Shown piece by piece: positions 1-64,000 of a stretch of DNA of 64,000 bases; the stretch's first letter is position 1; each line of letters opens with the position of its first letter. The stretch comes from Macrostomum lignano (taxonomy: Eukaryota). The translations under genes were made by a program, and so were the position numbers. Location of the stretch: positions 310,001 through 374,000 of the forward strand of contig NIVC01000085.1 of the NCBI GenBank assembly GCA_002269645.1, in the 5' to 3' direction. Under the pieces are notes generated by a model, which searched no databases, had not been told where the DNA came from, and saw nothing but the letters and a program-made list of their open reading frames with translations.

Positions 1-623
1 TGTATTTTCAATCACATGGCAACTGAGATAAAAGACAAATCTGCATGTGGATCTTCCCAGTGCCATTATATTTGCCTATCATGTGGCCAAACAGCGCTGG
101 GTCACAATCAACCATGCAGTCAGTGCGATTCAGTTAAAGGACTAGCACATTTCTGGGCCTTTGACATTGGTAAACAGCTGATGCAGAGAATAGATGCTAG
201 TCTGCTTTAATCTATTGTCTGGCCTGAAGAGTGGAGAGAGGCTGATGACCAGAAGTTGTACTATGGTACCAGTGAACTATACAAACACTTCTTGTTAGGT
301 ATCAATCCCAGTTTAGCGATGGCTTCAATCCACACACTACGGGTTTCACAGAGGTATGTCCTATATATCTCTATATCACGGAAATCCAGGTGCGACAGCA
401 ATGGAAGTTTGTTATTCTATGTGGCCTTTGGGCAGGCAAAGCTAAAGTGCGTCCTGCATCATTTTTGATAATTGTTATCCAACAGCTCAACATTCTCTGC
501 ATCTCAGGTCTCGACGCAACAAGACCAGATGGTTCAAGCATGCGCCTTCGACTGTATCCCCTATTTGCCATTTTTGATGCTCCAATAGAGCGGCAACAGA
601 ATGTGGACCAGGTGAAGGCGCGA
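1..623 (+). pseudogene. Degenerate CACTA/EnSpm (CMC)-like transposase fragment
   Basis: Joining + frames across stops and frameshifts gives C..C/C..C (CLSC..CSQC), F.F.I..QL, then LLFYVAFGQAK..FLIIVIQQLNIL..G...RPDG...LYPLFAIFDAP. This resembles the animal EnSpm/Tnp2 pattern (WFG..KP..FL....L..L...G...RPDG....PL....DAP). Recognised by eye only; multiple stops. Confidence 0.45.
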
Positions 624-1409
624 TGAATCACTAGTGCTATTGCAAATGAGGGGCTAACTTCTGGAAACCAGAATTCGGGCAAAAGACAACATCAGCAAGA
701 TGTAGCTCATCTTGGTGAACATGCACAAGAGCCAGTGCCTGGTATCTGGAGAAGTCCGGATCAGCCACAAATGTCTCTAGACAGCGAGCTACTAGAGGAA
801 TGAAATGTGGGCGATGTCCAAGATTGAGTGCATAACACCACCACCACATTTATTTGCATTTCATTTCTACATTTTTGTTATAGGCAATTTTGCTTGATTA
901 TATTTCATTAGAAATGCTTGTTGAGACACTGGTTGCCAACATATATCAGCCTTGATGGGTCCTGGAAAAGGAAAGAATACTCCCTTTTTAATTGTTATGG
1001 AGATCTTAAGCAAGTGAATAGACAAGTCAGCTGACTTAAGTTAATTAATTAGCTATATGGCGAGTGACCCACCCAATAGATGCATTCAGAGGTAGTCAAT
1101 TGGGATCCCTGTAGAATATCTAATGTTGCGACAAGGTACCATTACAGTTATATGGAATCGAAGTGCAGTTTGTTCATTTGAGTGACATTCAGAAGATAAA
1201 CATTTTTATGTTTTGGAAAGTACATAGATGTACATAGAAATATACAATTTACAATTGTATTCAACTGTATTTAATATTTCTGTTCGAGGACGGCTAAATC
1301 AAATTTGATTCAATTCGTAGTTGTGGAAAATGTATAGACCAATCACCCATTCTTTATTTAATTTTCTACAACATTGATAAGCACAGGATTTGGCTGCAAA
1401 TACAGTGCA

Positions 1410-1640
1410 ATCATCCAGAATTCACCCAGAATTTTGTGCTAATCCAGTTCATTCACCCAGAATTGTGTGCTAATCCAGTTCATTCACCCAGAATTGTGTG
1501 CTGATCCAGTTCACTTGCCTAGAATTTAGCCCGGATTTGTATGCTAATCTGGTTCACTTGCCCAGAATTGTGTGCTGATCCAGTTCACTTGCCCAGAATT
1601 TAGCCCGGATTTGTGTGTTGATCTAGTTCACTTGCCCAGA
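1410..1640. repeat. Imperfect ~31-bp tandem repeat (cccagaattgtgtgctgatccagttcacttg)
   Basis: Several degenerate copies are visible directly. Confidence 0.65.
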
Positions 1641-4434
1641 ATTCACCTAAAACTCTCACCAGAATTTTTCTTTTTGATCTAGAAATTTTGCCTGGATTCT
1701 ATAAACTTTTGTTACAGATTCAGAATTTCCACCCAGATCTAATTGTATTAGGCCTACTAGAATAGGAAAAAATTCTGGGTGAATGCAAAAAATTCCGGGC
1801 AAAATTCTAAGTAAAAATTTCAATGGGTACCATAGACAATATTCAAAGAAGCTCTAAATTTATGCGTTTTTCCTATTTATTTTAGATTTAATTGCTTGCT
1901 TATAAGCCATAGGCTTAACTAGCATATAAATGCAATTTCTTATATTAAATTGATTCTTGTGAAGATACTTCTAAATTGGTTCTAAAGTAGTATAGAAAAA
2001 CACATTGCAACATACATGCACAATCTCCAAAATTTGGTCAGCCATGCAACTTAGTTTTAACAAAAATGCAAAAAATTTTTTTGGCCAAAAATAAGACTTA
2101 CATGTAAAAAACCCTAAAGCAAAACTAATGCAACTTTGGGTAAATGGCAAGAGTAACTATGACTGTCTTATTAAGCCAAAATGCCTTGTCAGCTACTTAG
2201 TAATACTACTTAGTTATAGTTACTACTTAGTTATACTACTGGTGGGCATTTTTGCAACTTCCTTGGTTGGCCGCCAAGTTGGTCGGCCAGATCGGCTGAC
2301 TTGGCCAACTGTTGCGCATGTATGCCTTGTAGCCTTGAAGAATAAAGGGGAATTTTTGACTTTCCCACTTTAAATTATTTTAGGCCTACTTATTTTTTCA
2401 GTTGATCATAGCTGGCTGACTACAGGCATCATGGTTTATTATCAACCCTGACCTTCTAAGGCCTACAATTGAGCTGTGTGACCTGGACATAAACCACTGG
2501 GAGCTGACAAGCTTGACTAATAAGACAGGAATTAAATTGCTTGCAACCTATGGGCTATGGCCTACTGCGCTGCGCAATTCTATAACATGCCCATATTGCC
2601 TAGGCCTAGGCCAGCAATGTGGTTACCAACGTCAAGCTGGTGTCTGCTGGTCCTTTACTTGCCCACTACTACCCTGCCATGTGACTTTGTGAACATTTAT
2701 TTATACATTTTCTTACTTGTCTTATTGAATATTGCTGCAAACTTGAATTCATCAAAAAATAATTTAAAGCGAGAAAGTCAACAATTGCCAAATGAAAAGC
2801 CCATCAATTCATCAACTAGCTCTTGGTGCAAAATTTTTAGATCATGTACAATTTGGTTGGTTATTGTCTTGAAGATCACTGATTAGAACTATTGTTGTCA
2901 GTGCAGTGCAGGTGGATGTCGAGCCATTGCATTGCAGTCGTAGCAGAAAAATATTTAAAATAGCAAACTTAAATGAAAAATAATTTAACACAGGAAGCTG
3001 TTTTATTATTTATGCCAGCAGCCAGCTTAACTAACATGCAAATGCTATATTAAGAAACCATTGAATTTAGCACAATGTGCCCAGCCTGTGTATATTTTAA
3101 TAAGAGTAAAATGTCCTAAGTAAACCAGGCCAATCTAATTTAATGAAAGTCAGCCAACACAACCTTATCACCCAATATTAAAGTATTCGACAAATAATTA
3201 GTGCCTTCTCTCAGCGTCTCATGTAGGCCCCTACTAATAATAAATGTATGTTTCACGTTTTCATATCATGGTAGATACTGTAAACTAGCTTATAATGTAA
3301 GTCTATTACAGGCTCTAAGCTATAGTCTGTATAGTTTCAAGCATTATAGAAGTGCAGAAAAAGCATTCTGAAAAGGCTGAAACATAATTTAACTGGTAGC
3401 GTAGCCGCGCAGGAAGAAATTTTGACGCCCTTTATTTTGAAAGAGAAAATAATTCTGTCAATGATTCACCAAATTTAAATTTCAAACTTATTCTTCTCTG
3501 GTCCATCCCAACAAAGCTGAAAAAAACAAAGTGGCGCGAAGCAACGATTTCCAGTTATCATGATAATTGGAGCATAAAGTATACTTATGTGCGCATTATA
3601 ATAATTATAAGCATCAAGGCAGCAAAATTTAAATTTTGGTAAATATATTATTTCCGCTATACCGGTACATGATTTCTTGTTATGCGGAATGTCAAACTTA
3701 CAACCTGAATGCAGGAGCCTGAAGTGACCAAACTGAATGAAATTAATAAATTCTCACGCCAATCAACTAATAACACCCATACATCTCATCCCTTTTACTC
3801 AAAGGGCCTATTGCATCGATTTTCGACTTTAGGCTTAAAATTTTCATGTACCATGCATGCATGTTCACGACTTTTGTAGTAGGTTTATACATGCACATGT
3901 GCATATTTTACGTAAGGTATACTTTTAAAAAAATTGTGGCAAACATAGACTTAGGCAGTGGAACTCAGCATCATGCCTTCTGCATTCTTGCTTGGGGGTT
4001 CAGATGTACGCACAAGACTGTCGATCGCGGCAAGAGCGCACTGTATGTACATGTAAATTACAGTGTAAACTCGTACAGTTGGGCTGTGAAAAGATAGTTA
4101 ACTGACTCATGCCACTTACTTGCACCTCAACATACTGTCTTGAACTTCGAATATGTCGTGTTGTATAAAATAGTATTACATGTGTCATGTACATGTATAC
4201 ATGTGTGTGTATAATTGATGTCTCACGTCCTTTCAATTTTTTCGGTAATAATGGAAGTACAACGATGAGTAATCTTGGTTCTTCATAAATTTGTACCGGT
4301 AGTGTGTAAAGTTTAATGTGTGTATAGCATTGGTAATTGGTTTCATTTTACACGTAGTAGAAGTAACGCAAAACTCATACAAGAAAATCTCAATTGCTCA
4401 AAACTAACATTATGCAATCAACGAATCGAGTCAA

Positions 4435-6115
<1,681 letters not shown>

Positions 6116-7218
6116 ACTTTATTTTCAAACTGAGAAAGATAATTAGCGCGTATATATAAAAACTTGTATAAAAACTTTTTGCTTGCTTATTTGATGGTCA
6201 GTTTCTTTTATAGTAGTAGCTAGGCTTTTTCAGCTTTGGGTGTCGACTAAATGCTTCATGGATAACACTGCCATAGAAAGGGCGAGAGGAGAGAGAGTTT
6301 CAAACTGGTTTTGCGCGAGACCTCCAGCAGATGCAATTGGTCCCGGCCGCGGTCTTTACCTGCTGTCGCGCGCTTTGATTCTAACGGCCTTTGGGGTATT
6401 AATGTATGCGAATGGGTGTAGAGATACGTAATGCGCTCTGCCCTCTAGAGTACTCAAGACAGACAGAGATGGAGAAAGAGTCTGGGACAGTCTATAAACT
6501 GTCTGCTATGGTAGACACAAGCACAAAAACAAACAATATGAGCTTGTAAAAGGTGATGCCCTGTGGTTAAAGGCGAAGTACTGCGCTCAAAGTACTTAAA
6601 TGATCAGAAATGATATAAAACAAGCGTATGTCACTACTTTGGTTAGTAGGTTAGTTAGTAGGATGCAAACTCAAATGCAATGTCGGCAATACATGTAGAT
6701 GCAATTTATTAATGTGTAAGTAAAGTTGTGTAAGTAAAGACAATATAGCCTATAACACGAAATATAATTAGCACTCCCTTAGGTGTTAGTTTCTATGTAA
6801 CATGGAAAATTCGATTACATTTTTGTTAAAATAAGATAAACTTAGAAACTTCTCATTTCTACCAATATAACTAAATTACTTTCTCTGAAGGAACAAGATC
6901 AATAGATTTGTGGAGCTACAGGTAAAAGCAACACACAGGATCTGTGACAGTAACTATAAAGCCTATACAACTACGATTGTAGCATCTAGCTCAAGCTGAG
7001 ATGTTCGGAACCCAGGAAATACAGGGCAGATAACGTTCGCCAAATTCTTCTTGGGGTTGGTTATAAGCTACACGTCGGAAGAGGGTTGGGAATTAGCCCC
7101 GATATTATTGCAGAAAATACCTACCACTGTTAATACAATATGGTTGAACCCACACAGTATGCCCTCCTATATGAAAGATTCAGCCCTTGCATAAGACATT
7201 TAGAACCTCCGCGATCCA

Positions 7219-8033
7219 CAGGGGCGTCGCCACGGATTTTATGGTGGGGGGGGACAAAGCCAAGAATTTTAAATGTACATGTACATGGCTAATAAATTCC
7301 TACTTGTAAATTACATTCATTTTCAGAATTAGTGTTGCCAGCACTCATTTTAGCGCCGCAGGCACTCATTTTAGCGCCGCAGGCACTCATTTTAGCGCCG
7401 CAGGCACTCATTTTAGCACCGCAGGCACTCATTTTAGCGCCGCAGGCACTTATTTTGGCACCGCAGGCACTCATTTTAGCGCCGAAGGCACTCATTTTAG
7501 TACTGCAGGCACTCATTTTAGCACTGCAGACACTCATTTTAGCACTGCAGGCACTCATTTTAGCGCCGCAGGCACTCATTTTAGCGCCGCAGACACTTAT
7601 TTTAGCGCCGCAGGCACTCATTTTAGCGCCGCAGGCACTCATTTTAGCGCCGCAGGCACTCATTTTAGCACTGCAGGCACTCATTTTGGCGCCGCAGGCA
7701 CTCATTTTAGCGCCGCAGGCACTCATTTTAGCGCCGCAGGCACTCATTTTAGCGCCGCAGGCACTCATTTTAGCGCCGCAGGCACTCATTTTGGCGCCGC
7801 AGGCACTCATTTTAGCGCCACAGGCACTCAATTTAGCGCCGCAGGCACTCATTTTAGCGCCACAGGCACTCAATTTAGCGCCGCAGGCACAATTTTGGTG
7901 CTACAGGCGCGCTATGTTTTATTTTGTGGCGCCGAAGCTAAATTATTTATTTTCATAACAGGTTAACAAAGGGGAGTGGGGGGAGGATAAAACGTTGGCT
8001 CCCCTGTCCCCCCCACCAGTGGCAACGCCCCTG
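7219..8033. mobile_element. Non-autonomous hAT-type element carrying a 21-bp minisatellite
   Basis: Terminal inverted repeats caggggcgtcgccac / gtggcaacgcccctg. Perfect 8-bp TSD gcgatcca at 7211-7218 and 8034-8041. Internal array (gcaggcactcattttagcgcc)n at ~7339-7900. Confidence 0.88.
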
Positions 8034-8071
8034 GCGATCCATTCTCAGACCTTTCTTGATCAAGAAGTAGT

Positions 8072-8494
8072 TCAAGAATCCGCATTAACCCGGTCACTCT
8101 GCCTATAAGTCGGCTGCATCTCAGCGGTCAAACAAATCCTCTCCGACAGCAGTTCGTGCAGCCAGTCGGGCACGCGAGCGACAATCGCGTGAAGTTGACG
8201 CTTCAACGCTTCCCGTCGAAAGTTGTCGTCCGGACCGGGAGTCAAGTGCAGCAGGTCGGCGGTGGCCTGTTGTACTGCCGCCAGCACGTTAGGCTCGTTC
8301 GACAGAGTGTTGCAGACGAATTCCACCATTGAACGGGCGTGCAGGCGCTCCCAGCGTTGGAGAAATCGTGCGATGAGTTGGCGAAGTTTACTGTCGATCA
8401 GCTGGTTGTTGGAACTCACTGCCGTGTTGCTGTGACGACGACGAGTAACGCGTGAAACTTGCTGGCTGTCCGGTGTTGTCGCTGCTCCATGCAT
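8072..8494 (-). CDS. Hypothetical helical protein (140 aa)
   Basis: GC-rich, non-repetitive, ATG-initiated ORF in AT-rich surroundings, with amphipathic helical character. No family recognised. Confidence 0.35.
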   Translation of the reverse strand: MHGAATTPDSQQVSRVTRRRHSNTAVSSNNQLIDSKLRQLIARFLQRWERLHARSMVEFVCNTLSNEPNVLAAVQQATADLLHLTPGPDDNFRREALKRQLHAIVARVPDWLHELLSERICLTAEMQPTYRQSDRVNADS

Positions 8495-9217
8495 GTCGAA
8501 TATGAGGGCAAACTGTTTATAAATAAAACCAGAGTTTGAAGTTGTCTGTTGATAGCTCGTATCGAACGCTTAAAGTCCCAGCGTTGGTGCATGTTTCCGG
8601 GATGTTATTTTTGCCATAGACACAAAACTCAGGGTTAGATTTTTTAAAATCTTCCGGCTTTTGTACAAGTAACGCACGAGTTTTGAGGGTGACGCATGGT
8701 TAAATAACAATATAGTTTGTTCCAGTCACACCAAAATGGAGTCACACTACCATAGCGTACTTAAAATCTATTGTTAATAACGACGAAGCAGTTATTGAAG
8801 TTAGTCAACCAGACGGTTTAATAACTGTCTTTCGTCTGACATTTTGTGTATGCTGCAGTTTTAGGCAGATCAAATTAAATCGTGTTTGAAGCTGAGGAGC
8901 TAAATTAAAGAGGTCTGAATCGAGCAGTGATCTTCTCCTTCATTAGGTGGAGATAAGGGGGCTTCGCCCCAACCCCCAAATATGATTTCCGGCCATATAC
9001 TAAAAATGATAGCTTCTCTACTTGTATCAATTGCGTTGCATTTTATCAGATTATGCAGTATCGTGCACAGATAATAAAACACCAGATAATTCACTCTGCA
9101 TTGAGTTAAGACATTTTTGTTTATCCGATTGACCTTTTTGTTTATCTGATTGATTGTTTTGTTTATTCGATTGCTCTTTTTGTGATAAATATTCATTGAA
9201 ATTATATTTGTTTAAGA

Positions 9218-9638
9218 CCTGTTAGATACTTGTGTCACCTCTTTGATACTGGTGTCACCTGTTAGATACTGGTGTCACCTGTTAGATACCGATGTCACCT
9301 GTTAGATACTGATGTCACCTGTTAGATACTGATGTCACCTGCTAGATACTGATTTCACCTGTTAGATACTGATGTCACCTGTTAGATACTGATGTCAACT
9401 GTTAGATACTGGCGTCGCCTGTTAGATACTGATGTCCCCAGTTCGATACTGATGTCACCTGTTAGATACCGAAGTCACCTGTTAGATACTGATGTCACCT
9501 GTTAGATACTAGTGTCACCTGTTAGATACTGATGTCACCAGTTCGATACTGATGTCACCTGTTAGATACCGAAGTCACCTGTTAGATACTGATGTCACCT
9601 GTTAGATACTAGTGTCACCTGTTAGATACTAATGTCAC
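9218..9638. repeat. 20-bp minisatellite A (gttagatactgatgtcacct)n, left part
   Basis: Direct. The array resumes at 13058 after the retroelement. Confidence 0.97.
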
Positions 9639-12600
9639 ACTTCAGTCACACCCTGAAGGCAGATGCCCGGCTTTCGGAAAAAGCTGCTCCAAGTGTGGAA
9701 AGAAAAACCACTTCAGTACTGTTTGTAAGTCTCGATCCATGCACTACACGACTACTTGTGAGGAGGATTCAGATTCCGCCCAACAAAAAACAGACGTACT
9801 GCATCTCATCGATGCGCTCAATTCGATTGAAGTATCTATGGAGACTGTGCGCATCAACGATAAGCCCTTCAAAATGCAGATCGACACGGGAGCATCAGTC
9901 TCCGTGCTCTCCAGTGCGCAGTGGGCTCTGCTGGGTAAGCCACCACTCATGCGTTCCAATCGGCGCTTGGAGGCCTTCGACGGGCACGTCATGAAATCGC
10001 TTGGCAAAGTGACTGCAACTGTGGAGCTACGAGGACGCCTTCAACCAGTGGAACTGATTGTAGTCTCTTCGGAAAAGACGTACGGGTTGCTTGGCCGCGA
10101 CCTCCTCGAGTCTGACGGTGTCTTCCATGCCAGCGATGTTCAAGCAGAAAAAACTGCCGTCGAACCTCTGCCCTGTATCCGAGGCGTTAAGGCCCGAATG
10201 GAACTGGTGGACGGTGCTAAACCACAATTTTGCCGCGCTCGTGCTGTGGCACTCGCCCTAGAAAGCCAAATCAGCGCAGAACTGGATCGCCTCCACCAAC
10301 TTGGTGTCATCGAGCCAACAGAGGGTCCGGTTAGTTACGCTTCGCCCGTAGTGTGGGTAAAGAAGAAGGATGGAACTCTCCGCATGTGCGCGGACTACAG
10401 CGTGCACGTCAATTCGAAGATCAAATCAGACTCATATCCCATTCCACACATCGAGACCATGTTCTCCAAGCTAAAGAACGCCAAAACTTTCGCCACAGTC
10501 GATCTACGTTCGGCGTACTGGCAGATCGAGCTTGATGAAGCCGCGAGAGACCTATCGGTAATAAACACGTCCCGCGGGCTCTATCGTGTCAATCGGCTGC
10601 AAATGGGGATGAAGAACGCCTCCTTCATCTTCCAACGCACCATGGAATCCATTCTAGGAGACATCAAAGGACTGCTTATCTACCAAGACGACATTCTCAT
10701 TCACGCGCCAGACAAACCCACGCTGGAGAAGCGCCTCGCTGCTGTGCGAACGCGTCTATCTGAGAAGCGCGTGACTATCAACGAAGCGAAAAGCATCAGC
10801 TATTGCGATTCGGTTTCGTTCTTGGGCTTCCGAATATCCGCGGCTGGTATTCAGCCCGATGATCGCCTAGTGGAGAAAATTCGCCATGTGTGCCCGCCAG
10901 CAAATAAATCAGAGCTCGCTCACTTTCTTGGCTTGGTAAACTTCTTCGGCCGCCTCATCCCAAACTTTGCAGGCAAAACTGCACCGCTTAATAGACTACG
11001 ACAAGCAAGCGTTCCGTTCGTGTGGTCGGGGGACTGTTCCAAAGCGTTCGAGAGCCTAAAGCTGGAAATCGCTTCAGCGCCTGTGGTCCAGCCCTACAGC
11101 TTGACAAAGGAACTGACGCTGACCACTGATGCTTCCAAAGGAGCCCTCGCCGCCGTGGCAACACAAGATGGCCATCCCGTGATATACGTGTCACGTAGCC
11201 TGTCCTCCGCTGAATCCAATTATTCTAACATCGAGCGGGAGGCCTTGGCTATTGTTTGGGCCATCGCACGCTTGAAGCACTACTTCCATGGCCGACCATT
11301 CACAATACGCACAGACCATCAACCGCTCATCCGACTTTTTGGCTCCGGATCCGGCGTCCCAGTGGATGCCTCAGCCCGAATTGGACGCTGGGCCTTGTAC
11401 CTGATGCAGTTTGATTACCGAATTCAGTATGCATGTGGCAGTAGCATTCCACACGTAGATGCCTTATCCAGACTCAGATTCGATGACAGCTCATCAGACG
11501 ACAAGGCCACATTCGAGACGATTAATTCAATCGCATTTGAATCACCTGTGATCGACGCTAAACGAATCACAGCGGAGATGGAGTTAGACGCGCTCACCCA
11601 GAGAATTCTCAATCGCGTCCGCCAAGGCGATTGGCGAAACTGCAGCCAGGCAGAAGCGCAGTTCAAAAAAGTCTCAAACAAACTAACGCTAGAAAATGGA
11701 CTACTCTACATGCAAAGAAGAGTCTTCATTCCACCAAGACTGCGCAAGGCCGCGTTCGATGCCATTCACGACACGCACACGGGCATGCATGCAGCGCACA
11801 GTCTAATGTCTACTAGCTGCTGGTGGCCCGGAATGCAACAGGACGTTGCCCAGTTTGTTCGACGCTGTCCAGACTGCTGCAGGCTTCGGCCTCAACTCGG
11901 CCACGACAGGGATCGCTGGCCTCCATCAACGTATCCGTTTCAGCGCGTACACATGGACTGGGCATACGTAAAAGGCGCTGGAAACATCCTGGTCATCGTG
12001 GATTCCTTTTCCGGCTGGATAGAAGCCTTTCCTTGCCGCGATCGCACAGCTGATTCAGTCATTCAGTGCCTGCGTACCGTATTCACACGGTTCGGCGTCC
12101 CCGAGCTGGTGGTTTCGGACAACGCCCCAGAGTTCACCACTGAAGTGCTCACATCGTGGCTCCGCGCCAATGGTGCCAAGAAGCTCGAGTCACCCACCTA
12201 TTACCCGCAGGCGAATGGAGCCGCAGAAAGGGCCGTTCAGACCGTCAAGTCCGCACTAAGGGCCTGGTCTGAAAAAATTACACACATGGAGTTTAGCCGC
12301 TTCTTGCAAAAGGTCCTCCTGCACCACAGAAACTCAGCCTCTTCGCGGGGCTGCTGCCCAGCCGAAATTCTTTTTGGACGGCGACTCAGAGTCCCGGTGG
12401 TGACCAACTTCGAACAGGGTGACAGCGTGATCTATGCGCCAAGCAGCTCCTCAGTCGGCAACCCGGCAAAGTTCGTGATGACGGCAGGTCAAAACACGGC
12501 ATGGATCCTCGCTGACGATGGGCTTCGCCTTGCAAGCACGAATCAACTTGCCCCAATGGCCACCCGGCCATCGGAATTCGAGATGGAGGACGAAGATGAG

Positions 12601-12726
12601 ACTAACAGCGTGCCAGAAACCGGAAACGAGCCAGTCGCAGGGATTCAGACACCCGTGCCTGAAGAAGCCGTTCAGCTGAGAAGGAGCCTCAGAAACCGAT
12701 CCGCTCATGAGCGCTTTGTGCCTTAA
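9631..12726 (+). CDS. Gag(C-terminal)-Pol polyprotein: CCHC knuckle, protease, RT, RNase H, integrase
   Basis: One open frame from 9631: CSKCGKKNHFSTVC knuckle, QIDTGASVSV protease, IYQDDILI RT, TTDAS and EREALAIVWA RNase H, H..H..CPDC zinc motif plus D,D(35)E integrase. Order PR-RT-RH-IN indicates Gypsy. Confidence 0.96.
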   Translation, partial: NVTLQSHPEGRCPAFGKSCSKCGKKNHFSTVCKSRSMHYTTTCEEDSDSAQQKTDVLHLIDALNSIEVSMETVRINDKPFKMQIDTGASVSVLSSAQWALLGKPPLMRSNRRLEAFDGHVMKSLGKVTATVELRGRLQPVELIVVSSEKTYGLLGRDLLESDGVFHASDVQAEKTAVEPLPCIRGVKARMELVDGAKPQFCRARAVALALESQISAELDRLHQLGVIEPTEGPVSYASPVVWVKKKDGTLRMCADYSVHVNSKIKSDSYPIPHIETMFSKLKNAKTFATVDLRSAYWQIELDEAARDLSVINTSRGLYRVNRLQMGMKNASFIFQRTMESILGDIKGLLIYQDDILIHAPDKPTLEKRLAAVRTRLSEKRVTINEAKSISYCDSVSFLGFRISAAGIQPDDRLVEKIRHVCPPANKSELAHFLGLVNFFGRLIPNFAGKTAPLNRLRQASVPFVWSGDCSKAFESLKLEIASAPVVQPYSLTKELTLTTDASKGALAAVATQDGHPVIYVSRSLSSAESNYSNIEREALAIVWAIARLKHYFHGRPFTIRTDHQPLIRLFGSGSGVPVDASARIGRWALYLMQFDYRIQYACGSSIPHVDALSRLRFDDSSSDDKATFETINSIAFESPVIDAKRITAEMELDALTQRILNRVRQGDWRNCSQAEAQFKKVSNKLTLENGLLYMQRRVFIPPRLRKAAFDAIHDTHTGMHAAHSLMSTSCWWPGMQQDVAQFVRRCPDCCRLRPQLGHDRDRWPPSTYPFQRVHMDWAYVKGAGNILVIVDSFSGWIEAFPCRDRTADSVIQCLRTVFTRFGVPELVVSDNAPEFTTEVLTSWLRANGAKKLESPTYYPQANGAAERAVQTVKSALRAWSEKITHMEFSRFLQKVLLHHRNSASSRGCCPAEILFGRRLRVPVVTNFEQGDSVIYAPSSSSVGNPAKFVMTAGQNTAWILADDGLRLASTNQLAPMATRPSEFEMEDEDETNSVPETGNEPVAGIQTPVPEEAVQLRRSLRNRSAHERFVP

Positions 12727-13057
12727 ACTGGTATCCGAGGAGGGTTGAAAAAAAACGCGAAACTAATGAAACGACATGAAACGACTTCACTGTTCCAATC
12801 GACATCTGAATATAGGGAGGGGCATGTGGTGTATCGCACACTGAGATGCACTATAGTTTATATAAGTTCAAGTTCGTTATTCTATGCCGTTTGTTTGCAC
12901 TAATCGCCTCTAAGCATTCTATCGCTACAGTTTCTTCTATGGTAATTAACCCAGCCCAAAGTTCCTAGAGCTCACCTTCTGATCTCTCTCAAATAAGAAA
13001 TATAAAGAATCTTAAGCTCATGAGTTAAATACTTCAGCCGGAGTTCAATTCACAACA
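9635..13057 (+). mobile_element. 5'-truncated Ty3/Gypsy LTR retrotransposon (Mag-like) inside minisatellite A
   Basis: Gag end plus pol ORF. Polypurine tract agggagggg at ~12814-12822. 3' LTR 12825-13057 (tgtgg..caaca). The 5' LTR and most of gag are absent. Confidence 0.93.
12825..13057 (+). repeat. 3' LTR of Gypsy element 1 (233 bp)
   Basis: TG..CA termini, directly after a PPT and directly before the resumed satellite. Confidence 0.8.
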
Positions 13058-13308
13058 GATACCAATGTCACCTGTTAGATACTGATGTCACCTGTTAGAT
13101 ACTAGTGTCACCTGTTAGATACTGATGTCACCTGTTAGATACTAGTGTCACCTGTTAGATACTGATGTCACCTGTTAGATACTGATGTCACCTGTTAAAT
13201 ACTGATGTCACCTGTTAGATACCGGTGTCACCTGTTAGATACTGATGTCACCTGTTAGATACTGATGTCACCTGTTAGATACTGATGTCACCTGTTAGAT
13301 ACTGATGT
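13058..13308. repeat. 20-bp minisatellite A, right part
   Basis: Direct. Confidence 0.97.
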
Positions 13309-13913
13309 AAAGTGTCGCTGGCAAGCCCAACCGACCATTCTCCATCTGTTTCGAGTTCATCAACAGAAAATCCTCAGTTATAAGCATTTTTCTGCAAAAT
13401 ATTTGCCATACAATTGCAAACTGAATTGAAAATCGTCAGAGAGCTCCGCTTGATTTCCAGGCCTCAGCTCTGCCCTCCCTCCCCTCTCCATCTCTCTCCC
13501 CTCGTTTCTCAGCTGCCCCACCCCTGCCCACTGACAATGCACTTGCTATGCCGAGCACGCAGCCACATTCAGCTCTCATTGTTTAACTCAGCAGAGCTCG
13601 CAGCATCTCACTGCTCCTGCATCTCTCACCCCGCTGAGCAGAGCAGCTGCCGGGCCCCCTGGCACCCAATCAGGCCTCAAACACAGCCGCTGGGTCAGAG
13701 AAGAGAATCGGCCTCATTCCATTAAAACAAATTTCTCTGCACAGGGAGAGCTCAGAGATTTCAGTCCGTGACAGCGGCACTTTTGCTGCTGCTGCTGAGC
13801 TGGCAAGCAAATTCGCTTGAAGAAGAGCAAAGCACTCAGTTTGAAGCCGTGTGGAACAGCTGCGGCAGACAGCAGATCGGCAGAGAAGCGCTGCTAGGAG
13901 AAGCAGTGCAGCC

Positions 13914-16900
13914 ATGGCAACGCAGATAAAGCGGAAGCTGAGAGCGGCGCTGGAGGCTGGAGACAGCGAGGAGCTGCAGCGACTGTGCGGTGAGGTGGGC
14001 AGCAACATCTGGCTGGAGGTGGGCGGCTTCGACAAGCAAAACTTTCCCTTTGAAGAGCTTTGCATGCCGCTGGCCCATCACGTGGCCTGCAAGCCTGTGA
14101 GTTCGTCGTGCCTGGAGCTGCTGATTGACAGATTCGGACGCGACTGTCTGACACATGGAAATGGTAGAGGGCAGACTCCAGTGCATTTGGCTGCCCAGCA
14201 TCAGGACGAATCTTGGATGGAGCTGGTTGAAGAGAAGGGAAGCAAAGGCTGCTTGAGAATTGTCAGTGGATGGAGAAGGGCAGTCGCTCACTTTGCCGCT
14301 ATGAACAGAAAAAGCAACTCTTGTCTGAAGTGGCTGGTGAAGGAGCTCGGCAGCGACTGTCTCACAGTTCCTGACAAATACGGTGACATGGCCGTCCATT
14401 TGGCCGCTCAGCATCAGGGAATCGAGTCGCTGGAGTGGATCAAGAGACAGATCGGAACTGACTGCTTTCGGCTGAAGGGATTTAGGGATAGAACAGCATT
14501 TCACTTTGCTGCTGAGAAGTCTGACAATTCAATGCTTAAGTGGCTGGTGAAGGAGCTCGGCAGTGACTGTCTCACAGTTCCTAACTCTAGAGGTGACACG
14601 GCCGTCCATTTGGCCGCTGAGCATCAGGGCATCGAGTCGCTGGAGTGGATCAAGAGACAGATCGGAACTGACTGCTTTCGGCTGAAGGGATTTTTGGATA
14701 GAACAGCATTTCACTTTGCTGCTCAGAAGTCTGAAAATTCAATGCTGAAGTGGCTGGTGAAGGAGCTCGGCAGCGACTGTCTCGCAGTTCCTGACAAATA
14801 CGATACCACGGCCGTCCATTTGGCCGCTCAGCATCAGGGCATCGAGTCGCTGGAGTGGATCAAGAGACAGATCGGAACTGACTGCTTTCGGCTGAAGGGA
14901 TTTTTGGATAGAACAGCATTTCACTTTGCTGCTCAGAAGTCTGATAATTCAATGCTGAAGTGGCTGGTGAAGGAGCTCGGCAGCGACTGTCTCACAGTTC
15001 CTGATAGATCCGGTGACACGGCCGTCCATTTGGCCGCTCAGCATCAGGGCATCGAGTCGCTGGAGTGGATCAAGAGACAGATTGGAACTGACTGCTTTCG
15101 GCTGAAGGGAGATGGTGATAGAAGAACATTTCACTTTGCTGCTAAGAAGTCTGACAATTCAAATCTGAAGTGGCTGGTGAAGGAGCTCGGCAGCGACTGT
15201 CTCACAGTTCCTGACAAATACGGTTACACGGCCGTCCATTTGGCCGCTCAGTGGCAGCCAGTCGACTCTCTTCAGTTCATTTTTGACCAAATCGGAGCCG
15301 AAATGTTCAGCTTGAAGAACAAGGATGGCGAAACACCGGCTGATGTTGTTGAGAGTCAGTGGCGGGACGCAGACGAGTCAGCAAAGCGGGCCTGGATTTC
15401 CTCCACGCAGCGGCGGCTCGAAGCCTCTCGGCCTCCCGCTGGCAGCTCAGCGCCGACTGCCGCCTCAGCTGGGTGAGTCCTGACTGAGAACTGCTGCTTG
15501 ACACTGAAAATACTGAAAATATTGTTTGGCGAAATTTCATTGCGCTTTGATGATCGGCGCCCTGAAATTCTCAGCAGCGCCGCAGTCAAGCGAGGGCGTC
15601 ATGAATCTGACAGTGAAGCTCCCCATGGCGCCCCCAGTCTCCTAATGGGCCCCAACCCCCACCCATAGCTCAATTTGCATCAAAGCATCAGCGAGTTCAA
15701 GTGCCATCAAAGTCTCCGAAGTTTCAAACTCTCCGATTTTATTAGGAATGTATTTGGTGTGATGTTCAAAATATTGGCACTTGAATGATTTGAGAGCCTC
15801 CAATCTCTTCGTGGCCCGCAATCTCCCGATCGCGCCATATATAGCGCCACAGGTGACGCAGAAGGGTGGTGACGCAGAAGGGTGGTGACATAGAAGGGTG
15901 GTGACGCAGAGGGGTGGTGACGGAGAAGTGCGGTGACGCAGAAGGGTGGTGACGCAGAAGGCTGAGTGACTCCAAAGTGCTCAGAAAGCCCCAAGCAACT
16001 CAAAATTCATCGAATTCCTACATTTCATGATTCAGCGCCAAGAAGCAGCTGAACCCCAGCTTCACCGACTGGGACTTCATCCTGCAGGACGAAAAGAAGC
16101 AGCTCATCGGCCGTGGCGGATTCGGTGAGGTGTACAAGGCCCTAACAGACCTCAACCAGACGGTGGCTGTCAAGGTGCTGCCCCTGAGCGGCACCGGCCA
16201 ATCGAGAAAGCTGCAGAAAGCCGTCGAGATGGAGAAGCGGGGAGTTGAGATCCTCAAGCGACTCTCGCATCCCAACATTCTGCAGTTCCTCAAGTGCGAG
16301 CAGAAGTCGGATGGGCTGTACATCTTCACCGAGCTGGTCTCGGGTCACAGCCTCTTTGAGCTGATGCAGCGTCAGAACAAGCCGTTCAAGGAGTCCGGGG
16401 TCAGGGACTTCTCCAGACAGGTGCGTCTCTGAGTTCTCTGGCGTTGCCTGGCATGGGTGGGATCAGTGTGGGATCAGTGTGAGATCGGTGTGGGATCAGT
16501 GTGGGATCAGTGTAGGATCAGTGTGGGATCAGTGTGGGATCAGTGTGGGTGGGAGCAGGTATGGGGTCTCATGACTACTCAAAACTGCTCCACCTGCAGA
16601 TCTGCTCAGGCCTGAACTTCCTGCACTGCCAGCCGGAGGGCGCCATCTTGCACCGTGACATCAAGAGCTCCAATGCGATGCTCACCAGCAAAGGCGTCAT
16701 CAAGCTGATCGACTTTGGCCTCGCCAAGGAGATCGTCGGCACCTGCGGCCTGAGCACAGGCGTCGATCCCAAAGGCACCCCCTACTTCATGGCGCCCGAG
16801 CTGTTCATGGGCGAGGGCGGTTCGATTCCGTACTCAGCCAAGACCGACGTGTGGGCCTTCGGCTGCACCGTGTATGAGCTGACGGCCATGCAGCCTCCTG

Positions 16901-17085
16901 ACGCGAACGTTCAGCAGTTCAGGATCGCCGTGCTGAGGTGCGGAGGGCGGGCGATGCCTCGGATTGCGGACGGGTTCTCAGCCGGCCTGAAGGACTTCTA
17001 CCTCAGGTGCGTAGACTATGACCCGAGGAAGCGAGCGGACACCGCGGAGCTGCTGCGGCACAGCTTCCTGAGTGCCTCATCGTGA
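13914..17085 (+). CDS. Ankyrin-repeat + Ser/Thr kinase (MAP3K/STE11-like) gene A, 3 exons
   Basis: Exons 13914-15472 (ankyrin array of 210-bp units, donor gtgagt, phase 2), 16036-16420 (GRGGFG, VAVK, phase 0) and 16600-17085 ([26 protein letters not shown]). All junctions are in frame. Confidence 0.88.
15855..15962. repeat. 16-bp intronic tandem repeat (gcagaagggtggtgac)n
   Basis: Direct; lies in intron 1 of gene A. Confidence 0.85.
16455..16548. repeat. 11-bp intronic repeat (gtgtgggatca)n
   Basis: Direct; lies in intron 2 of gene A. Confidence 0.85.
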
Positions 17086-17736
17086 CTGCGAGAGCGCTGG
17101 GCTGTGAAGGGGCGGAGCGGCTCTTGGAGCGGGAGGTTCTTTAGCCCTCTTTGTTTATCCGATTGCCATTTTTGCTTATCCGGCTGCTTTGTTTGTTCGA
17201 ACTGCTCATTCTGCTCATTTAGATTTTGAATTTTGAATTTTGTATTATATCTATTCATTAATTCATTATGTCCACTGATTTTGAATTTTGAGTTATCGTT
17301 TTGTCTATCGATCACCCTGCTGCTTCCCGATGCCCGGATCAATTATCCAATCACAGTTTTGTTTATTCGTCTGCGATTCGGAATTCAACTTTTATTTATT
17401 TGACTGCCGGGTTTGTTTTACCGGTTGCTCCTTTCAATTACTGAGACATTTTTGTGCTCACTCGAGTGCTATGTCAGATTCAAGCTGATCAATGTTGATT
17501 TTGAAACTCTGGCAAAAAGCTAATCACAATTTCCCCAATCTGCTCAGACTGCTCAATGCCTACTCCAGATTTTCTGTTGCCGAGAATTTTTCACATTTTT
17601 CTGCCACCGGTTTGGCGCTTTTTCCGGAACTGAGTTTTGTATTTGATTTTTGGACTGACTTTTTATTAGCAACTGTTGGAGCAGGAAGTCCAGTGCTTAC
17701 TCAAGAGTTCTCAGTTAAATATACAGCCACCGCTTG

Positions 17737-18315
17737 GCTTGCCGTGACCCGCTGTGTACTGACTTGCCGTGACCCACTGTGTCCTTACTTGCCGTGACCC
17801 GCTGTGTCCTGACTTGCCGTGACCCGCTGTGTCCTGACCTGCCGTGACCCGCTGTGTCCTGACTTGCCGTGACCCGCTGTGTCCTGACTTGCCGTGACCC
17901 GCTGTGTCCTGACTTGCCGTGACCCGCTGTGTCCTGACTTGCCGTGACCCGCTGTGTCCTGACTTGCCGTGACCCGCTGTGTCCTGACTTGCCGTGACCC
18001 GCTGTGTCCTGACTTGCCGTGACCCACTGTGTCCTGACTTGCCGTGACCCACTGTGTCCTGACTTGCCGTGACCCGCTGTGTCCTGACTTGCCGTGACCC
18101 GCTGTGTCCTGACTTGCCGTGACCCGCTGTGTCCTGACTTGCCGTGACCCGCTGTGTCCTGACTTGCCACAATGACCCGCTGTGTCCTGACTTGCCGTGA
18201 CCCGCTGTGTCCTGACTTACCGTGACCCGCTGTGTCCTGACTTGCCGGCCGTGACCCGCTGTGTCCTGACTTGCCGTGACCCGCTGTGTCCTGACTTGCT
18301 GTGACCCGCTGTGTC
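17737..18315. repeat. 25-bp minisatellite (gccgtgacccgctgtgtcctgactt)n
   Basis: Direct. Confidence 0.97.
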
Positions 18316-18988
18316 CCATTTCATATATCAATATTTCGCAGCGTCATTTCTGAGCCTCACTCAGTGCAATGCACACAACAGTGCGGGGAAGGCAGAGCTG
18401 ATGAAGCAGGCATGCAGTGAAGCTGGCCATTGTTTTCAAAGGGCTTGCAGAGTGTCAGGAGGTCTGAGGCTGCCTCACGGCTCGGCCCCTCACGCAGTGA
18501 GCAGGAGATGTGCAGAGCCCTTAACTGCACAGACGCTGCAGAGCTTCTCCAGTTGCCATGGCGATGGGGGAGACTCGAGCTCGGAGAGAGTCTGTGGACA
18601 GCTGAGCAATGTGCTCACCTGGAGGCTGGGTGGTGCGGCTTGTTGCTTCATCTGCACAAAAGTGAGTTCGAACGAGCATCAGCCATTCTGTGCATCTCAT
18701 TTGAACAGCAGATGCTGCATCAATGATGCTGGCAGACACTTGAGTCTGTGCTCACTCAGTGCACTGTGAAATTTACATAAATAAATGTTTGCAGTGGCTT
18801 CGCATTGCATTGAACTGAGACAATGGCGGGGCATGAGGGCTGCTCAGCCACCTCGGCCGCTGTTTTGAGCAGGAAAATGAGAATAAAACCGCATTTTTGC
18901 TTTCATTTGGACCGAATTTGGTGGGAAAGCACTTTTGAGACTACTCTAGATAGCAGAGTATGGATTTAAACTGAATGCACACTTTTGC

Positions 18989-20690
18989 TGTTAGACATGG
19001 TGTCCTGTTAGACATGGGAGTCTCCTGTTAGACATGGTGTCCTGTTAGACATGGGAGTCTCCTGTTAGACATGGTGTCCTGTTAGACATGGGAGTCTCCT
19101 GTTAGACATGGTGTCCTGTTAGACATGGGAGTCTCCTGTTAGACATGGGAGTCTCCTGTTAGACATGGGAGTCTCCTGTTAGACATGGGAGTCTCCTGTT
19201 AGACATGGGAGTCTTCTGTTAGACATGGGAGTCTCCTGTTAGACATGGGAGTCTCCTGTTAGACATGGGAGTCTCCTGTTAGACATGGGAGTCTCCTGTT
19301 AGACATGGGAGTCTTCTGTTAGACATGGGAGTCTCCTGTTAGACACGGGAGTCTCCTGTTAGACATGGGAGTCTCCTGTTAGACATGGTGTTGTGACTGA
19401 CAATGCTTGCGCAATGAACTGACCACTAACAATTAACTATTGACCTTATTGAATGCGTGGGCGTATATTGTACTCAGACTAGAATGAGTAGGTGATTGCG
19501 TATCGATTTGGCAATGCAACGTGCAAGTAGGAGTTTCACCTCTATAAATATATTGTGAGCGAGATGTGTATCTCTGAACTCAAAAGCTTCAATCAAAGAA
19601 ACTCTCTGTGTTAATTAGAACACAACACATGGGAGTCTCCTGTTAGACATGGGAGTCTCCTGTTAGACACGGGAGTCTCCTATTAGACACGGGAGTCTCC
19701 TGTTAGACACGGGAGTCTCCTATTAGACACGGGAGTCTCCTGTTAGACATGGGAGTCTCCTGTTAGACATGGGAGTCTCCTGTTAGACACGGGAGTCTCC
19801 TGTTAGACATGGGAGTCTCCTGTTAGACATGGGAGTCTCCTGTTAGACATGGGAGTCTCCTGTTAGACATGGGAGTCTCCTGTTAGACACGGGAGTCTCC
19901 TGTTAGACATGGGAGTCTCCTGTTAGACATGGGAGTCTCCTGTTAGACATGGGAGTCTCCTGTTAGACATGGGAGTCTCCTGTTAGACATGGGAGTCTCC
20001 TGTTAGACATGGGAGTCTCCTGTTAGACATGGGAGTCTCCTGTTAGACATGGGAGTCTCCTGTTAGACATGGGAGTCTCCTGTTAGACATGGGAGTCTCC
20101 TATTAGACACGGGAGTCTCCTGTTAGACATGGGAGTCTCCTGTTAGACATGGGAGTCTCCTGTTAGACATGGGAGTCTCCTGTTAGACACGGGAGTCTCC
20201 TGTTAGACATGGGAGTCTCCTGTTAGACATGGGAGTCTCCTGTTAGACACGGGAGTCTCCTGTTAGACATGGGAGTCTCCTGTTAGACATGGGAGTCTCC
20301 TGTTAGACACGGGAGTCTCCTGTTAGACACGGGAGTCTCCTGTTAGACACGGGAGTCTCCTGTTAGACATGGGAGTCTCCTGTTAGACACGGGAGTCTCC
20401 TGTTAGACATGGGAGTCTCCTGTTAGACATGGGAGTCTCCTGTTAGACACGGGAGTCTCCTGTTAGACACGGGAGTCTCCTGTTAGACACGGGAGTCTCC
20501 TGTTAGACATGGGAGTCTCCTGTTAGACATGGGAGTCTCCTGTTAGACATGGGAGTCTCCTGTTAGACATGGGAGTCTCCTGTTAGACATGGGAATCTCC
20601 TGTTTGATATGGGAGTCACCTGTTAGACATGGGAGTCTCCTGTTAGACATGGGAGTCTTCTGTTGAACATGGGAGTCTCCTGTTTGATAT
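18989..20690. repeat. 20-bp minisatellite B (gttagacatgggagtctcct)n, interrupted by a solo LTR
   Basis: Direct. The first units alternate 17-bp and 20-bp variants. Confidence 0.97.
19389..19627 (+). mobile_element. Solo LTR (239 bp)
   Basis: Perfect inverted termini tgttgtg..cacaaca, 5-bp TSD catgg (19384-19388 and 19628-19632), internal tataaata box. Confidence 0.88.
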
Positions 20691-21035
20691 GACAGTCTTC
20701 TTTACTCTTCTCTCTACCCTCTCATATCCAGCAGTTATCATAATTTTCTGGTAGGCTGCATGCAGGCGTATATCGGAGAATTATTAATTCATGCATATGT
20801 CATGTCGCTTTGTCTCCATCTTTGTGAGATTCTGGTGAATCTCGGGTGAGATTCTGGTGAGGTTAAGATCAGGGGAAAGGGCGTAGAATAGAAGGTAAAA
20901 GGGGTTCGTAGGCTTCATGCTTATTGTTAATTTTGATCGTTGAATTCATTTACTGTTTATGACCGATTCTTCACAGCTACCCTACATGTGCGAGTTATGA
21001 TCATGCTTGTCTATGAGCTACATGTACTACATCTC

Positions 21036-21205
21036 CTATGACCTATTGAGCATGACCCCAATTTTATATGACCTATTGAGCATGACCCCAATTTTATATG
21101 ACCTATTGAGCATGACCCCAATTTTATATGACCTATTGAGCATGACCCCAATTTTATATGACCTATTGAGCATGACCCCAATTGTATATGACCTACTGAG
21201 CATGA
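21036..21205. repeat. 30-bp minisatellite (tatgacctattgagcatgaccccaatttta)n
   Basis: Direct. Confidence 0.95.
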
Positions 21206-21455
21206 CTCGTGTGATTTTTGCGGGTCGACCGATAATGACCAGCAATTGCTGTCCGTCTTGAATGTCTATGGCCAGGAGCTCCGTGAACGACGTCCGTGGC
21301 CGTAGATTGCAGTATATGGCTCGTAGTTTAGCAGATATCCACTGTAATCATGTGAAGAACCTATTTCTATTAAATCCATGCCTTACTGTTGCAAGCTTAT
21401 CAACAGAGTCGGGAATCCGTCCAAGTTGTTCTCAGAAATCAGGACACTTCCGTTT

Positions 21456-21776
21456 CATTCATAGCCATTCATAGCCATTCATAGCCATTCATAGCCATTC
21501 ATAGCCATTCATAGCCATTCATAGCCATTCATAACCATTCATAACCATTCATAGCCATTCATAGCCATTCATAACCATTCATAGCCATTCATAACCATTC
21601 ATAACCATTCATAGCCATTCATAGCCATTCATAGCCATTCATAACCATTCATAGCCATTCATAACCATTCATAACCATTCATAACCATTCATAGCCATTC
21701 ATAACCATTCATAACCATTCATAACCATTCATAGCCATTCATAACCATTCATAACCATTCATAGCCATTCATAACC
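21456..21776. repeat. 10-bp minisatellite (atagccattc/ataaccattc)n, left part
   Basis: Direct. The array resumes at 26374. Confidence 0.97.
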
Positions 21777-22111
21777 CTTTAGAGCGCAATTGCGGACGGG
21801 TTCGCAAGCAACTTTTTGTTCATTGCTTTATTACCATTGCTTCATTTTGTTACAATTCGTTCAACTCTAACGTATCGAAATGCGGCCTCAACCCTCTGCT
21901 TGGGGGAGAGGTGTAGTGTACGCCCCTCTACGCCTGTAGGCTTGTATGTGACTATAGCTTGAGTTCTCTCGACCAACGTGCGCTAGCTCTGCCCCACCCC
22001 CCCCCCTTAACCATTGCATAACGTGGTAGCCGCACGTCGGCAGTGACTATATATTAACTCAAATATATGGTCCACGAGACCACTTTATATTTCGCGCACA
22101 AGCGCACTACA

Positions 22112-23080
22112 ATGGCGTCGCAAGTCAGTTTACAGACCCCCAGCAAATTGGACTTGCGCACGGACCCAAATGCAGCTCATACAAAATGGAAAAAATGGTC
22201 AGCCCAGTTTCAACTGTTTGCCGTCGCCTCTGGAATAGACGACAAGAAAAGACTACGGCAGCTGCTGTTGTATTCGGCCGGCGAGGACCTGCAGACGATC
22301 GCCGCGGGCCTCACCGATGAGGCCGAGGGCAAAGATATCGACACGCTCGTGGCCGCCTTGGACAGGCATTTCAACCGCAATCTGAACCTACCGTTCACTC
22401 GCTATCAATTCAGGCTCTGCACGCAACGGTCTGGCGAGCCCACGGACGAGTGGCTTCAGCGTCTCCAAGAAGCCGCCGACTGCTGTGGCTTCGAGGGTCT
22501 CAGAGACTCTCTGATTCGAGACCAGCTGATCGCTGGCTGCAGTTCCGAGCAGCTCCGCCGGAAACTGTTGGCAATGGACAATGTGGACCTGAAGCAGGCG
22601 CTCCGGGTGGCCAGGGCCATGGAGGCGGCGGAAGCCCAGGCGAGCGTCATGGAGGCCAACGAGGCGTCCGTGCAGCAGCTCCGTCGGCAGGAGGCCAGTG
22701 GGGCGTCCAACAACCGTCGACAGCCACAGACCACGCAGTCCCCGGCGGCAAGCAGCTCAAGTGCATCAGGTGCGGAGCCCCGGGCCACCGCACATGCAAC
22801 GCAGCTGAAGGCAAGACGTGCCGCCGCTGCGGCAAACGAAACCACCTGGCAAGAGCCTGCCTGTCCGCACTAAAGGTAGACGCCCGCGTCTTGCAGGCCG
22901 ACAGCGATAGCTCAGAGGTGGAGGATGGCGTCTTTTGCCTGACCGTTGCAGCCACCGGCACTGCGGCAGTCGGCGCCAAGACAACAGTGCTCGTCGGTTC
23001 AACGCAGCTGCCGGTTCTGGTGGACAGCGGCGCCGACTGCAATATCCTCACTGAGCGGGCCTGGCGCACGCTGCCGGGAC
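22112..23080 (+). CDS. Gag (with two CCHC knuckles) and start of protease; one apparent -1 frameshift near 22690
   Basis: MASQVSLQTP..RDQLIAGCSSEQLRRKLL Gag pattern. CIRCGAPGHRTC, CRRCGKRNHLARAC and VDSGADCNIL lie in the -1 frame. Confidence 0.85.
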
Positions 23081-26054
23081 CCCGCGGCTGCAACCGAATC
23101 GTACTAAAGTCTTCGCCTACCGCTCATCCAAACCGCTCAGCACCCTGGGAGCATGCAGTCTGCAGGTGTCAGCCGGGCAGGACAGCCAGGCGGTCCGCTT
23201 CATTGTCATCCCGGGCGACGGCACGAACATCTTGGGGCGCGAGGCATCAACCTTGCTGCGCCTTCTGAGCCTGGGTCCCCAGGTCAACGTAGTTGCGTCT
23301 TCCGAGACGGATGATCCAGCTATCCGGGCTGTGGTCGAGCGATTTCCGGAGCTCTTCAAGGGTCTTGGCAAGGTCAAAGACGTCTCGGTGCAGATTAACA
23401 TCAAGTCCGACGCCAGGCCTGTCTGCCACCCGCCATCTCGAGTCCCAGTGCACCTCCGGGAGGCGCTGGACCGCGAGCTAGACGAGCAGGAGCAGCTCGG
23501 CATCATCCAGCCCGTCGAAGGTCCAACGCCGTGGGTCAGCCGCATCGTCGTGGTGCCGAAGGAGGACGGCAAGAGTGTGCGAATCACACAGGATCTTCGG
23601 GACGTGAACAGAGCGGCACTGAGGGAGCGGCACCAGATCCCGACCTTCGAAGAGGCCACAAGCGACATGGCGGGGTCGACGGTCTTCTCCAAACTCGACA
23701 TCTTCAAGGCGTTTCATCAAATTGAGATCAGCGAGGACAGCCGCAGGTTCTTTGTGTTTTCTACGCCCCGAGGAATGCGTCGGCTGACCCGCCTAAGCAT
23801 GGGCTTTGCCTCTGCCTCGGAGATACTCCAACGCGTAATGCAGCGAGTGCTGGCGGGACTGACCGGCGTAAAGTGGATCCACGATGACATCATAATCCAC
23901 AGTCAGGACCTGGAGTCTCACCAGGCACACGTGGCTGCCTGTCTGGCTAGACTGCGAGAGCACGGCATCACCCTGAACGCCAGCAAGTGCCACTGGGGCA
24001 TCAGCAAGGCCAAATTCATGGCCATGACGCTGTCGAAGTATGGAATTCAGCCGTCAGAAGAAAAGATCGCAGCGCTGCAGGCCTTCAAGGACCCCCAGTC
24101 GGTCAAGGAGGTCCGGTCATTCCTGGGGTTGGCAAACCACCTCGAGAAGTTCATTCCGCAGTTGGCAGCCAAGGCGGAGCCCCTCAGGCGGCTGGTACGA
24201 AAGGGCCAGGAATTCGTCTGGGACAGCGAGCAGCAGCAGGCCTTCCAGGCCGTCAAAGACGGCATCTCCGAGAGCTCCACTCTGGCCTTCTTTGACAAGC
24301 AGCTGCCGACTGAGCTGGTGGTCGACGCATCGCCCGTCGGTGTCGGCGCCATCCTGCAGCAGCGACATTCCGGCGGCCTGACTCGCCCGGTGGCCTACGC
24401 GAGCCGAACCCTCAGCGACGTCGAGCGGCGGTACAGTCAGATCGAGCGCGAGGCCCTGGGCGTCAAGTTCGGTTGCCTGAAGTTCGCGTTCTACCTTGAG
24501 GGCTGCCCGCACTTTGATGTCTACACTGACCACAAGCCGCTGCTCGGCATCTACAGGGCGGACTCTAGGCCGCCGCCCCGGCTCGAGCGTATTGTGCTGC
24601 AGACCCAGCACTTCTCGTTTACGCTGCACTACCGCAAGGGCGAGGACAATCCGGCAGATCCCCTCAGTCGCAACCCGCTGCCGAGCGCATCGCCCGGCAA
24701 AGGCGAGGCCGCAGAGACTCGACTGCTCAACGCTGTTGTCCAGGCAGCCACGCCGAAGGGCCTGACAGTCGACAAGGTCCAGGCTGCAACCGAGTCGGAC
24801 CCGACCCTGACGGCCGTCATGCAGGCGCTGGCAACCGGGAACTGGAGCTGTGGTGCGACAGCGCCAGCGCACAGCTTCCGGTCTCTGAAAGACGAACTCA
24901 GCGTCCACGCAGGCCTGCTGCTCCGAGGCAGTAGAATTGTCATCCCAGCAGAACTGCAGCAGTTGACCATCGGCCTGGCGCATCAGGGTCACCTGGGCCA
25001 GAAAAAAACGTGCGATCGACTTCAACGCAAGGTCTGGTGGCCCGGCATGACCAAACAGGTGGAAGCCGTCGTCTCCCGCTGCCGCCCGTGCCAGGCGGCC
25101 CGGCCTGATGGGGCCACCAAGCCGCCGCCGATGCAGCCGACGCCTCTTCCGTCGGGGCCTTGGCAATCGCTAAGCGTGGATGTCTGCGGGCCATTCCCGA
25201 CCGGCGAGAACATTGTCGTGCTGGTTGACTACTTCAGCCGGTACCCGGATGTCTACGTGGTGCGAAGCCTCACCAGCTCCAGCGTCATCACCTGCGCCAT
25301 GGCCTCGTTCAGCCGCTTTGGTGTGCCGCAGCAGATCACCACGGACAACGCCACGTATTTCACGAGTGACGAGTTCAGAGAGTTTCTCGATGGCCTCGGA
25401 GTTCAGCATCGCCGCGTCACCCCGCTCTACCCGGCAGCGAATGGCGAAGTAGAGCGCTTCAACCGCAGCCTCAACAAGGCCGTCAACGCCGCCACAGCCG
25501 AAGGCAAAGACTGGCGCCGGGCCATCCACGAGTGGCTTCTCGGCTACCGCAACTCCGTGCACCGCGGCACCGACCGCTCGCCCAACGACCTCTTGTTCAA
25601 CAGGGCCGTCGGCGACGTCTTGCCTACCATCTCGACGAAGCAGCGCGGCAGCCGCGAGCGGCAACTCCAGAGCCACGACCGCAGCTACAAGCAGGCGATG
25701 CGGCAGACAGCCGACACGCGACGAGCGGCTGGGCCGCACGGCATTCAGGCGGGAGTCCGCGTGCTGCTCAAGAATCGCGGCAAAGCCAAGTTGAGGTGTC
25801 CGTTTGATCCACGCCCCTGGATCGTTAAAGCGGTAAACGGCAGCGCCCTGACTCTGGAACGTGACGGGGCCGTCTTGCGACGGCACGTGACCGAGACGAA
25901 GCGGCTGCGCGAGTGCCCCTGGGAGCCCGAAGTACTGGATGCCGGCGAGACAGCCGAGACTCCGCCCACCACGCTTGGAGGCGCGAACGAGGGAGCCATT
26001 GCGCAGAGGCCCCATCCCAGGAAGGCTAAGCGGCAAATTTGTTACAAACTATAA
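23080..26054 (+). CDS. Pol: protease C-terminal half, RT, RNase H, integrase
   Basis: After a second -1 shift at gggacccc (~23076-23083): RLQPNRTKVFAY..ILGRE, WIHDDIII (RT), VVDASPVG and EREALGV (RNase H), H..HLG..CRPC, VDYFS/TDN/VERFN (integrase). Confidence 0.95.
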
Positions 26055-26373
26055 GTTGGAGCGCAAGCAACTTTTTGTTCATTGCTTTATTACCATTGCT
26101 TCATTTTGTTACAATTCGTTCAACTCTAACGTATCGAAATGCGGCCTCAACCCTCTGCTTGGGGGAGAGGTGTAGTGTACGCCCCTCTACGCCTGTAGGC
26201 TTGTATGTGACTATAGCTTGAGTTCTCTCGACCAACGTGCGCTAGCTCTGCCCCCCCCCCCCCCCCCCTTAACCATTGCATAACGTGGTAGCCGCACGTC
26301 GGCAGTGACTATATATTAACTCAAATATATGGTCCACGAGACCACTTTATATTTCGCGCACAAGCGCACTACA

Positions 26374-26975
26374 ATAACCATTCATAGCCATTCATAACCA
26401 TTCATAACCATTCATAGCCATTCATAGCCATTCATAGCCATTCATAACCATTCATAGCCATTCATAACCATTCATAACCATTCATAACCATTCATAGCCA
26501 TTCATAACCATTCATAACCATTCATAACCATTCATAGCCATTCATAACCATTCATAACCATTCATAGCCATTCATAACCATTCATAGCCATTCATAGCCA
26601 TTCAAAGCCATTCATAACCATTCATAACCATTCATAGCCATTCATAACCATTCATAACCATTCATAGCCATTCATAACCATTCATAGCCATTCATAGCCA
26701 TTCATAGCCATTCATAACCATTCAGAAACATTCATAACCATTCATAACCATTCATAACCATTCATAACCATTCATAGCCATTCATAACCATTCATAACCA
26801 TTCATAACCATTCATAGCCATTCATAACCATTCATAACCATTCATAACCATTCATAACCATTCATAACCCTTCATAACCCTTCATAACCATTCATAACCA
26901 TTCATAACCATTCATAACCCTTCATAACCATTCATAGCCATTCATAGCCATTCATAGCCATTCATAGCCATTTAT
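26374..26975. repeat. 10-bp minisatellite, right part
   Basis: Direct. Confidence 0.97.
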
Positions 26976-27384
26976 CATTGTTTCAGAGAGAATCGCCCCA
27001 ATATAGATACAATGTATTGATATGAGCAGGTATATATATGTAGAAGATTAAACATGGACTTTTTAGGGATTTATAAAAGTACATGTAGCTACATAAAAAT
27101 TAACATAACGATTATCCTGAAAAATACTTGAATATAACCGAATTGAATCCCTGAGAAAGGAGTCAATGTCTATAATATGTGATCAACTATCTTTCCGTCA
27201 TATACGAGTATTTATTCAGTTTCCCGCTAATGTAAATCCTTTACTAAGTGTCTGTAATAAATAAACGGTGTTAATTAGTATTTGCTTGTTGAAAGATGCG
27301 CGCAACTTTGCTGCCATTCGATATCTTAAATCAAATTCATTCAGCTTGTAAGCTACTACTAGTAGTTTAAATGAGTTTCCAATT

Positions 27385-27879
27385 CTATCCATTTCTGTCG
27401 GTGAGCGGCACCACAATCACTGGCCGGTGCGCATGGTGAACAACATAGTCCGATACGCTGCCGAGCATGGTTCGTTGAAGTCGTTTCAATCCGCGAGTGC
27501 CCATTAGAATGGCGGCAGCGTCTAGTTCCGTTGCCATGGCAACAATCGCCTTGCCCGGTTCGGCTTCGTACTTGTCAATGAACTTGACGGAGTCTGCTGG
27601 CAAGCCCAGCTGTTGGCAGAGTGCCAAGCAGCGTTTGCGCACCCTGTCGATCTGGGCTGACGATTCTTGCATCAGCTGGGTGTACAGCTCTGTCTTGGAC
27701 ATCTTCAAGGTCGTGTTGCCGCGAGGCAGCGGCGGGGCTTCAACTGAATAAAAGATCACCAGCTGATGTCGAGTGTCTCTTTCAGCATTGAGTCTGGCGA
27801 ACCAGCTCAGAGCGGCCTGGCTGTTCTCACTGTTGTCGTAGGCGAGTAGAAACACGGTGGGCTGCTGGGGCGAGGCCAT
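27385..27879 (-). CDS. Universal stress protein (UspA domain), intronless, 164 aa
   Basis: LLAYDNSENSQAALSW N-terminal motif and GKAIVAMA..AILMGTRGLKRLQRTMLGSVSDYVVHHAHRPVIVVP C-terminal USP signature. Confidence 0.95.
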   Translation of the reverse strand: MASPQQPTVFLLAYDNSENSQAALSWFARLNAERDTRHQLVIFYSVEAPPLPRGNTTLKMSKTELYTQLMQESSAQIDRVRKRCLALCQQLGLPADSVKFIDKYEAEPGKAIVAMATELDAAAILMGTRGLKRLQRTMLGSVSDYVVHHAHRPVIVVPLTDRNG

Positions 27880-28169
27880 GGCCTATGAGCAGTATATGAG
27901 CAGCTTGTGCTATCGCTCAGCATAAAACTCTTTAGTTACATTACTTATAAATAAAATCTCACAACAAAATTTCTCTCTCTCTCTCTCTCTCTCTGATAAG
28001 AAAGAGCTGTTGGTTTGGTCATATTTGTATTCGTACTCGATACGGTTTGAACAAATTTGAACTCTCGAGAGCCTCTACACACAGGTTGCACTGACATAAA
28101 CTGCGCACGGTTCAAAGGGGACAAAAAAAACAGAAAAACGAAAACGAACCGTAAATTGCGAGCCGGAGA

Positions 28170-28838
28170 AGGGGAGTGAGGAGGGAATAGAGATAGGAGA
28201 AAGGAGAGGTGAGAGAATAAATAAGAGGGAAAAGGAAATGAAAGGAGGGATGAAATTGATGAAGGAAGAGAAGAGAGTAAAGAAGAGAGGAGAGAAGGGA
28301 GAGAAGAGGAGAGAAAGAGAGAGAAGAGGAGATAAGGGAGAGAAGAGAAGAAAAAAGAAGAGAGAAGAGAGGAAGAGGAGACGGGAGAAGAGAAGAGAAG
28401 AGGAGAGAAGGGAGAGAAGAGGAAGGAAAGGGAGAGGAGAGGAGAGAAGGCAGAGAAGGGAGAGAAGAGGAGAGAAGGGAGAGGAGAGGAGAGAAGGCAG
28501 AGAAGGGAGAGAAGAGGAGAGAAAGGGGGAGAATAGGAGAGAAAGGGAGAGAAGAGGAGAGAAAGGGAGAGAAGAGGAGAGAAGGGAGAGGAGGGGAGAA
28601 GGGAGAGAAGGGGAGAGAAAAGGAAAGAGAAGAGAGGAAGAGGAGAGGGGAGAAGGGGAGATAAGCGACATGAGATAAAAGGTAGAAGGGGAGATGAGAG
28701 AGAAGAGAGCTGAGAAGAGACACAAACCTTAAGCGGGACGGATTGCCATTGTGCAGCTTCAAAAGGACCGGAGGCCCGGATAGAGAGGCTTTGCAGGCCG
28801 CATGTGGCCCGCGGGCCGGAGCTTGCCGACGCCCGCTC
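28170..28838. mobile_element. GA-rich tract followed by a hAT/Charlie-like terminal segment
   Basis: Purine tract 28170-28720, then acacaaacctt..gcccgcgggccggagcttgccgacgcccg. The same tract+end combination occurs at 46660-47397. The other terminus was not identified. Confidence 0.55.
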
Positions 28839-29219
28839 AAGACAATATAATTATTAAGGGCGACAATTAGCCAGCAACAGTTTTCACTTAATTTGAGCCG
28901 TGCAGCAATTATAGCAGATTAACAAGAAACAACTATAGTCAGAAAGTGTTGTATTTGTACAGCTGGCCCACTTAAGCGAGAAAAGTCAGAGAATTCCCAG
29001 GAAATTTGGTAAAATTTTACTCAGCAACATTTTTTGTCAATGTCGCTCACTGCACAGAGCAAATTTACGTGACACTGCATGCTTACTGGCAGATCCCGGT
29101 TTTATTTAGGAAAACGCTGGAATAACAAATTTAATAATCTGTTAATTGCCCTTATATAATATCTTAATATTCTGTCCAAGTGTGTGTCTCTGTGTCAGTC
29201 TGTTTTTGCACCTGTCTGC

Positions 29220-31035
29220 CAGCGCCAAAATGAGTGCCTGCGGCGCTAAAATGAGTGCCTGCGGCGCTAAAATGAGTGCCTGCGGCGCTAAAATGAGTGC
29301 CTGCGGCGCCAAAATGAGTGCCTGCGGCGCCAAAATGAGTGCCTGCGGCGTCAAAATGAGTGCCTGCGGCGCTAAAATGAGTGCCTGCAGCGCTAAAATG
29401 AGTGCCTGCGGCGCTAAAATGAGTGCCTGCGGCGCCAAAATGAGTGCCTGCGGCGCCAAAATGAGTGCCTGCGGCGCTAAAATGACTGTCTGCGGCGCCA
29501 AAATGAGTGCCTGCGGCGCCAAAATGAGTGCCTGCGGCGTCAAAATGAGTGCCTGCGGCGCTAAAATGAGTGCCTGCAGCGCTAAAATGAGTGCCTGCGG
29601 CGCTAAAATGAGTGCCTGCGGCGCCAAAATGAGTGCCTGCGGCGCTAAAATGAGTGCCTGCGGCGCTAAAATGAGTGCCTGCGGCGCCAAAATGAGTGCC
29701 TGCGGCGCTAAAATGAGTGCCTGCGGCGCTAAAATGAGTGCCTTCAGCGCCAAAATGAGTGCCTGCGGCGCTAAAATGAGTGCCTGCTGCGTTAAAATGA
29801 GTGCCTGCAGCGCTAAAATGAGTGCCTGTGGCGCTAAAATGAGTGCCTGTGGCGCCAAAATGAGTGCCTGCGGCGCCAAAATGAGTGCCTGTGGCGCCAA
29901 AATGAGTGCCTGCGGCGCCAAAATGAGTGCCTGCGGCGCTAAAATGAGTGCCTGCGGCGCTAAAATGAGTGCCTGCGGCGCTAAAATGAGTGCCTGTGGC
30001 GCTAAAATGAGTGCCTGTGGCGCCAAAATGAGTGCCTGCGGCGCCAAAATGAGTGCCTGTGGCGCCAAAATGACTGTCTGCGGCGCCAAAATGAGTGCCT
30101 GCGGCGCTAAAATGAGTGCCTGCGGCGTCAAAATGAGTGCCTGCGGCGCTAAAATGAGTGCCTGCAGCGCTAAAATGAGTGCCTGCGGCGCTAAAATGAG
30201 TGCCTGCGGCGCCAAAATGAGTGCCTGCGGCGCTAAAATGAGTGCCTGCGGCGCTAAAATGAGTGCCTGCGGCGCCAAAATGAGTGCCTGCGGCGCTAAA
30301 ATGAGTGCCTGCGGCGCTAAAATGAGTGCCTTCAGCGCCAAAATGAGTGCCTGCGGCGCTAAAATGAGTGCCTGCTGCGTTAAAATGAGTGCCTGCAGCG
30401 CTAAAATGAGTGCCTGTGGCGCTAAAATGAGTGCCTGTGGCGCCAAAATGAGTGCCTGCGGCGCCAAAATGAGTGCCTGTGGCGCCAAAATGAGTGCCTG
30501 CGGCGCCAAAATGAGTGCCTGCGGCGCTAAAATGAGTGCCTGCGGCGCTAAAATGAGTGCCTGCGGCGCTAAAATGAGTGCCTGTGGCGCTAAAATGAGT
30601 GCCTGTGGCGCCAAAATGAGTGCCTGCGGCGCCAAAATGAGTGCCTGTGGCGCCAAAATGAGTGCCTGCGGCGCCAAAATGAGTGCCTGCGGCGCTAAAA
30701 TGAGTGCCTGCGGCGCTAAAATGAGTGCCTGCGGCGCTAAAATGAGTGCCTGCGGCGCTAAAATGAGTGCCTGCGGCGCTAAAATGAGTGCCTGCGGCGC
30801 TAAAATGAGTGCCTGTGGCGCCAAAATGAGTGCCTGCGGCGCCAAAATGAGTGCCTGTGGCGCTAAAATGAGTGCCTGCGGCGCCAAAATGAGTGCCTGC
30901 GGCGCCAAAATGAGTGCTTGCGGCGCCAAAATGAGTGCTGACAACACCGATTCTCAAAACTAATGCAGGAATTTAGTCAATTCTTGGCTTTGAGTCCCCT
31001 TCCTCTACCATGAAATCCATTGCGATAAAACCCTG
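29220..31035. repeat. 1.7-kb 21-bp minisatellite (aaaatgagtgcctgcggcgct)n with a diverged hAT terminus
   Basis: Reverse complement of the array inside the 7219-8033 element. 30940-31035 matches that element's left end in reverse (aattcttggctttg..accatgaaatcc..ccctg). Confidence 0.93.
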
Positions 31036-31356
31036 CATAATGCGAACAGTAAACAAAATAATAGTGACTGTATTTTGTTAACAGATGTTGTAATCTGCTG
31101 CTATCAGTTCAATGCTAAAAATGAGTCTCTTTGTTATTTTCGTCATAATTGCAATCTAGAAAGCTGTGGAAATGCCGATCTGCTCAAATTTTTTTCAGAG
31201 CCCAGCTGAATCGCTGGCTGCCAGTCAATTCTAGCCCACAATTTATGCACCTGTTCGTTCCATTAAGGTTCATATAAAGACGCATTCAAGTCTATTCTAA
31301 TAAACGGCTAGGTGCATACCGGAGGTAACCTGTAGTTTTTATCATTTCTCCATGAA

Positions 31357-33492
31357 ATGGTGCGCCAAAATTTGGTTGCCCAAATAAAACTGACCTTTTT
31401 AGCCCTGATTGTCAGCATATCGACCATTTGCATCGTTTCTACGGTCAGAAAGAACCAAAATTATCACCAGAGAGCATGCTTAGCAAATAATCAAACAACA
31501 ACTCAGTCAAGGATGACGACAGCAATGAGAAATGTCAGCACCACTACTGTTCCTACCGTGAAACCTCTAAGACCAGTCAGACCTCCCAGCTGCGACTACC
31601 ACCAGGAGCTATCGACGCTAAACTTCCTCGAAGACGACTCTCTGCGCTGGAATCTGTGTCGAAAAGTTGACGCCGCTGAAAACTTCCCAGCCTACAATAT
31701 TCGTCGAGGGCGATTCCCGTTGTGCCGACTGGTTGACAGTTTGCCGACAGCGGTGATGAAGGTTCGATTTCACGAATTGATTTTTTTTACAATAAGACAA
31801 AATTTCATGATTTCCAACACTAAAACAGTGATTGGGTCTCTTAACAGTGTCAGAGAAAGTTCTAATCACACTATTTTGAGCCTCACAGGCTGCTCTAACG
31901 ACGCATTAATTGATTCTTCGTGTTAAATTGGTCTCGTCATTATTTTAAACGTTTTTTCAAGTGACAGACCAATTTAACATGAAAAATCGTTTAATGCGTC
32001 GTTAGACGACATGTGAGGCACAAAATAGTGTGATTAGAACTTTCTCTGACACTGTGAAGGGACCCAATCACTGTTTTAGTGTTGAAAATCGTGAAATTTC
32101 CTGTGAAACCTGCCTTTAAAACATTTCTGAACGAAAAGCTTTATGAATATCGATAGAGCAATAAGAAAGGCACAACATATCAAAAGATGAACACTGGATC
32201 CGCCTCCTATCAAAAGCAATAACAATTTTTGTGCTGAAAAAATTAAAACCTCCTATTTCTGTAGTGTCTTTTTCGGCGAAAAGTGGCCTTCAAAACATTT
32301 ACCATAGATTTCGAGTGTAGCGTCCTATATATATGCTACTTGAGTAGTCCTTGGTCATAAAGCATCGCGTACAGAAAGTCTTTGAAGAGGATATCCGAAT
32401 TAAAACGAATCCTCAACAGCCAGCACTGACGGCAATTCTGTCCTGAGTACAACCACTCGATCACTGGCCAATTTCCGCGCACAAAGCTCCAAAATTAATG
32501 TCAACGCTCACGGAATCACTCGCGGCAATTTTACCACCGATCTGCTCTGCACTTGAGGATATCCAGATGCATCAATTAGAGACATGACTTTTCACTAAGC
32601 ACCACTAGAAGTGATAGGTTGTACTACATGCAAGCATTAAAACCCGCCACCATTGCAGGAAGTATCCAAACTAGCAGTTCAATTGAAGCTTCATAACATA
32701 GCTATGAATCGTTTGATACCAATTTACGGCTACAAAAACGACTTTATCTCCCAAACGATTGCCAGACGACACACCTGGGAGCCGGTCCTTGTCCATCAGT
32801 TGATCCACATCAGCCTCAATTTGAAAGGAAACGGCCGCACCGTCTCCTTCCTAGACGTGGGGAGCAACATTGGAGTGTACAGCCTGTCTGCACGTGACGC
32901 CGGTCTGACCACGGTGGCGGTGGACGCGAATTTGCGCAACCTGGCTCGGATTCGTCTGGCAGCTTCGGCCATGCGGTTGCCCTCACCCGATCCTCGCCTG
33001 GCCCTCGTGTGGGCCTACTTCTCCGACCGGGTCGGGCTACGCTACCTGCAATTCTCTACAAAGTTCTGCAACGTCGGAGGAGCTGGCGCCGAGAATAAGT
33101 TCGATGCGGAAGGCGGCTTCTGGGCCACCGACACCGTGCCCGTGATGACTGCCACCGGAGACGACCTCCTGCCGCTGATTTCAACAGACCTGGTTGTGGC
33201 AAAGATTGACATTGAGACCAGCGAGAACATCTTCCTGAGTACGGGCCAGCGACTCTTCAGTGAGCATCGCATTGTGGTAGTGCAGATGGAGTGGTGGCGG
33301 TCGAGTCATTCAATTCCGGCGGCTGAGAGTCCGAACTACCGCACGATAGTTGAGTTCTTCGCGAGGAGAAACTACACTCTGCTGTCGGCGACCACACGGC
33401 AACGGCTGAATCTGAGCAAATTTTACGACTGGGATACTTTGTGGGTTCGAGGAGACTACCTGAGCATTGTGGAAGCCATGCTGCGAAGATGA
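31357..33492 (+). CDS. FkbM-family (Methyltransf_21-like) SAM-dependent methyltransferase with N-terminal membrane anchor, 2 exons
   Basis: Exon 1 31357-31761 (hydrophobic LTFLALIVSISTICIV, donor AAG/gttcga). Exon 2 32659-33492 (acceptor ttgcag, phase 0; FLDVGSNIGVYSL, VAVDAN, AKIDIETSE motifs). Confidence 0.8.
31800..32099. mobile_element. Foldback/MITE-like inverted repeat in the methyltransferase intron
   Basis: Arms of ~135 bp (31801-31938 and 31963-32099) are imperfect reverse complements separated by a ~24-bp AT-rich loop. Confidence 0.8.
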
Positions 33493-34036
33493 CGACTAGT
33501 AGGTTGACGGATATACTGGATACTCCTTGTAAACTGGGGAGGAAATATTTCGATTCAAGTGTTACTAGGAGGTTAAGGGTTTGCTGAATTACTAAAGTTG
33601 GCTACAAACTTGGAAGTGCATTTGCTTGCTTTTAGTCCTAAATCTAAAGAAAAGTAGCAAAAGTCAGCTGGTTTGATGTTGAAGAGAAATTTTGCTGATG
33701 CGATCAGTTTCTCAATGTCTGAATTTGTTTATTTGCTAGGCAAATCCAAGACTCTTTTTCATTTAAAACTGTGGTTGTATTTTTTGATTCAAGAGAAAAA
33801 CACGCGCTGTTTCGCTGCTAAAACTCGACCGGAAAAGTGAAAGGCGCTGCGCATGCACACACAGGTGCGCGCGTGACTTCTGCCAGCCAGCCATGAAGTA
33901 AACAAGCCAGTTCCAATCCAGCTTCACACCCTTATGGCTTTTCTGCCCCATATAAGCCCTATAAAAATACATTGGATCAAGCAGGTTGCCGTATAAGAGA
34001 AAGTCAAACGGCTCCGCAGGCGCGCCTGAAGTCGAG

Positions 34037-36099
34037 ATGGGCAACTCGGCGTTTGTGCAACGAATTCGCGAGCGTGAAGAGCTGCGACGGGAGAGCAGAC
34101 GCGAGGAGTTGCTGGCATTTGCCGAAAGCTGCCAGCAGTTGCAGGCTGAAACAGTCGACAATGCCAAAGCACTACTTGGTCAAAGTCAAAAGTCAAAAAT
34201 GCCAAAGCACTATTTAGCACCAAGGGGCTTTAGCACCAAGGGGATTTAGCACCAAGGGGCGCCAGCACCAAGTTAGCTCGGACCTTCAAGCAATCAACGT
34301 GCACTTTAAACCGAATAACTTGCCTCTAGAATAATTTTTCGACATCAAACTTTCGATGTAGGGTTGGCGACTTGGGACACAGGCTTTAGAAACGCGAAAA
34401 AACGCTATTGCGAATCTCGAAGTCACGCAAGCAAAACAGATAAAACCGCTCTCCGAAATCCACTAAGCAGAGATCAGGCATCGAACTCGCTCGACGACAG
34501 CGAAGTCAATGACAATGAACTCGGCAGCTTCGGCGACTTTGCTGCCGCTCCCAGCCGGCTGGACCCGCTGGTCGAGAAGCGAATCGAACGGCTGAGACGC
34601 GAGAGCTACCGAGATGAGGTGGAGAATCTGGGCGCAGCTACTGGCGTGGGCTACTACGATCACGGAGACCTTGGCAGGGAGGATCCGACTAGGAATCGCG
34701 GTGAGCAGTTCAACTGAGAATATGGTAGTGATTTGCCTTCGATGGGACAGGCTATCGATGGGGCAGGCTATCGATGGGACAGGCTATCGATGGGACAGGC
34801 TATCGATGGGACAGGCTATCGATGGGACAGGCTATCGATGGGACAGGCTATCGATGGGACAGGCTATCGATGGGACAGGCTATCGATGGGGCAGGCTATC
34901 GATGGGACAGGCTATCGATGGGACAGACTATCGATGGGACAGGCTATCGATGGGACAGGCTATCGATGGGACAGGCTATCGATGGGACAGGCTATCGATG
35001 GGACAGGCTGTCGATGGGACAGGCTATCGATGGGACAGGCTATCGATGGGACAGGCTATCGATGGGACAGGCTATCGATGGGACAGGCTATCGATGGGAC
35101 AGGCTATCGATGGGACAGGCTATCGATGGGACAGGCTATCGATGGGACAGGCTATCGATGGGACAGGCTATTGATTGGGCAGGCTATCGATGGGACAGGC
35201 TATCGATGGGACAGGCTATCGATGGGACAGGCTATCGATGGGACAGGCTATCGATGGGACAGGCTATCGATGGGACAGGCTATCGATGGGACAGGCTATC
35301 GATGGGACAGGCTATCGATGGGACAGGCTATCGATGGGACAGGCTATCGATGGGACAGGCTATCGATGGGACAGGCTATCGATGGGACAGGCTATCGATG
35401 GGACAGGCTATCGATGGGACAGGCTATCGATGGGACAGGCTATCGATGGGACAGGCTATCGATGGGACAGGCTATCGATGGGACAGGCTGTCGATGGGAC
35501 AGGCTATCGATGGGACAGGCTATCGATGGGACAGGCTATCGATGGGACAGGCTGTCGATGGGACAGGCTATCGATGGGACAGGCTGTCGATGGGACACAC
35601 TATCGATGGGACAGGCTATCGATGGGACAGGCTAGCAATGCAGACAACCTGACTCACAAGCAGGAACCACTCAATCGATCCCTCCCCGTCAGAGATTCTC
35701 TACAACCAGTCTGATGACTACGAAGTTCAAGCGTCCAATGGTGACGCTACCGCGACAGCGGCGGCTGCCTCCCTGCAGCAGCAGCAACAGCTGGCCGCCA
35801 GAGCGGACGATGACGAACATTTCTACTCCGCGGGAGATCTGCAGAGGTCAAGGAGCAACTCGCCAACGCTGATGGGCGGCGCATCGGAGTCGGCCTTCGA
35901 AAGTGCCGGAGCGTTCGACGCTGCGCCGATGTCGACTTCAACTCCAGCCTCATCGTCTGTATCGCTGTACTCGGCGTACTCCGAAGATGACGGCAGCAGC
36001 TGCTGCAGGGACGACCAGGTGCTCGACTACCTGGAGGAAGAGGATGATGAAGGGCGAGACTACGAAGAAAATGCCGGTGCAGACTATCAGGATCAGTAG
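34037..36099 (+). CDS. Hypothetical acidic, low-complexity protein, about 3 exons
   Basis: MGNSAFVQRIRERE.. from 34037. An internal exon ends at 34700 (CGC G/gtgagc) and joins in phase 1 to exon 35693-36099 (EILYNQSDDYEV..EEEDDEG..DQ*). The first junction is uncertain. Confidence 0.5.
34738..35632. repeat. 16-bp intronic minisatellite (gatgggacaggctatc)n
   Basis: Direct. Confidence 0.98.
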
Positions 36100-36308
36100 T
36101 TTTCAGTTAGAAACGGTTGATCTCGTCAAAGTTAGTGTTCGTGCTCAAATTTTCCTAATACCCTTCGAGGATTAAAATTGGAACAATTGAAAGCAACAAA
36201 TTATTGTGTGACAAACTCAAATAATTGATTGAAATGATAATTTGTCAAAGTTGAGTTCGAAAGTTGCATGTACAAAACTCACACACAGTGAGAGTGAGAG
36301 TGAGATTT

Positions 36309-36740
36309 GGGAACGCTTTCATAAGACCTAAATTTCACAACGCCTAACCAAAAATGCAGCCTTCTTCACATCGCCTAAATTTCATAACGCCTAAATTTAA
36401 TAACGCCTGAAACTACCACACTTCACAACGCCTAAATTTCATAACGCCTGAATTTCACAACGCCTAAAGTCTTCATGCTTTTAGGTGTTGTGAAATTTGG
36501 GCGATGTGAAATTTAGGCCTTATGAAATTTAGGTGATAAAAAATTTAGGCGATGTGAAAGAGGCTTCATATATTTTAGGCGTTGTGAAATTTAGGCGATG
36601 TGAAATTTAGGCGATGTGAAATTTGGGCGATGTGAAATTTGGGCGATGTGAAATTTAGGCGATGTGAAATTTAGGCGATGTGAAATTTAGGCGATGTGAA
36701 ATTTAGGCGATGTGAAATTTAGGTCTTGTGAAGCGCCCCC
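36309..36740. mobile_element. Foldback element with modular inverted arms
   Basis: Left arm of ctaaatttcacaacgc units; right arm of gcgatgtgaaatttag units. Termini gggaacgctttcataagacctaaattt / aaatttaggtcttgtgaagcgcccc. No TSD confirmed. Confidence 0.75.
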
Positions 36741-37104
36741 AAAATTTGTATAGCAAAACGCAGCAAAAACCATAAATTATTGGAACTGTTGCGACTGTAA
36801 TCGCATGTACATTGTATAGCTAGAGAGAGCACTTCTGCACTTGATAAGCAGTCTGCAATGATGTAGAATTGAAAATATTTCTGATTTGGTTATGCTGTAA
36901 AATATTAACTGCTGCATGTTGTTGCCGTGGAGTTTTCAACTGTTTCCGTTTTTGCTCTCAGCTTTAAAGCGTCCGAACTTTCTGGATGCCCCTCGTATGC
37001 TAGCAACCAGATATTAGAATAAAATATAAAAAAATCCGTGGATCTGTCTATTTCAGCTTCAAAGCAGCTACTCTATGAGTCTTGAAGCGGGTACTTCTCT
37101 CTCA

Positions 37105-37400
37105 GGGGCTGTAGCCAAGTGGTTAGAGCGCCAGACTCATAACTGAAGGTCGGGGGTTCGATTTCCGATCCAACTAGGAACAATCTGTGTCCTTGAGCAA
37201 GACACTTAACTCTGCATTGCTTCAGTTCACCCAGCTGTAAAATGGGTGCCAGCATTAGCTGGGGTAATTGAGGCTGTGTGTGGCGACCCCCCAGTCCTTG
37301 GACTGAACAGCCGTACGCAGCCTTCAGATGCTCCGCGCAATAGCTGCGGCTGAGCTGTCGGTTGCACGCCTGGCCCAATTATAGGGCAGGTGTAATCAAT
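37105..37400 (+). mobile_element. tRNA-derived SINE with CORE-like central domain (copy 1, full length)
   Basis: A box tagccaagtgg and B box ggttcgatttc, then ctgtgtccttgagcaagacacttaac..cagctgtaaaatggg resembling the MIR/CORE domain. Two more copies occur in the window. Confidence 0.85.
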
Positions 37401-38474
37401 AGAACTCATTCTGTTGGTAGCACAATCAAGTTTCCAGTCCCAGAGTGAGTCGATGGTCACTGATAGTCACTGATAGGGCTAACAAATATACCTGCTCTAC
37501 TAACAGTAGTAAAAATAGCTTTTCAGTTCATCTGTTTTAAAATAACAGGTGGTGAGAAAAGCAGGCATCGGACAGATGAAACCAACCTAATTCTCATCTT
37601 TCGCTATCGCCTGCTATTTGTTTTCAGCAACCACTCGCCATATCTTTCGCGTTCAAACAGAAAAAACCTTTTCTTAACCAGTTAGTTAGGGGCCAGGACT
37701 GAGGACTCCGAGCATAAGGTCTAATAAGTGCTTGGACAGAGCCATACCTATACCGCCCTACGAGCGTATGCAGGGGTTGCAGAGTAGTTTGCATAGCCAC
37801 TGTCCATTGACTATAGCTGTTTATTTTCAACACTGTCACAAGTTGGTTTATAACTACTGCAGAGTGAGTACAGAAATAAACACAGTCTATTCATCAACCA
37901 GTCCGTTTGGAGAAAAACGAGTTTAGTATATGAGACGTTAGAGCTTTTTAGTTACAGAAAACTTTATACTCAATCGTAAAATGAGAAGAAATACGAGTTG
38001 TGATTTAAACAAAAAAGACGTTAAATGTATTGATAATTAAGCAAAAAGAGAGCTCAGTTAAGATCGTCGCACCTTTTTATTTTGAATTTCGAGTGGCAAT
38101 TGATGAGCACTGCTTATTGGCAAAGAATGGTTGTGAAGTTACTTTAAAATACGTTCCAGTGAAGTTGAAACACCAGACAGTACACAAAAACACAAAGAAA
38201 AAGTGAGCCACAAATTCACGACTTTTACTGTACTAATGAGGCCGCAACATCAACAACAATAACCCAGCTTTTCAGAATCAATCTCGCGCACAAAAAGAAT
38301 TCCTGACAGTGTACCTGTATGTCGATTAGACAGGCAGGATTCATATTTTTTTGTTTTCATTATGTAAATTACTGGCCGCCAGCAGCTTATTTAGAATCGG
38401 ATTAATAGAAGAAATTGTTTTAATGCCGGCAAACAACATTCGATCGCTTTGAAGTTGAAATGAGAACTGAATCA

Positions 38475-41400
38475 TCAGGAAATGCTGGCAGCTCTGTGTA
38501 GTCTATTCGTCATCAGCCGCATGCGCGTTATTTCACCGCCCGTCAGGAACTGGTGCCTCATCAGCTCCAGGGCCGACTGTCTCTTACTGCGGTTATGAGT
38601 CGTGCAGCTGCGGTAGAAATCCTCCAACTCTTTGGAGCAACCAGGTGGAAGTTTTGGACAACCGTTATTCTTTATCAGCTGGGCTATTGTTAATAAATTA
38701 GATGCGCTATGAAACGGCCTCTGACGGGTGGCCATCTGGTAGACTGAGCAGCCGAACGCCCAGATGTCCGACTCTCTGCTGTACTGAGGCGAGGTGTCAG
38801 CCTCGCCAGCTCCGAGCAGCTCTGGAGCCATGAAGTTATGAGTGCCTCTGGGTGTCTGAGTGCTAGCTAAGTTGTGACTGACTGACAGTTTCAGTTCGAT
38901 TGAAAGGCCGAAGTCGATCAGCTTAATTCTCGTGCCTTCGGAAAGCACCATGATGTTGGAGCAGTTGATGTCTCTGTGGATCACGGGCGGCCGTCGGCTG
39001 TGCATGTAGAGCAGCGCGCTGCAGATCTGCAAGATGTTCCATTGATTACTGTAGTTTGAACTGGCCCTCTTATTTAAACGAGTCCTGTAAAACCTGTGTA
39101 AGCGTGTGCAAGAGTACGTTCCTGCGTACCGTATTGGCGCGCTTGAGTTGTATGTGCTCAGTAGTCAGCGGAACGCGCTGGTTGTGGGAACATGTCGCCG
39201 AAGGCGTGATCAAAAGCTCTCCAGTCAATATTATAATTTTTTGAAAGCACAGGAAACTTATTCACCTGCTCGCTAAAGTCTCGAATTTTGTTCTCAGGCA
39301 TTGGAGCGCCGTTAATGAATGTTTCCAAGGTCTTTCCCTCCAGCAGCTCCATGAACAGAAAGATTGTGGCAGGCTCAGTTTGAGCGATGTGCAAGAATCT
39401 GACAATGTTTCTGTGCTGCAGTCGGCACAGGTTCCTCTCGCTCTCGACCGCTTTATCGATCTTTGTACGGTCATGAGCATATTGATCAGCGGTCAATTGA
39501 CCGACGGGCAGTTTAATAATTTTCGCAACGCACTGGATGCCTTTGTCGGTAAGGACTTTGTAAACTTCGCCAAAGCCTCCTCTGCCGATGAGGTCACCTA
39601 CGTCCCAGCGCTCCATGAACGGCGGGTCTTCGTGTCTGTGTTTATTTGAATTCGAATCGCGTACAATAATAAGCTTTTAGTAGTGCAGTTTATGATATCT
39701 GACTATATGAAGCAGTCCATTGCCGCTAACCTTGCTCTGTAACATGTCTCTGTACTGTAGCTGTCCCTGTACTGTAGCTTTCCCTGTGTACTGTAGCTGT
39801 CCCTGTACTGTAGCTGTCCCTGTACTGTAGCTTTCCCTGTGTACTGTAGCTTTCCCTGTGTACTGTAGCTGTCCCTGTACTGTAGCTGTCCCTGTACTGT
39901 AGCTGTCCCTGTACTGTAGCTTTCCCTGTGTACTGTAGCTGTCCCTGTACTGTAGCTGTCCCTGTACTGTAGCTGTCCCTGTACTGTAGCTGTCCCTGTA
40001 CTGTAGCTTTCCCTGTGTACTGTAGCTGTCCCTGTACTGTAGCTGTCCCTGTACTGTAGCTGTCCCTGTACTGTAGCTGTCCCTGTACTGTAGCTTTCCC
40101 TGTGTACTGTAGCTGTCCCTGTACTGTAGCTGTCACTGTACTGTAGCTGTCCCTGTACTATAGCTGTCCCTGTACTGTAGCTGTCCCTGTACTGTAGCTG
40201 TCCCTGTACTGTAGCTGTCCCTGTACTGTAGCTGTCCCTGTACTGTAGCTGTCCCTGTACTGTAGCTGTCCCTGTACTGTAGCTGTTCCTGTACTGTAGC
40301 TGTCCCTGTACTGTAGCTGTCCCTGTACTGTAGCTGTCCCTGTACTGTAGCTGTCACTGTAGCCTATACATGTGCACTAGTTCACCCTCAGCTCAAGGTA
40401 TTTAGGGGAACTTACGGTGGCTTCAAAGGCTCCTCATAGAACTTCTTGCCCTTGTACCTACAAACAGGCAATACGGTGGTCGAAGTGACGCTTTGGTAGG
40501 TTAAAAATGTGCATAAAGTGTTTGAGCCAGAAAAACTGAATTAATTTAATTCTGAACTACAAGGTTCCAAGAAAACTCACTTTTGAAGCAGTTCAACAAG
40601 ATCTGGGTTCCCATCGGACCTGATCAAATCCAGAGCAGTCTTGCTGCAACTGTCCTTCAGACTCCAATCCGACCCAGCGTCCATCAGGATCTGACTGACT
40701 TGGACGGCGGTGTCTTTGGGCGCATAAAGAGCCGCCTGCATGAGCGGTGTGGACTTGCTTCTGTCTTCCCTGGCGTTGGCGGAGGCTCCAGCAGCCAGCA
40801 GGATGGAGGCTGCCACGGAATTTCCACTGCTGGCTGACCAGTGCAGGCAGGTGCGAGATAAAGTTTCTGCACAGGTGGGGTCGCCAAGCTGCACCAGAAC
40901 CTCCCACAGAGCCTCGTCATTGCAGTTGCTGCTCTGAGCAGCTCTGATCAAGGCGGTGAAGCCGGAACTGTCGGGCAGGTCGCAGTTGGCTCGAGTTACC
41001 TTCTGCCGGAGACGAGTCCAGTCGCCCGCTCTGATCAACTTCTCCAGTTCTCCTTGTTCCGCCAGTTCCTACAGAAAGATACCGTGGAGCATTCGATAAC
41101 AATCTCACAAGTTGCATAATAGATACGAAAGTTGCTACTTGCCTTTTCTGTTAGACCAGTGATGGAGTCATAGGCATCAACAGTCAGCCGCATCTCTCTG
41201 CAACAGAATAATTGACATTATATTCGTAAAGTTTGGTTGCAAAACACAAATAAACAATTCCTCCATCACCTTTTGATATAGTTGGCGAGCTCTGAGTGAC
41301 CATTGATCCTTGCCAGATCCAACGCCGTCCGACCCTCGACATCTTTGAGTCCGAGCAGGCGCTCTCTCACAGAGTTGCTGGGCTTGCCGGCCTGAGGCTT

Positions 41401-42092
41401 GTAGAACTGCCGCTGCCTGAGCAGGTGCAGCAGGTGCTTGGCGCATCTCCAGCTGCCGGTCCGCGCCGCCTCCATCAGCGGAGTGGCGCCCCGCCGGTTC
41501 TGCAGCCACTTCGCATCGAACGACAGCAGCATCAGCAGCCGCAGGTGGTCCCGACGGGCTGCCAGGTGCGCGGCCGTGTCGCCCGAGTCATCAATAATCG
41601 ATTTTTGATTGGCAACCAGCTCGAACAAGTACATGACGCACTTCTCAGCTTGAATGGGCGTCTCGGGAGCGTCGGCAACCAGCATGAGTATGGTTCGGTT
41701 AGCGGCATCAGGCTCGCTCACCAGCTGGCTCGTTGCCAGCCGCTGCACCTGAGCAAAGTCACCCTGGATGACGGACTGGGCGAGAGTCTCCAGGGCAGCT
41801 GTTGAGACTTCGGTGCCTGCCTGATGATGTGCTGGGAGATCCTGCGGCGTAAAAATTCAAAGTCACGACAGTGTACATTACGAGAGGAAAGGCAATACAA
41901 GTAGAAGAAAAAAGAGGGGAGAGAAGAGGTGAGAGGAAAAAGAAGAGAGAGAAGAAGGCCAAGAAGAGACAAAGTACTGGAATGTTTCAAAAGATATGAA
42001 GGCTTCGTGCGGGCCCCTGCTTTACAAACAGACTCATTTAATTTCAAACTCACTTCGCTGTCTGCACCTGAGGTCGACTCATCTCGAGACAT
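38475..42092 (-). CDS. Ankyrin-repeat + kinase gene C, 6 exons
   Basis: Exons 42092-42054, 41841-41270, 41197-41143 (followed by a GC-AG intron), 41068-40581, 39635-39266 and 39026-38475. All phases are consistent. Ankyrin motifs GDTAAHLAA, GATPLMEAA, GFTALIRAA. Kinase motifs GRGGFG, CVAK, HRDINCSN, DFG, APE. Confidence 0.85.
39750..40360. repeat. 17-bp intronic minisatellite (tgtactgtagctgtccc)n
   Basis: Direct; lies in the ankyrin-kinase intron of gene C. Confidence 0.96.
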
Positions 42093-42813
42093 TGCGACAG
42101 GCTTCTGTTTATTTTCCGAGCATTTCACAGCGGGGCAGCAGCTGGGCCGGAGTCTTCTCTCTGCATCAGGCTTATATTACGAGTATTTGTGGCTTTGCCT
42201 GAAGAGGGCTCTATGAGAGACGCGCTAAGAGAGCTAAGAGTGTCTAATTGGTCAAAAAATATTCAATAATTTTCTGTAACTATTGCTCCGTGCTACTGCA
42301 AGTAGACTAAGATTTTTTACTTAATTTAATAACAACTAAATAGCTTAAAGCTCGAATCATATAACTGTCTTCCAAGTCTGACCAGGCTGCAGTCCACAAA
42401 ATCTTACGTTACAAAGTACGAGTATTTATAATTAAAATGTCCTTGAAAGTTGAGTCATGTTGGATGGAGTAGAATCCCTGCTCACAAGTGCTCATGCCTC
42501 ATCTAAAAATCATAGTAGTTTGGGGTGATGGAGAGCATGACTCAATCATCTCAGATTTATGCTGATGGAGAGCATGACTCAATCATCATCTCAGTTTTAT
42601 GGTGATGGAGAACATGACTCAATCATCATCTCAGATTTATGGTGATGGTGAGCATGACTCATCTGCTTGCAATCTGCTTGCAAAATTGCAACACTCCTTG
42701 AATGTGAACAAGCAAGTAGAAACCCTAAAGTACAACAAAGACGTCCATTTAAAGAGAGAAAGGGGGCGCCCCGCCAATGCGAACTCTCGAGCACTACGTC
42801 TTAACTATGGAAG

Positions 42814-43090
42814 CTCATGACTGCAAGGTAGGTCGGGGATTCGATTCTCGACCCAACTTGGAACAATTTGTGTCCTTCCTTGAGCAAGACACTTATTAGC
42901 TCAGCATTGCTTCAGTTCACCCAGAGCTGTAAAATGGTTGCCAGCATTAGCTGGGGTAATTGAGGCTGTGTGGCGACCCCCATGCAGTCCTTGGACTGAA
43001 CAGCCGTACGCAGCCTTCAGATGCGCCGCGCAATAGCTGCGACTGAGCTGTCGGATGCACATCTGGCCCAATTAGGGCAGGTGTAATCAA
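42814..43090 (+). mobile_element. SINE copy 2 (5'-truncated)
   Basis: Aligns by eye to 37135-37400. Confidence 0.85.
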
Positions 43091-43724
43091 TATTATTACA
43101 CACGGCTCTTCGCCAATTGAAAAGAAGGAAACCCACACTATACTGATGAAGACAACCCAAATTTTTGTAATGCAACACACGCGCTCAGTATGTGAAGTCA
43201 CTATGAGATTCATGGGAACACTCAACACTCAATAAAACATGTGTCTTTACGGGAGCTGAACATAAATAACTCTTGGAACACTTGGAAAGATTTAATACAT
43301 TTAAAATAGAAAATCATATTGGCAATTTTTCATAATTGATAATTGCATATTTTCGTAATATTTTCAATGCAAGCACAGCTACAGTTGAAGAAAGATAATT
43401 TGAAAGGAAAAAGGGTGACAATTACAAAAAGTGGTTCTGCTTTATTAAACTGAAACTCAAAACTAATTGTGCGCAATTTCAAAAAGCTAAAAAGTCTACG
43501 AAAGAGAGATTAGAATCATCGGACTCAAACAGCTAACCATAGATAGCATGAACACGAAAAACGACTTTGCAAAAATGTTTACTGATACAACTTTAAATCA
43601 TAACGGTTTACATAACATTGTAGCTAGCTGCCAAGCAGAAAAGCGGGATAATAATTTGTAATTTTTTAGGTGCATAAATTTTATCATGTAGGATTTTGAG
43701 ATATAAACACGAACACATGACATG

Positions 43725-44495
43725 AGTAGCAAAGGCACTTCATTAAGGCAATTCAGTGCAAATACATGTCCTTGAGGACGCATTAGAGCAAAGACACTTC
43801 ATTGAGGACACTTTGGTGCAAAGACACGTCATTAAGGACACTTCAGTGCAAATACACTTCATTAAGGAACTTCAGTGCAAATACACTTCATTAGGGCACT
43901 TCAGTGCAAATACATGTCCTTGAGGACGCATTAGAGCAAAGACACTTCATTGAGGACACTTCAGTGCAAGGACACTTCATTAAGGACACTTTAGTGCAAG
44001 GACACTTCATTAAGGAACTTCAGTGCAAATACACTTCATTAGGGCACTTCAGTGCAAATACATGTCCTTGAGGACGCATTAGAGCAAAGACACTTCATTG
44101 AGGACACTTCAGTGCAAGGACACTTCATTAAGGACACTTTAGTGCAAGGACACTTCATTAAGGACACTTCATTAAGGACACTTTAGTGCAAAGACACTTC
44201 ATTAGGGCACTTCAGTGCAAAGACACTTCATTAAGGAACTTCAGTGCAAAGACACTTCATTAAGGCACTTCAGTGCAAATACATGTCCTTGAGGACGCAT
44301 TAGAGCAGACACTTCATTGAAGAAACTTCAGTGCAAAGACACTTCAGTGCAAAGACACTTCATTAAGGGCACTTCAGAGCAGAGACACGTCATTGAGGAC
44401 ACTTCAGTGCAAAGACACGTCATTGAGGACACTTCAGTGCAAAGACACTTCATTAAGGGCACTTCAGAGCAAAGGCAATTCATTGAGGACACTTT
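43725..44495. repeat. ~30-bp composite minisatellite (gacacttcattaaggacacttcagtgcaaa)n
   Basis: Direct. Built of 14+16-bp subunits, with a recurring tacatgtccttgaggacgcattagagc unit. Confidence 0.93.
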
Positions 44496-44563
44496 AGTGG
44501 AAAGACAAGCAAAGAATCTCCAGCGAGAGAGAGTCTCCAAAGAATCACAGCCTAGTCATAGAT

Positions 44564-47500
44564 CTAGTCCAGCTTAGGCTGCTTAATAAAATGTCCGTCA
44601 TCAAGAGACAGATTCATCAGGCCTCGTTTGTCCAACTTTCTACTCGCCAGAAACTGGTGCTTCATTAGCTCATCCGCTGGCTTGCGCTCGATGCGATTTC
44701 TAGCGGTGCACTGGCTGTAGAAATCCTTCAGCTCAACAGAGCAGCCGTCACGAATAGCGGGGGCTCCGCTTCTTTCGAGTCGCACAGCAACTTGAAAGAT
44801 TGTTGGAACGTCAGCGAAGGGTCGAGAGCCGGTGGCCATCTGGAAGACCGAGCAGCCGAACGCCCAGATGTCCGACTCTCTGCTGTACTGCGGTCTGTCA
44901 GCCTCACCAGCTCCAAGCAGCTCTGGTGCCATGAAGTTCAAAGTGCCTTCAGGCGTTTGAGTTGTGGCCGAGATGTGGCTGACTGATTTCTCCAGCTTGA
45001 TTGACAGGCCGAAGTCGATCAGCTTGATGCGCGTGTTGTCGGTAAGGACAATGATGTTGGAGCAGTTGATGTCTCTGTGGATCACGGGCGGCCGCCGGCT
45101 GTGCAGGTAGAGCAGCGCGCTGCAGATCTGCAAGCGGTCGGTCGACAGTTTTGAATATAAAAAAGTCAACTCAACCTAGGCTTAAAATGCAGAAATTCTC
45201 ACCTGCTTGCTGAAGGAACGAACGACTGCCTCATCCAGCGGCTTGTTGTCGATGAACCTCTCCAAGCTTCGCCCGTCCAGCAGCTCCATGAACACAACGA
45301 CTGTGGCGGGCTCCGGCTGAGCCATGTGCAAGAACCTGACGATGTTGGGATGCCGCAGTCGGCACAGGTTGCTCTCGCTCTCAATAGCGCCTTCGATTTT
45401 CTTTCTAATGAAGTCCAGCTGGTCCCCGAGATGCACAGGCAGTCTGAGAGTCTTGGCGGCGCACCTGATGCCCGTATCTGTCAGAACTTCGTGGACTTCG
45501 CCGAAGCCTCCTCGACCAATAAGTCGGCCAGTTTCCCAGTCCTCTAAGAATGGCGGGTGGTCCTCTCTGAAAATCCGCAGTTAAAATGGTGAATTTCTGG
45601 TCATGCCCGATGAGAACGGTACCCTGGCCAAGAAGCGTCCCAGTCACTTGGGTCGCCCCATAGTAGTTTAAGACGCGTTTAAGAAGCTTGTGACGCAACG
45701 TTTGAGTCGCTAAAATGTCACAAGAGTTGCTCCAGAGTCGCTAGAGTCACTAGGGAGTTGTTTGGAATGACTCTTTTACGATTCTACAACTGACGTGACG
45801 CGCTTGTGACGCAACGTTTGAGTCGCTAAAAAGTCACAAGAGTTGCTCCAGAGTGGCTAGAGTCACAAGAGAGTTGTTTGGAATGACTCTTTAGCGATGC
45901 TTGCCATGGTAATTTTTTTAACGGGATGCATGGCTCTACGAAAAATCCGTAGCAAGGTGTAGAATGTGGAGCACTTCAACTGTGAATGCCCCGCCTTTAC
46001 TCAGTACATTTTCAGGCCCCCGAGAATCTCTGCCAGCTCGTCCGCTACCGAAGGGCTACCGGGCGAGCGACAATCCACCTTTCTGGACTCTCCGGAGGGG
46101 GACCGCGCTGCGGACACCGGCACCACCGGATCTCCCGGCTTCGACCCCTTAGGGTATGTGCATATTTTTGGCTTTAATAGTCAGATTGACTTACGGCAGT
46201 TCAAGGGGCTCATCAAAGTAGACTTTGGTTTCGCACCTGAAACAATGATTAATAGATATAATAGAGTGAAAGTACTCAGATTAATTATAATAATAATTTA
46301 TTAAGAGTACACCTTGCACAAATTAGCAGATCTGAAGGCTGCGTACGGCTGCTCAGACCAAGGACTGGGGGTCGCCACACACCCCCTCAATTACCCCAGC
46401 TAATGCTGGCACCCATTTTACAGCTGGGTGAGCTGAAGCAATGCAGAGTTAAGTGTCTTGCTCAAGGAAGGACAAAAATTGTTCTGAGTGCGTCGAGAAT
46501 CGAACCAGGGATCTTTTAGTCGTAAGTGCGACGCTTTAACTCAGTTGTCGACAATTTTACAGAGATGCATTACAGATCCATACAGATGCATCCGTTATTT
46601 TACGTTAAGGGCGAGATGAAGAGTCTTGATGATTTCTGCGGGCCAGGAGAGAGTGGAAAGGAGATGGAATGGATGAGAGAGAAGAAAGAGGATATGAGAG
46701 ATGAAAAAATAAAGAAGAATTCAGAGGCGAGATGAGAGGAGAGATGAGAAGAGAGAAGAAGGGTGAGAAGATGAGAGGAGAGAGGAGATGAGATAAGATG
46801 AGAGGGGAGAGGAGATGAGATGAGAGGAGAGAGGTGAGGAGACGAGAGGAGAGAGGAGATGAGAGGAGAGAGGAGATGAGATAAGAGAGGAGATAAGATA
46901 AGATGAGAGAAGAGAGGAAATGAGATGAGAGGAGACAGGAGATAAGATTAGAGGAGAGAGATTCGATGAGAGGAGATGAGATGAGAGGAGAGAGGAGATG
47001 AGATAAGCGGGGAGATGAGATAAGATGAGAGAAGAGAGGAGATGAGATGAGAGGAGACAAGAGATAAGATTAGAGGAGAGAGATTAGATGAGAGGAGAGA
47101 GATGAGATGAGAGGAGACAGGAGATAAGATGAGAGGAGAGAGATGAGATGAGAGGAGAGAGGAGAGAAGAGATAAGATGAGAGGAGAGAGATGAGATGAG
47201 AGGAGAGAGGAGATAAGATGAGAGGAGAGAGATAAGATGAGAGTAGAGAGATGAGATGAGAGGAGAGAACTTAGAAGAGACACAAACCTTGAGCAGGCCG
47301 CATTGCTATTGTAAAGTTTCAAAGGACCCGAAGGCCAGATAGAGAGGCATTGCGGGCCGCTTGTGGCTCGCGGGTCGGAGGTTGTGGACCCCTGCTCTAA
47401 GCGCTAAGGCTACAAGCCATACTACTCAAAAACACAGAGTAAATGCATCTGCAAGAACCTCACCCACGCAGCAGCGCTTCCAGTTCAGCTTTGCCATTCT

Positions 47501-48760
47501 CCCTGGCCAAGTCTCGAGCCGTCCTGCCAAGCTGGTCCTCCAGGCTCCAGTCCGAGCCGGAGTCCAACAGAACCCGACAGACAGCGGTGGCGGCTGACGG
47601 GGACGCTGAGATGGTGGCCCTCATCAACGGCGAGACTGATTGCTCATCCTGGGCATTGACGGAAGCTCCAGAGTGCAGCAGGGCGGAGGCTGCGACAGAG
47701 TTGCCGCTCCAGGCAGCGTGATGCAGGCAGCTCTCGGACCACATGTCAGCACAGGTGGGATCTGCCAACTGCAGCAGCTGTTCCCACAAATATTCGTCAC
47801 TGCAGTTGCTGTTGCCAGCTGCCCACATCAGCGCGGTGCGGCCGTATTTGTCCGGCAAGTCATAGCCGTCTTGGGTGGCCAGTTGTCGCAAGCCGGCCGA
47901 ATTACCAGACGTGGCCAGCTTCAGTTGCTTTCGATTGGCTTTTTCCTGCAAAAGCAGGAGGCTAATTATAGGTAATTAACAATTGAGCCTTGCAGTCGAT
48001 GTTTTTATACTGATCCCACTGTGTTCCTCTTGTTTGAGGGGGCGAATCAGATTTCTTCATTGGGGGAGGGGGCGCCAGCACCAGAGGCGCCAGCACCAGA
48101 GGCGCCAGCACCAGAGGCGCCAGCACCAGAGGCGCCAGCACCAGAGGCGCCAGCACCAGAGGCGCCAGCACCAGAGGCGCCAGCACCAGAGGCGCCAGCA
48201 CCAGAGGCGCCAGCACCAGAGGCGCCAGCACCAGGGGCGCCAGCACTAGAGGCTTCACACTGTAGTGCTGTACTCACCTGATCTGTCAGACCGGAAATGT
48301 AGCCTTCGTTACTCACGACCAGACGCATCTCCCTGCAACGCCAATTCACAGATAATGAGATGCACCCTAGATTCCTGTGCATGAAAGTAAAAGTTTCAAC
48401 TCTCACCGCTCAATATCGCTAGCCAGCTCTGAGTGGTCACCGAGTCTCGCCAAATCCAACGCTGTCCGACCATCGACATCTTTGAGTCCGAGCAGGCGCT
48501 CTCTCTCGGAGTTTCCGTACTTCTCGCACTCGTTGAACTGCTTCTGCCTCAGCAGGTGCAGCAGGTGCTTGGCGCATCTCCAGCTGCCGGTCCGCGCCGC
48601 CTCCATCAACGGAGTGGCGCCCCGCCGGTTCTGCAGCCACTTCGCATCGAACGACAGCAGCGTCAGCAGCCGCAGGTGGTCCCGACGGGCTGCCAGGTGC
48701 GCGGCTGTGTCGCCCGACCCATCAGTAGACTTTGGGTTGGCGCCCAGCTCGAACAAGTAA
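44564..48760 (-). CDS. Ankyrin-repeat + kinase gene B (tandem paralogue of C), 5' end unresolved
   Basis: Exons 48760-48407, 48332-48278, 47945-47464, 45566-45203 and 45127-44564. Same phases as C and an identical 55-nt micro-exon size. Kinase motifs GRGGFG, CAAK, HRDINCSN, DFG, GTLNFMAPE. Confidence 0.85.
45955..46150 (+). pseudogene. Possible 3' fragment of a non-LTR retrotransposon ORF2
   Basis: E*NVEHFNCECPAF resembles the C-terminal zinc-finger motif (ETVEHFLCECPA) of LINE ORF2. Short and degenerate. Confidence 0.3.
46330..46545 (-). mobile_element. SINE copy 3 (reverse orientation, 3'-truncated)
   Basis: Reverse complement aligns with copy 1, including the B box ggttcgattc. Confidence 0.85.
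46660..47397. mobile_element. GA-rich tract followed by a hAT/Charlie-like terminus (second copy)
   Basis: (gagaggagatgagat)-like tract, then cacaaaccttg..gcgggtcggaggttgtggacccctg, homologous to 28720-28838. Confidence 0.6.
48070..48248. repeat. 15-bp intronic repeat (gcgccagcaccagag)n
   Basis: Direct. Confidence 0.96.
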
Positions 48761-48857
48761 CTAATTAGACAACCATATTATAAATAAAAGCTGGAAATCA
48801 CTTTTAGGAGGTTTTGGTGGCCCCCAATTGGGCCGTTTTAGCTTTAGTTTTCCTAAC

Positions 48858-49397
48858 CCCCAGAATGTCACGATTCTTACCCCCCAGAATGTCACGATTC
48901 TTACCCCCCAGAATGTCACGATTCTTACCCCGCAGAATCTCACGATTCTTACCCCCCAGAATGTCACGATTCTAACCCCCCGGAATCTCACGATTCTTAC
49001 CCCCCAGAATGTCACGATTCTTACCCCGCAGAATCTCACGATTCTTACCCGCAGAATCTCACGATTCTTACCCCCCTCCCCAGAATCTCACGATTCCTAC
49101 CCCCCTCCCCAGAATCTCACGATTGCTACCCCCTCCCCCTGAATCTCACGATTCTTACCCCCCTCCCCAGAATCTCACGATTCTTACCCCCCTCCCCAGA
49201 ATCTCACGATTCTTACCCCCAGAATCTCACGATTCTTACCCCCAGAATCTCAATCTCACGATTCTTACCCCCAGAATCTCACGATTCTTACCCCCCAGAA
49301 TCTCACGATTCTTACCCCCCAGAATCTCACGATTCTTACCCCCAGAATCTCACGATTCTTACCCCCAGAATCTCACGATTCTTACCCCCCAGAATCT
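48858..49397. repeat. 23-25-bp minisatellite (cagaatctcacgattcttacccc)n
   Basis: Direct; the C-run length varies between units. Confidence 0.94.
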
Positions 49398-49880
49398 GTC
49401 CTTCACAACCACGAGAGCCGAGAAGGCTGAAGATGTGAGACAGCCCCGCTTTACACCCCCTGTCATTGGCCTCAGATTGTTGCCTAAATATTCCAACCTT
49501 TCCAACCCAGCTAGCAAAAAAGACACAAAGACAAAAATTTAATGAATAGTATAAAATTGTAATGAATCAAAAATTTATATTGTAAGTAAAAGCTACACAA
49601 AAAAATCTTGAACAGCTCATTTACTGCTCAGCAATTCGCTGAAAAATGTACTTTGTAAGATTCTTAGAAAAAAAGGGAAGCCGGAACCGTCTGCAGGTTG
49701 GCACCCGGTCGCAGGTGTATAAAAAATGGCTAAGAATTGAGCCTCAAAAATCAAAATCAACCAACATTATAGCCGATATATAAAAAATGATCAAATTATT
49801 GAATAAAATCAATAATTCTGGAATTGAATATTGGCACCTAGAATATCATCAGAGTCAAAGAGTTCAACTGGGCTTTCTGC

Positions 49881-52800
49881 CTACTGCCGCTGTTGAACAG
49901 GTGGCAAGTCGTTGATCTCCGAGATCTCCTCCATGAATTTGGAAATTTCCATCATATCCAAATCAGGCAGGTCCAGGTCGTCTGAGGAATGAGAAAAAAA
50001 GTGGAAAAAAACTATAAATTCGTTTTTGTTTATACTACTTATGACTGCTGTTGAATTAGTAGTATAAACCATAGCAAAAATGTGCAGATTTTTGCAAAAA
50101 TAATGAAAATAAATACCCGGGATTGGCGACTCTTCCTCCCGCTCAGGATGCTGCGGCGGAAGCTGAGACACCGCACCGAATGCCCCGTCAAGTAGGCCGC
50201 TGCTGCACTGCGGACAGGCAAGCCGATTAAAGAAGACATCCGCCGCCAGCTCGTTGTTGCCGCTGGTGTCGGCGAAACGAAGCTCGCACTGGATTCGTTC
50301 GGCCTCGGCCAGCGCCACGGCTGGCGGCAACTGCAGCTGCAGCTCCAGCAGATTCTGCGGGCAGACGGGCGGGCAGCCGAGAGTTTATGAAGAGCTGGGA
50401 GGCTGTGTGTGGCTCAGCAACTGAGGATCTGGGAGGCTGGCCCAGCAACTGAGGATCTGGGAGGCTGTGGCCTAACAACTGAGGATCTGGGAGGCTGGCC
50501 CAGCAAGTGGGACCTGGGAGGCTGGCTCAGCAACTGAGGATCTGGGAGGCTGGCTCAGCTGCTGAGGATCTGGGAGGCTGGCTCAGCAACTGAGGATCTG
50601 GGAGGCTGGCTCAGCAACTGAGGATCTGGGAGACTGGCGCCCAGCAACTGAGGATCTGGGAGGCTGGCCCAGCAACTGAGGATCTGGGAGGCTGGCCCAA
50701 CAACTAAGGATCTGAGAGGCTGGCCCAACAACTGAGGATCTGGGAGGCTGGCCCAGCAACTGAGGATCTGGGAGGCTGGCCCAGCAACTGAGGATCTGGG
50801 AGGCTGGCTCAGCAACTGAGGATCTGGGAGGCTGGACCAGCAACTGGGGATCTGGGAGGCTGGCTCAGCAACTGAGGATCTGGGAGGCTGGCCCAGCAAC
50901 TGAGAATCTGGGAGGCTGGCCCAGCAACTGAGGATCTGGGAGGCTGGCCCAGCAACTAAGGATCTGAGAGGCTGGCCCAACAACTGAGGATCTGGGAGGC
51001 TGGCTCAGCAACTGAGGATCTGGGAGGCTGGCCCAGCAACTGAGGATCTGGGAGGCTGGCCTAGCAACTGACACTCTGGGAGGCTGGCCCAGCATCTGCA
51101 TGAGGATCTGGGAGGCTGGCCCAGCAACTGAGGATCTGGGAGGCTGGCTCAGCTGCTGAGGATTTGGGAGGCTGGCTCAGCAACTGAGGATCTGGGAGGC
51201 TGGCACAGCAACTGAGGATCTGGGAGACTGGCGCCCAGCAACTGAGGATCTGGGAGGCTGGCCCAGCAACTGAGGATCTGGGAGGCTGGCCCAGCAACTG
51301 AGGATCTGGGAGGCTGGCCCAACAACTAAGAATCTTAGAGGCTGGCTCAGCAACTGAGGATCTGGGAGGCTGGCCCAGCAACTGAGGATCTGGGAGGCTA
51401 GCCCAGCAACTGAGGATCTGGGAGGCTGGCCCAACAACTAAGGATCTGAGAGGCTGGCCCAACAACTGAGGATCTGGGAGGCTGGCTCAGCAAGTGGGAT
51501 CTGGGAGGCTGGCCCAACAACTATGGATCTGGGAGGCTGGCTCAGCAACTGAGGATCTGGGAGGCTGGCTCAGCAACTGAGGATCTGAGAGGCTGGCTCA
51601 GCAACTGAGGATCTGGGAGGCTGGCCCAGCAACTGAGGAGCTGGGAGGCTGGCCAAGGAACTAAGGATCTGGGAGGCTGGCTCAGCAACTGAGGATCTGG
51701 GAGGCTGGCCCAGCAACTGAGGATCTGGTAGGCTGGCCAAGGAACTAAGGATCTGTGAGGCTGTGGCCCAGCAACTGAGGATCTGGGAGGCTGTGGCCCA
51801 GCAACTGAGGAGCTGGGAGGCTGTGGCCCAGCAACTGAGGATCTGGGAGGCTGTGGCCCAGCAACTGAGGAGCTGGGAGGCTGTGGCCCAACAACTAAGG
51901 ATCTGGGAGGCTGGCCCAGCAACTGAGGATCTGGGAGGCTGGCCCAGCAACTGAGGATCTAGTAGGCTGGCCAAGGAACTAAGGATCTGAGAGGCTATGG
52001 CCCAGCAACTGAGGATCTGGGAGGCTGTGGCCCAGCAACTGAGGATCTGGGAGGCTGGCCCAGCAACTGAGGATCTGGGAGGCTGGCCCAGCAACTGAGG
52101 ATCTGGGAGGCTGGCCCAGCAACTGAGGATCTAGTAGGCTGGCCAAGGAACTAAGGATCTGAGAGGCTGGCCCAGGAACTGAGGAGCTGGCAAGGGTGGC
52201 CCAGCAATGGAGGATTCGGTTTTAAAGGCCCAGATGACGCAGAGCAGCAGGAGAAGCACACAGAGAACAAGGGACTCACAGCCCTGACAGCTTTGTGCTG
52301 AACATCAGCAATCGGCTCCTCCTGATGCGGGCTCGCCAGCCACATGTTATAATTGCCAGAACCTGGATTTGTTACAATTGCAGAGTTGATTTTTTAAGAT
52401 TTCAAAAATAAAACAACAATGCTCGATAAGCCTACTGTAAGTAGACAGACAGCACATAAATTACTCACGCGCCAGGCCTTCAATATGCAGCCAAGCTTTT
52501 TGCTGAGTTGGCACCATCGGCAGACAGTCGGGCATCATCAGCGACTTCGGTGTAATTCGCACAGCCCTGTGCTGTCCTAAGTAGCATAGATAGCAAATTC
52601 GTTTAGAATAGTGACGGAATTACAATAAAACGGCTAAGTTAAAAAACATTCAGCGAAACCCACTGTAGATGGCTTCAGTAACGATTCGAATGCAGTTGCC
52701 AGTTGGCTCGTGGTGGAACACGAAGGCCAGGTGCACGCTCTCCAGCAATGATATATGGCGCGTGTACACGTCGTGAGCAGTTTGGGTGAATTCTGCCGAT

Positions 52801-54159
52801 ATGTATCGAAAGTATACATTGTAGAGCAATAATTACTACAATATAGGAAAGAAAGTTGCTGCAATTTGAGGGACTCACGGTGGAGAAACGGCACCTCGCC
52901 AGTTTGCAGGCGGTTGGCGATGGCCTGGCGCAGGGCCTCGTGATTTCGCTTGACGCAGAAAATTGCGATGTCGCTCAGCCTGCGCGATAAAAAATGGATT
53001 AATGGATTATCTCTTCCCAGTGTTTAATACCCAGGGTGCTTCCCTTATGCCTTTCATTATAAGCCCTAACACATCGCTTTCTTGCGATCCCGCATCCACT
53101 TTGTGTGATCCCACACACCCGTCTGTGATCTCACATCCCCTTTCCTGTGATCTCACATCCCCTTTCCTGTGATCTCACATCCCCTTTCCTGTGATCTCAC
53201 ATCCCCTTTCCTGTGATCTCACATCCCCTTTCCTGTGATCTCACATCCCCTTTCCTGTGATCTCACATCCCCTTTCCTGTGATCTCACATCCCCTTTCCT
53301 GTGATCCCATATTTCTTTCCTGTGATCTCACATCCCCTTTCCTGGGATCTCATATTTCTTTCCTATGATCCCACATCCCCTTTCCTGTGATCCCATATTT
53401 CTTTCCTGTGATCCCACATTTCTTTCCTGTGATCCCACATTTCTTTCCTGTGATCCCACATTTCTTTCCTGTGATCTCATATTTCTTTCCTGTGATCCCA
53501 CATCCCCTTTTCTGTGATCCCATATCTCCTTTCCTGTGATCCCATATTCCTATCAGTGATCCCATATCCCTATCAGTGATCCCATATTCCTATCAGTGAT
53601 CCCATATCCCTATCAGTGATCCCATATTCCTATTAGTGATCCCAAATCCGTTTCCTGTGATCCCAAATCTCCTTCAGCGGTTCCACATTCCCGCCAATGA
53701 TCCCAAACCATTTGAGCCGTCCTCTTGCCCTCAGTAACCCCGATTCCCCTATAATGATGGTTATCATACCCCAATCTTTTGAAAGTCCCAGAGTCTCTAG
53801 TCAAATGACCCCCCCCCCACTGCTCACTCGACCAGCAGCCCGACCCTGCCATCCTCAAATGTGAGGCTGGGCATTTCGTAGCGACCCCGGAAGATGCCGT
53901 TCTCGCAGCCGCTGCCCACCATGAAGTAGGGATGGATGAGACCCTCCGAGCTGACGGTGGACACGGTGACCGAGATGGAGCCTTGCAGGTAAGGAGCCGA
54001 AGCTGCATCGGTGGACAGACAGGCGGTCACGTACTTGGACCGATTGTACGGCTGCCGACTGTACAAGATTGAGCGAGCCTTCTCAGTGACAAACCGAAAT
54101 CTGTACTCTTGCTGAGGCTGGTCCACGATGGAGGCGGAGAGTTGACATTGAGCAGTCAT
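49881..54159 (-). CDS. Divergent Rel-homology-domain (RHD+IPT; NF-kB/NFAT-like) transcription factor, Rel-2, 7 exons
   Basis: Exons 54159-53828, 52979-52879, 52792-52664, 52576-52469, 52362-52280, 50354-50117 and 49981-49881; all six GT-AG junctions are phase-consistent. Rel-like motifs occur in the correct order: [86 protein letters not shown]. Acidic tail. Family call by eye; the true start may lie further upstream. Confidence 0.75.
50410..52205. repeat. 28-bp intronic minisatellite (ggcccagcaactgaggatctgggaggct)n, 1.8 kb
   Basis: Direct; fills the intron between Rel-2 exons 5 and 6. Confidence 0.97.
53125..53665. repeat. 22-bp intronic minisatellite (tttcctgtgatctcacatcccc)n and derivatives
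   Basis: Direct; lies in Rel-2 intron 1. Confidence 0.93.
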
Positions 54160-54344
54160 GCTCTGGTTGTCAGGGGGCAGCGTCTGCAGGTTGCCATGAC
54201 GGCTAGATCATTATTGATATGTTGACATCTCAATTGAGTCACTTGAAGAACTTAAAATAAAATTCTATTTTTCTGATTCCATGATAACTAGATAGGCCAA
54301 CTTAGGCATATTTTCTATTGTAGGTTAAAATTCTATGTCAGTCA

Positions 54345-54742
54345 CTAAAGAAGCGTCATGTCAGTCATAAAATAATTGTAATGTCAGACATAAAGAATCG
54401 TCATGTCAGTCATTAAAGAAGCGTCATGTCAGTCATAAAAGAAGCGTCATGTCAGACATAAAAGAAGCGTCATGTCAGTCATAAAAGAAGCGTCATGTCA
54501 GTCATAAAAGCGTCATGTCAGACATAAAAGAAGCGTCATGTCAGTCATAAAAGAAGCGTCATGTCAGACATAAAAGAATCGTCATGTCAGTCAATAAAGA
54601 ATCGTCATGTCAGTCATAAAAGAAGCGTCATGTCAGACATAAAAGAAGCGTCATGTCAGACATAAAAGAAGCGTCATGTCAGACATAAAAGAAGCGTCAT
54701 GTCAGACATAAAATAAGCGTCATGTCAGTCATAAAAGAAGCG
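54345..54742. repeat. 23-bp minisatellite (gcgtcatgtcagtcataaaagaa)n
   Basis: Direct; lies between the two Rel genes. Confidence 0.95.
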
Positions 54743-55281
54743 TTTTTTGCTTACTAACAGGGGGCACCTTCTTCTTTTACAAAGTGTTGTGACAAATTCT
54801 TAACAAACCAAAATTAAACAAGGCGAAAAGCAAACTATACCTTGAATAGTTCAAAGAAAAGTACTGGCGCTTTGGTGTAATTGGTTTGCTGAAGCGTGTT
54901 GAAAAAAATTAACTTTAAAGGCACATACACTGTTGCTACTTTAAGTAGCACAGCATGGTGAAAATAAGGCGTACGGTTGCTTTAAAGTACATTGTACACA
55001 GGAAATTATCAACAAGGATTTGATAATCCTAAAAAATTTGGTCACGTCACAATGGTTAGTCAAAAATGAGATGATCAAAACGTACAAAATCGTTCAAGTA
55101 AATCCCTAGAATATCCTAATAGAATCAATCAGAACAACACGCGTTGTGTACAAGAAGCCAAACTATCAGTAGGGTAAATAGTTCTGCTTTAATATAATAG
55201 CAATAATATTGATTTTTCTTAGAAGATAAAATTCCTGACTTTTATGTTGAATTTGAGCACAAAAACTGCGATTACTGGCAG

Positions 55282-55732
55282 TTAAGGATTACTCAAAAAG
55301 GCCATAAGGTCCTCTTCTAGCCCGATGCTGCGCAGAGCATCCACCACAGCCGGGTCACCGGCAGAGTTGAGATTTTGATCGGCTGCCGCTGGTCTCTTGC
55401 GCTTGGACTGCGGCCCTGCAAAGGGACAATTTTATGCCGGTTTTACAAGCATATTTCAAGGTCAAATTTCATATTTCAGTTACATGTAAGTCAAACAAAT
55501 TTCCCCAAAACTCACCAGCATCCTGAGATAGAAACCTGCATCCGCAGTGGCTGCAGCTGTCGGTCAGCACAATGTCCAGGCAGCTGTCCACCTCGCTGCG
55601 GAGGTCCTTCACAACTAGCTGGCCACGGAGGCGCTCGCAGCTGAAATTGCTGCCGATTAGAGTCTGCCGCAGGTCTGGCGTCACGATGGAGAGCAGATGC
55701 TGCGGGGCGGCGTTGTGGGGGCTGGGTGAATG

Positions 55733-55780
<48 letters not shown>

Positions 55781-55847
55781 GTCAGACAGACAGTCACACA
55801 GACAGACAGACAGACACTCAGTCAGACAGACAGACAGACAGACACTC

Positions 55848-55900
<53 letters not shown>

Positions 55901-56021
55901 CTCAGTCAGACAGACAGACAGACAGACAGACAGACACTCAGTCAGACTGACAGATAGACAGACAGTCAGACAGTCAGACAGACAGACAGACACAGTCAGA
56001 CAGTCAGACAGATAGACAGAC

Positions 56022-56074
<53 letters not shown>

Positions 56075-56422
56075 ACAGACATAGCAAAGTACCTTTTGCA
56101 CTTTTTCAATCCGAGCCGGCTGACTGAGATCGGTGTCCGGGATGCACAGGCTCACCTGATACTGGCTCTTGTCCTCGTCTGCAATTTGTAGCGAGGTAAA
56201 AAATAAAAATGCACCTCTATCAATTAAAAGTACATAACAAACTTATAAGAGTGATGGAATAGCGCTCTCACGAGGCAGCGGATCCTTGCGGAGGTCCTTC
56301 ACAACTAGCTGGCCACGGAGGCGCTCGCAGCTGAAATTGCTGCCGATTAGAGTCTGCCGCAGGTCTGGCGTCACGATGGAGAGCAGATGCTGCGGGGCGG
56401 CGTTGTGGGGGCTGGGTGAATG

Positions 56423-56470
<48 letters not shown>

Positions 56471-56537
56471 GTCAGACAGACAGTCACACAGACAGACAGA
56501 CAGACACTCAGTCAGACAGACAGACAGACAGACACTC

Positions 56538-56590
<53 letters not shown>

Positions 56591-56711
56591 CTCAGTCAGA
56601 CAGACAGACAGACAGACAGACAGACACTCAGTCAGACTGACAGATAGACAGACAGTCAGACAGTCAGACAGACAGACAGACACAGTCAGACAGTCAGACA
56701 GATAGACAGAC

Positions 56712-56764
<53 letters not shown>

Positions 56765-57283
56765 ACAGACATAGCAAAGTACCTTTTGCACTTTTTCAAT
56801 CCGAGCCGGCTGACTGAGATCGGTGTCCGGGATGCACAGGCTCACCTGATACTGGCTCTTGTCCTCGTCTGCAATTTGTAGCGAGGCAAAAATACCTGCA
56901 TCTACTAAATACATCCATGTAAAACATATTGAGTGATGGAATAGCGCTCTCACGAGGCAGCGGATCCTTGAAATAGATCCAGACATCTTGACCACCGCAC
57001 AAGCTGCCTTCCGGAGGCAGCACCGAGTCAATGTTGAGCTTCACCAGCTGCTCTGCGGTTTGATGAAGACAATTGAAAATAATCAAGTAATTAAGAGAAT
57101 CTATAAGCTATAGCAGTTTAGACTAGAAGAACTCACTGATATCGGAAACAACATCTGTGACTGCATTAGCAAATTGATGGGGACTGGCCTGCAGAGCCCC
57201 ATCCTTGTCAACAAAGTGCAGCTTAAAGGCCAGTCTCAACTGGTTCAGGTTTCTAGACGTGTACTTCACGTCTTGCAAGTTCT
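55282..57283 (-). CDS. Second Rel-homology gene (Rel-1): RHD C-terminal part + IPT + KRKR NLS; 5' exons not resolved
   Basis: Exons 57283-57137 (NLNQLRLAFKLHF), 57052-56954 (LNIDSVLPPEGSLCGGQDVWI), 56868-56783, 56389-56272, 56178-56093, 55699-55516 and 55415-55282 (GPQSKRKR..SNP*). Phases are consistent and match the Rel-2 intron pattern. Confidence 0.72.
55598..56970. repeat. ~690-bp tandem duplication inside Rel-1 (two exons + (GACA)n intron)
   Basis: 55598-56287 and 56288-56970 are near-identical, including the interruption pattern of the microsatellites at 55730-56075 and 56420-56765. Confidence 0.95.
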
Positions 57284-59381
57284 CTGCAAATGGTTAGCGA
57301 TTTGGTAACATAAATCTGCATGGGTTATGACGTACATCAGCCCTAACAGGTCATGACCTTAGCCCCGCGTTTAGTGGCCCTAAAACTTTATTTATGGTTT
57401 ATGGCATGTACACTTCACTGTGCCTTGGGTTGGCCCTCAAGCTGGGAGTTAATTGCACGAGCAGAGCCAAGCCGAGATTCCAATTCAGTCCCCAGATCAA
57501 TGCGACTGCACTTTGGAATCGAGCCTGGGCCGCTGGTACATCAGACCACTGGGCAACCCCACATGCCCTTCGGTGACACCCGGTCGCTTTTGTTGCACAT
57601 GTTTCAGGAGCTATCAGCTAAATGAACTCAATGCAACTCACTTCCATATGGATTGAAGCCGAGTTCGTTGCGTTTCCTAATTGCGGCAGCCAATTTTGCG
57701 CCAAGTTTGCCAACACAAATTAGCAAAACTTTTTCTAAACTGAAATTTAGAATGAAAATTATCAACTTTTTAGAGACTCAACATAATGAGCTTTACGATA
57801 CATATCGGGAGGGGTTCAATTCAAATAATTTTTATATTGTTTGCATAAAGGTACATATTCTCGGTTAAGGCTTGAAAACATACATATCGATACCTATCGG
57901 TTGAGGTTTAAAACTAGCTAATAAAATTTATACATATCGGTTTAGGTTCAAATACCAATACGCTCGTAGACAAAACTTCAAAACATAATTTTTGAGGTTT
58001 ACAAATTGATTGATAAATTTTCGATACACATCGCCTGATGGGAAATCTGGAGAGGTGTTGGAGGCTCACTTTCGTTATGTTATCTTCCGCAACGATTGCA
58101 TCATCTACAACGTCTCCCCTCTCGGGTCATTGCTGCTTACTCATTGGACAAACGGGAATTTCGGTTGCACTGAAAGCGAGCTGGTGGGATATTTTTCGTC
58201 GACATGGCACGAACGCGCGGTCTCTCCAGTGGCCTCTGATCCTCAGGTCTCTGATTGTCCGACTTGGCAATTCTCGATCCGATAGCTGCCTAGTGGCCTG
58301 GTGCAGATCATCAGCGTTTCAAGTGAGTGTTGGCCGGAAGTGGATACGGTTTCTCCGTAGTGTTAGGCCACAATAGCATGACTTGATCGGGCAGTCGCGG
58401 TGTTTGCCAACCGCAACCACCATATGCCCTCCGCTGCCACAGCTTGGTTGTCGGGTCTTGGGTAGCACCACGGTCGAGCCAATTGTGATTCTGTCGAAGG
58501 CTTATCTTGGACTTGTTGCACTGCTGCATCACTCTCTTGTGAATTTCAGATTCTTGATGTGTTCCTTACTACCAAGACTTTCTCAGTAATCAAGGAACAA
58601 TCACTTCTAGCTTCTTTGCTAGGCAACCCAGTAATCAACTGCAGGTATTTAATTACCTTAATTCGGATTCGCAGTGTCTTCCTTTGTCTCCTGGAGAGTT
58701 CTATTCCGTAGGTCTCGTCTGTGGATCTCTTAGTTGATCTCGTAGATCAGGCGCTTTGATTCTTCAGTCGCTTCTGGTCCTGGTTCCTCTTGTACTTCCG
58801 ACGAAGTTCCTTCCGGCCCGTATCTTCAGTCAGGACCAATCAGAGGCCTCGTATCAAACAATGGGATCCCTGCGCCGAATAGCGGTTTCTCTTTAGCCTT
58901 CTCCTTCTAGTAGTGCCTCTCTGCACTCTAGGTAATGCCCCAGTTATCTCTAATAGACCCTCTAAGATCTATTAGGGTAGTCCTTCGGGCGACTACTGCC
59001 AATGGAGTCTCAATGGACTCAAGAGTCTCAACAGACTCAACTAGACTCAAGTCACACTAGACTTGAGTGATTTGTCTCAAACACAGGCGCAAATGAGAAA
59101 GGCTTACCGCAACAACTCGACCGAGTCTCGATTGACTTGGTAACCAGGAAGTCTCGCTAAGGGCTTCCTCTTCGGAGCGCTCCTCTTTCGTGGGGAGTAT
59201 GACTCCGGTACCGCTTTGGACCGCTTGTATTTATAGACGATTTTGTGGGCCAAAAATAGTAACATGACTCATGTGCAAAAATAGTAACGTGATTCATCCG
59301 CTAAAAATAGTAACATGAATCATCCTTAAGCTTAGGTGCGTATGCGTGTACTTACTTACTTATAGTAGATTAACACTTTGA

Positions 59382-59750
59382 TTAACACTTTACTTTTTGC
59401 GGGAGGTAGAACACTCTACATTCTGTCTGCTTCATCTGCACTGAATTATTGTGCTGAGCCACTCGGAGGGGAGCAGGTAGGGAATCCCTTGCCGGAAATC
59501 CGCACAACATGATACAGTGAACATGTCCATCGTACATGGGATTGCTTATGTGAATCAGTGTGCCTTTTCCATCCATAGTCCAAAGATACTCCGATAACCT
59601 ACTAGGCAGAATTAACTGCAGATTCAGCCCTTCTATTGATTTGGTGATGACTAAGGCGATGAGAATCTGGACCCAACCCTCCATCTCTTCCGAAAACTTA
59701 CTAAGATGTTGGCTTTCGAACTAAGGGCCTGACTCTGACCAAAGCGATTT
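59382..59750 (-). pseudogene. Candidate diverged N-terminal RHD segment of Rel-1
   Basis: The open frame ..KANILVSFSEEMEGWVQILIALVITKSIEGLNLQLILP.. loosely parallels Rel-2 [18 protein letters not shown]. In-frame stops lie just upstream and no clean phase-1 donor was found. Confidence 0.22.
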
Positions 59751-60389
59751 CAGTACACGGCTGTCTAGAAAAAGACACGGAACGCTTTGATAAGCAATTT
59801 TGATCCGGAGGGTTTTGTTCGGAATTCCAGAGGTCTCAGCACTGCCACACGGTGTTGCAGTTGCTGTATTTTCCGCTTCCGTCCGTGCCGACCGCTGACG
59901 GGGTGCTCGGGTCGGGACGGGACTGCCCAGGGCTTGCCAGGTGTGACAGACGAGAGATTGGCGACCCCTGAGGCAAACAGACACTTCAAGGCGGAAGTTT
60001 AGGGGCTGGGAGCATGCACTCTTTTATCCGAGTCAGGCGGAGCGCCTGCACCAAATTCTGGCGAGGCCGGCACTCCCCTGAAAAAAGCTGTTGTATTTGA
60101 TTTCTATTAACAGCTAAAATGTGCGTTTAGTTTGTACCTTACACCATTTTGTGATAAATATTCATTGATAACCTTCAGTGTTTTGTGTCATGTACAGTCT
60201 GTTATTCAGAGGCTTTGAGGCAAAATTCGCGCTCCGAAACCAGTTACTGCCCGGCTAAACAATGCTACTCTTAGTAGACGAATGGTCTATAACTGCTTCA
60301 GAGCTGGGGCAGCCAAGTGCTGGATCGGAAATGCGTTTGACTCTCCAAGTTAAACTGGTGGGTTTGTTGGCGATGTCAGCGAAGTTTAA

Positions 60390-61823
60390 CTGTTAGATAC
60401 TGATGTCACCTGTTAGATACTGATGCCACCTGTTAGATACTGATGTCACCTGTTAGATACTGATGTCACCTGTTAGATAGTGATGTCACCTGTTAGATAC
60501 TGGTGTCACCTGGTAGATACTGGTGTCACCTGTTAGATACTGATGTCACCTGTTAGATACTGATGTCACCTGTTAGATACTGATGCCACCTGTTAGATAC
60601 TGATGTCACCTGTTAGATACTGGTGTCACCTGTTAGATACTGGTGTCACCTTTTAGATACTGATGCAAGGACCACTAGAAGTTACCGCTGTATCAGGACG
60701 CAATACTCGTAAATATTGTAAAATTATTTGAAGGCCCGCTTGTTTGCATTGCAGCTAAACTTTAAATGCTCATAACTCCGGACTGGTTGCACTTAGAAAG
60801 ATAATTTTTTCGCCAGGTTGCTCGAAATTTTGTTCTCTTTAACATGAGTTTTGCAGTTTTGAAACAAAATTAACATGAAACATGTAGGAGCGGCGGGCGT
60901 ACAGTTAAGTAACGGCAATACGCAATATTTCATTGCAGTCAAAATGAAAAGTTTCAGTTATTTTAACCATTGCTTCCTAGTCTCGATAAAGTAGCAGACC
61001 ATACAACATACTCTGTAGTTTGGAAGCTTTATAAAGCGGATAATCTGTACAGAGTTCAGTAGGCTCCAAAGGCGTCACTTCACTATCAAAAACCAGTATT
61101 ATCAAAATCAGGAAGGCGCAGTATTTTTGAAATCTTGGAACACCTGCCCAACAAGGACTCCAACATTCATAATCTTTTGCTGTTCAAATGAACAGTAGGA
61201 GTCAAATAAAACTTGTACAGTAGCACAACTTTATTTGTATTTAAGTTCAATTTCGCTATAAAAACCTCTAATTTCATAAAGAATACATGCGAAATAAGAA
61301 AACAAACTCAGAAAGTAACAATAAGTCAATGTACTTTAAACTTAAACTTTCATACCAATCAAGTCATTCTGTCTAAAAAATCTCTTAAAGTCACAAAGCA
61401 TAATGAATCATAGTACTTCACCATGTTAGCTCAGCAGACATTGATGAATGAACATCTAGATTGGATGGTCCTTGTACTGATGTCACCTGTTAGATACTGG
61501 TGTCACCTGTTAGATACTGGTGTCACCTGTTAGATACTGGTGTCAGCTGTTAGATACTGGTGTCACCTGTTAGATACTGGTGTCACCTATTAGATACTGG
61601 TGTCACCTGTTAGATACTGATGTCACCTGTTAGATACTGGTGTCACCTGTTAGATACTGATGTCACCTGTTAGATACTGATGTCACCTGTTAGATACTGG
61701 TGTCACCTGTTAGATACTGATGTCACCTGTTAGATACTGATGTCACCTGTTAGATATTGATGTCACCTGTTAGATACTGATGTCACCTGTTAGATACTGA
61801 TGTCACCTGTTAGATACTGATGT
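60390..61823. repeat. 20-bp minisatellite A (second locus), split by a hAT-type insertion
   Basis: Arrays at 60390-60665 and 61475-61823. Confidence 0.96.
60666..61474. mobile_element. Non-autonomous hAT-type element (809 bp)
   Basis: TIR caaggacca / tggtccttg. 8-bp TSD tactgatg (60658-60665 and 61475-61482). AT-rich, non-coding interior. Confidence 0.85.
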
Positions 61824-62434
61824 AAAGTGTCGCTGGCAAACCCAAGCGACCATTCTCCATCTATTTCGAGTTCAGCAACAGAAAATCCTCAGTTATAAGC
61901 ATTTTTCTGCAAAATATTAGCCATAAAATTGCAAACTGAATTGAAAATCGTCACAGAGCTCCGCTTGATTTCCAGGCGTCAGCCCTGCCCTCCCTCCCCT
62001 CTCCATCTCTCTTCCCTCGTGTCTCAGCTGCCGCCCCTTCACCCCTGCCCACTGGCAATGCACTTGCTATGCCCAGCACGCAGCCACAGTCAGCTCTCAT
62101 TGTTTAACTCAGCAGAGCTCGCAGCATCTCACTGCTCCTGCATCTCTCACCCCGCTGAGCAGAGCAGCTGCCGGGCCCCCTGGCACCCAATCAGGCCTCA
62201 AACACAGCCGCTGGGTCAGAGAAGAGAATCGGCCTCAGTCCATTTAAACAAATTTCTCTGCACAGGGAGAGCTCAGAGATTTCAGTCCGTGACAGCCGGA
62301 CTTTTGCTGCTGCTGCTGAGCTGGCAGGCAAATTCGCTTGAAGAAGAGCAAAGCACTCAGTTTGAAGCCGTGTGGAACAGCTGCGGCAGACAGCAGATCG
62401 GCAGAGAAGCGCTGCTAGGAGAAGCCGTGTAGCC

Positions 62435-64000
62435 ATGGCAACGGAGATGGAGCGGAAGCTGAGAGCGGCGCTGGAGGCTGGAGACAGCGAGGAGCTGCAG
62501 CGACTGTGCGGTGAGGTCGGCAGCAACATCGAGCTGGAGGTGGGCGGGTTCGACGAGCAAGACTATCCCTATTTTACAGAGATTCTTGTAATGCCGCTGG
62601 CCCATCACGTGGCCTGCAAGCCGGTGAGTTCGTCGTGCCTGGAGCTGCTGATTGACAGATTCGGACCCGACTGTCTGACACATGGACATGATAGGGGCAA
62701 GACTCCAGTGCACTTTGCTGCTCAGCATCAGGACGAATCTTGGATGAAGCTGGTTAAAGAGAAGGGAGGCAGAGGCTGCTTGAGAATTGTCAGTGGATGG
62801 AGAGAGACAGTCGCTCACTTTGCCGCTATGAACAGAAAAAGCAACTCTTGTCTGAAGTGGATGGTGAAGGAGCTCGGCAGCGACTGTCTCACAGTTCCTG
62901 ACGAATTCGGTGACACGGCCGTCCATTTGGCCGCTCAGCATCAGGGCATCGAGTCGCTGGAGTGGATCAAGAGACAGATCGGAACTGGCTGCTTTCGGCT
63001 GAAGGGAGAAGGTGATAAACGAACATTTCACATTGCTGCTCAGAAGTCTGACAATTCAATGCTGAAGTGGCTGGTGAAGGAGCTCGGCAGCGACTGTCTC
63101 ACAGTTCCTGACGAATTCGGTGACACGGCCGTCTATTTGGCCGCTCAGCATCAGGGCATCGAGTCGCTGGAGTGGATCAAGAGACAGATCGGAACTGACT
63201 GCTTTCGGCTGAAGGGAGATGATGATAGAACAGCATTTCACTTTGCTGCTCAGAAGTCTGACAATTCAATGCTGAAGTTGCTGGTGAAGGAGCTCGGCAG
63301 TGACTGTCTCACAGTTCCTGACATAGACGATGACACAGCCGTCGATTTGGCCGCTCAGCATCAGGGCATCGAGTCGCTGGAGTGGATCAAGAGACAGATC
63401 GGAACTGACTGCTTTCGGCTGAAGGGATTGTGGGATAGAACAGCATTTCACTTTGCTGCTCAGAAGTCTGACAATTCAAATCTGAAGTGGCTGGTGAAGG
63501 AGCTCGGCAGCGACTGTCTCACAGTTCCTGACTATTGGGGTACCACGGCCGTCCATTGGGCCGCTGAGCATCAGGGAATCGAGTCGCTGGAGTGGATCAA
63601 GAGACAGATCGGAACTGACTGCTTTCGGCTGAAGGGAGATGATGATAGAACAGCATTTCACATTGCTGCTAAGAAGTCTGACAATTCAAATCTGAAGTGG
63701 CTGGTGAAGGAGCTCGGCAGCGACTGTCTCACAGTTCCTGACCAATGCGGTGACACGGCCGTCCATTTGGCCGCTCAGCATCAGGGCATCGAGTCGCTGG
63801 AGTGGATCAAGAGACAGATCGGAACTGACTGCTTTCGGCTGAAAGGAAGGCTCGATAGAACAGCATTTCACATTGCTGCTAAGAAGTCTGACAATTCAAA
63901 TCTGAAGTGGCTGGTGAAGGAGCTCGGCAGCGACTGTCTCACAGTTCCTGACCAATGCGGTGACACGGCCGTCCATTTGGCCGCTGTGCATCAGCCAGTC
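62435..64000 (+). CDS. Ankyrin-repeat gene D (paralogue of gene A exon 1), runs off the window
   Basis: ATG at 62435 ([17 protein letters not shown]..). The frame stays open through six VPD-containing 70-aa units to the window end. Upstream 61475-62435 is homologous to 13058-13914. The kinase exons are presumed to lie beyond the window. Confidence 0.9.
   Translation, partial: MATEMERKLRAALEAGDSEELQRLCGEVGSNIELEVGGFDEQDYPYFTEILVMPLAHHVACKPVSSSCLELLIDRFGPDCLTHGHDRGKTPVHFAAQHQDESWMKLVKEKGGRGCLRIVSGWRETVAHFAAMNRKSNSCLKWMVKELGSDCLTVPDEFGDTAVHLAAQHQGIESLEWIKRQIGTGCFRLKGEGDKRTFHIAAQKSDNSMLKWLVKELGSDCLTVPDEFGDTAVYLAAQHQGIESLEWIKRQIGTDCFRLKGDDDRTAFHFAAQKSDNSMLKLLVKELGSDCLTVPDIDDDTAVDLAAQHQGIESLEWIKRQIGTDCFRLKGLWDRTAFHFAAQKSDNSNLKWLVKELGSDCLTVPDYWGTTAVHWAAEHQGIESLEWIKRQIGTDCFRLKGDDDRTAFHIAAKKSDNSNLKWLVKELGSDCLTVPDQCGDTAVHLAAQHQGIESLEWIKRQIGTDCFRLKGRLDRTAFHIAAKKSDNSNLKWLVKELGSDCLTVPDQCGDTAVHLAAVHQPV

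Follow-up and report, generated by a model that had tools for sequence, protein, structure and literature searches.

What kind of protein is encoded where an array of near-identical ankyrin (ANK) units is joined to a kinase, and why do the differences among these units gather in a few codons? This question is raised by gene A, a three-exon gene in a 64,000-nt stretch of the Macrostomum lignano genome (the window, to which all coordinates refer). The gene had been predicted from sequence to encode a natural DARPin-like receptor, that is, a homogenised ankyrin array varying mainly at binding-surface positions and fused to a MAP3K-like kinase. The predicted spliced product of 809 aa is 100% identical to the M. 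lignano protein BOX15_Mlig013667g2 / PAA91485.1. Exon 1 contains, from 5′ to 3′, the start codon, an N-terminal cap, divergent ANK repeats, the homogenised array, a C-terminal ANK cap and a linker, and is followed by two kinase exons:

13914-15472, + strand: exon 1, aa 1-520 (open reading frame, GT donor at 15473, Pfam Ank families)
13914-14324, + strand: N-terminal cap and three non-homogenised ANK repeats, aa 1-137
14325-15164, + strand: four full units, A1-A4, starting at 14325, 14535, 14745 and 14955 (Tandem Repeats Finder, unit register)
15165-15374, + strand: fifth unit, array-like over its first 28 codons (to about 15251), then diverging into the C-terminal ANK and cap
15473-16035, + strand: intron 1, GT-AG, containing a 16-bp minisatellite at 15852-15970
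16036-16420, + strand: exon 2, kinase N-lobe with the G-loop GRGGFG, the VAVK lysine and the alphaC glutamate
16421-16599, + strand: intron 2, GT-AG, containing an 11-bp minisatellite
16600-17085, + strand: exon 3, kinase C-lobe, with the stop codon at 17083-17085

Minisatellites were abundant throughout the window. Several paralogues carry a 29-aa Pro/Arg-rich mini-exon (AAAPRPRPRARQS...); since a search of gene A intron 1 for a remnant of it gave no significant similarity, gene A lacks the mini-exon.

In the protein, ANK repeats, about 13-14 in number, form a solenoid that a disordered linker (about 20-50 aa) connects to a STE-group-like kinase with intact motifs. The repeats fall within the ankyrin superfamily (Pfam clan CL0465; Ank_2, Ank_4, Ank_5, Ank and Ank_3, E = 1e-22 to 1e-37), and their sequence matches in the PDB were NOMPC, ankyrin-R/B and DARPins. 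The AF2 model of the ANK region contains 14 helix pairs with pLDDT >90, those of the N-terminal region being H2-25, H53-79, H89-115 and H124-145. Fusion of the array to a kinase was confirmed (Pfam Pkinase, E = 1.7e-54), with K566, E586, H666-R667-D668, N673, D686-F687-G688 and A713/E715 invariant in 17 paralogues; having its G-loop, VAIK lysine, alphaC glutamate, HRD motif, catalytic Asn, DFG and APE, the kinase is predicted to be catalytically intact. Comparison of the kinase exons with those of paralogues gave a dN/dS of 0.27-0.40 and a dS of 0.03-0.08, indicating purifying selection. In sequence (E about 1e-34 to 1e-35, identity roughly 30%) as well as in structure (TM 0.75-0.84), the kinase domain was matched best by STE-group kinases; since STE20-type (STK25, SLK, STK10, MST3/4) and MAP3K (ASK1, MAP3K2) matches tie in both E and TM, the kinase is termed STE-group-like and may belong to either the STE20/MAP4K or the STE11/MAP3K subfamily. 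RNase L was the top whole-chain Foldseek match (TM 0.25-0.29, rmsd about 22 Å), a match that holds at the domain level only and is therefore silent on domain arrangement. Neither a signal peptide nor a transmembrane segment was found in the gene A protein by a Kyte-Doolittle scan with 19-residue windows (highest mean 1.25, within the kinase; N-terminus hydrophilic), so that the term receptor, in its membrane, LRR-kinase or VLR sense, had to be abandoned; the product is predicted to be a soluble cytoplasmic protein.

Tandem Repeats Finder delimited a 210-bp-period array at 14325-15251 within exon 1 (4.4 copies, 92% matches) and a sister 210-bp array at 62851-63994 in a second gene, gene B. Each unit encodes 70 aa, corresponding to two 35-aa ANK repeats of alternating types that are only 34% identical to each other. 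Mean pairwise amino acid identity of the units was 87% in gene A and 86% in gene B over 280-350 aa, placing both among high-internal-conservation (HIC) repeats, defined by at least 85% identity over at least 100 aa. The description of these 70-aa two-ankyrin units as homogenised stood, with a framework nucleotide identity of 94-98% and a dS of 0.04-0.05.

Differences between units had been said to cluster after VPD and RLKG, and all of the strings cited were found: KYGDM, SRGDT, KYDTT, RSGDT and KYGYT after VPD or VPN, and FRDRT, FLDRT, FLDRT and DGDRRT after RLKG. The corresponding hypervariable (HV) patches and secondary variable codons are as follows:

14376-14387, + strand: HV1 patch of unit A1, codons 18-21, KYGD (pN, AF2, DARPin alignment)
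14586-14597 (SRGD), 14796-14807 (KYDT), 15006-15017 (RSGD) and 15216-15227 (KYGY), + strand: HV1 equivalents in gene A
14481-14486, + strand: HV2 patch of unit A1, codons 53-54, FR (pN, AF2)
14691-14696 (FL), 14901-14906 (FL) and 15111-15116 (DG), + strand: HV2 equivalents in gene A
14409-14411, + strand: codon 29 of unit A1, secondary variable site at ANK position 13 (Q/E/L/K/R), recurring every 210 bp
14514-14516, + strand: codon 64 of unit A1, second-ANK counterpart of codon 29, recurring every 210 bp

Across the window's nine full units, variation affects 40 of the 210 nucleotide sites, including all 12 sites of codons 18, 19, 53 and 54 (hypergeometric P = 5e-10), as the clustering claim would have it. 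These 12 nt make up 5.7% of the unit and hold 44% of the pairwise nucleotide differences. Substitutions were neither evenly distributed nor mostly synonymous, with solely synonymous variation at only 5 of 27 variable codons. The HV sites were chosen from the data and then replicated outside the window, where five other loci supplied 21 independent units in which the same sites ranked top for variability. In the main data set (30 distinct units from six paralogous genes, pairwise Nei-Gojobori counts), codons 18, 19, 53 and 54 were replacement-saturated, with a pN of 0.63-0.68 (dN about 1.6; pN 0.67 for each of the HV2 codons 53 and 54), against a framework dS of 0.039 in the same units; pN was 0.33 at codon 21, and 0.27 and 0.31 at codons 29 and 64. 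With the framework clock reset by homogenisation, the ratio of HV dN to framework dS (about 40) cannot be read as a true omega.

The variable sites had further been equated with the positions randomised in DARPin libraries. Codons 18, 19, 53 and 54 correspond to positions 2 and 3 in both ankyrins of a unit; variability is high at positions 5 and 13 as well, and the HV1 codons align to DARPin positions 2, 3 and 5 (register checked against NI3C). The seven most variable codons all lie within the 12 DARPin-equivalent codons (P = 6.6e-7), and the second ANK's position 5 is tenth in variability. The 2003 library of Binz et al. reportedly varied repeat positions 2, 3, 5, 13, 14 and 33; since positions 14 and 33 are conserved in the array (His/Lys and Pro/Lys), the correspondence holds for 2, 3, 5 and 13, four of the six, and fails for the other two. 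In ankyrin proteins, positions 2, 3, 5 and 13 line the target-binding groove. DSSP analysis of the AF2 model placed the HV1 (aa 155-158) and HV2 (aa 190-191) residues in the loop that leads into helix 1 of the respective ANK, with codon 29 at the penultimate residue of helix 1 and codon 64 just past helix 1. In the model, this placement, ahead of helix 1 or at the C-terminal end of that helix, would match canonical ANK binding surfaces, the assignment to the concave face being based on sequence register and predicted secondary structure.

Relatives of gene A were then compared. Those within the window are:

38475-41748, - strand: gene C, ANK and kinase, with non-homogenised ANK repeats (open reading frames; Pfam Ank, Pkinase)
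44564-47951, - strand: gene D, ANK and lineage-2 kinase (open reading frames; Pfam Ank, Pkinase)
62435-64000, + strand: gene B, tandem paralogue running past the window end, with an N-terminal region as in gene A
62852, 63062, 63272, 63482 and 63692, + strand: starts of the five full gene B units, with a sixth beginning at 63902

The gene C kinase belongs to a second lineage (VIHRDINCSN) and is 67% identical to the kinase of P0015, in which a gene-A-type array is joined to this other kinase lineage. Between genes A and B the N-terminal region (13914-14324 in gene A) is 6.6% divergent, and beta-turn positions again hold clustered differences. Paralogues have 2-13 full units, with the terminal (fifth-type) unit kept in all of them and reading frames intact in every array. 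Framework distances within genes (0.020) hardly differed from those between genes (0.026), and they were uncorrelated with HV identity. Since units sharing an HV motif did not share framework variants (distances of 0.0233 versus 0.0240), HV patches and framework have been uncoupled by recombination. HV motifs are shuffled among genes, with 20 different HV1 motifs among the 30 units, and an identical motif has identical codons in every occurrence; SRGD is paired with six distinct HV2 motifs, which violates the four-gamete rule and is thus a sign of recombination. For taxonomic spread, the C-cap, linker and kinase served as query in an exhaustive HMMER search. The ten strongest matches with a traced source were all from M. 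lignano, except for Logan contig P0133 and one ENA protein; P0133, which does not belong to the annotated M. lignano set, has a related kinase with 50% identity, and its ANK repeats are ordinary and non-homogenised.

These patterns probably reflect concerted evolution together with diversifying selection on the target-binding groove, in a cytosolic, lineage-restricted ANK-kinase family. Through unequal crossing-over and gene conversion, the unit framework would stay near-identical, both within genes and across at least six paralogous genes, and the same exchange would change unit number (2 to 13) and reshuffle units and half-units between genes, with diversifying selection preserving differences at positions 2 and 3 of each beta-turn and, more weakly, at positions 5 and 13. 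Since HV codons differ on a constant framework, each paralogue would display its own predicted binding surface, and the outcome would be a germline-encoded repertoire of 'natural DARPins'. The array may bind a variable protein ligand, and ligand binding may recruit or activate the kinase, leading to signalling by a STE/MAPK-type route. By analogy with fungal HIC-ANK NLRs, the likeliest biological setting would be one of conflict or non-self. A more specific proposal, which is rather unlikely, is that the family is an animal, NOD-less counterpart of the fungal HIC-repeat NLRs, comprising germline intracellular sensors of foreign or selfish proteins that signal via a STE-type kinase; possible targets would include proteins of viruses, intracellular microbes, transposons and allogeneic sperm.

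It is unlikely that the array instead recruits endogenous kinase partners without any conflict, the paralogues being sub-functionalised to different cellular targets and each repeat retaining the residues for its fixed partner while gene conversion homogenises the remainder. Endogenous regulators are commonly bound by ANK domains on kinases (e.g. ILK, TNNI3K-like recruitment), the gene A kinase is conserved under purifying selection, and the kinase relative P0133 has ordinary repeats. Such a role is also consistent with a second contig on which the gene A product recurs with 806 of 809 residues identical and with array and HV patches unchanged; as no HV change is seen in this near-identical copy, diversification is not fast on the shortest timescale. 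A fixed elongated partner, however, would not be expected to go with 2 to 13 units, and neither the free reshuffling of so many HV1 motifs nor the existence of a second, independently homogenised subfamily in the same regime (P0016; HV dN 0.50, framework dS 0.022) is predicted by it.

Neutral drift, in which the variable residues would form an unconstrained surface loop and the remainder would be under purifying selection, is very unlikely. Positions 2, 3, 5 and 13 are the least conserved of ankyrin repeats generally, which is the basis of DARPin design, and the framework dN/dS of about 0.8 suggests that the array may be under generally relaxed constraint. Drift is nevertheless contradicted because unconstrained sites cannot outpace synonymous or flanking sites, and the HV pN of 0.65 is saturated against a framework dS of 0.03-0.05, a kinase dS of 0.03-0.08 and, as neutral yardstick, a divergence of 0.035 between the 5′ flanks of genes A and B (96.5% identical); framework dS resembles that of the 5′ flank and kinase exons. 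Whether HV codons are merely older than the framework was assessed from third codon positions. Codons 18, 19, 53 and 54, where third-position pi is 0.46-0.60, mostly via non-synonymous codon swaps, gave an ambiguous answer. The answer from codons 21, 29, 56 and 64 is clear, mere greater age being contradicted there by essentially invariant third positions (pi 0-0.07; entirely invariant at 29 and 64) in codons otherwise highly polymorphic, first-position pi being 0.54-0.69 at codons 21, 29 and 64, and codon 56 varying at its second position (pi 0.38). The argument for selection rests on the latter four codons and on framework dS. On these sequence comparisons, the array would show the positive diversifying selection at binding-surface positions that also characterises HIC repeats.

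A mechanism like that of DGRs, VLRs or Ig gene conversion, with programmed or targeted mutagenesis or somatic assembly writing the HV patches, is extremely unlikely. Variation is extremely localised, cassette-like HV motifs are common to several genes, and retroelements with reverse transcriptase lie near gene A (9739-12726 and 22067-26054), but these elements are ordinary Ty3/Gypsy-type pol genes, the HV codons show neither a template copy nor a base-specific (e.g. adenine-only) substitution pattern, and the diversity across paralogues is already germline-encoded. Moreover, array and HV patches are identical on two independently assembled contigs, arguing against both ongoing hypermutation and an assembly artefact. 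Somatic assembly of the VLR type was rejected on the grounds that the gene is already complete in the germline, with an open frame, and that both contigs have the same array. That the repeats and partial polyploidy of the genome gave rise to an artefact of assembly or annotation is extremely improbable: although minisatellites are plentiful in the window and annotated proteins under-count units (4 in P0003 versus 13 in-frame units in L002), frames are intact across all arrays, the gene A product recurs on another contig with the same array, and sequencing errors would not gather, non-synonymous, in four codons.

No description of the family turned up when the published literature was searched for M. 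lignano ankyrin genes and for Mlig013667, Mlig028886, Mlig011736, Mlig020446 and Mlig023755, and hypervariable-contact ankyrin arrays, a pattern familiar from immune receptors of fungi and from engineered binders, appear to be undescribed for an animal kinase family. Concerted evolution with hypervariable contact residues is a mark of recognition molecules under conflict (fungal NLRs, PRDM9, TALEs). Among the structured domain repeats of animals this combination is rare, and concerted evolution is called 'the exception' in the surveys cited. A family organised as proposed would add an ankyrin-based animal example of concerted, contact-hypervariable repeats, and a variable binding module coupled directly to a kinase without a NOD switch; should the sensor proposal be true, it would represent a previously unrecognised class of flatworm innate recognition molecules. 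The family would also provide a natural experiment on which ankyrin positions tolerate variation on a fixed scaffold, which is relevant to binder engineering. Because public gene models collapse arrays (4 annotated versus 13 genomic units), the size and diversity of the repertoire are underestimated. The hypothesis is directly testable in M. lignano, for which RNAi, transgenesis and inbred-line genetics are available.

Among known proteins, STE-group kinases (STK25/MST3/MST4, SLK, STK10/LOK, ASK1 = MAP3K5, MAP3K2, TAO) share the HRDIKxxN and GTPYFMAPE motifs with gene A, but none has an N-terminal ANK array. RNase L, ILK, TNNI3K, RIPK4/ANKK1 and DAPK1 likewise combine an ANK array and a kinase fold in one cytosolic polypeptide, and in RNase L, which comprises an ANK sensor domain, a pseudokinase and an RNase, the N-terminal ANK domain senses the ligand. 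Unlike gene A, these are conserved single-copy genes with divergent, non-homogenised repeats; the gene A kinase is STE-like and active-looking in sequence, neither a pseudokinase nor TKL. The PRDM9 zinc-finger minisatellite and the repeat-variable diresidues of TALEs are concerted coding repeats that are hypervariable only at ligand-contact residues, PRDM9 being the animal precedent; unlike the protein-binding ANK repeats, however, theirs read DNA bases, have another fold and lack a kinase. DARPins (designed ankyrin repeat proteins; reviewed in PMC8229355) share with the gene A array variability at repeat positions 2, 3, 5 and 13 on a constant framework, but the latter is natural, is fused to an enzyme, conserves positions 14 and 33 and has 35-aa repeats alternating between two types 34% identical.

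The closest parallel to the gene A array is provided by the HIC ANK repeats of fungal NLRs. HIC ANK, TPR and WD repeats were described in fungal NOD-like receptors, including Podospora HET-D/E, the HNWD family and Pa_3_8560 (Dyrka et al. 2014, PMC4986451), and were found in only 0.8% of metazoan ANK/TPR/WD proteins (PMC4986451). No NACHT or NB-ARC domain was found in gene A or its paralogues, in which the Pfam families are Ank and kinase only, and the gene A protein is not an NLR because it has no NOD domain. Its array is N-terminal and joined directly to the kinase, whereas the fungal repeats are C-terminal; its unit is a 70-aa double ankyrin, the fungal one a single repeat of 33 aa; and its host is an animal. 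The fungal repeats are at least 85% identical, vary in number and are exchanged within and between paralogues, with positive selection in HIC ANK at a few positions on the concave, beta-hairpin binding face (PMC4986451). Gene A and its paralogues have in common with them near-identical tandem repeats, a variable number of units, exchange among paralogues, few selected positions on what is predicted to be the ANK binding face, and a repeat domain swapped among effector domains, as in P0015.

Gene A keeps its ankyrin array within the first of three exons. Its spliced product of 809 aa matches the deposited BOX15_Mlig013667g2 (PAA91485.1 / A0A267GZQ1) at every residue, and Pfam places ankyrin families at about aa 80-480 of it, followed by a protein kinase domain (540-805). 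The array was placed by TRF at 14325-15251, with a 210-bp period, 4.4 copies and 92% matches. Read in the register LKWLVKELG..., it comprises four full 70-aa units, after which a fifth passes into the C-terminal cap. Each unit consists of two 35-aa ankyrin repeats with a mutual identity of just 34%, and whole units are 84-91% identical among themselves; the residue strings cited in the original prediction were all found in the translated array. With its tandem paralogue and two further genes on the opposite strand, gene A makes the window a cluster of four ankyrin-kinase genes:

13914-15472, 16036-16420 and 16600-17085, + strand: exons of gene A, array in exon 1, GT-AG introns
38475-41748, - strand: gene C, ankyrin and kinase gene between genes A and B
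44564-47951, - strand: gene D, ankyrin and kinase gene between genes A and B
62435, running off the window end: gene B, tandem paralogue of gene A, at least five full units

Genes A and B share 96.5% identity in their 5′ flanks. Genes C and D have short, non-homogenised ankyrin regions, and their kinases (VIHRDINCSN) are of a second lineage. Gene A itself has another copy, P0121 (BOX15_Mlig013667g1), on a different contig (439,069 bp). The two proteins are identical at 806 of 809 residues, differing by S64T, N526D and R577G and nowhere in the array, and the copy has the same number of units and leaves every hypervariable (HV) residue unchanged; it is probably a haplotig or recent duplicate in a partly polyploid genome.

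Comparison of the window's nine full units showed variation at 40 of 210 sites. Codons 18, 19, 53 and 54 vary at all 12 of their sites (P = 5e-10), and these 12 nucleotides hold 44% of all pairwise differences, so that the predicted clustering at particular residues is borne out. For a wider sample, the loci of five paralogues were fetched and all in-frame units extracted, for 30 distinct DNA units across six genes, with the following non-synonymous variation:

Codons 18, 19, 53 and 54: pN 0.63-0.68, saturated, dN about 1.6
Codons 21, 29, 64 and 70: pN 0.27-0.33
Codons 52, 56 and 61: pN 0.15-0.17

In the same 30 units the remaining 62 codons gave a dS of 0.039 and a dN of 0.032. Since the sites defined on the window units also head the ranking in 21 units taken at other loci (pN 0.67; dS 0.03 at the remaining sites), the result is not due to post hoc choice of sites. 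Two neutral yardsticks agree with the framework divergence: the 5′ flanks of genes A and B differ by 0.035, and kinase exons compared between paralogues have a dS of 0.03-0.08 and a dN/dS of 0.27-0.40. Unconstrained sites could not outpace these yardsticks. Third positions vary hardly or not at all in codons 21, 29, 56 and 64 (pi 0-0.07); pi at the first position is 0.54-0.69 for codons 21, 29 and 64, and codon 56 varies at its second position (pi 0.38). With third positions quiet and other positions variable, the excess variation is specifically non-synonymous.

The units were aligned with the full-consensus DARPin NI3C, whose sequence and list of randomised positions are reportedly those of Binz et al. 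2003. Unit position 17 aligns to D1 of NI3C, positions 18, 19 and 21 to DARPin positions 2, 3 and 5, positions 29 and 30 to 13 and 14, and position 16 to 33. Alignments to ankyrin-R/B yield the same register, and in the second ankyrin the TxxH/AA motif equates positions 53, 54, 56 and 64 with 2, 3, 5 and 13. Of the twelve DARPin-equivalent codons, seven are the codons with the highest variability in the unit (7/7 within this set, P = 6.6e-7). The proposed match to DARPin positions holds for these codons and fails at equivalent positions 14 and 33, which are conserved in the units. An AlphaFold2 model of the gene A product, with an input alignment of 17 paralogues, has a pLDDT >90 across the whole solenoid and 14 helix pairs. 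Its secondary structure puts aa 155, 156 and 158 in the loop preceding helix 1 and makes aa 166 the penultimate residue of that helix; the loop preceding helix 1 of the next repeat holds aa 190 and 191, and aa 201 comes just after that second helix. In ankyrin domains and DARPins the concave binding surface is made up of beta-turn and helix-1 elements (PMC8229355), and register and modelled secondary structure together suggest that the HV residues would lie on this surface of the solenoid.

Framework distance is 0.020 within a gene, scarcely below the 0.026 between genes, and among the 30 units those with a common HV motif were no closer in framework than other units. These units hold 20 tetrapeptides at codons 18-21 (HV1) and 12 dipeptides at codons 53-54 (HV2). 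Any one motif is written in constant codons, SRGD being TCTAGAGGTGAC all eight times in five genes, which indicates that HV motifs are copied, not reinvented. SRGD is paired with six second-ankyrin motifs and DD with six first-ankyrin motifs; this violation of the four-gamete rule points to recombination between unit halves. Recognition and kinase modules have also recombined within the family, as judged from P0015 (locus L005), a chimera whose gene-A-type array (83% identity) is joined to a gene C/D-lineage kinase (67-73% identical to genes C and D, 40% to gene A). A second subfamily, represented by P0016 (L004 3403-4884), carries a separate homogenised array, made up of seven units of 210/213 bp, with an HV dN of 0.50 versus a framework dS of 0.022. 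Its variable sites are second-ankyrin positions 2, 3, 5, 10 and 13 and first-ankyrin position 5, the most variable residue being second-repeat position 10 (C/W/K/R/H/F), followed by 13, 2 and 3.

Genomic unit number spans 2 to 13 among genes of the family, and deposited protein models under-count units, annotation having apparently collapsed or spliced out repeats: 13 in-frame units at L002 10415-13150 versus four in the P0003 model, five at L003 3421-4473 versus four in P0004, and three at L006 3415-4044 versus two in P0008. A 29-aa Pro/Arg-rich mini-exon occurs in the ankyrin-kinase linker of P0003, P0004 and P0006-P0008 (L002 ~14186-14270); it is absent from gene A, whose intron at 15473-16035 showed no detectable remnant. 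In the P0004 gene (L003 3001-21256) about 15 kb separate the ankyrin exon from the kinase exons, versus 0.56 kb in gene A, pointing to a large insertion in intron 1. Immediately downstream of the P0004 gene, on the opposite strand, stands another ankyrin gene.

All catalytic residues of the kinase are invariant in 17 paralogues. The best PDB sequence matches were STK25, SLK, ASK1/MAP3K5, MST3/4 and MAP3K2 (E ~1e-34 to 1e-35), and the best structural matches STK10, SLK, ASK1, TAO3 and MST2 (TM 0.75-0.84); the gene A kinase is STE-group-like, with best matches spanning STK25/SLK/MST and MAP3K types. Since no 19-residue window reached the hydrophobicity of a membrane span and the N-terminal end is hydrophilic, the product is soluble and cytoplasmic.

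A word-indexed search returned about 30 M. lignano relatives, the next matches (E ~1e-33 and weaker) sharing only the kinase and/or generic ankyrin repeats. When C-cap, linker and kinase served together as query for an exhaustive HMMER search, eight of the ten strongest matches whose source was looked up were from M. lignano, the others being a Logan contig protein (P0133) and an ENA protein. P0133 has a 50%-identical kinase and ordinary, non-homogenised 33-aa ankyrin repeats. These searches suggest that, among public proteins, the ankyrin-kinase architecture is nearly confined to the M. lignano lineage; the homogenised hypervariable array was found only in M. lignano.

Two retroelements flank gene A, and further elements lie elsewhere in the window, which has 54 TRF rows in all:

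4869-5841: (TGTC)n, TRF
9739-12726, + strand: Ty3/Gypsy-type LTR retroelement, intact 995-aa pol (protease, RT, RNase H, integrase)
22067-26054, + strand: Ty3/Gypsy-type LTR retroelement, 268-aa ORF then 962-aa pol-like ORF
27385-27879, - strand: universal stress protein (Usp) ORF, 164 aa, Pfam E = 5e-23
55733-56081 and 56423-56771: (GACA)n duplicated block, TRF

The 268-aa ORF had no Pfam match and is presumed to be gag by position; the 962-aa ORF is called pol-like from its translation. A 279-aa ORF at 32653-33492 (+ strand) likewise had no Pfam match. A 20-bp minisatellite, AGATACTGATGTCACCTGTT, lies upstream of genes A and B and recurs elsewhere (13057-13308, 61475-61823, 60390-60665, 9217-9638), and a 21-bp minisatellite, GCACTCATTTTAGCGCCGCAG, occurs at 7341-7890 and 29222-30938 in opposite orientation, the larger copy having about 82 units.

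Taken together, the evidence supports a cytosolic ankyrin-kinase family in which selection diversifies the binding groove and concerted evolution holds the scaffold uniform. HV dN divided by framework dS, about 40, is not a true omega, since homogenisation repeatedly resets the framework; what it does show is active retention or generation of diversity at contact residues while their surroundings are erased. The original interpretation is supported in part: its diversifying recognition module on a kinase is upheld, and its MAP3K type and immune role are at most putative. We infer that the array would bind variable, possibly foreign, proteins, and that ligand binding would control the kinase. 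The main rival is that the array has diversified toward different endogenous partners. Ongoing hypermutation or somatic diversification is argued against by the unchanged HV residues of P0121; inspection of HV codons in the 30 units revealed no base-specific mutation pattern, and the reverse-transcriptase genes nearby belong to ordinary elements of Ty3/Gypsy type. The identical array of P0121 on another contig also leads us to reject somatic assembly, and an assembly artefact is excluded by this near-identical copy with the same unit number and HV residues. Lacking a NOD domain, the product is not an NLR, and lacking a signal peptide or membrane span it is not a receptor kinase, so that the originally proposed 'receptor' does not hold in the membrane sense.

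The array on a kinase is a variant of a kind already known, of which the literature searched yielded no description. The top match in a whole-chain structural search, RNase L (ankyrin sensor plus pseudokinase), was domain-level only (rmsd ~22 Å) and is usable as an architectural analogy. The WD, ANK and TPR repeats of fungal NLRs are at least 85% identical, polymorphic in number, exchanged between loci and positively selected at the concave face (PMC4986451), the same regime as in the gene A family, which differs in lacking a NOD domain; the PRDM9 zinc-finger array is under this regime as well. Surveys, PMC4986451 among them, describe this regime as rare for domain repeats of animals, with enrichment in host-pathogen functions.

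What the first reader, a model, noticed from the sequence alone, without database searches (positions are those of the whole stretch)
49881..57283. Two cryptic, highly divergent Rel/NF-kB-like genes hidden among minisatellite-filled introns
Seen: small exons that the ORF track misses join with consistent phases (six junctions in Rel-2, six in Rel-1), and both genes share one intron pattern. Known: the motif order matches RHD+IPT proteins. Rel-2's DNA-recognition loop [13 protein letters not shown] is a hybrid: it has Rel-type RFR but lacks the redox Cys, ending in xTE as NFAT does. Rel-1 has a p65-like KRKR NLS right after the IPT, and Rel-2 ends in an acidic/hydrophobic activation-like tail. 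Both carry an extra CxxC after the IPT. Inference: a lineage-specific Rel expansion. This would be notable if the host is a flatworm, a group where canonical NF-kB is often reported as missing.
Basis: partly seen in the sequence, partly recalled or inferred. Interest (0 to 1): 0.85.

Follow-up and report, generated by a model that had tools for sequence, protein, structure and literature searches.

The report
Divergent Rel-family genes in a flatworm

Summary
On the minus strand, seven exons (54159-49881) join through six GT-AG introns into a 363-aa protein. It is identical to GenBank BOX15_Mlig027515g3 of Macrostomum lignano, a gene model built from RNA-seq. Pfam RHD_DNA_bind scores just under threshold (24.5 vs 27 bits). 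Membership is secured through paralogues (42-89 bits), a family profile that hits p65/RelB/c-Rel at about 1e-14 (NFATc1 0.15), and fold matches. Duplicate copies differ by 19 synonymous and 1 non-synonymous codon change, so the gene is under purifying selection.

"Rel-1" is real but incomplete here. I found one further exon (57739-57642). The exon that encodes the DNA-recognition loop is absent from the window. No gene is called there in GenBank.

A complete six-gene tandem RHD array lies about 64 kb away on the same contig, so this is a lineage-specific Rel expansion. It is not cryptic: UniProt already names the 363-aa protein "RHD domain-containing protein", and divergent RHD genes were reported in planarians in 2026. 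I rate it a new member of a known kind, of moderate interest.

The parts
53828..54159 (-). Rel-2 exon 1. The start ATG is at 54159-54157. The exon encodes the N-terminal RHD core, including the recognition loop [13 protein letters not shown] (54120-54082) and the [13 protein letters not shown] motif.
   Evidence: Pfam RHD_DNA_bind scores 18.9 bits on this exon alone. The annotated transcript 5' end, 54183, sits right after a CAG acceptor, which fits SL trans-splicing; that link is inference.
52879..52979 (-). Rel-2 exon 2 ([33 protein letters not shown]). It matches the p65 stretch [29 protein letters not shown].
52664..52792 (-). Rel-2 exon 3, the end of the N-terminal RHD domain (..[14 protein letters not shown]..).
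   Evidence: With this exon joined, the Pfam alignment spans residues 10-177.
52469..52576 (-). Rel-2 exon 4: the linker (YRQHRAV) and the first strands of the Ig-like C-terminal domain.
52280..52362 (-). Rel-2 exon 5, the middle of the Ig-like domain.
50117..50354 (-). Rel-2 exon 6: the last strands of the Ig-like domain, CPQC at 50216-50205, then an acidic stretch at the position where paralogues carry KRKR.
49881..49981 (-). Rel-2 exon 7: an acidic/hydrophobic C-terminal tail, modelled as a helix, and the TAG stop.
53070..53674 (.). 22-bp minisatellite (28.5 copies) in Rel-2 intron 1.
50410..52215 (.). 28-bp minisatellite (63.7 copies) that fills Rel-2 intron 5.
57642..57739 (-). Rel-1 exon 2 (LEKVLLICVGKLGAKLAAAIRKRNELGFNPYG). 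It needs an upstream phase-2 exon that is not in the window.
57137..57283 (-). Rel-1 exon 3, the end of the N-terminal RHD domain.
56954..57052 (-). Rel-1 exon 4, the start of the Ig-like domain (LVKLNIDSVLPPEGSLCGGQDVWIYFKDPLP).
56783..56868 (-). Rel-1 exon 5, first copy.
56093..56389 (-). Products of the tandem duplication: a chimeric exon (56389-56272: 5' part of exon 6 fused to the 3' end of exon 4) and a second copy of exon 5 (56178-56093). If spliced, they stay in frame.
   Evidence: The homologous loci L001 and L005 lack the duplication.
55516..55699 (-). Rel-1 exon 6: the end of the Ig-like domain and CSHC (55555-55544).
55282..55415 (-). Rel-1 exon 7: the KRKR basic cluster (55404-55393), an acidic/hydrophobic tail, and the TAA stop.
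57887..58033 (.). A tandem repeat of about 45 bp from Rel-1 intron 1. Collinearity with the other copies of the locus ends here, so this is the likely breakpoint of the duplicate.

Best explanation
The window is Macrostomum lignano scaffold NIVC01000085.1, positions 310001-374000. It carries a partial second copy of the distal end of a six-gene tandem array of ankyrin-free Rel-homology genes.

Rel-2 (Mlig027515g3) is a complete, transcribed gene under purifying selection. Its protein has an N-terminal RHD DNA-binding domain, then an Ig-like IPT/TIG domain of the Rel dimerisation type, a CxxC motif and an acidic amphipathic tail.

Inferred mechanism: Rel-2 works as a dimeric, sequence-specific transcription factor of the RelA/c-Rel/Dorsal class. 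The recognition loop RFRFVTE would contact DNA, the Ig-like domain would mediate dimerisation, and the acidic tail would recruit co-activators. Rel-2 has lost the KRKR nuclear localisation signal that its paralogues keep. It therefore probably reaches the nucleus, or is regulated, through heterodimers with those paralogues.

Rel-1 in this window is a 5'-truncated, internally duplicated copy of Mlig028098. It lacks the recognition-loop exon and is probably non-functional here. Intact copies exist elsewhere in the assembly.

Shown: gene structure, family membership, fold, selective constraint and the genomic arrangement. Inferred: DNA binding, dimerisation, transactivation and the mode of nuclear import. 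The confidence of 0.85 applies to the identity and structure claims; I put the inferred mechanism at about 0.55.
For: Identity and transcript support: Rel-2 is 100% identical to PAA91487.1, and the GenBank models derive from RNA-seq.

Family membership:
- Pfam RHD_DNA_bind gives E=3.1e-5 and 24.5 bits over residues 10-177. The score rises from 18.9 bits when the exons are joined.
- phmmer against PDB finds p65 at E=0.0019, with the loop, HPH..VG..C.DG and CVKK..L..AI..R....NPF aligned.
- An exhaustive HMMER search links Rel-2 to M. lignano paralogues at E=2.6e-11 to 1e-5. Five of these were scanned and score 42-89 bits on RHD_DNA_bind, as does the complete Rel-1 homologue at 55.4 bits.
- The family profile hits p65/RelB/c-Rel at 6e-15 to 3e-14, Gambif1 at 1e-11, p50 at 4e-8 and NFATc1 at 0.15. 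The alignment runs into the dimerisation domain.

Fold:
- For the full-length AF2 model, the top 28 Foldseek hits are all NF-kB chains (E from 4e-12), with NFAT next.
- The C-terminal domain modelled alone (pLDDT 74.7) has its best TM-scores with p52/RelB dimerisation domains: 0.66-0.76, RMSD 2.8-2.9 A.

Selection: across three copies Rel-2 shows 19 synonymous and 1 non-synonymous codon change. The window-specific changes are 10:0.

Rel-1 truncation: neither tblastn nor blastn finds exon 1 in the window. Collinearity with L001 and L005 stops at about 58033. No gene is called there.

Array.
Against: - Rel-2 alone stays below Pfam's gathering score, and no family member hits Pfam RHD_dimer.
- The full-length AF2 model is of low confidence (pLDDT 53.7, six-sequence alignment).
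- Foldseek E-values for the isolated C-terminal domain are weak (at least 3e-3), as is usual for a generic Ig fold.
- The recognition loop departs from the canonical RFRYxCEG (Y to F, C to T, G to K), and Rel-2 has no recognisable NLS. DNA binding and nuclear function are therefore not assured.
- In the intact same-contig copy, Rel-1 intron 1 is about 12 kb long. An exon 1 lying beyond the window end is therefore not excluded.
- No expression, binding or phenotype data were available for any of these genes.
Confidence: 0.85

Rival explanations
1. Rel-1 in this window is an intact gene. Its first exon lies more than 6.2 kb upstream, beyond the window end, across a giant intron that contains the opposite-strand ankyrin gene.
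For: The intact same-contig copy (Mlig028098g3) has an intron 1 of about 12 kb that begins and ends with the same ~45-bp repeat. Exons 2-7 of the window copy keep open frames and consensus splice sites.
Against: GenBank calls no gene over these exons, although the neighbouring Rel-2 is called. The sequence upstream of 58033 resembles neither other copy's intron 1. The window copy alone has the 690-bp internal duplication. Its window-specific codon changes are 3 non-synonymous to 2 synonymous, but these numbers are small.
Confidence: 0.25
2. Rel-2 is not a DNA-binding activator. It is a regulatory or dominant-negative Rel paralogue that titrates or escorts its array neighbours through the Ig-like dimerisation domain.
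For: The KRKR cluster, present in five aligned paralogues, is replaced by PEREEES in Rel-2. The loop has Y to F, C to T and G to K changes. Strong purifying selection shows the protein matters, whatever it does.
Against: Both loop arginines and the glutamate are kept. Rel-2 also keeps a basic CVKR pair (CVKK in p65) and an HRA linker (NRA in p65), the CVKK-like pair being absent from several paralogues. It carries an acidic amphipathic tail typical of activators.
Confidence: 0.25
3. The genes are NFAT/NFAT5-type rather than Rel/NF-kB-type RHD proteins.
For: The family loop HHRFRYE(S/T)E resembles NFAT's HHRAHYETEG (NFAT motif recalled from memory, not checked here). The loop also lacks the Rel cysteine.
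Against: The family profile scores p65/RelB/c-Rel at about 1e-14 and NFATc1 at 0.15. Foldseek ranks 28 NF-kB chains ahead of NFAT. Rel-2 has only about 9 residues before the RHD (about 12 in the complete Rel-1 homologue), which leaves no room for an NFAT-homology regulatory region.
Confidence: 0.05
4. Rel-2 is a decaying pseudogene or a repeat-associated ORF artefact.
For: It sits among minisatellites. The L001 copy has a 1-bp deletion in exon 3.
Against: Codon changes are 19 synonymous to 1 non-synonymous across three copies. All splice sites are intact and the ORF is open. The gene model is RNA-derived.
Confidence: 0.03

Closest known systems
Class II Rel proteins (RelA/p65, c-Rel, RelB; insect Dorsal/Dif/Gambif1)
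   Same: [quoted passage not shown]
- No C-terminal ankyrin repeats.
- A basic KRKR cluster right after the RHD, in Rel-1 and most paralogues.
- An acidic/hydrophobic C-terminal tail.
- Best profile and fold matches.
   Different: - Only about 16-17% identity to p65 in the structural alignments.
- The loop is RFRY-E-S/T-E (RFRFVTE in Rel-2), not RFRYxCEG, and has no redox cysteine.
- The dimerisation domain is too divergent for Pfam RHD_dimer.
- Some members have an extra CxxC after the Ig-like domain.
- Rel-2 lacks the NLS.
- The proteins are short (340-390 aa).
The seven divergent RHD transcription factors reported in the planarian Schmidtea mediterranea (Development 2026, PMC13563047)
   Same: These are flatworm RHD genes that sit on long branches and are hard to assign to NF-kB. 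The phylum and the problem are the same.
   Different: The Macrostomum genes form a tight tandem array. I found no publication on them.
Class I NF-kB (p105/p100/Relish; cnidarian, sponge and Capsaspora NF-kB)
   Same: They share the RHD.
   Different: The Macrostomum ORFs have no glycine-rich region, ankyrin repeats or death domain. Profile E-values are weaker (p50 4e-8, p100 7e-3). The ankyrin ORFs 1.1 kb downstream are a separate, generic ANK unit.
NFAT / NFAT5 (TonEBP)
   Same: They have the RHD fold. A glutamate-rich end of the loop (ETE/ESE) is also shared.
   Different: The family profile does not match NFATc1 significantly (E=0.15). There is no N-terminal regulatory region.

Membership tests
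Rel homology domain (RHD) superfamily | N-terminal RHD DNA-binding domain (Pfam PF00554) | tested here: met
   Rel-2 scores 24.5 bits directly, E=3.1e-5, just under the 27-bit cut-off. Rel-2 links to paralogues at E down to 2.6e-11, and the paralogues scanned score 42-89 bits. The family profile hits p65 at 5.7e-15. Foldseek matches NF-kB chains from 4e-12.
Rel homology domain (RHD) superfamily | Recognition loop R-x-R-Y-x-C-E-G with its DNA-contacting residues | tested here: inconclusive
   Rel-2 has R-F-R-F-V-T-E-K. Both arginines and the glutamate are kept, while Y to F, C to T and G to K are changed. Paralogues have RFRYE(S/T/K)E. Binding itself was not testable.
Rel homology domain (RHD) superfamily | C-terminal IPT/TIG dimerisation domain, by sequence (Pfam PF16179 RHD_dimer) | tested here: not met
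   Neither Rel-2 nor any of six paralogues hits RHD_dimer at E<=1. Only the PDB profile alignment runs about 30-60 residues into that domain.
Rel homology domain (RHD) superfamily | C-terminal IPT/TIG dimerisation domain, by fold | tested here: met
   The domain model has pLDDT 74.7 and seven strands. Its highest TM-scores are with p52 and RelB dimerisation domains (0.60-0.76) and NFAT TIG domains (0.59-0.68). Most other Ig-type hits score 0.3-0.55. Foldseek E-values are only about 3e-3.
Class II Rel (RelA/c-Rel/Dorsal type) | Basic NLS immediately after the RHD | tested here: met
   This verdict is for Rel-1, which has SKRKRP at 55404-55393. Paralogues have KRKRP, KRLR or KRSR. Rel-2 does not meet the feature: it has PEREEES at the aligned position. 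Function was not tested.
Class II Rel (RelA/c-Rel/Dorsal type) | C-terminal transactivation domain; no ankyrin repeats | tested here: inconclusive
   The ORFs contain no ANK repeats. Acidic/hydrophobic tails are present and the Rel-2 tail is modelled as a helix. Activation is not testable with these tools.
Class I NF-kB (p105/p100/Relish) | C-terminal ankyrin-repeat inhibitory domain in the same protein | tested here: not met
   Rel-2 stops at 49881. The ANK ORFs at 48777-47463 are separate, are not called as genes, and match only generic ANK/DARPin sequences.
NFAT family | NFAT-type RHD plus an N-terminal calcineurin-regulated NFAT-homology region | tested here: not met
   The family profile scores NFATc1 at E=0.15. 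Only about 9-12 residues precede the RHD.
Complete Rel gene (applied to Rel-1 in this window) | Presence of the exon that encodes the recognition loop | tested here: not met
   The window has no match to residues 1-108 of Mlig028098 at protein or DNA level, apart from the paralogous Rel-2 exon 1. The exon is present in L001 and L004.
NF-kB signalling module | kB-site binding, dimer formation, IkB/IKK-type regulation | not testable with these tools
   This needs EMSA or PBM, co-IP, localisation and RNAi experiments in M. lignano.

The most novel reading that the evidence does not exclude
Rel-2 is a neofunctionalised Rel paralogue without an NLS. On this reading its nuclear access and activity depend on heterodimerising with the NLS-bearing neighbours of the same tandem array. 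A basal flatworm that has no recognisable p105/IkB-type partner in these genes would then control a Rel network through paralogue pairing rather than through ankyrin inhibitors.
Probability: 0.15. Interest if true: 0.6.

Novelty: new member of a known kind. Interest (0 to 1): 0.38.

Why it matters
Flatworms are usually listed as lacking canonical NF-kB. Platyhelminthes have no p50/p105 according to PMC11432056, and PMC13563047 found no clear NF-kB homologue in Schmidtea.

This locus shows that an early-branching and genetically tractable flatworm keeps a six-gene tandem array of Rel-class genes without ankyrin repeats. Its most divergent member is under strong purifying selection.

That gives a concrete entry point for asking what Rel proteins do in flatworm immunity, wound response or regeneration, because M. 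lignano has transgenesis and RNAi.

The practical gain is limited. The sequences are already deposited and machine-labelled as RHD proteins, so what remains is functional characterisation rather than discovery.

Tried and rejected
1. Rel-1 exon 1 in the window. I ran tblastn with the complete homologue (word size 2, E<=10) and blastn (word size 7) with the L001 exon and flanks. Only the paralogous Rel-2 exon matched. A short ORF at 58205-58141 (ATG to GT donor, phase 2) could serve as an alternative first exon. It has no homology support, so I give it no weight.

2. IkB or p105-like reading of the downstream ankyrin ORFs (48777-48406, 47975-47463). Pfam shows generic ANK repeats and the best PDB matches are designed DARPins and ankyrin. 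Neither copy is called as a gene. I rejected this as evidence for an IkB.

3. A tRNA-derived SINE in the Rel-1 intron (57300-57620). ARAGORN finds no tRNA-like gene, so I dropped the idea.

4. Pfam RHD_dimer gives no hit for any family member.

5. The full-length AF2 model, built on a six-sequence alignment, is of low confidence. I modelled the C-terminal domain separately instead.

6. The profile-based third homologue search returned only M. lignano proteins, because candidate selection is word-based. I could not test orthology to the planarian RHDs.

7. Literature searches for the gene IDs, and for Macrostomum together with NF-kB, found no dedicated paper.

8. The pseudogene reading for Rel-2 is rejected by the 19:1 ratio of synonymous to non-synonymous changes.

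Full report
ORGANISM AND LOCUS

The window is eukaryotic DNA rich in mini- and microsatellites. The protein maps to scaffold NIVC01000085.1 of assembly GCA_002269645.1, and the window corresponds to positions 310001-374000 of that scaffold. Both genes lie on the minus strand.

REL-2 GENE MODEL

The seven exons are 54159-53828, 52979-52879, 52792-52664, 52576-52469, 52362-52280, 50354-50117 and 49981-49881. They join through six GT..AG introns, most with strong GTGAGT-type donors. The phases are 2,1,1,1,0,1, and the ORF is 363 codons.

The GenBank annotation of this assembly was made from a genome-guided RNA-seq transcriptome (StringTie/TACO/TBONE; PMC5730564). The exact agreement is therefore independent transcript-level support for all six junctions.

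The annotated 5' end (54183) lies directly after a CAG acceptor. This fits spliced-leader trans-splicing, which the same paper reports for 38.8% of genes; the link is my inference.

Introns 1 and 5 are filled by a 22-bp (x28.5) and a 28-bp (x63.7) minisatellite. A 23-bp array lies just upstream of the gene. The genome paper reports that tandem and simple repeats make up 15% of this genome, so the repeat-filled introns are typical of the species.

IS REL-2 A REL-HOMOLOGY PROTEIN?

Direct sequence evidence is borderline.
- Pfam RHD_DNA_bind scores 18.9 bits on exon 1 alone.
- The spliced protein scores 24.5 bits (E=3.1e-5), aligned over residues 10-177 and profile positions 2-153 of 169. The curated cut-off is 27 bits.
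- phmmer against all PDB sequences finds only p65 (6ggr_A, E=0.0019). The hallmark stretches align: [16 protein letters not shown] with [31 protein letters not shown] with HPHELVGKDCRDG, and [31 protein letters not shown] with [29 protein letters not shown].

Transitive evidence is decisive.
- An exhaustive HMMER scan of 1.84 billion representative proteins links Rel-2 to a set of proteins at E=2.6e-11 to 1e-5. One listed hit, P0015, is a low-complexity false positive. All the rest are from M. lignano.
- Five of these, together with the complete Rel-1 homologue, score 42-89 bits on RHD_DNA_bind.
- A profile of Rel-2 plus five of them hits p65, RelB and c-Rel at 6e-15 to 3e-14, Gambif1 at 1e-11, p50 at about 5e-8, p100 at 7e-3 and NFATc1 at 0.15. 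The alignments continue into the dimerisation domain.

The family is therefore nearer to class II Rel proteins than to p105/p100 or NFAT.

STRUCTURE

A full-length AlphaFold2 model built on only six sequences is of low confidence (pLDDT 53.7), but it is all-beta in two blocks. Its top 28 Foldseek hits in the PDB are all NF-kB chains (E=4e-12 to 1.4e-7, about 300-340 aligned columns). NFAT and TonEBP follow.

Modelled alone, the C-terminal 121 residues give a seven-strand Ig-like sandwich (pLDDT 74.7, pTM 0.70). Foldseek E-values are weak for such a generic fold (at least 3e-3). The best superpositions are nonetheless the p52 and RelB dimerisation domains (TM 0.60-0.76, RMSD about 2.8-3.2 A) and NFAT TIG domains (0.59-0.68). 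Most other Ig-type hits score 0.3-0.55.

No family member hits Pfam RHD_dimer. The IPT/dimerisation domain is therefore supported by fold, not by the curated sequence model.

SELECTION

Two other copies of the locus were fetched. L001 is on scaffold NIVC01000103.1. L005 lies on the same scaffold as the window, at about 431-446 kb.
- Non-coding DNA is about 88-93% identical between copies, while Rel-2 exons are 98.6% identical.
- Across the three copies, Rel-2 shows 19 synonymous and 1 non-synonymous codon change. The changes specific to the window copy are 10:0.
- The L001 copy has a 1-bp deletion in exon 3, which explains its truncated GenBank product. This may be real decay or a long-read assembly error.

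Rel-2 in the window is thus a constrained protein-coding gene.

REL-1

Their phases and positions match those of Rel-2. Three corrections are needed.

1. There is one more exon, 57739-57642 (LEKVLLICVGKLGAKLAAAIRKRNELGFNPYG).

2. The exons 56389-56272 and 56178-56093 come from a 690-bp tandem duplication.
   - Its 600-bp core, 55597-56196 = 56287-56886, is 100% identical, including an imperfect (GACA)88 array.
   - About 50 bp of intron differ between the two units.
   - The duplication is in frame. It is absent from L001 and L005.
   - It is either very recent or an assembly artefact.

3. The complete homologues are Mlig028098g1 (357 aa) and g3 (358 aa). They start with an exon that encodes MSAEQQQPCDWPSISVLEQPASHHRFRYESE...PHPYYMAGDNCEPNG. 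This exon has no counterpart anywhere in the window.

Collinearity with both other copies stops at about 58033, inside a ~45-bp tandem repeat that makes up the ancestral intron 1 of about 430 bp. GenBank calls no gene over the window's Rel-1 exons. Rel-1 exons 2-7 are less constrained than Rel-2: 13 synonymous to 9 non-synonymous changes overall, and 2:3 for the window-specific changes, which are too few to interpret.

The most likely reading is a 5'-truncated duplicate. However, intron 1 is about 12 kb in the intact same-scaffold copy. A far-upstream exon 1 beyond the window end therefore cannot be excluded; I put that at about 0.25.

GENOMIC CONTEXT

On the same scaffold, at about 490-431 kb, six RHD genes lie in tandem in one orientation:
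- Mlig020664g4 (342 aa)
- Mlig029207g2 (387 aa)
- Mlig029207g3 (341 aa)
- a 328-aa gene
- Mlig028098g3 (the complete Rel-1)
- Mlig020092g1 (a Rel-2 copy with one amino-acid difference)

Scaffold NIVC01000103.1 carries RHD genes upstream of its own Rel-1/Rel-2 pair in the stretch fetched. It also carries further members of the family.

The window therefore holds a second, partial copy of the distal end of this array: Rel-1 without exon 1, a complete Rel-2, and the downstream ankyrin ORFs. It lies about 64 kb from the full array.

LIKELY MECHANISM

Shown here:
- a two-domain RHD architecture;
- both loop arginines and the glutamate retained;
- a basic CVKR pair where p65 has CVKK;
- an HRA linker where p65 has NRA;
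- an Ig-like domain of the Rel dimerisation type;
- a CxxC directly after the last strand, which is shared with Rel-1 and Mlig020664 but not with all paralogues;
- an acidic amphipathic C-terminal helix.

Inferred: Rel-2 acts as a dimeric DNA-binding transcription factor of the RelA/c-Rel/Dorsal type.

Rel-2 differs from its paralogues in three ways. The loop tyrosine is phenylalanine. No family member has the Rel cysteine, and Rel-2 has threonine at that position. The KRKR cluster is replaced by an acidic stretch. I therefore consider it likely that Rel-2 depends on heterodimerisation with NLS-bearing paralogues. A purely regulatory role remains a live alternative, at about 0.25.

COMPARISON WITH WHAT IS KNOWN, AND NOVELTY

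- The 363-aa protein is already in UniProt as "RHD domain-containing protein" (A0A1I8IGA4, A0A1I8IKJ4 and A0A1I8JHC0). Most paralogues carry the same label.
- A 2024 survey found no p50/p105 in Platyhelminthes and lists c-Rel only for molluscs, annelids and arthropods among invertebrates (PMC11432056).
- A 2026 planarian study reports seven highly divergent RHD factors and no clear NF-kB homologue in Schmidtea (PMC13563047).
- I found no paper on the Macrostomum genes.

VERDICT

The finding is correct in substance. Rel-2 is an uncharacterised, divergent member of a known family, and it is already deposited and machine-labelled. Interest is moderate, for NF-kB evolution and for flatworm immunity and regeneration. 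It is neither a new kind of system nor a hidden gene.

Noticed in passing
window 55597-56196 and 56287-56886: A 690-bp tandem duplication lies inside Rel-1. Its 600-bp core is 100% identical, including an imperfect (GACA)88 array, yet about 50 bp of the intron part differ between the two units. It is in frame if spliced, and two other copies of the locus lack it. It is either a very recent event or an assembly artefact.
   Followed up: partly
window 48777-48406 and 47975-47463 (minus strand): Two ankyrin-repeat ORFs lie 1.1 kb downstream of Rel-2 on the same strand, separated by a 15-bp minisatellite. They are 94-98% conserved in the other copies, but no copy is called as a gene. The best matches are generic ANK/DARPin sequences, with nothing specific to IkB.
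   Followed up: partly
L001 19386-19513 (scaffold NIVC01000103.1): That copy of Rel-2 has a 1-bp deletion in exon 3 (CCACCAC to CCACAC). This frameshifts the gene and explains its truncated 206-aa GenBank product. Its neighbour Rel-1 is intact, the reverse of the situation in the window.
   Followed up: partly
L004 and L005 (scaffold NIVC01000085.1, about 490-431 kb): A complete tandem array of six RHD genes in one orientation lies about 64 kb from the window locus on the same scaffold. In that copy, Rel-1 intron 1 has grown from about 430 bp to about 12 kb and holds a 942-aa ORF on the opposite strand.
   Followed up: partly
L001 4305-5622 versus window 50410-52215: The 28-bp minisatellite of Rel-2 intron 5 also fills intron 1 of a different RHD paralogue (the P0011-like gene) in the other scaffold, at about 91% identity. 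One repeat family has colonised different introns of the array.
   Followed up: no
window 61475-64000 versus 13057-15473 (plus strand): A segmental duplicate occurs within the window. A 20-bp minisatellite followed by a long ankyrin-repeat ORF (over 540 aa) appears twice, with the aligned stretch about 94% identical. Further copies of the 20-bp array lie at 9217-9638 and 60390-60665.
   Followed up: no
window 9613-12723 (plus strand): A 1037-aa open reading frame has protease, reverse transcriptase, RNase H and integrase domains. It looks like an intact pol of an LTR retrotransposon.
   Followed up: no
window 16031-17082 (plus strand): Exons of a protein kinase (Pfam Pkinase, 111.8 bits) lie directly after the ankyrin ORF at 13845-15473.
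   Followed up: no
window 4785-6037: A (GACA)n-type microsatellite of about 1.2 kb, the same motif as in the Rel-1 intron.
   Followed up: no
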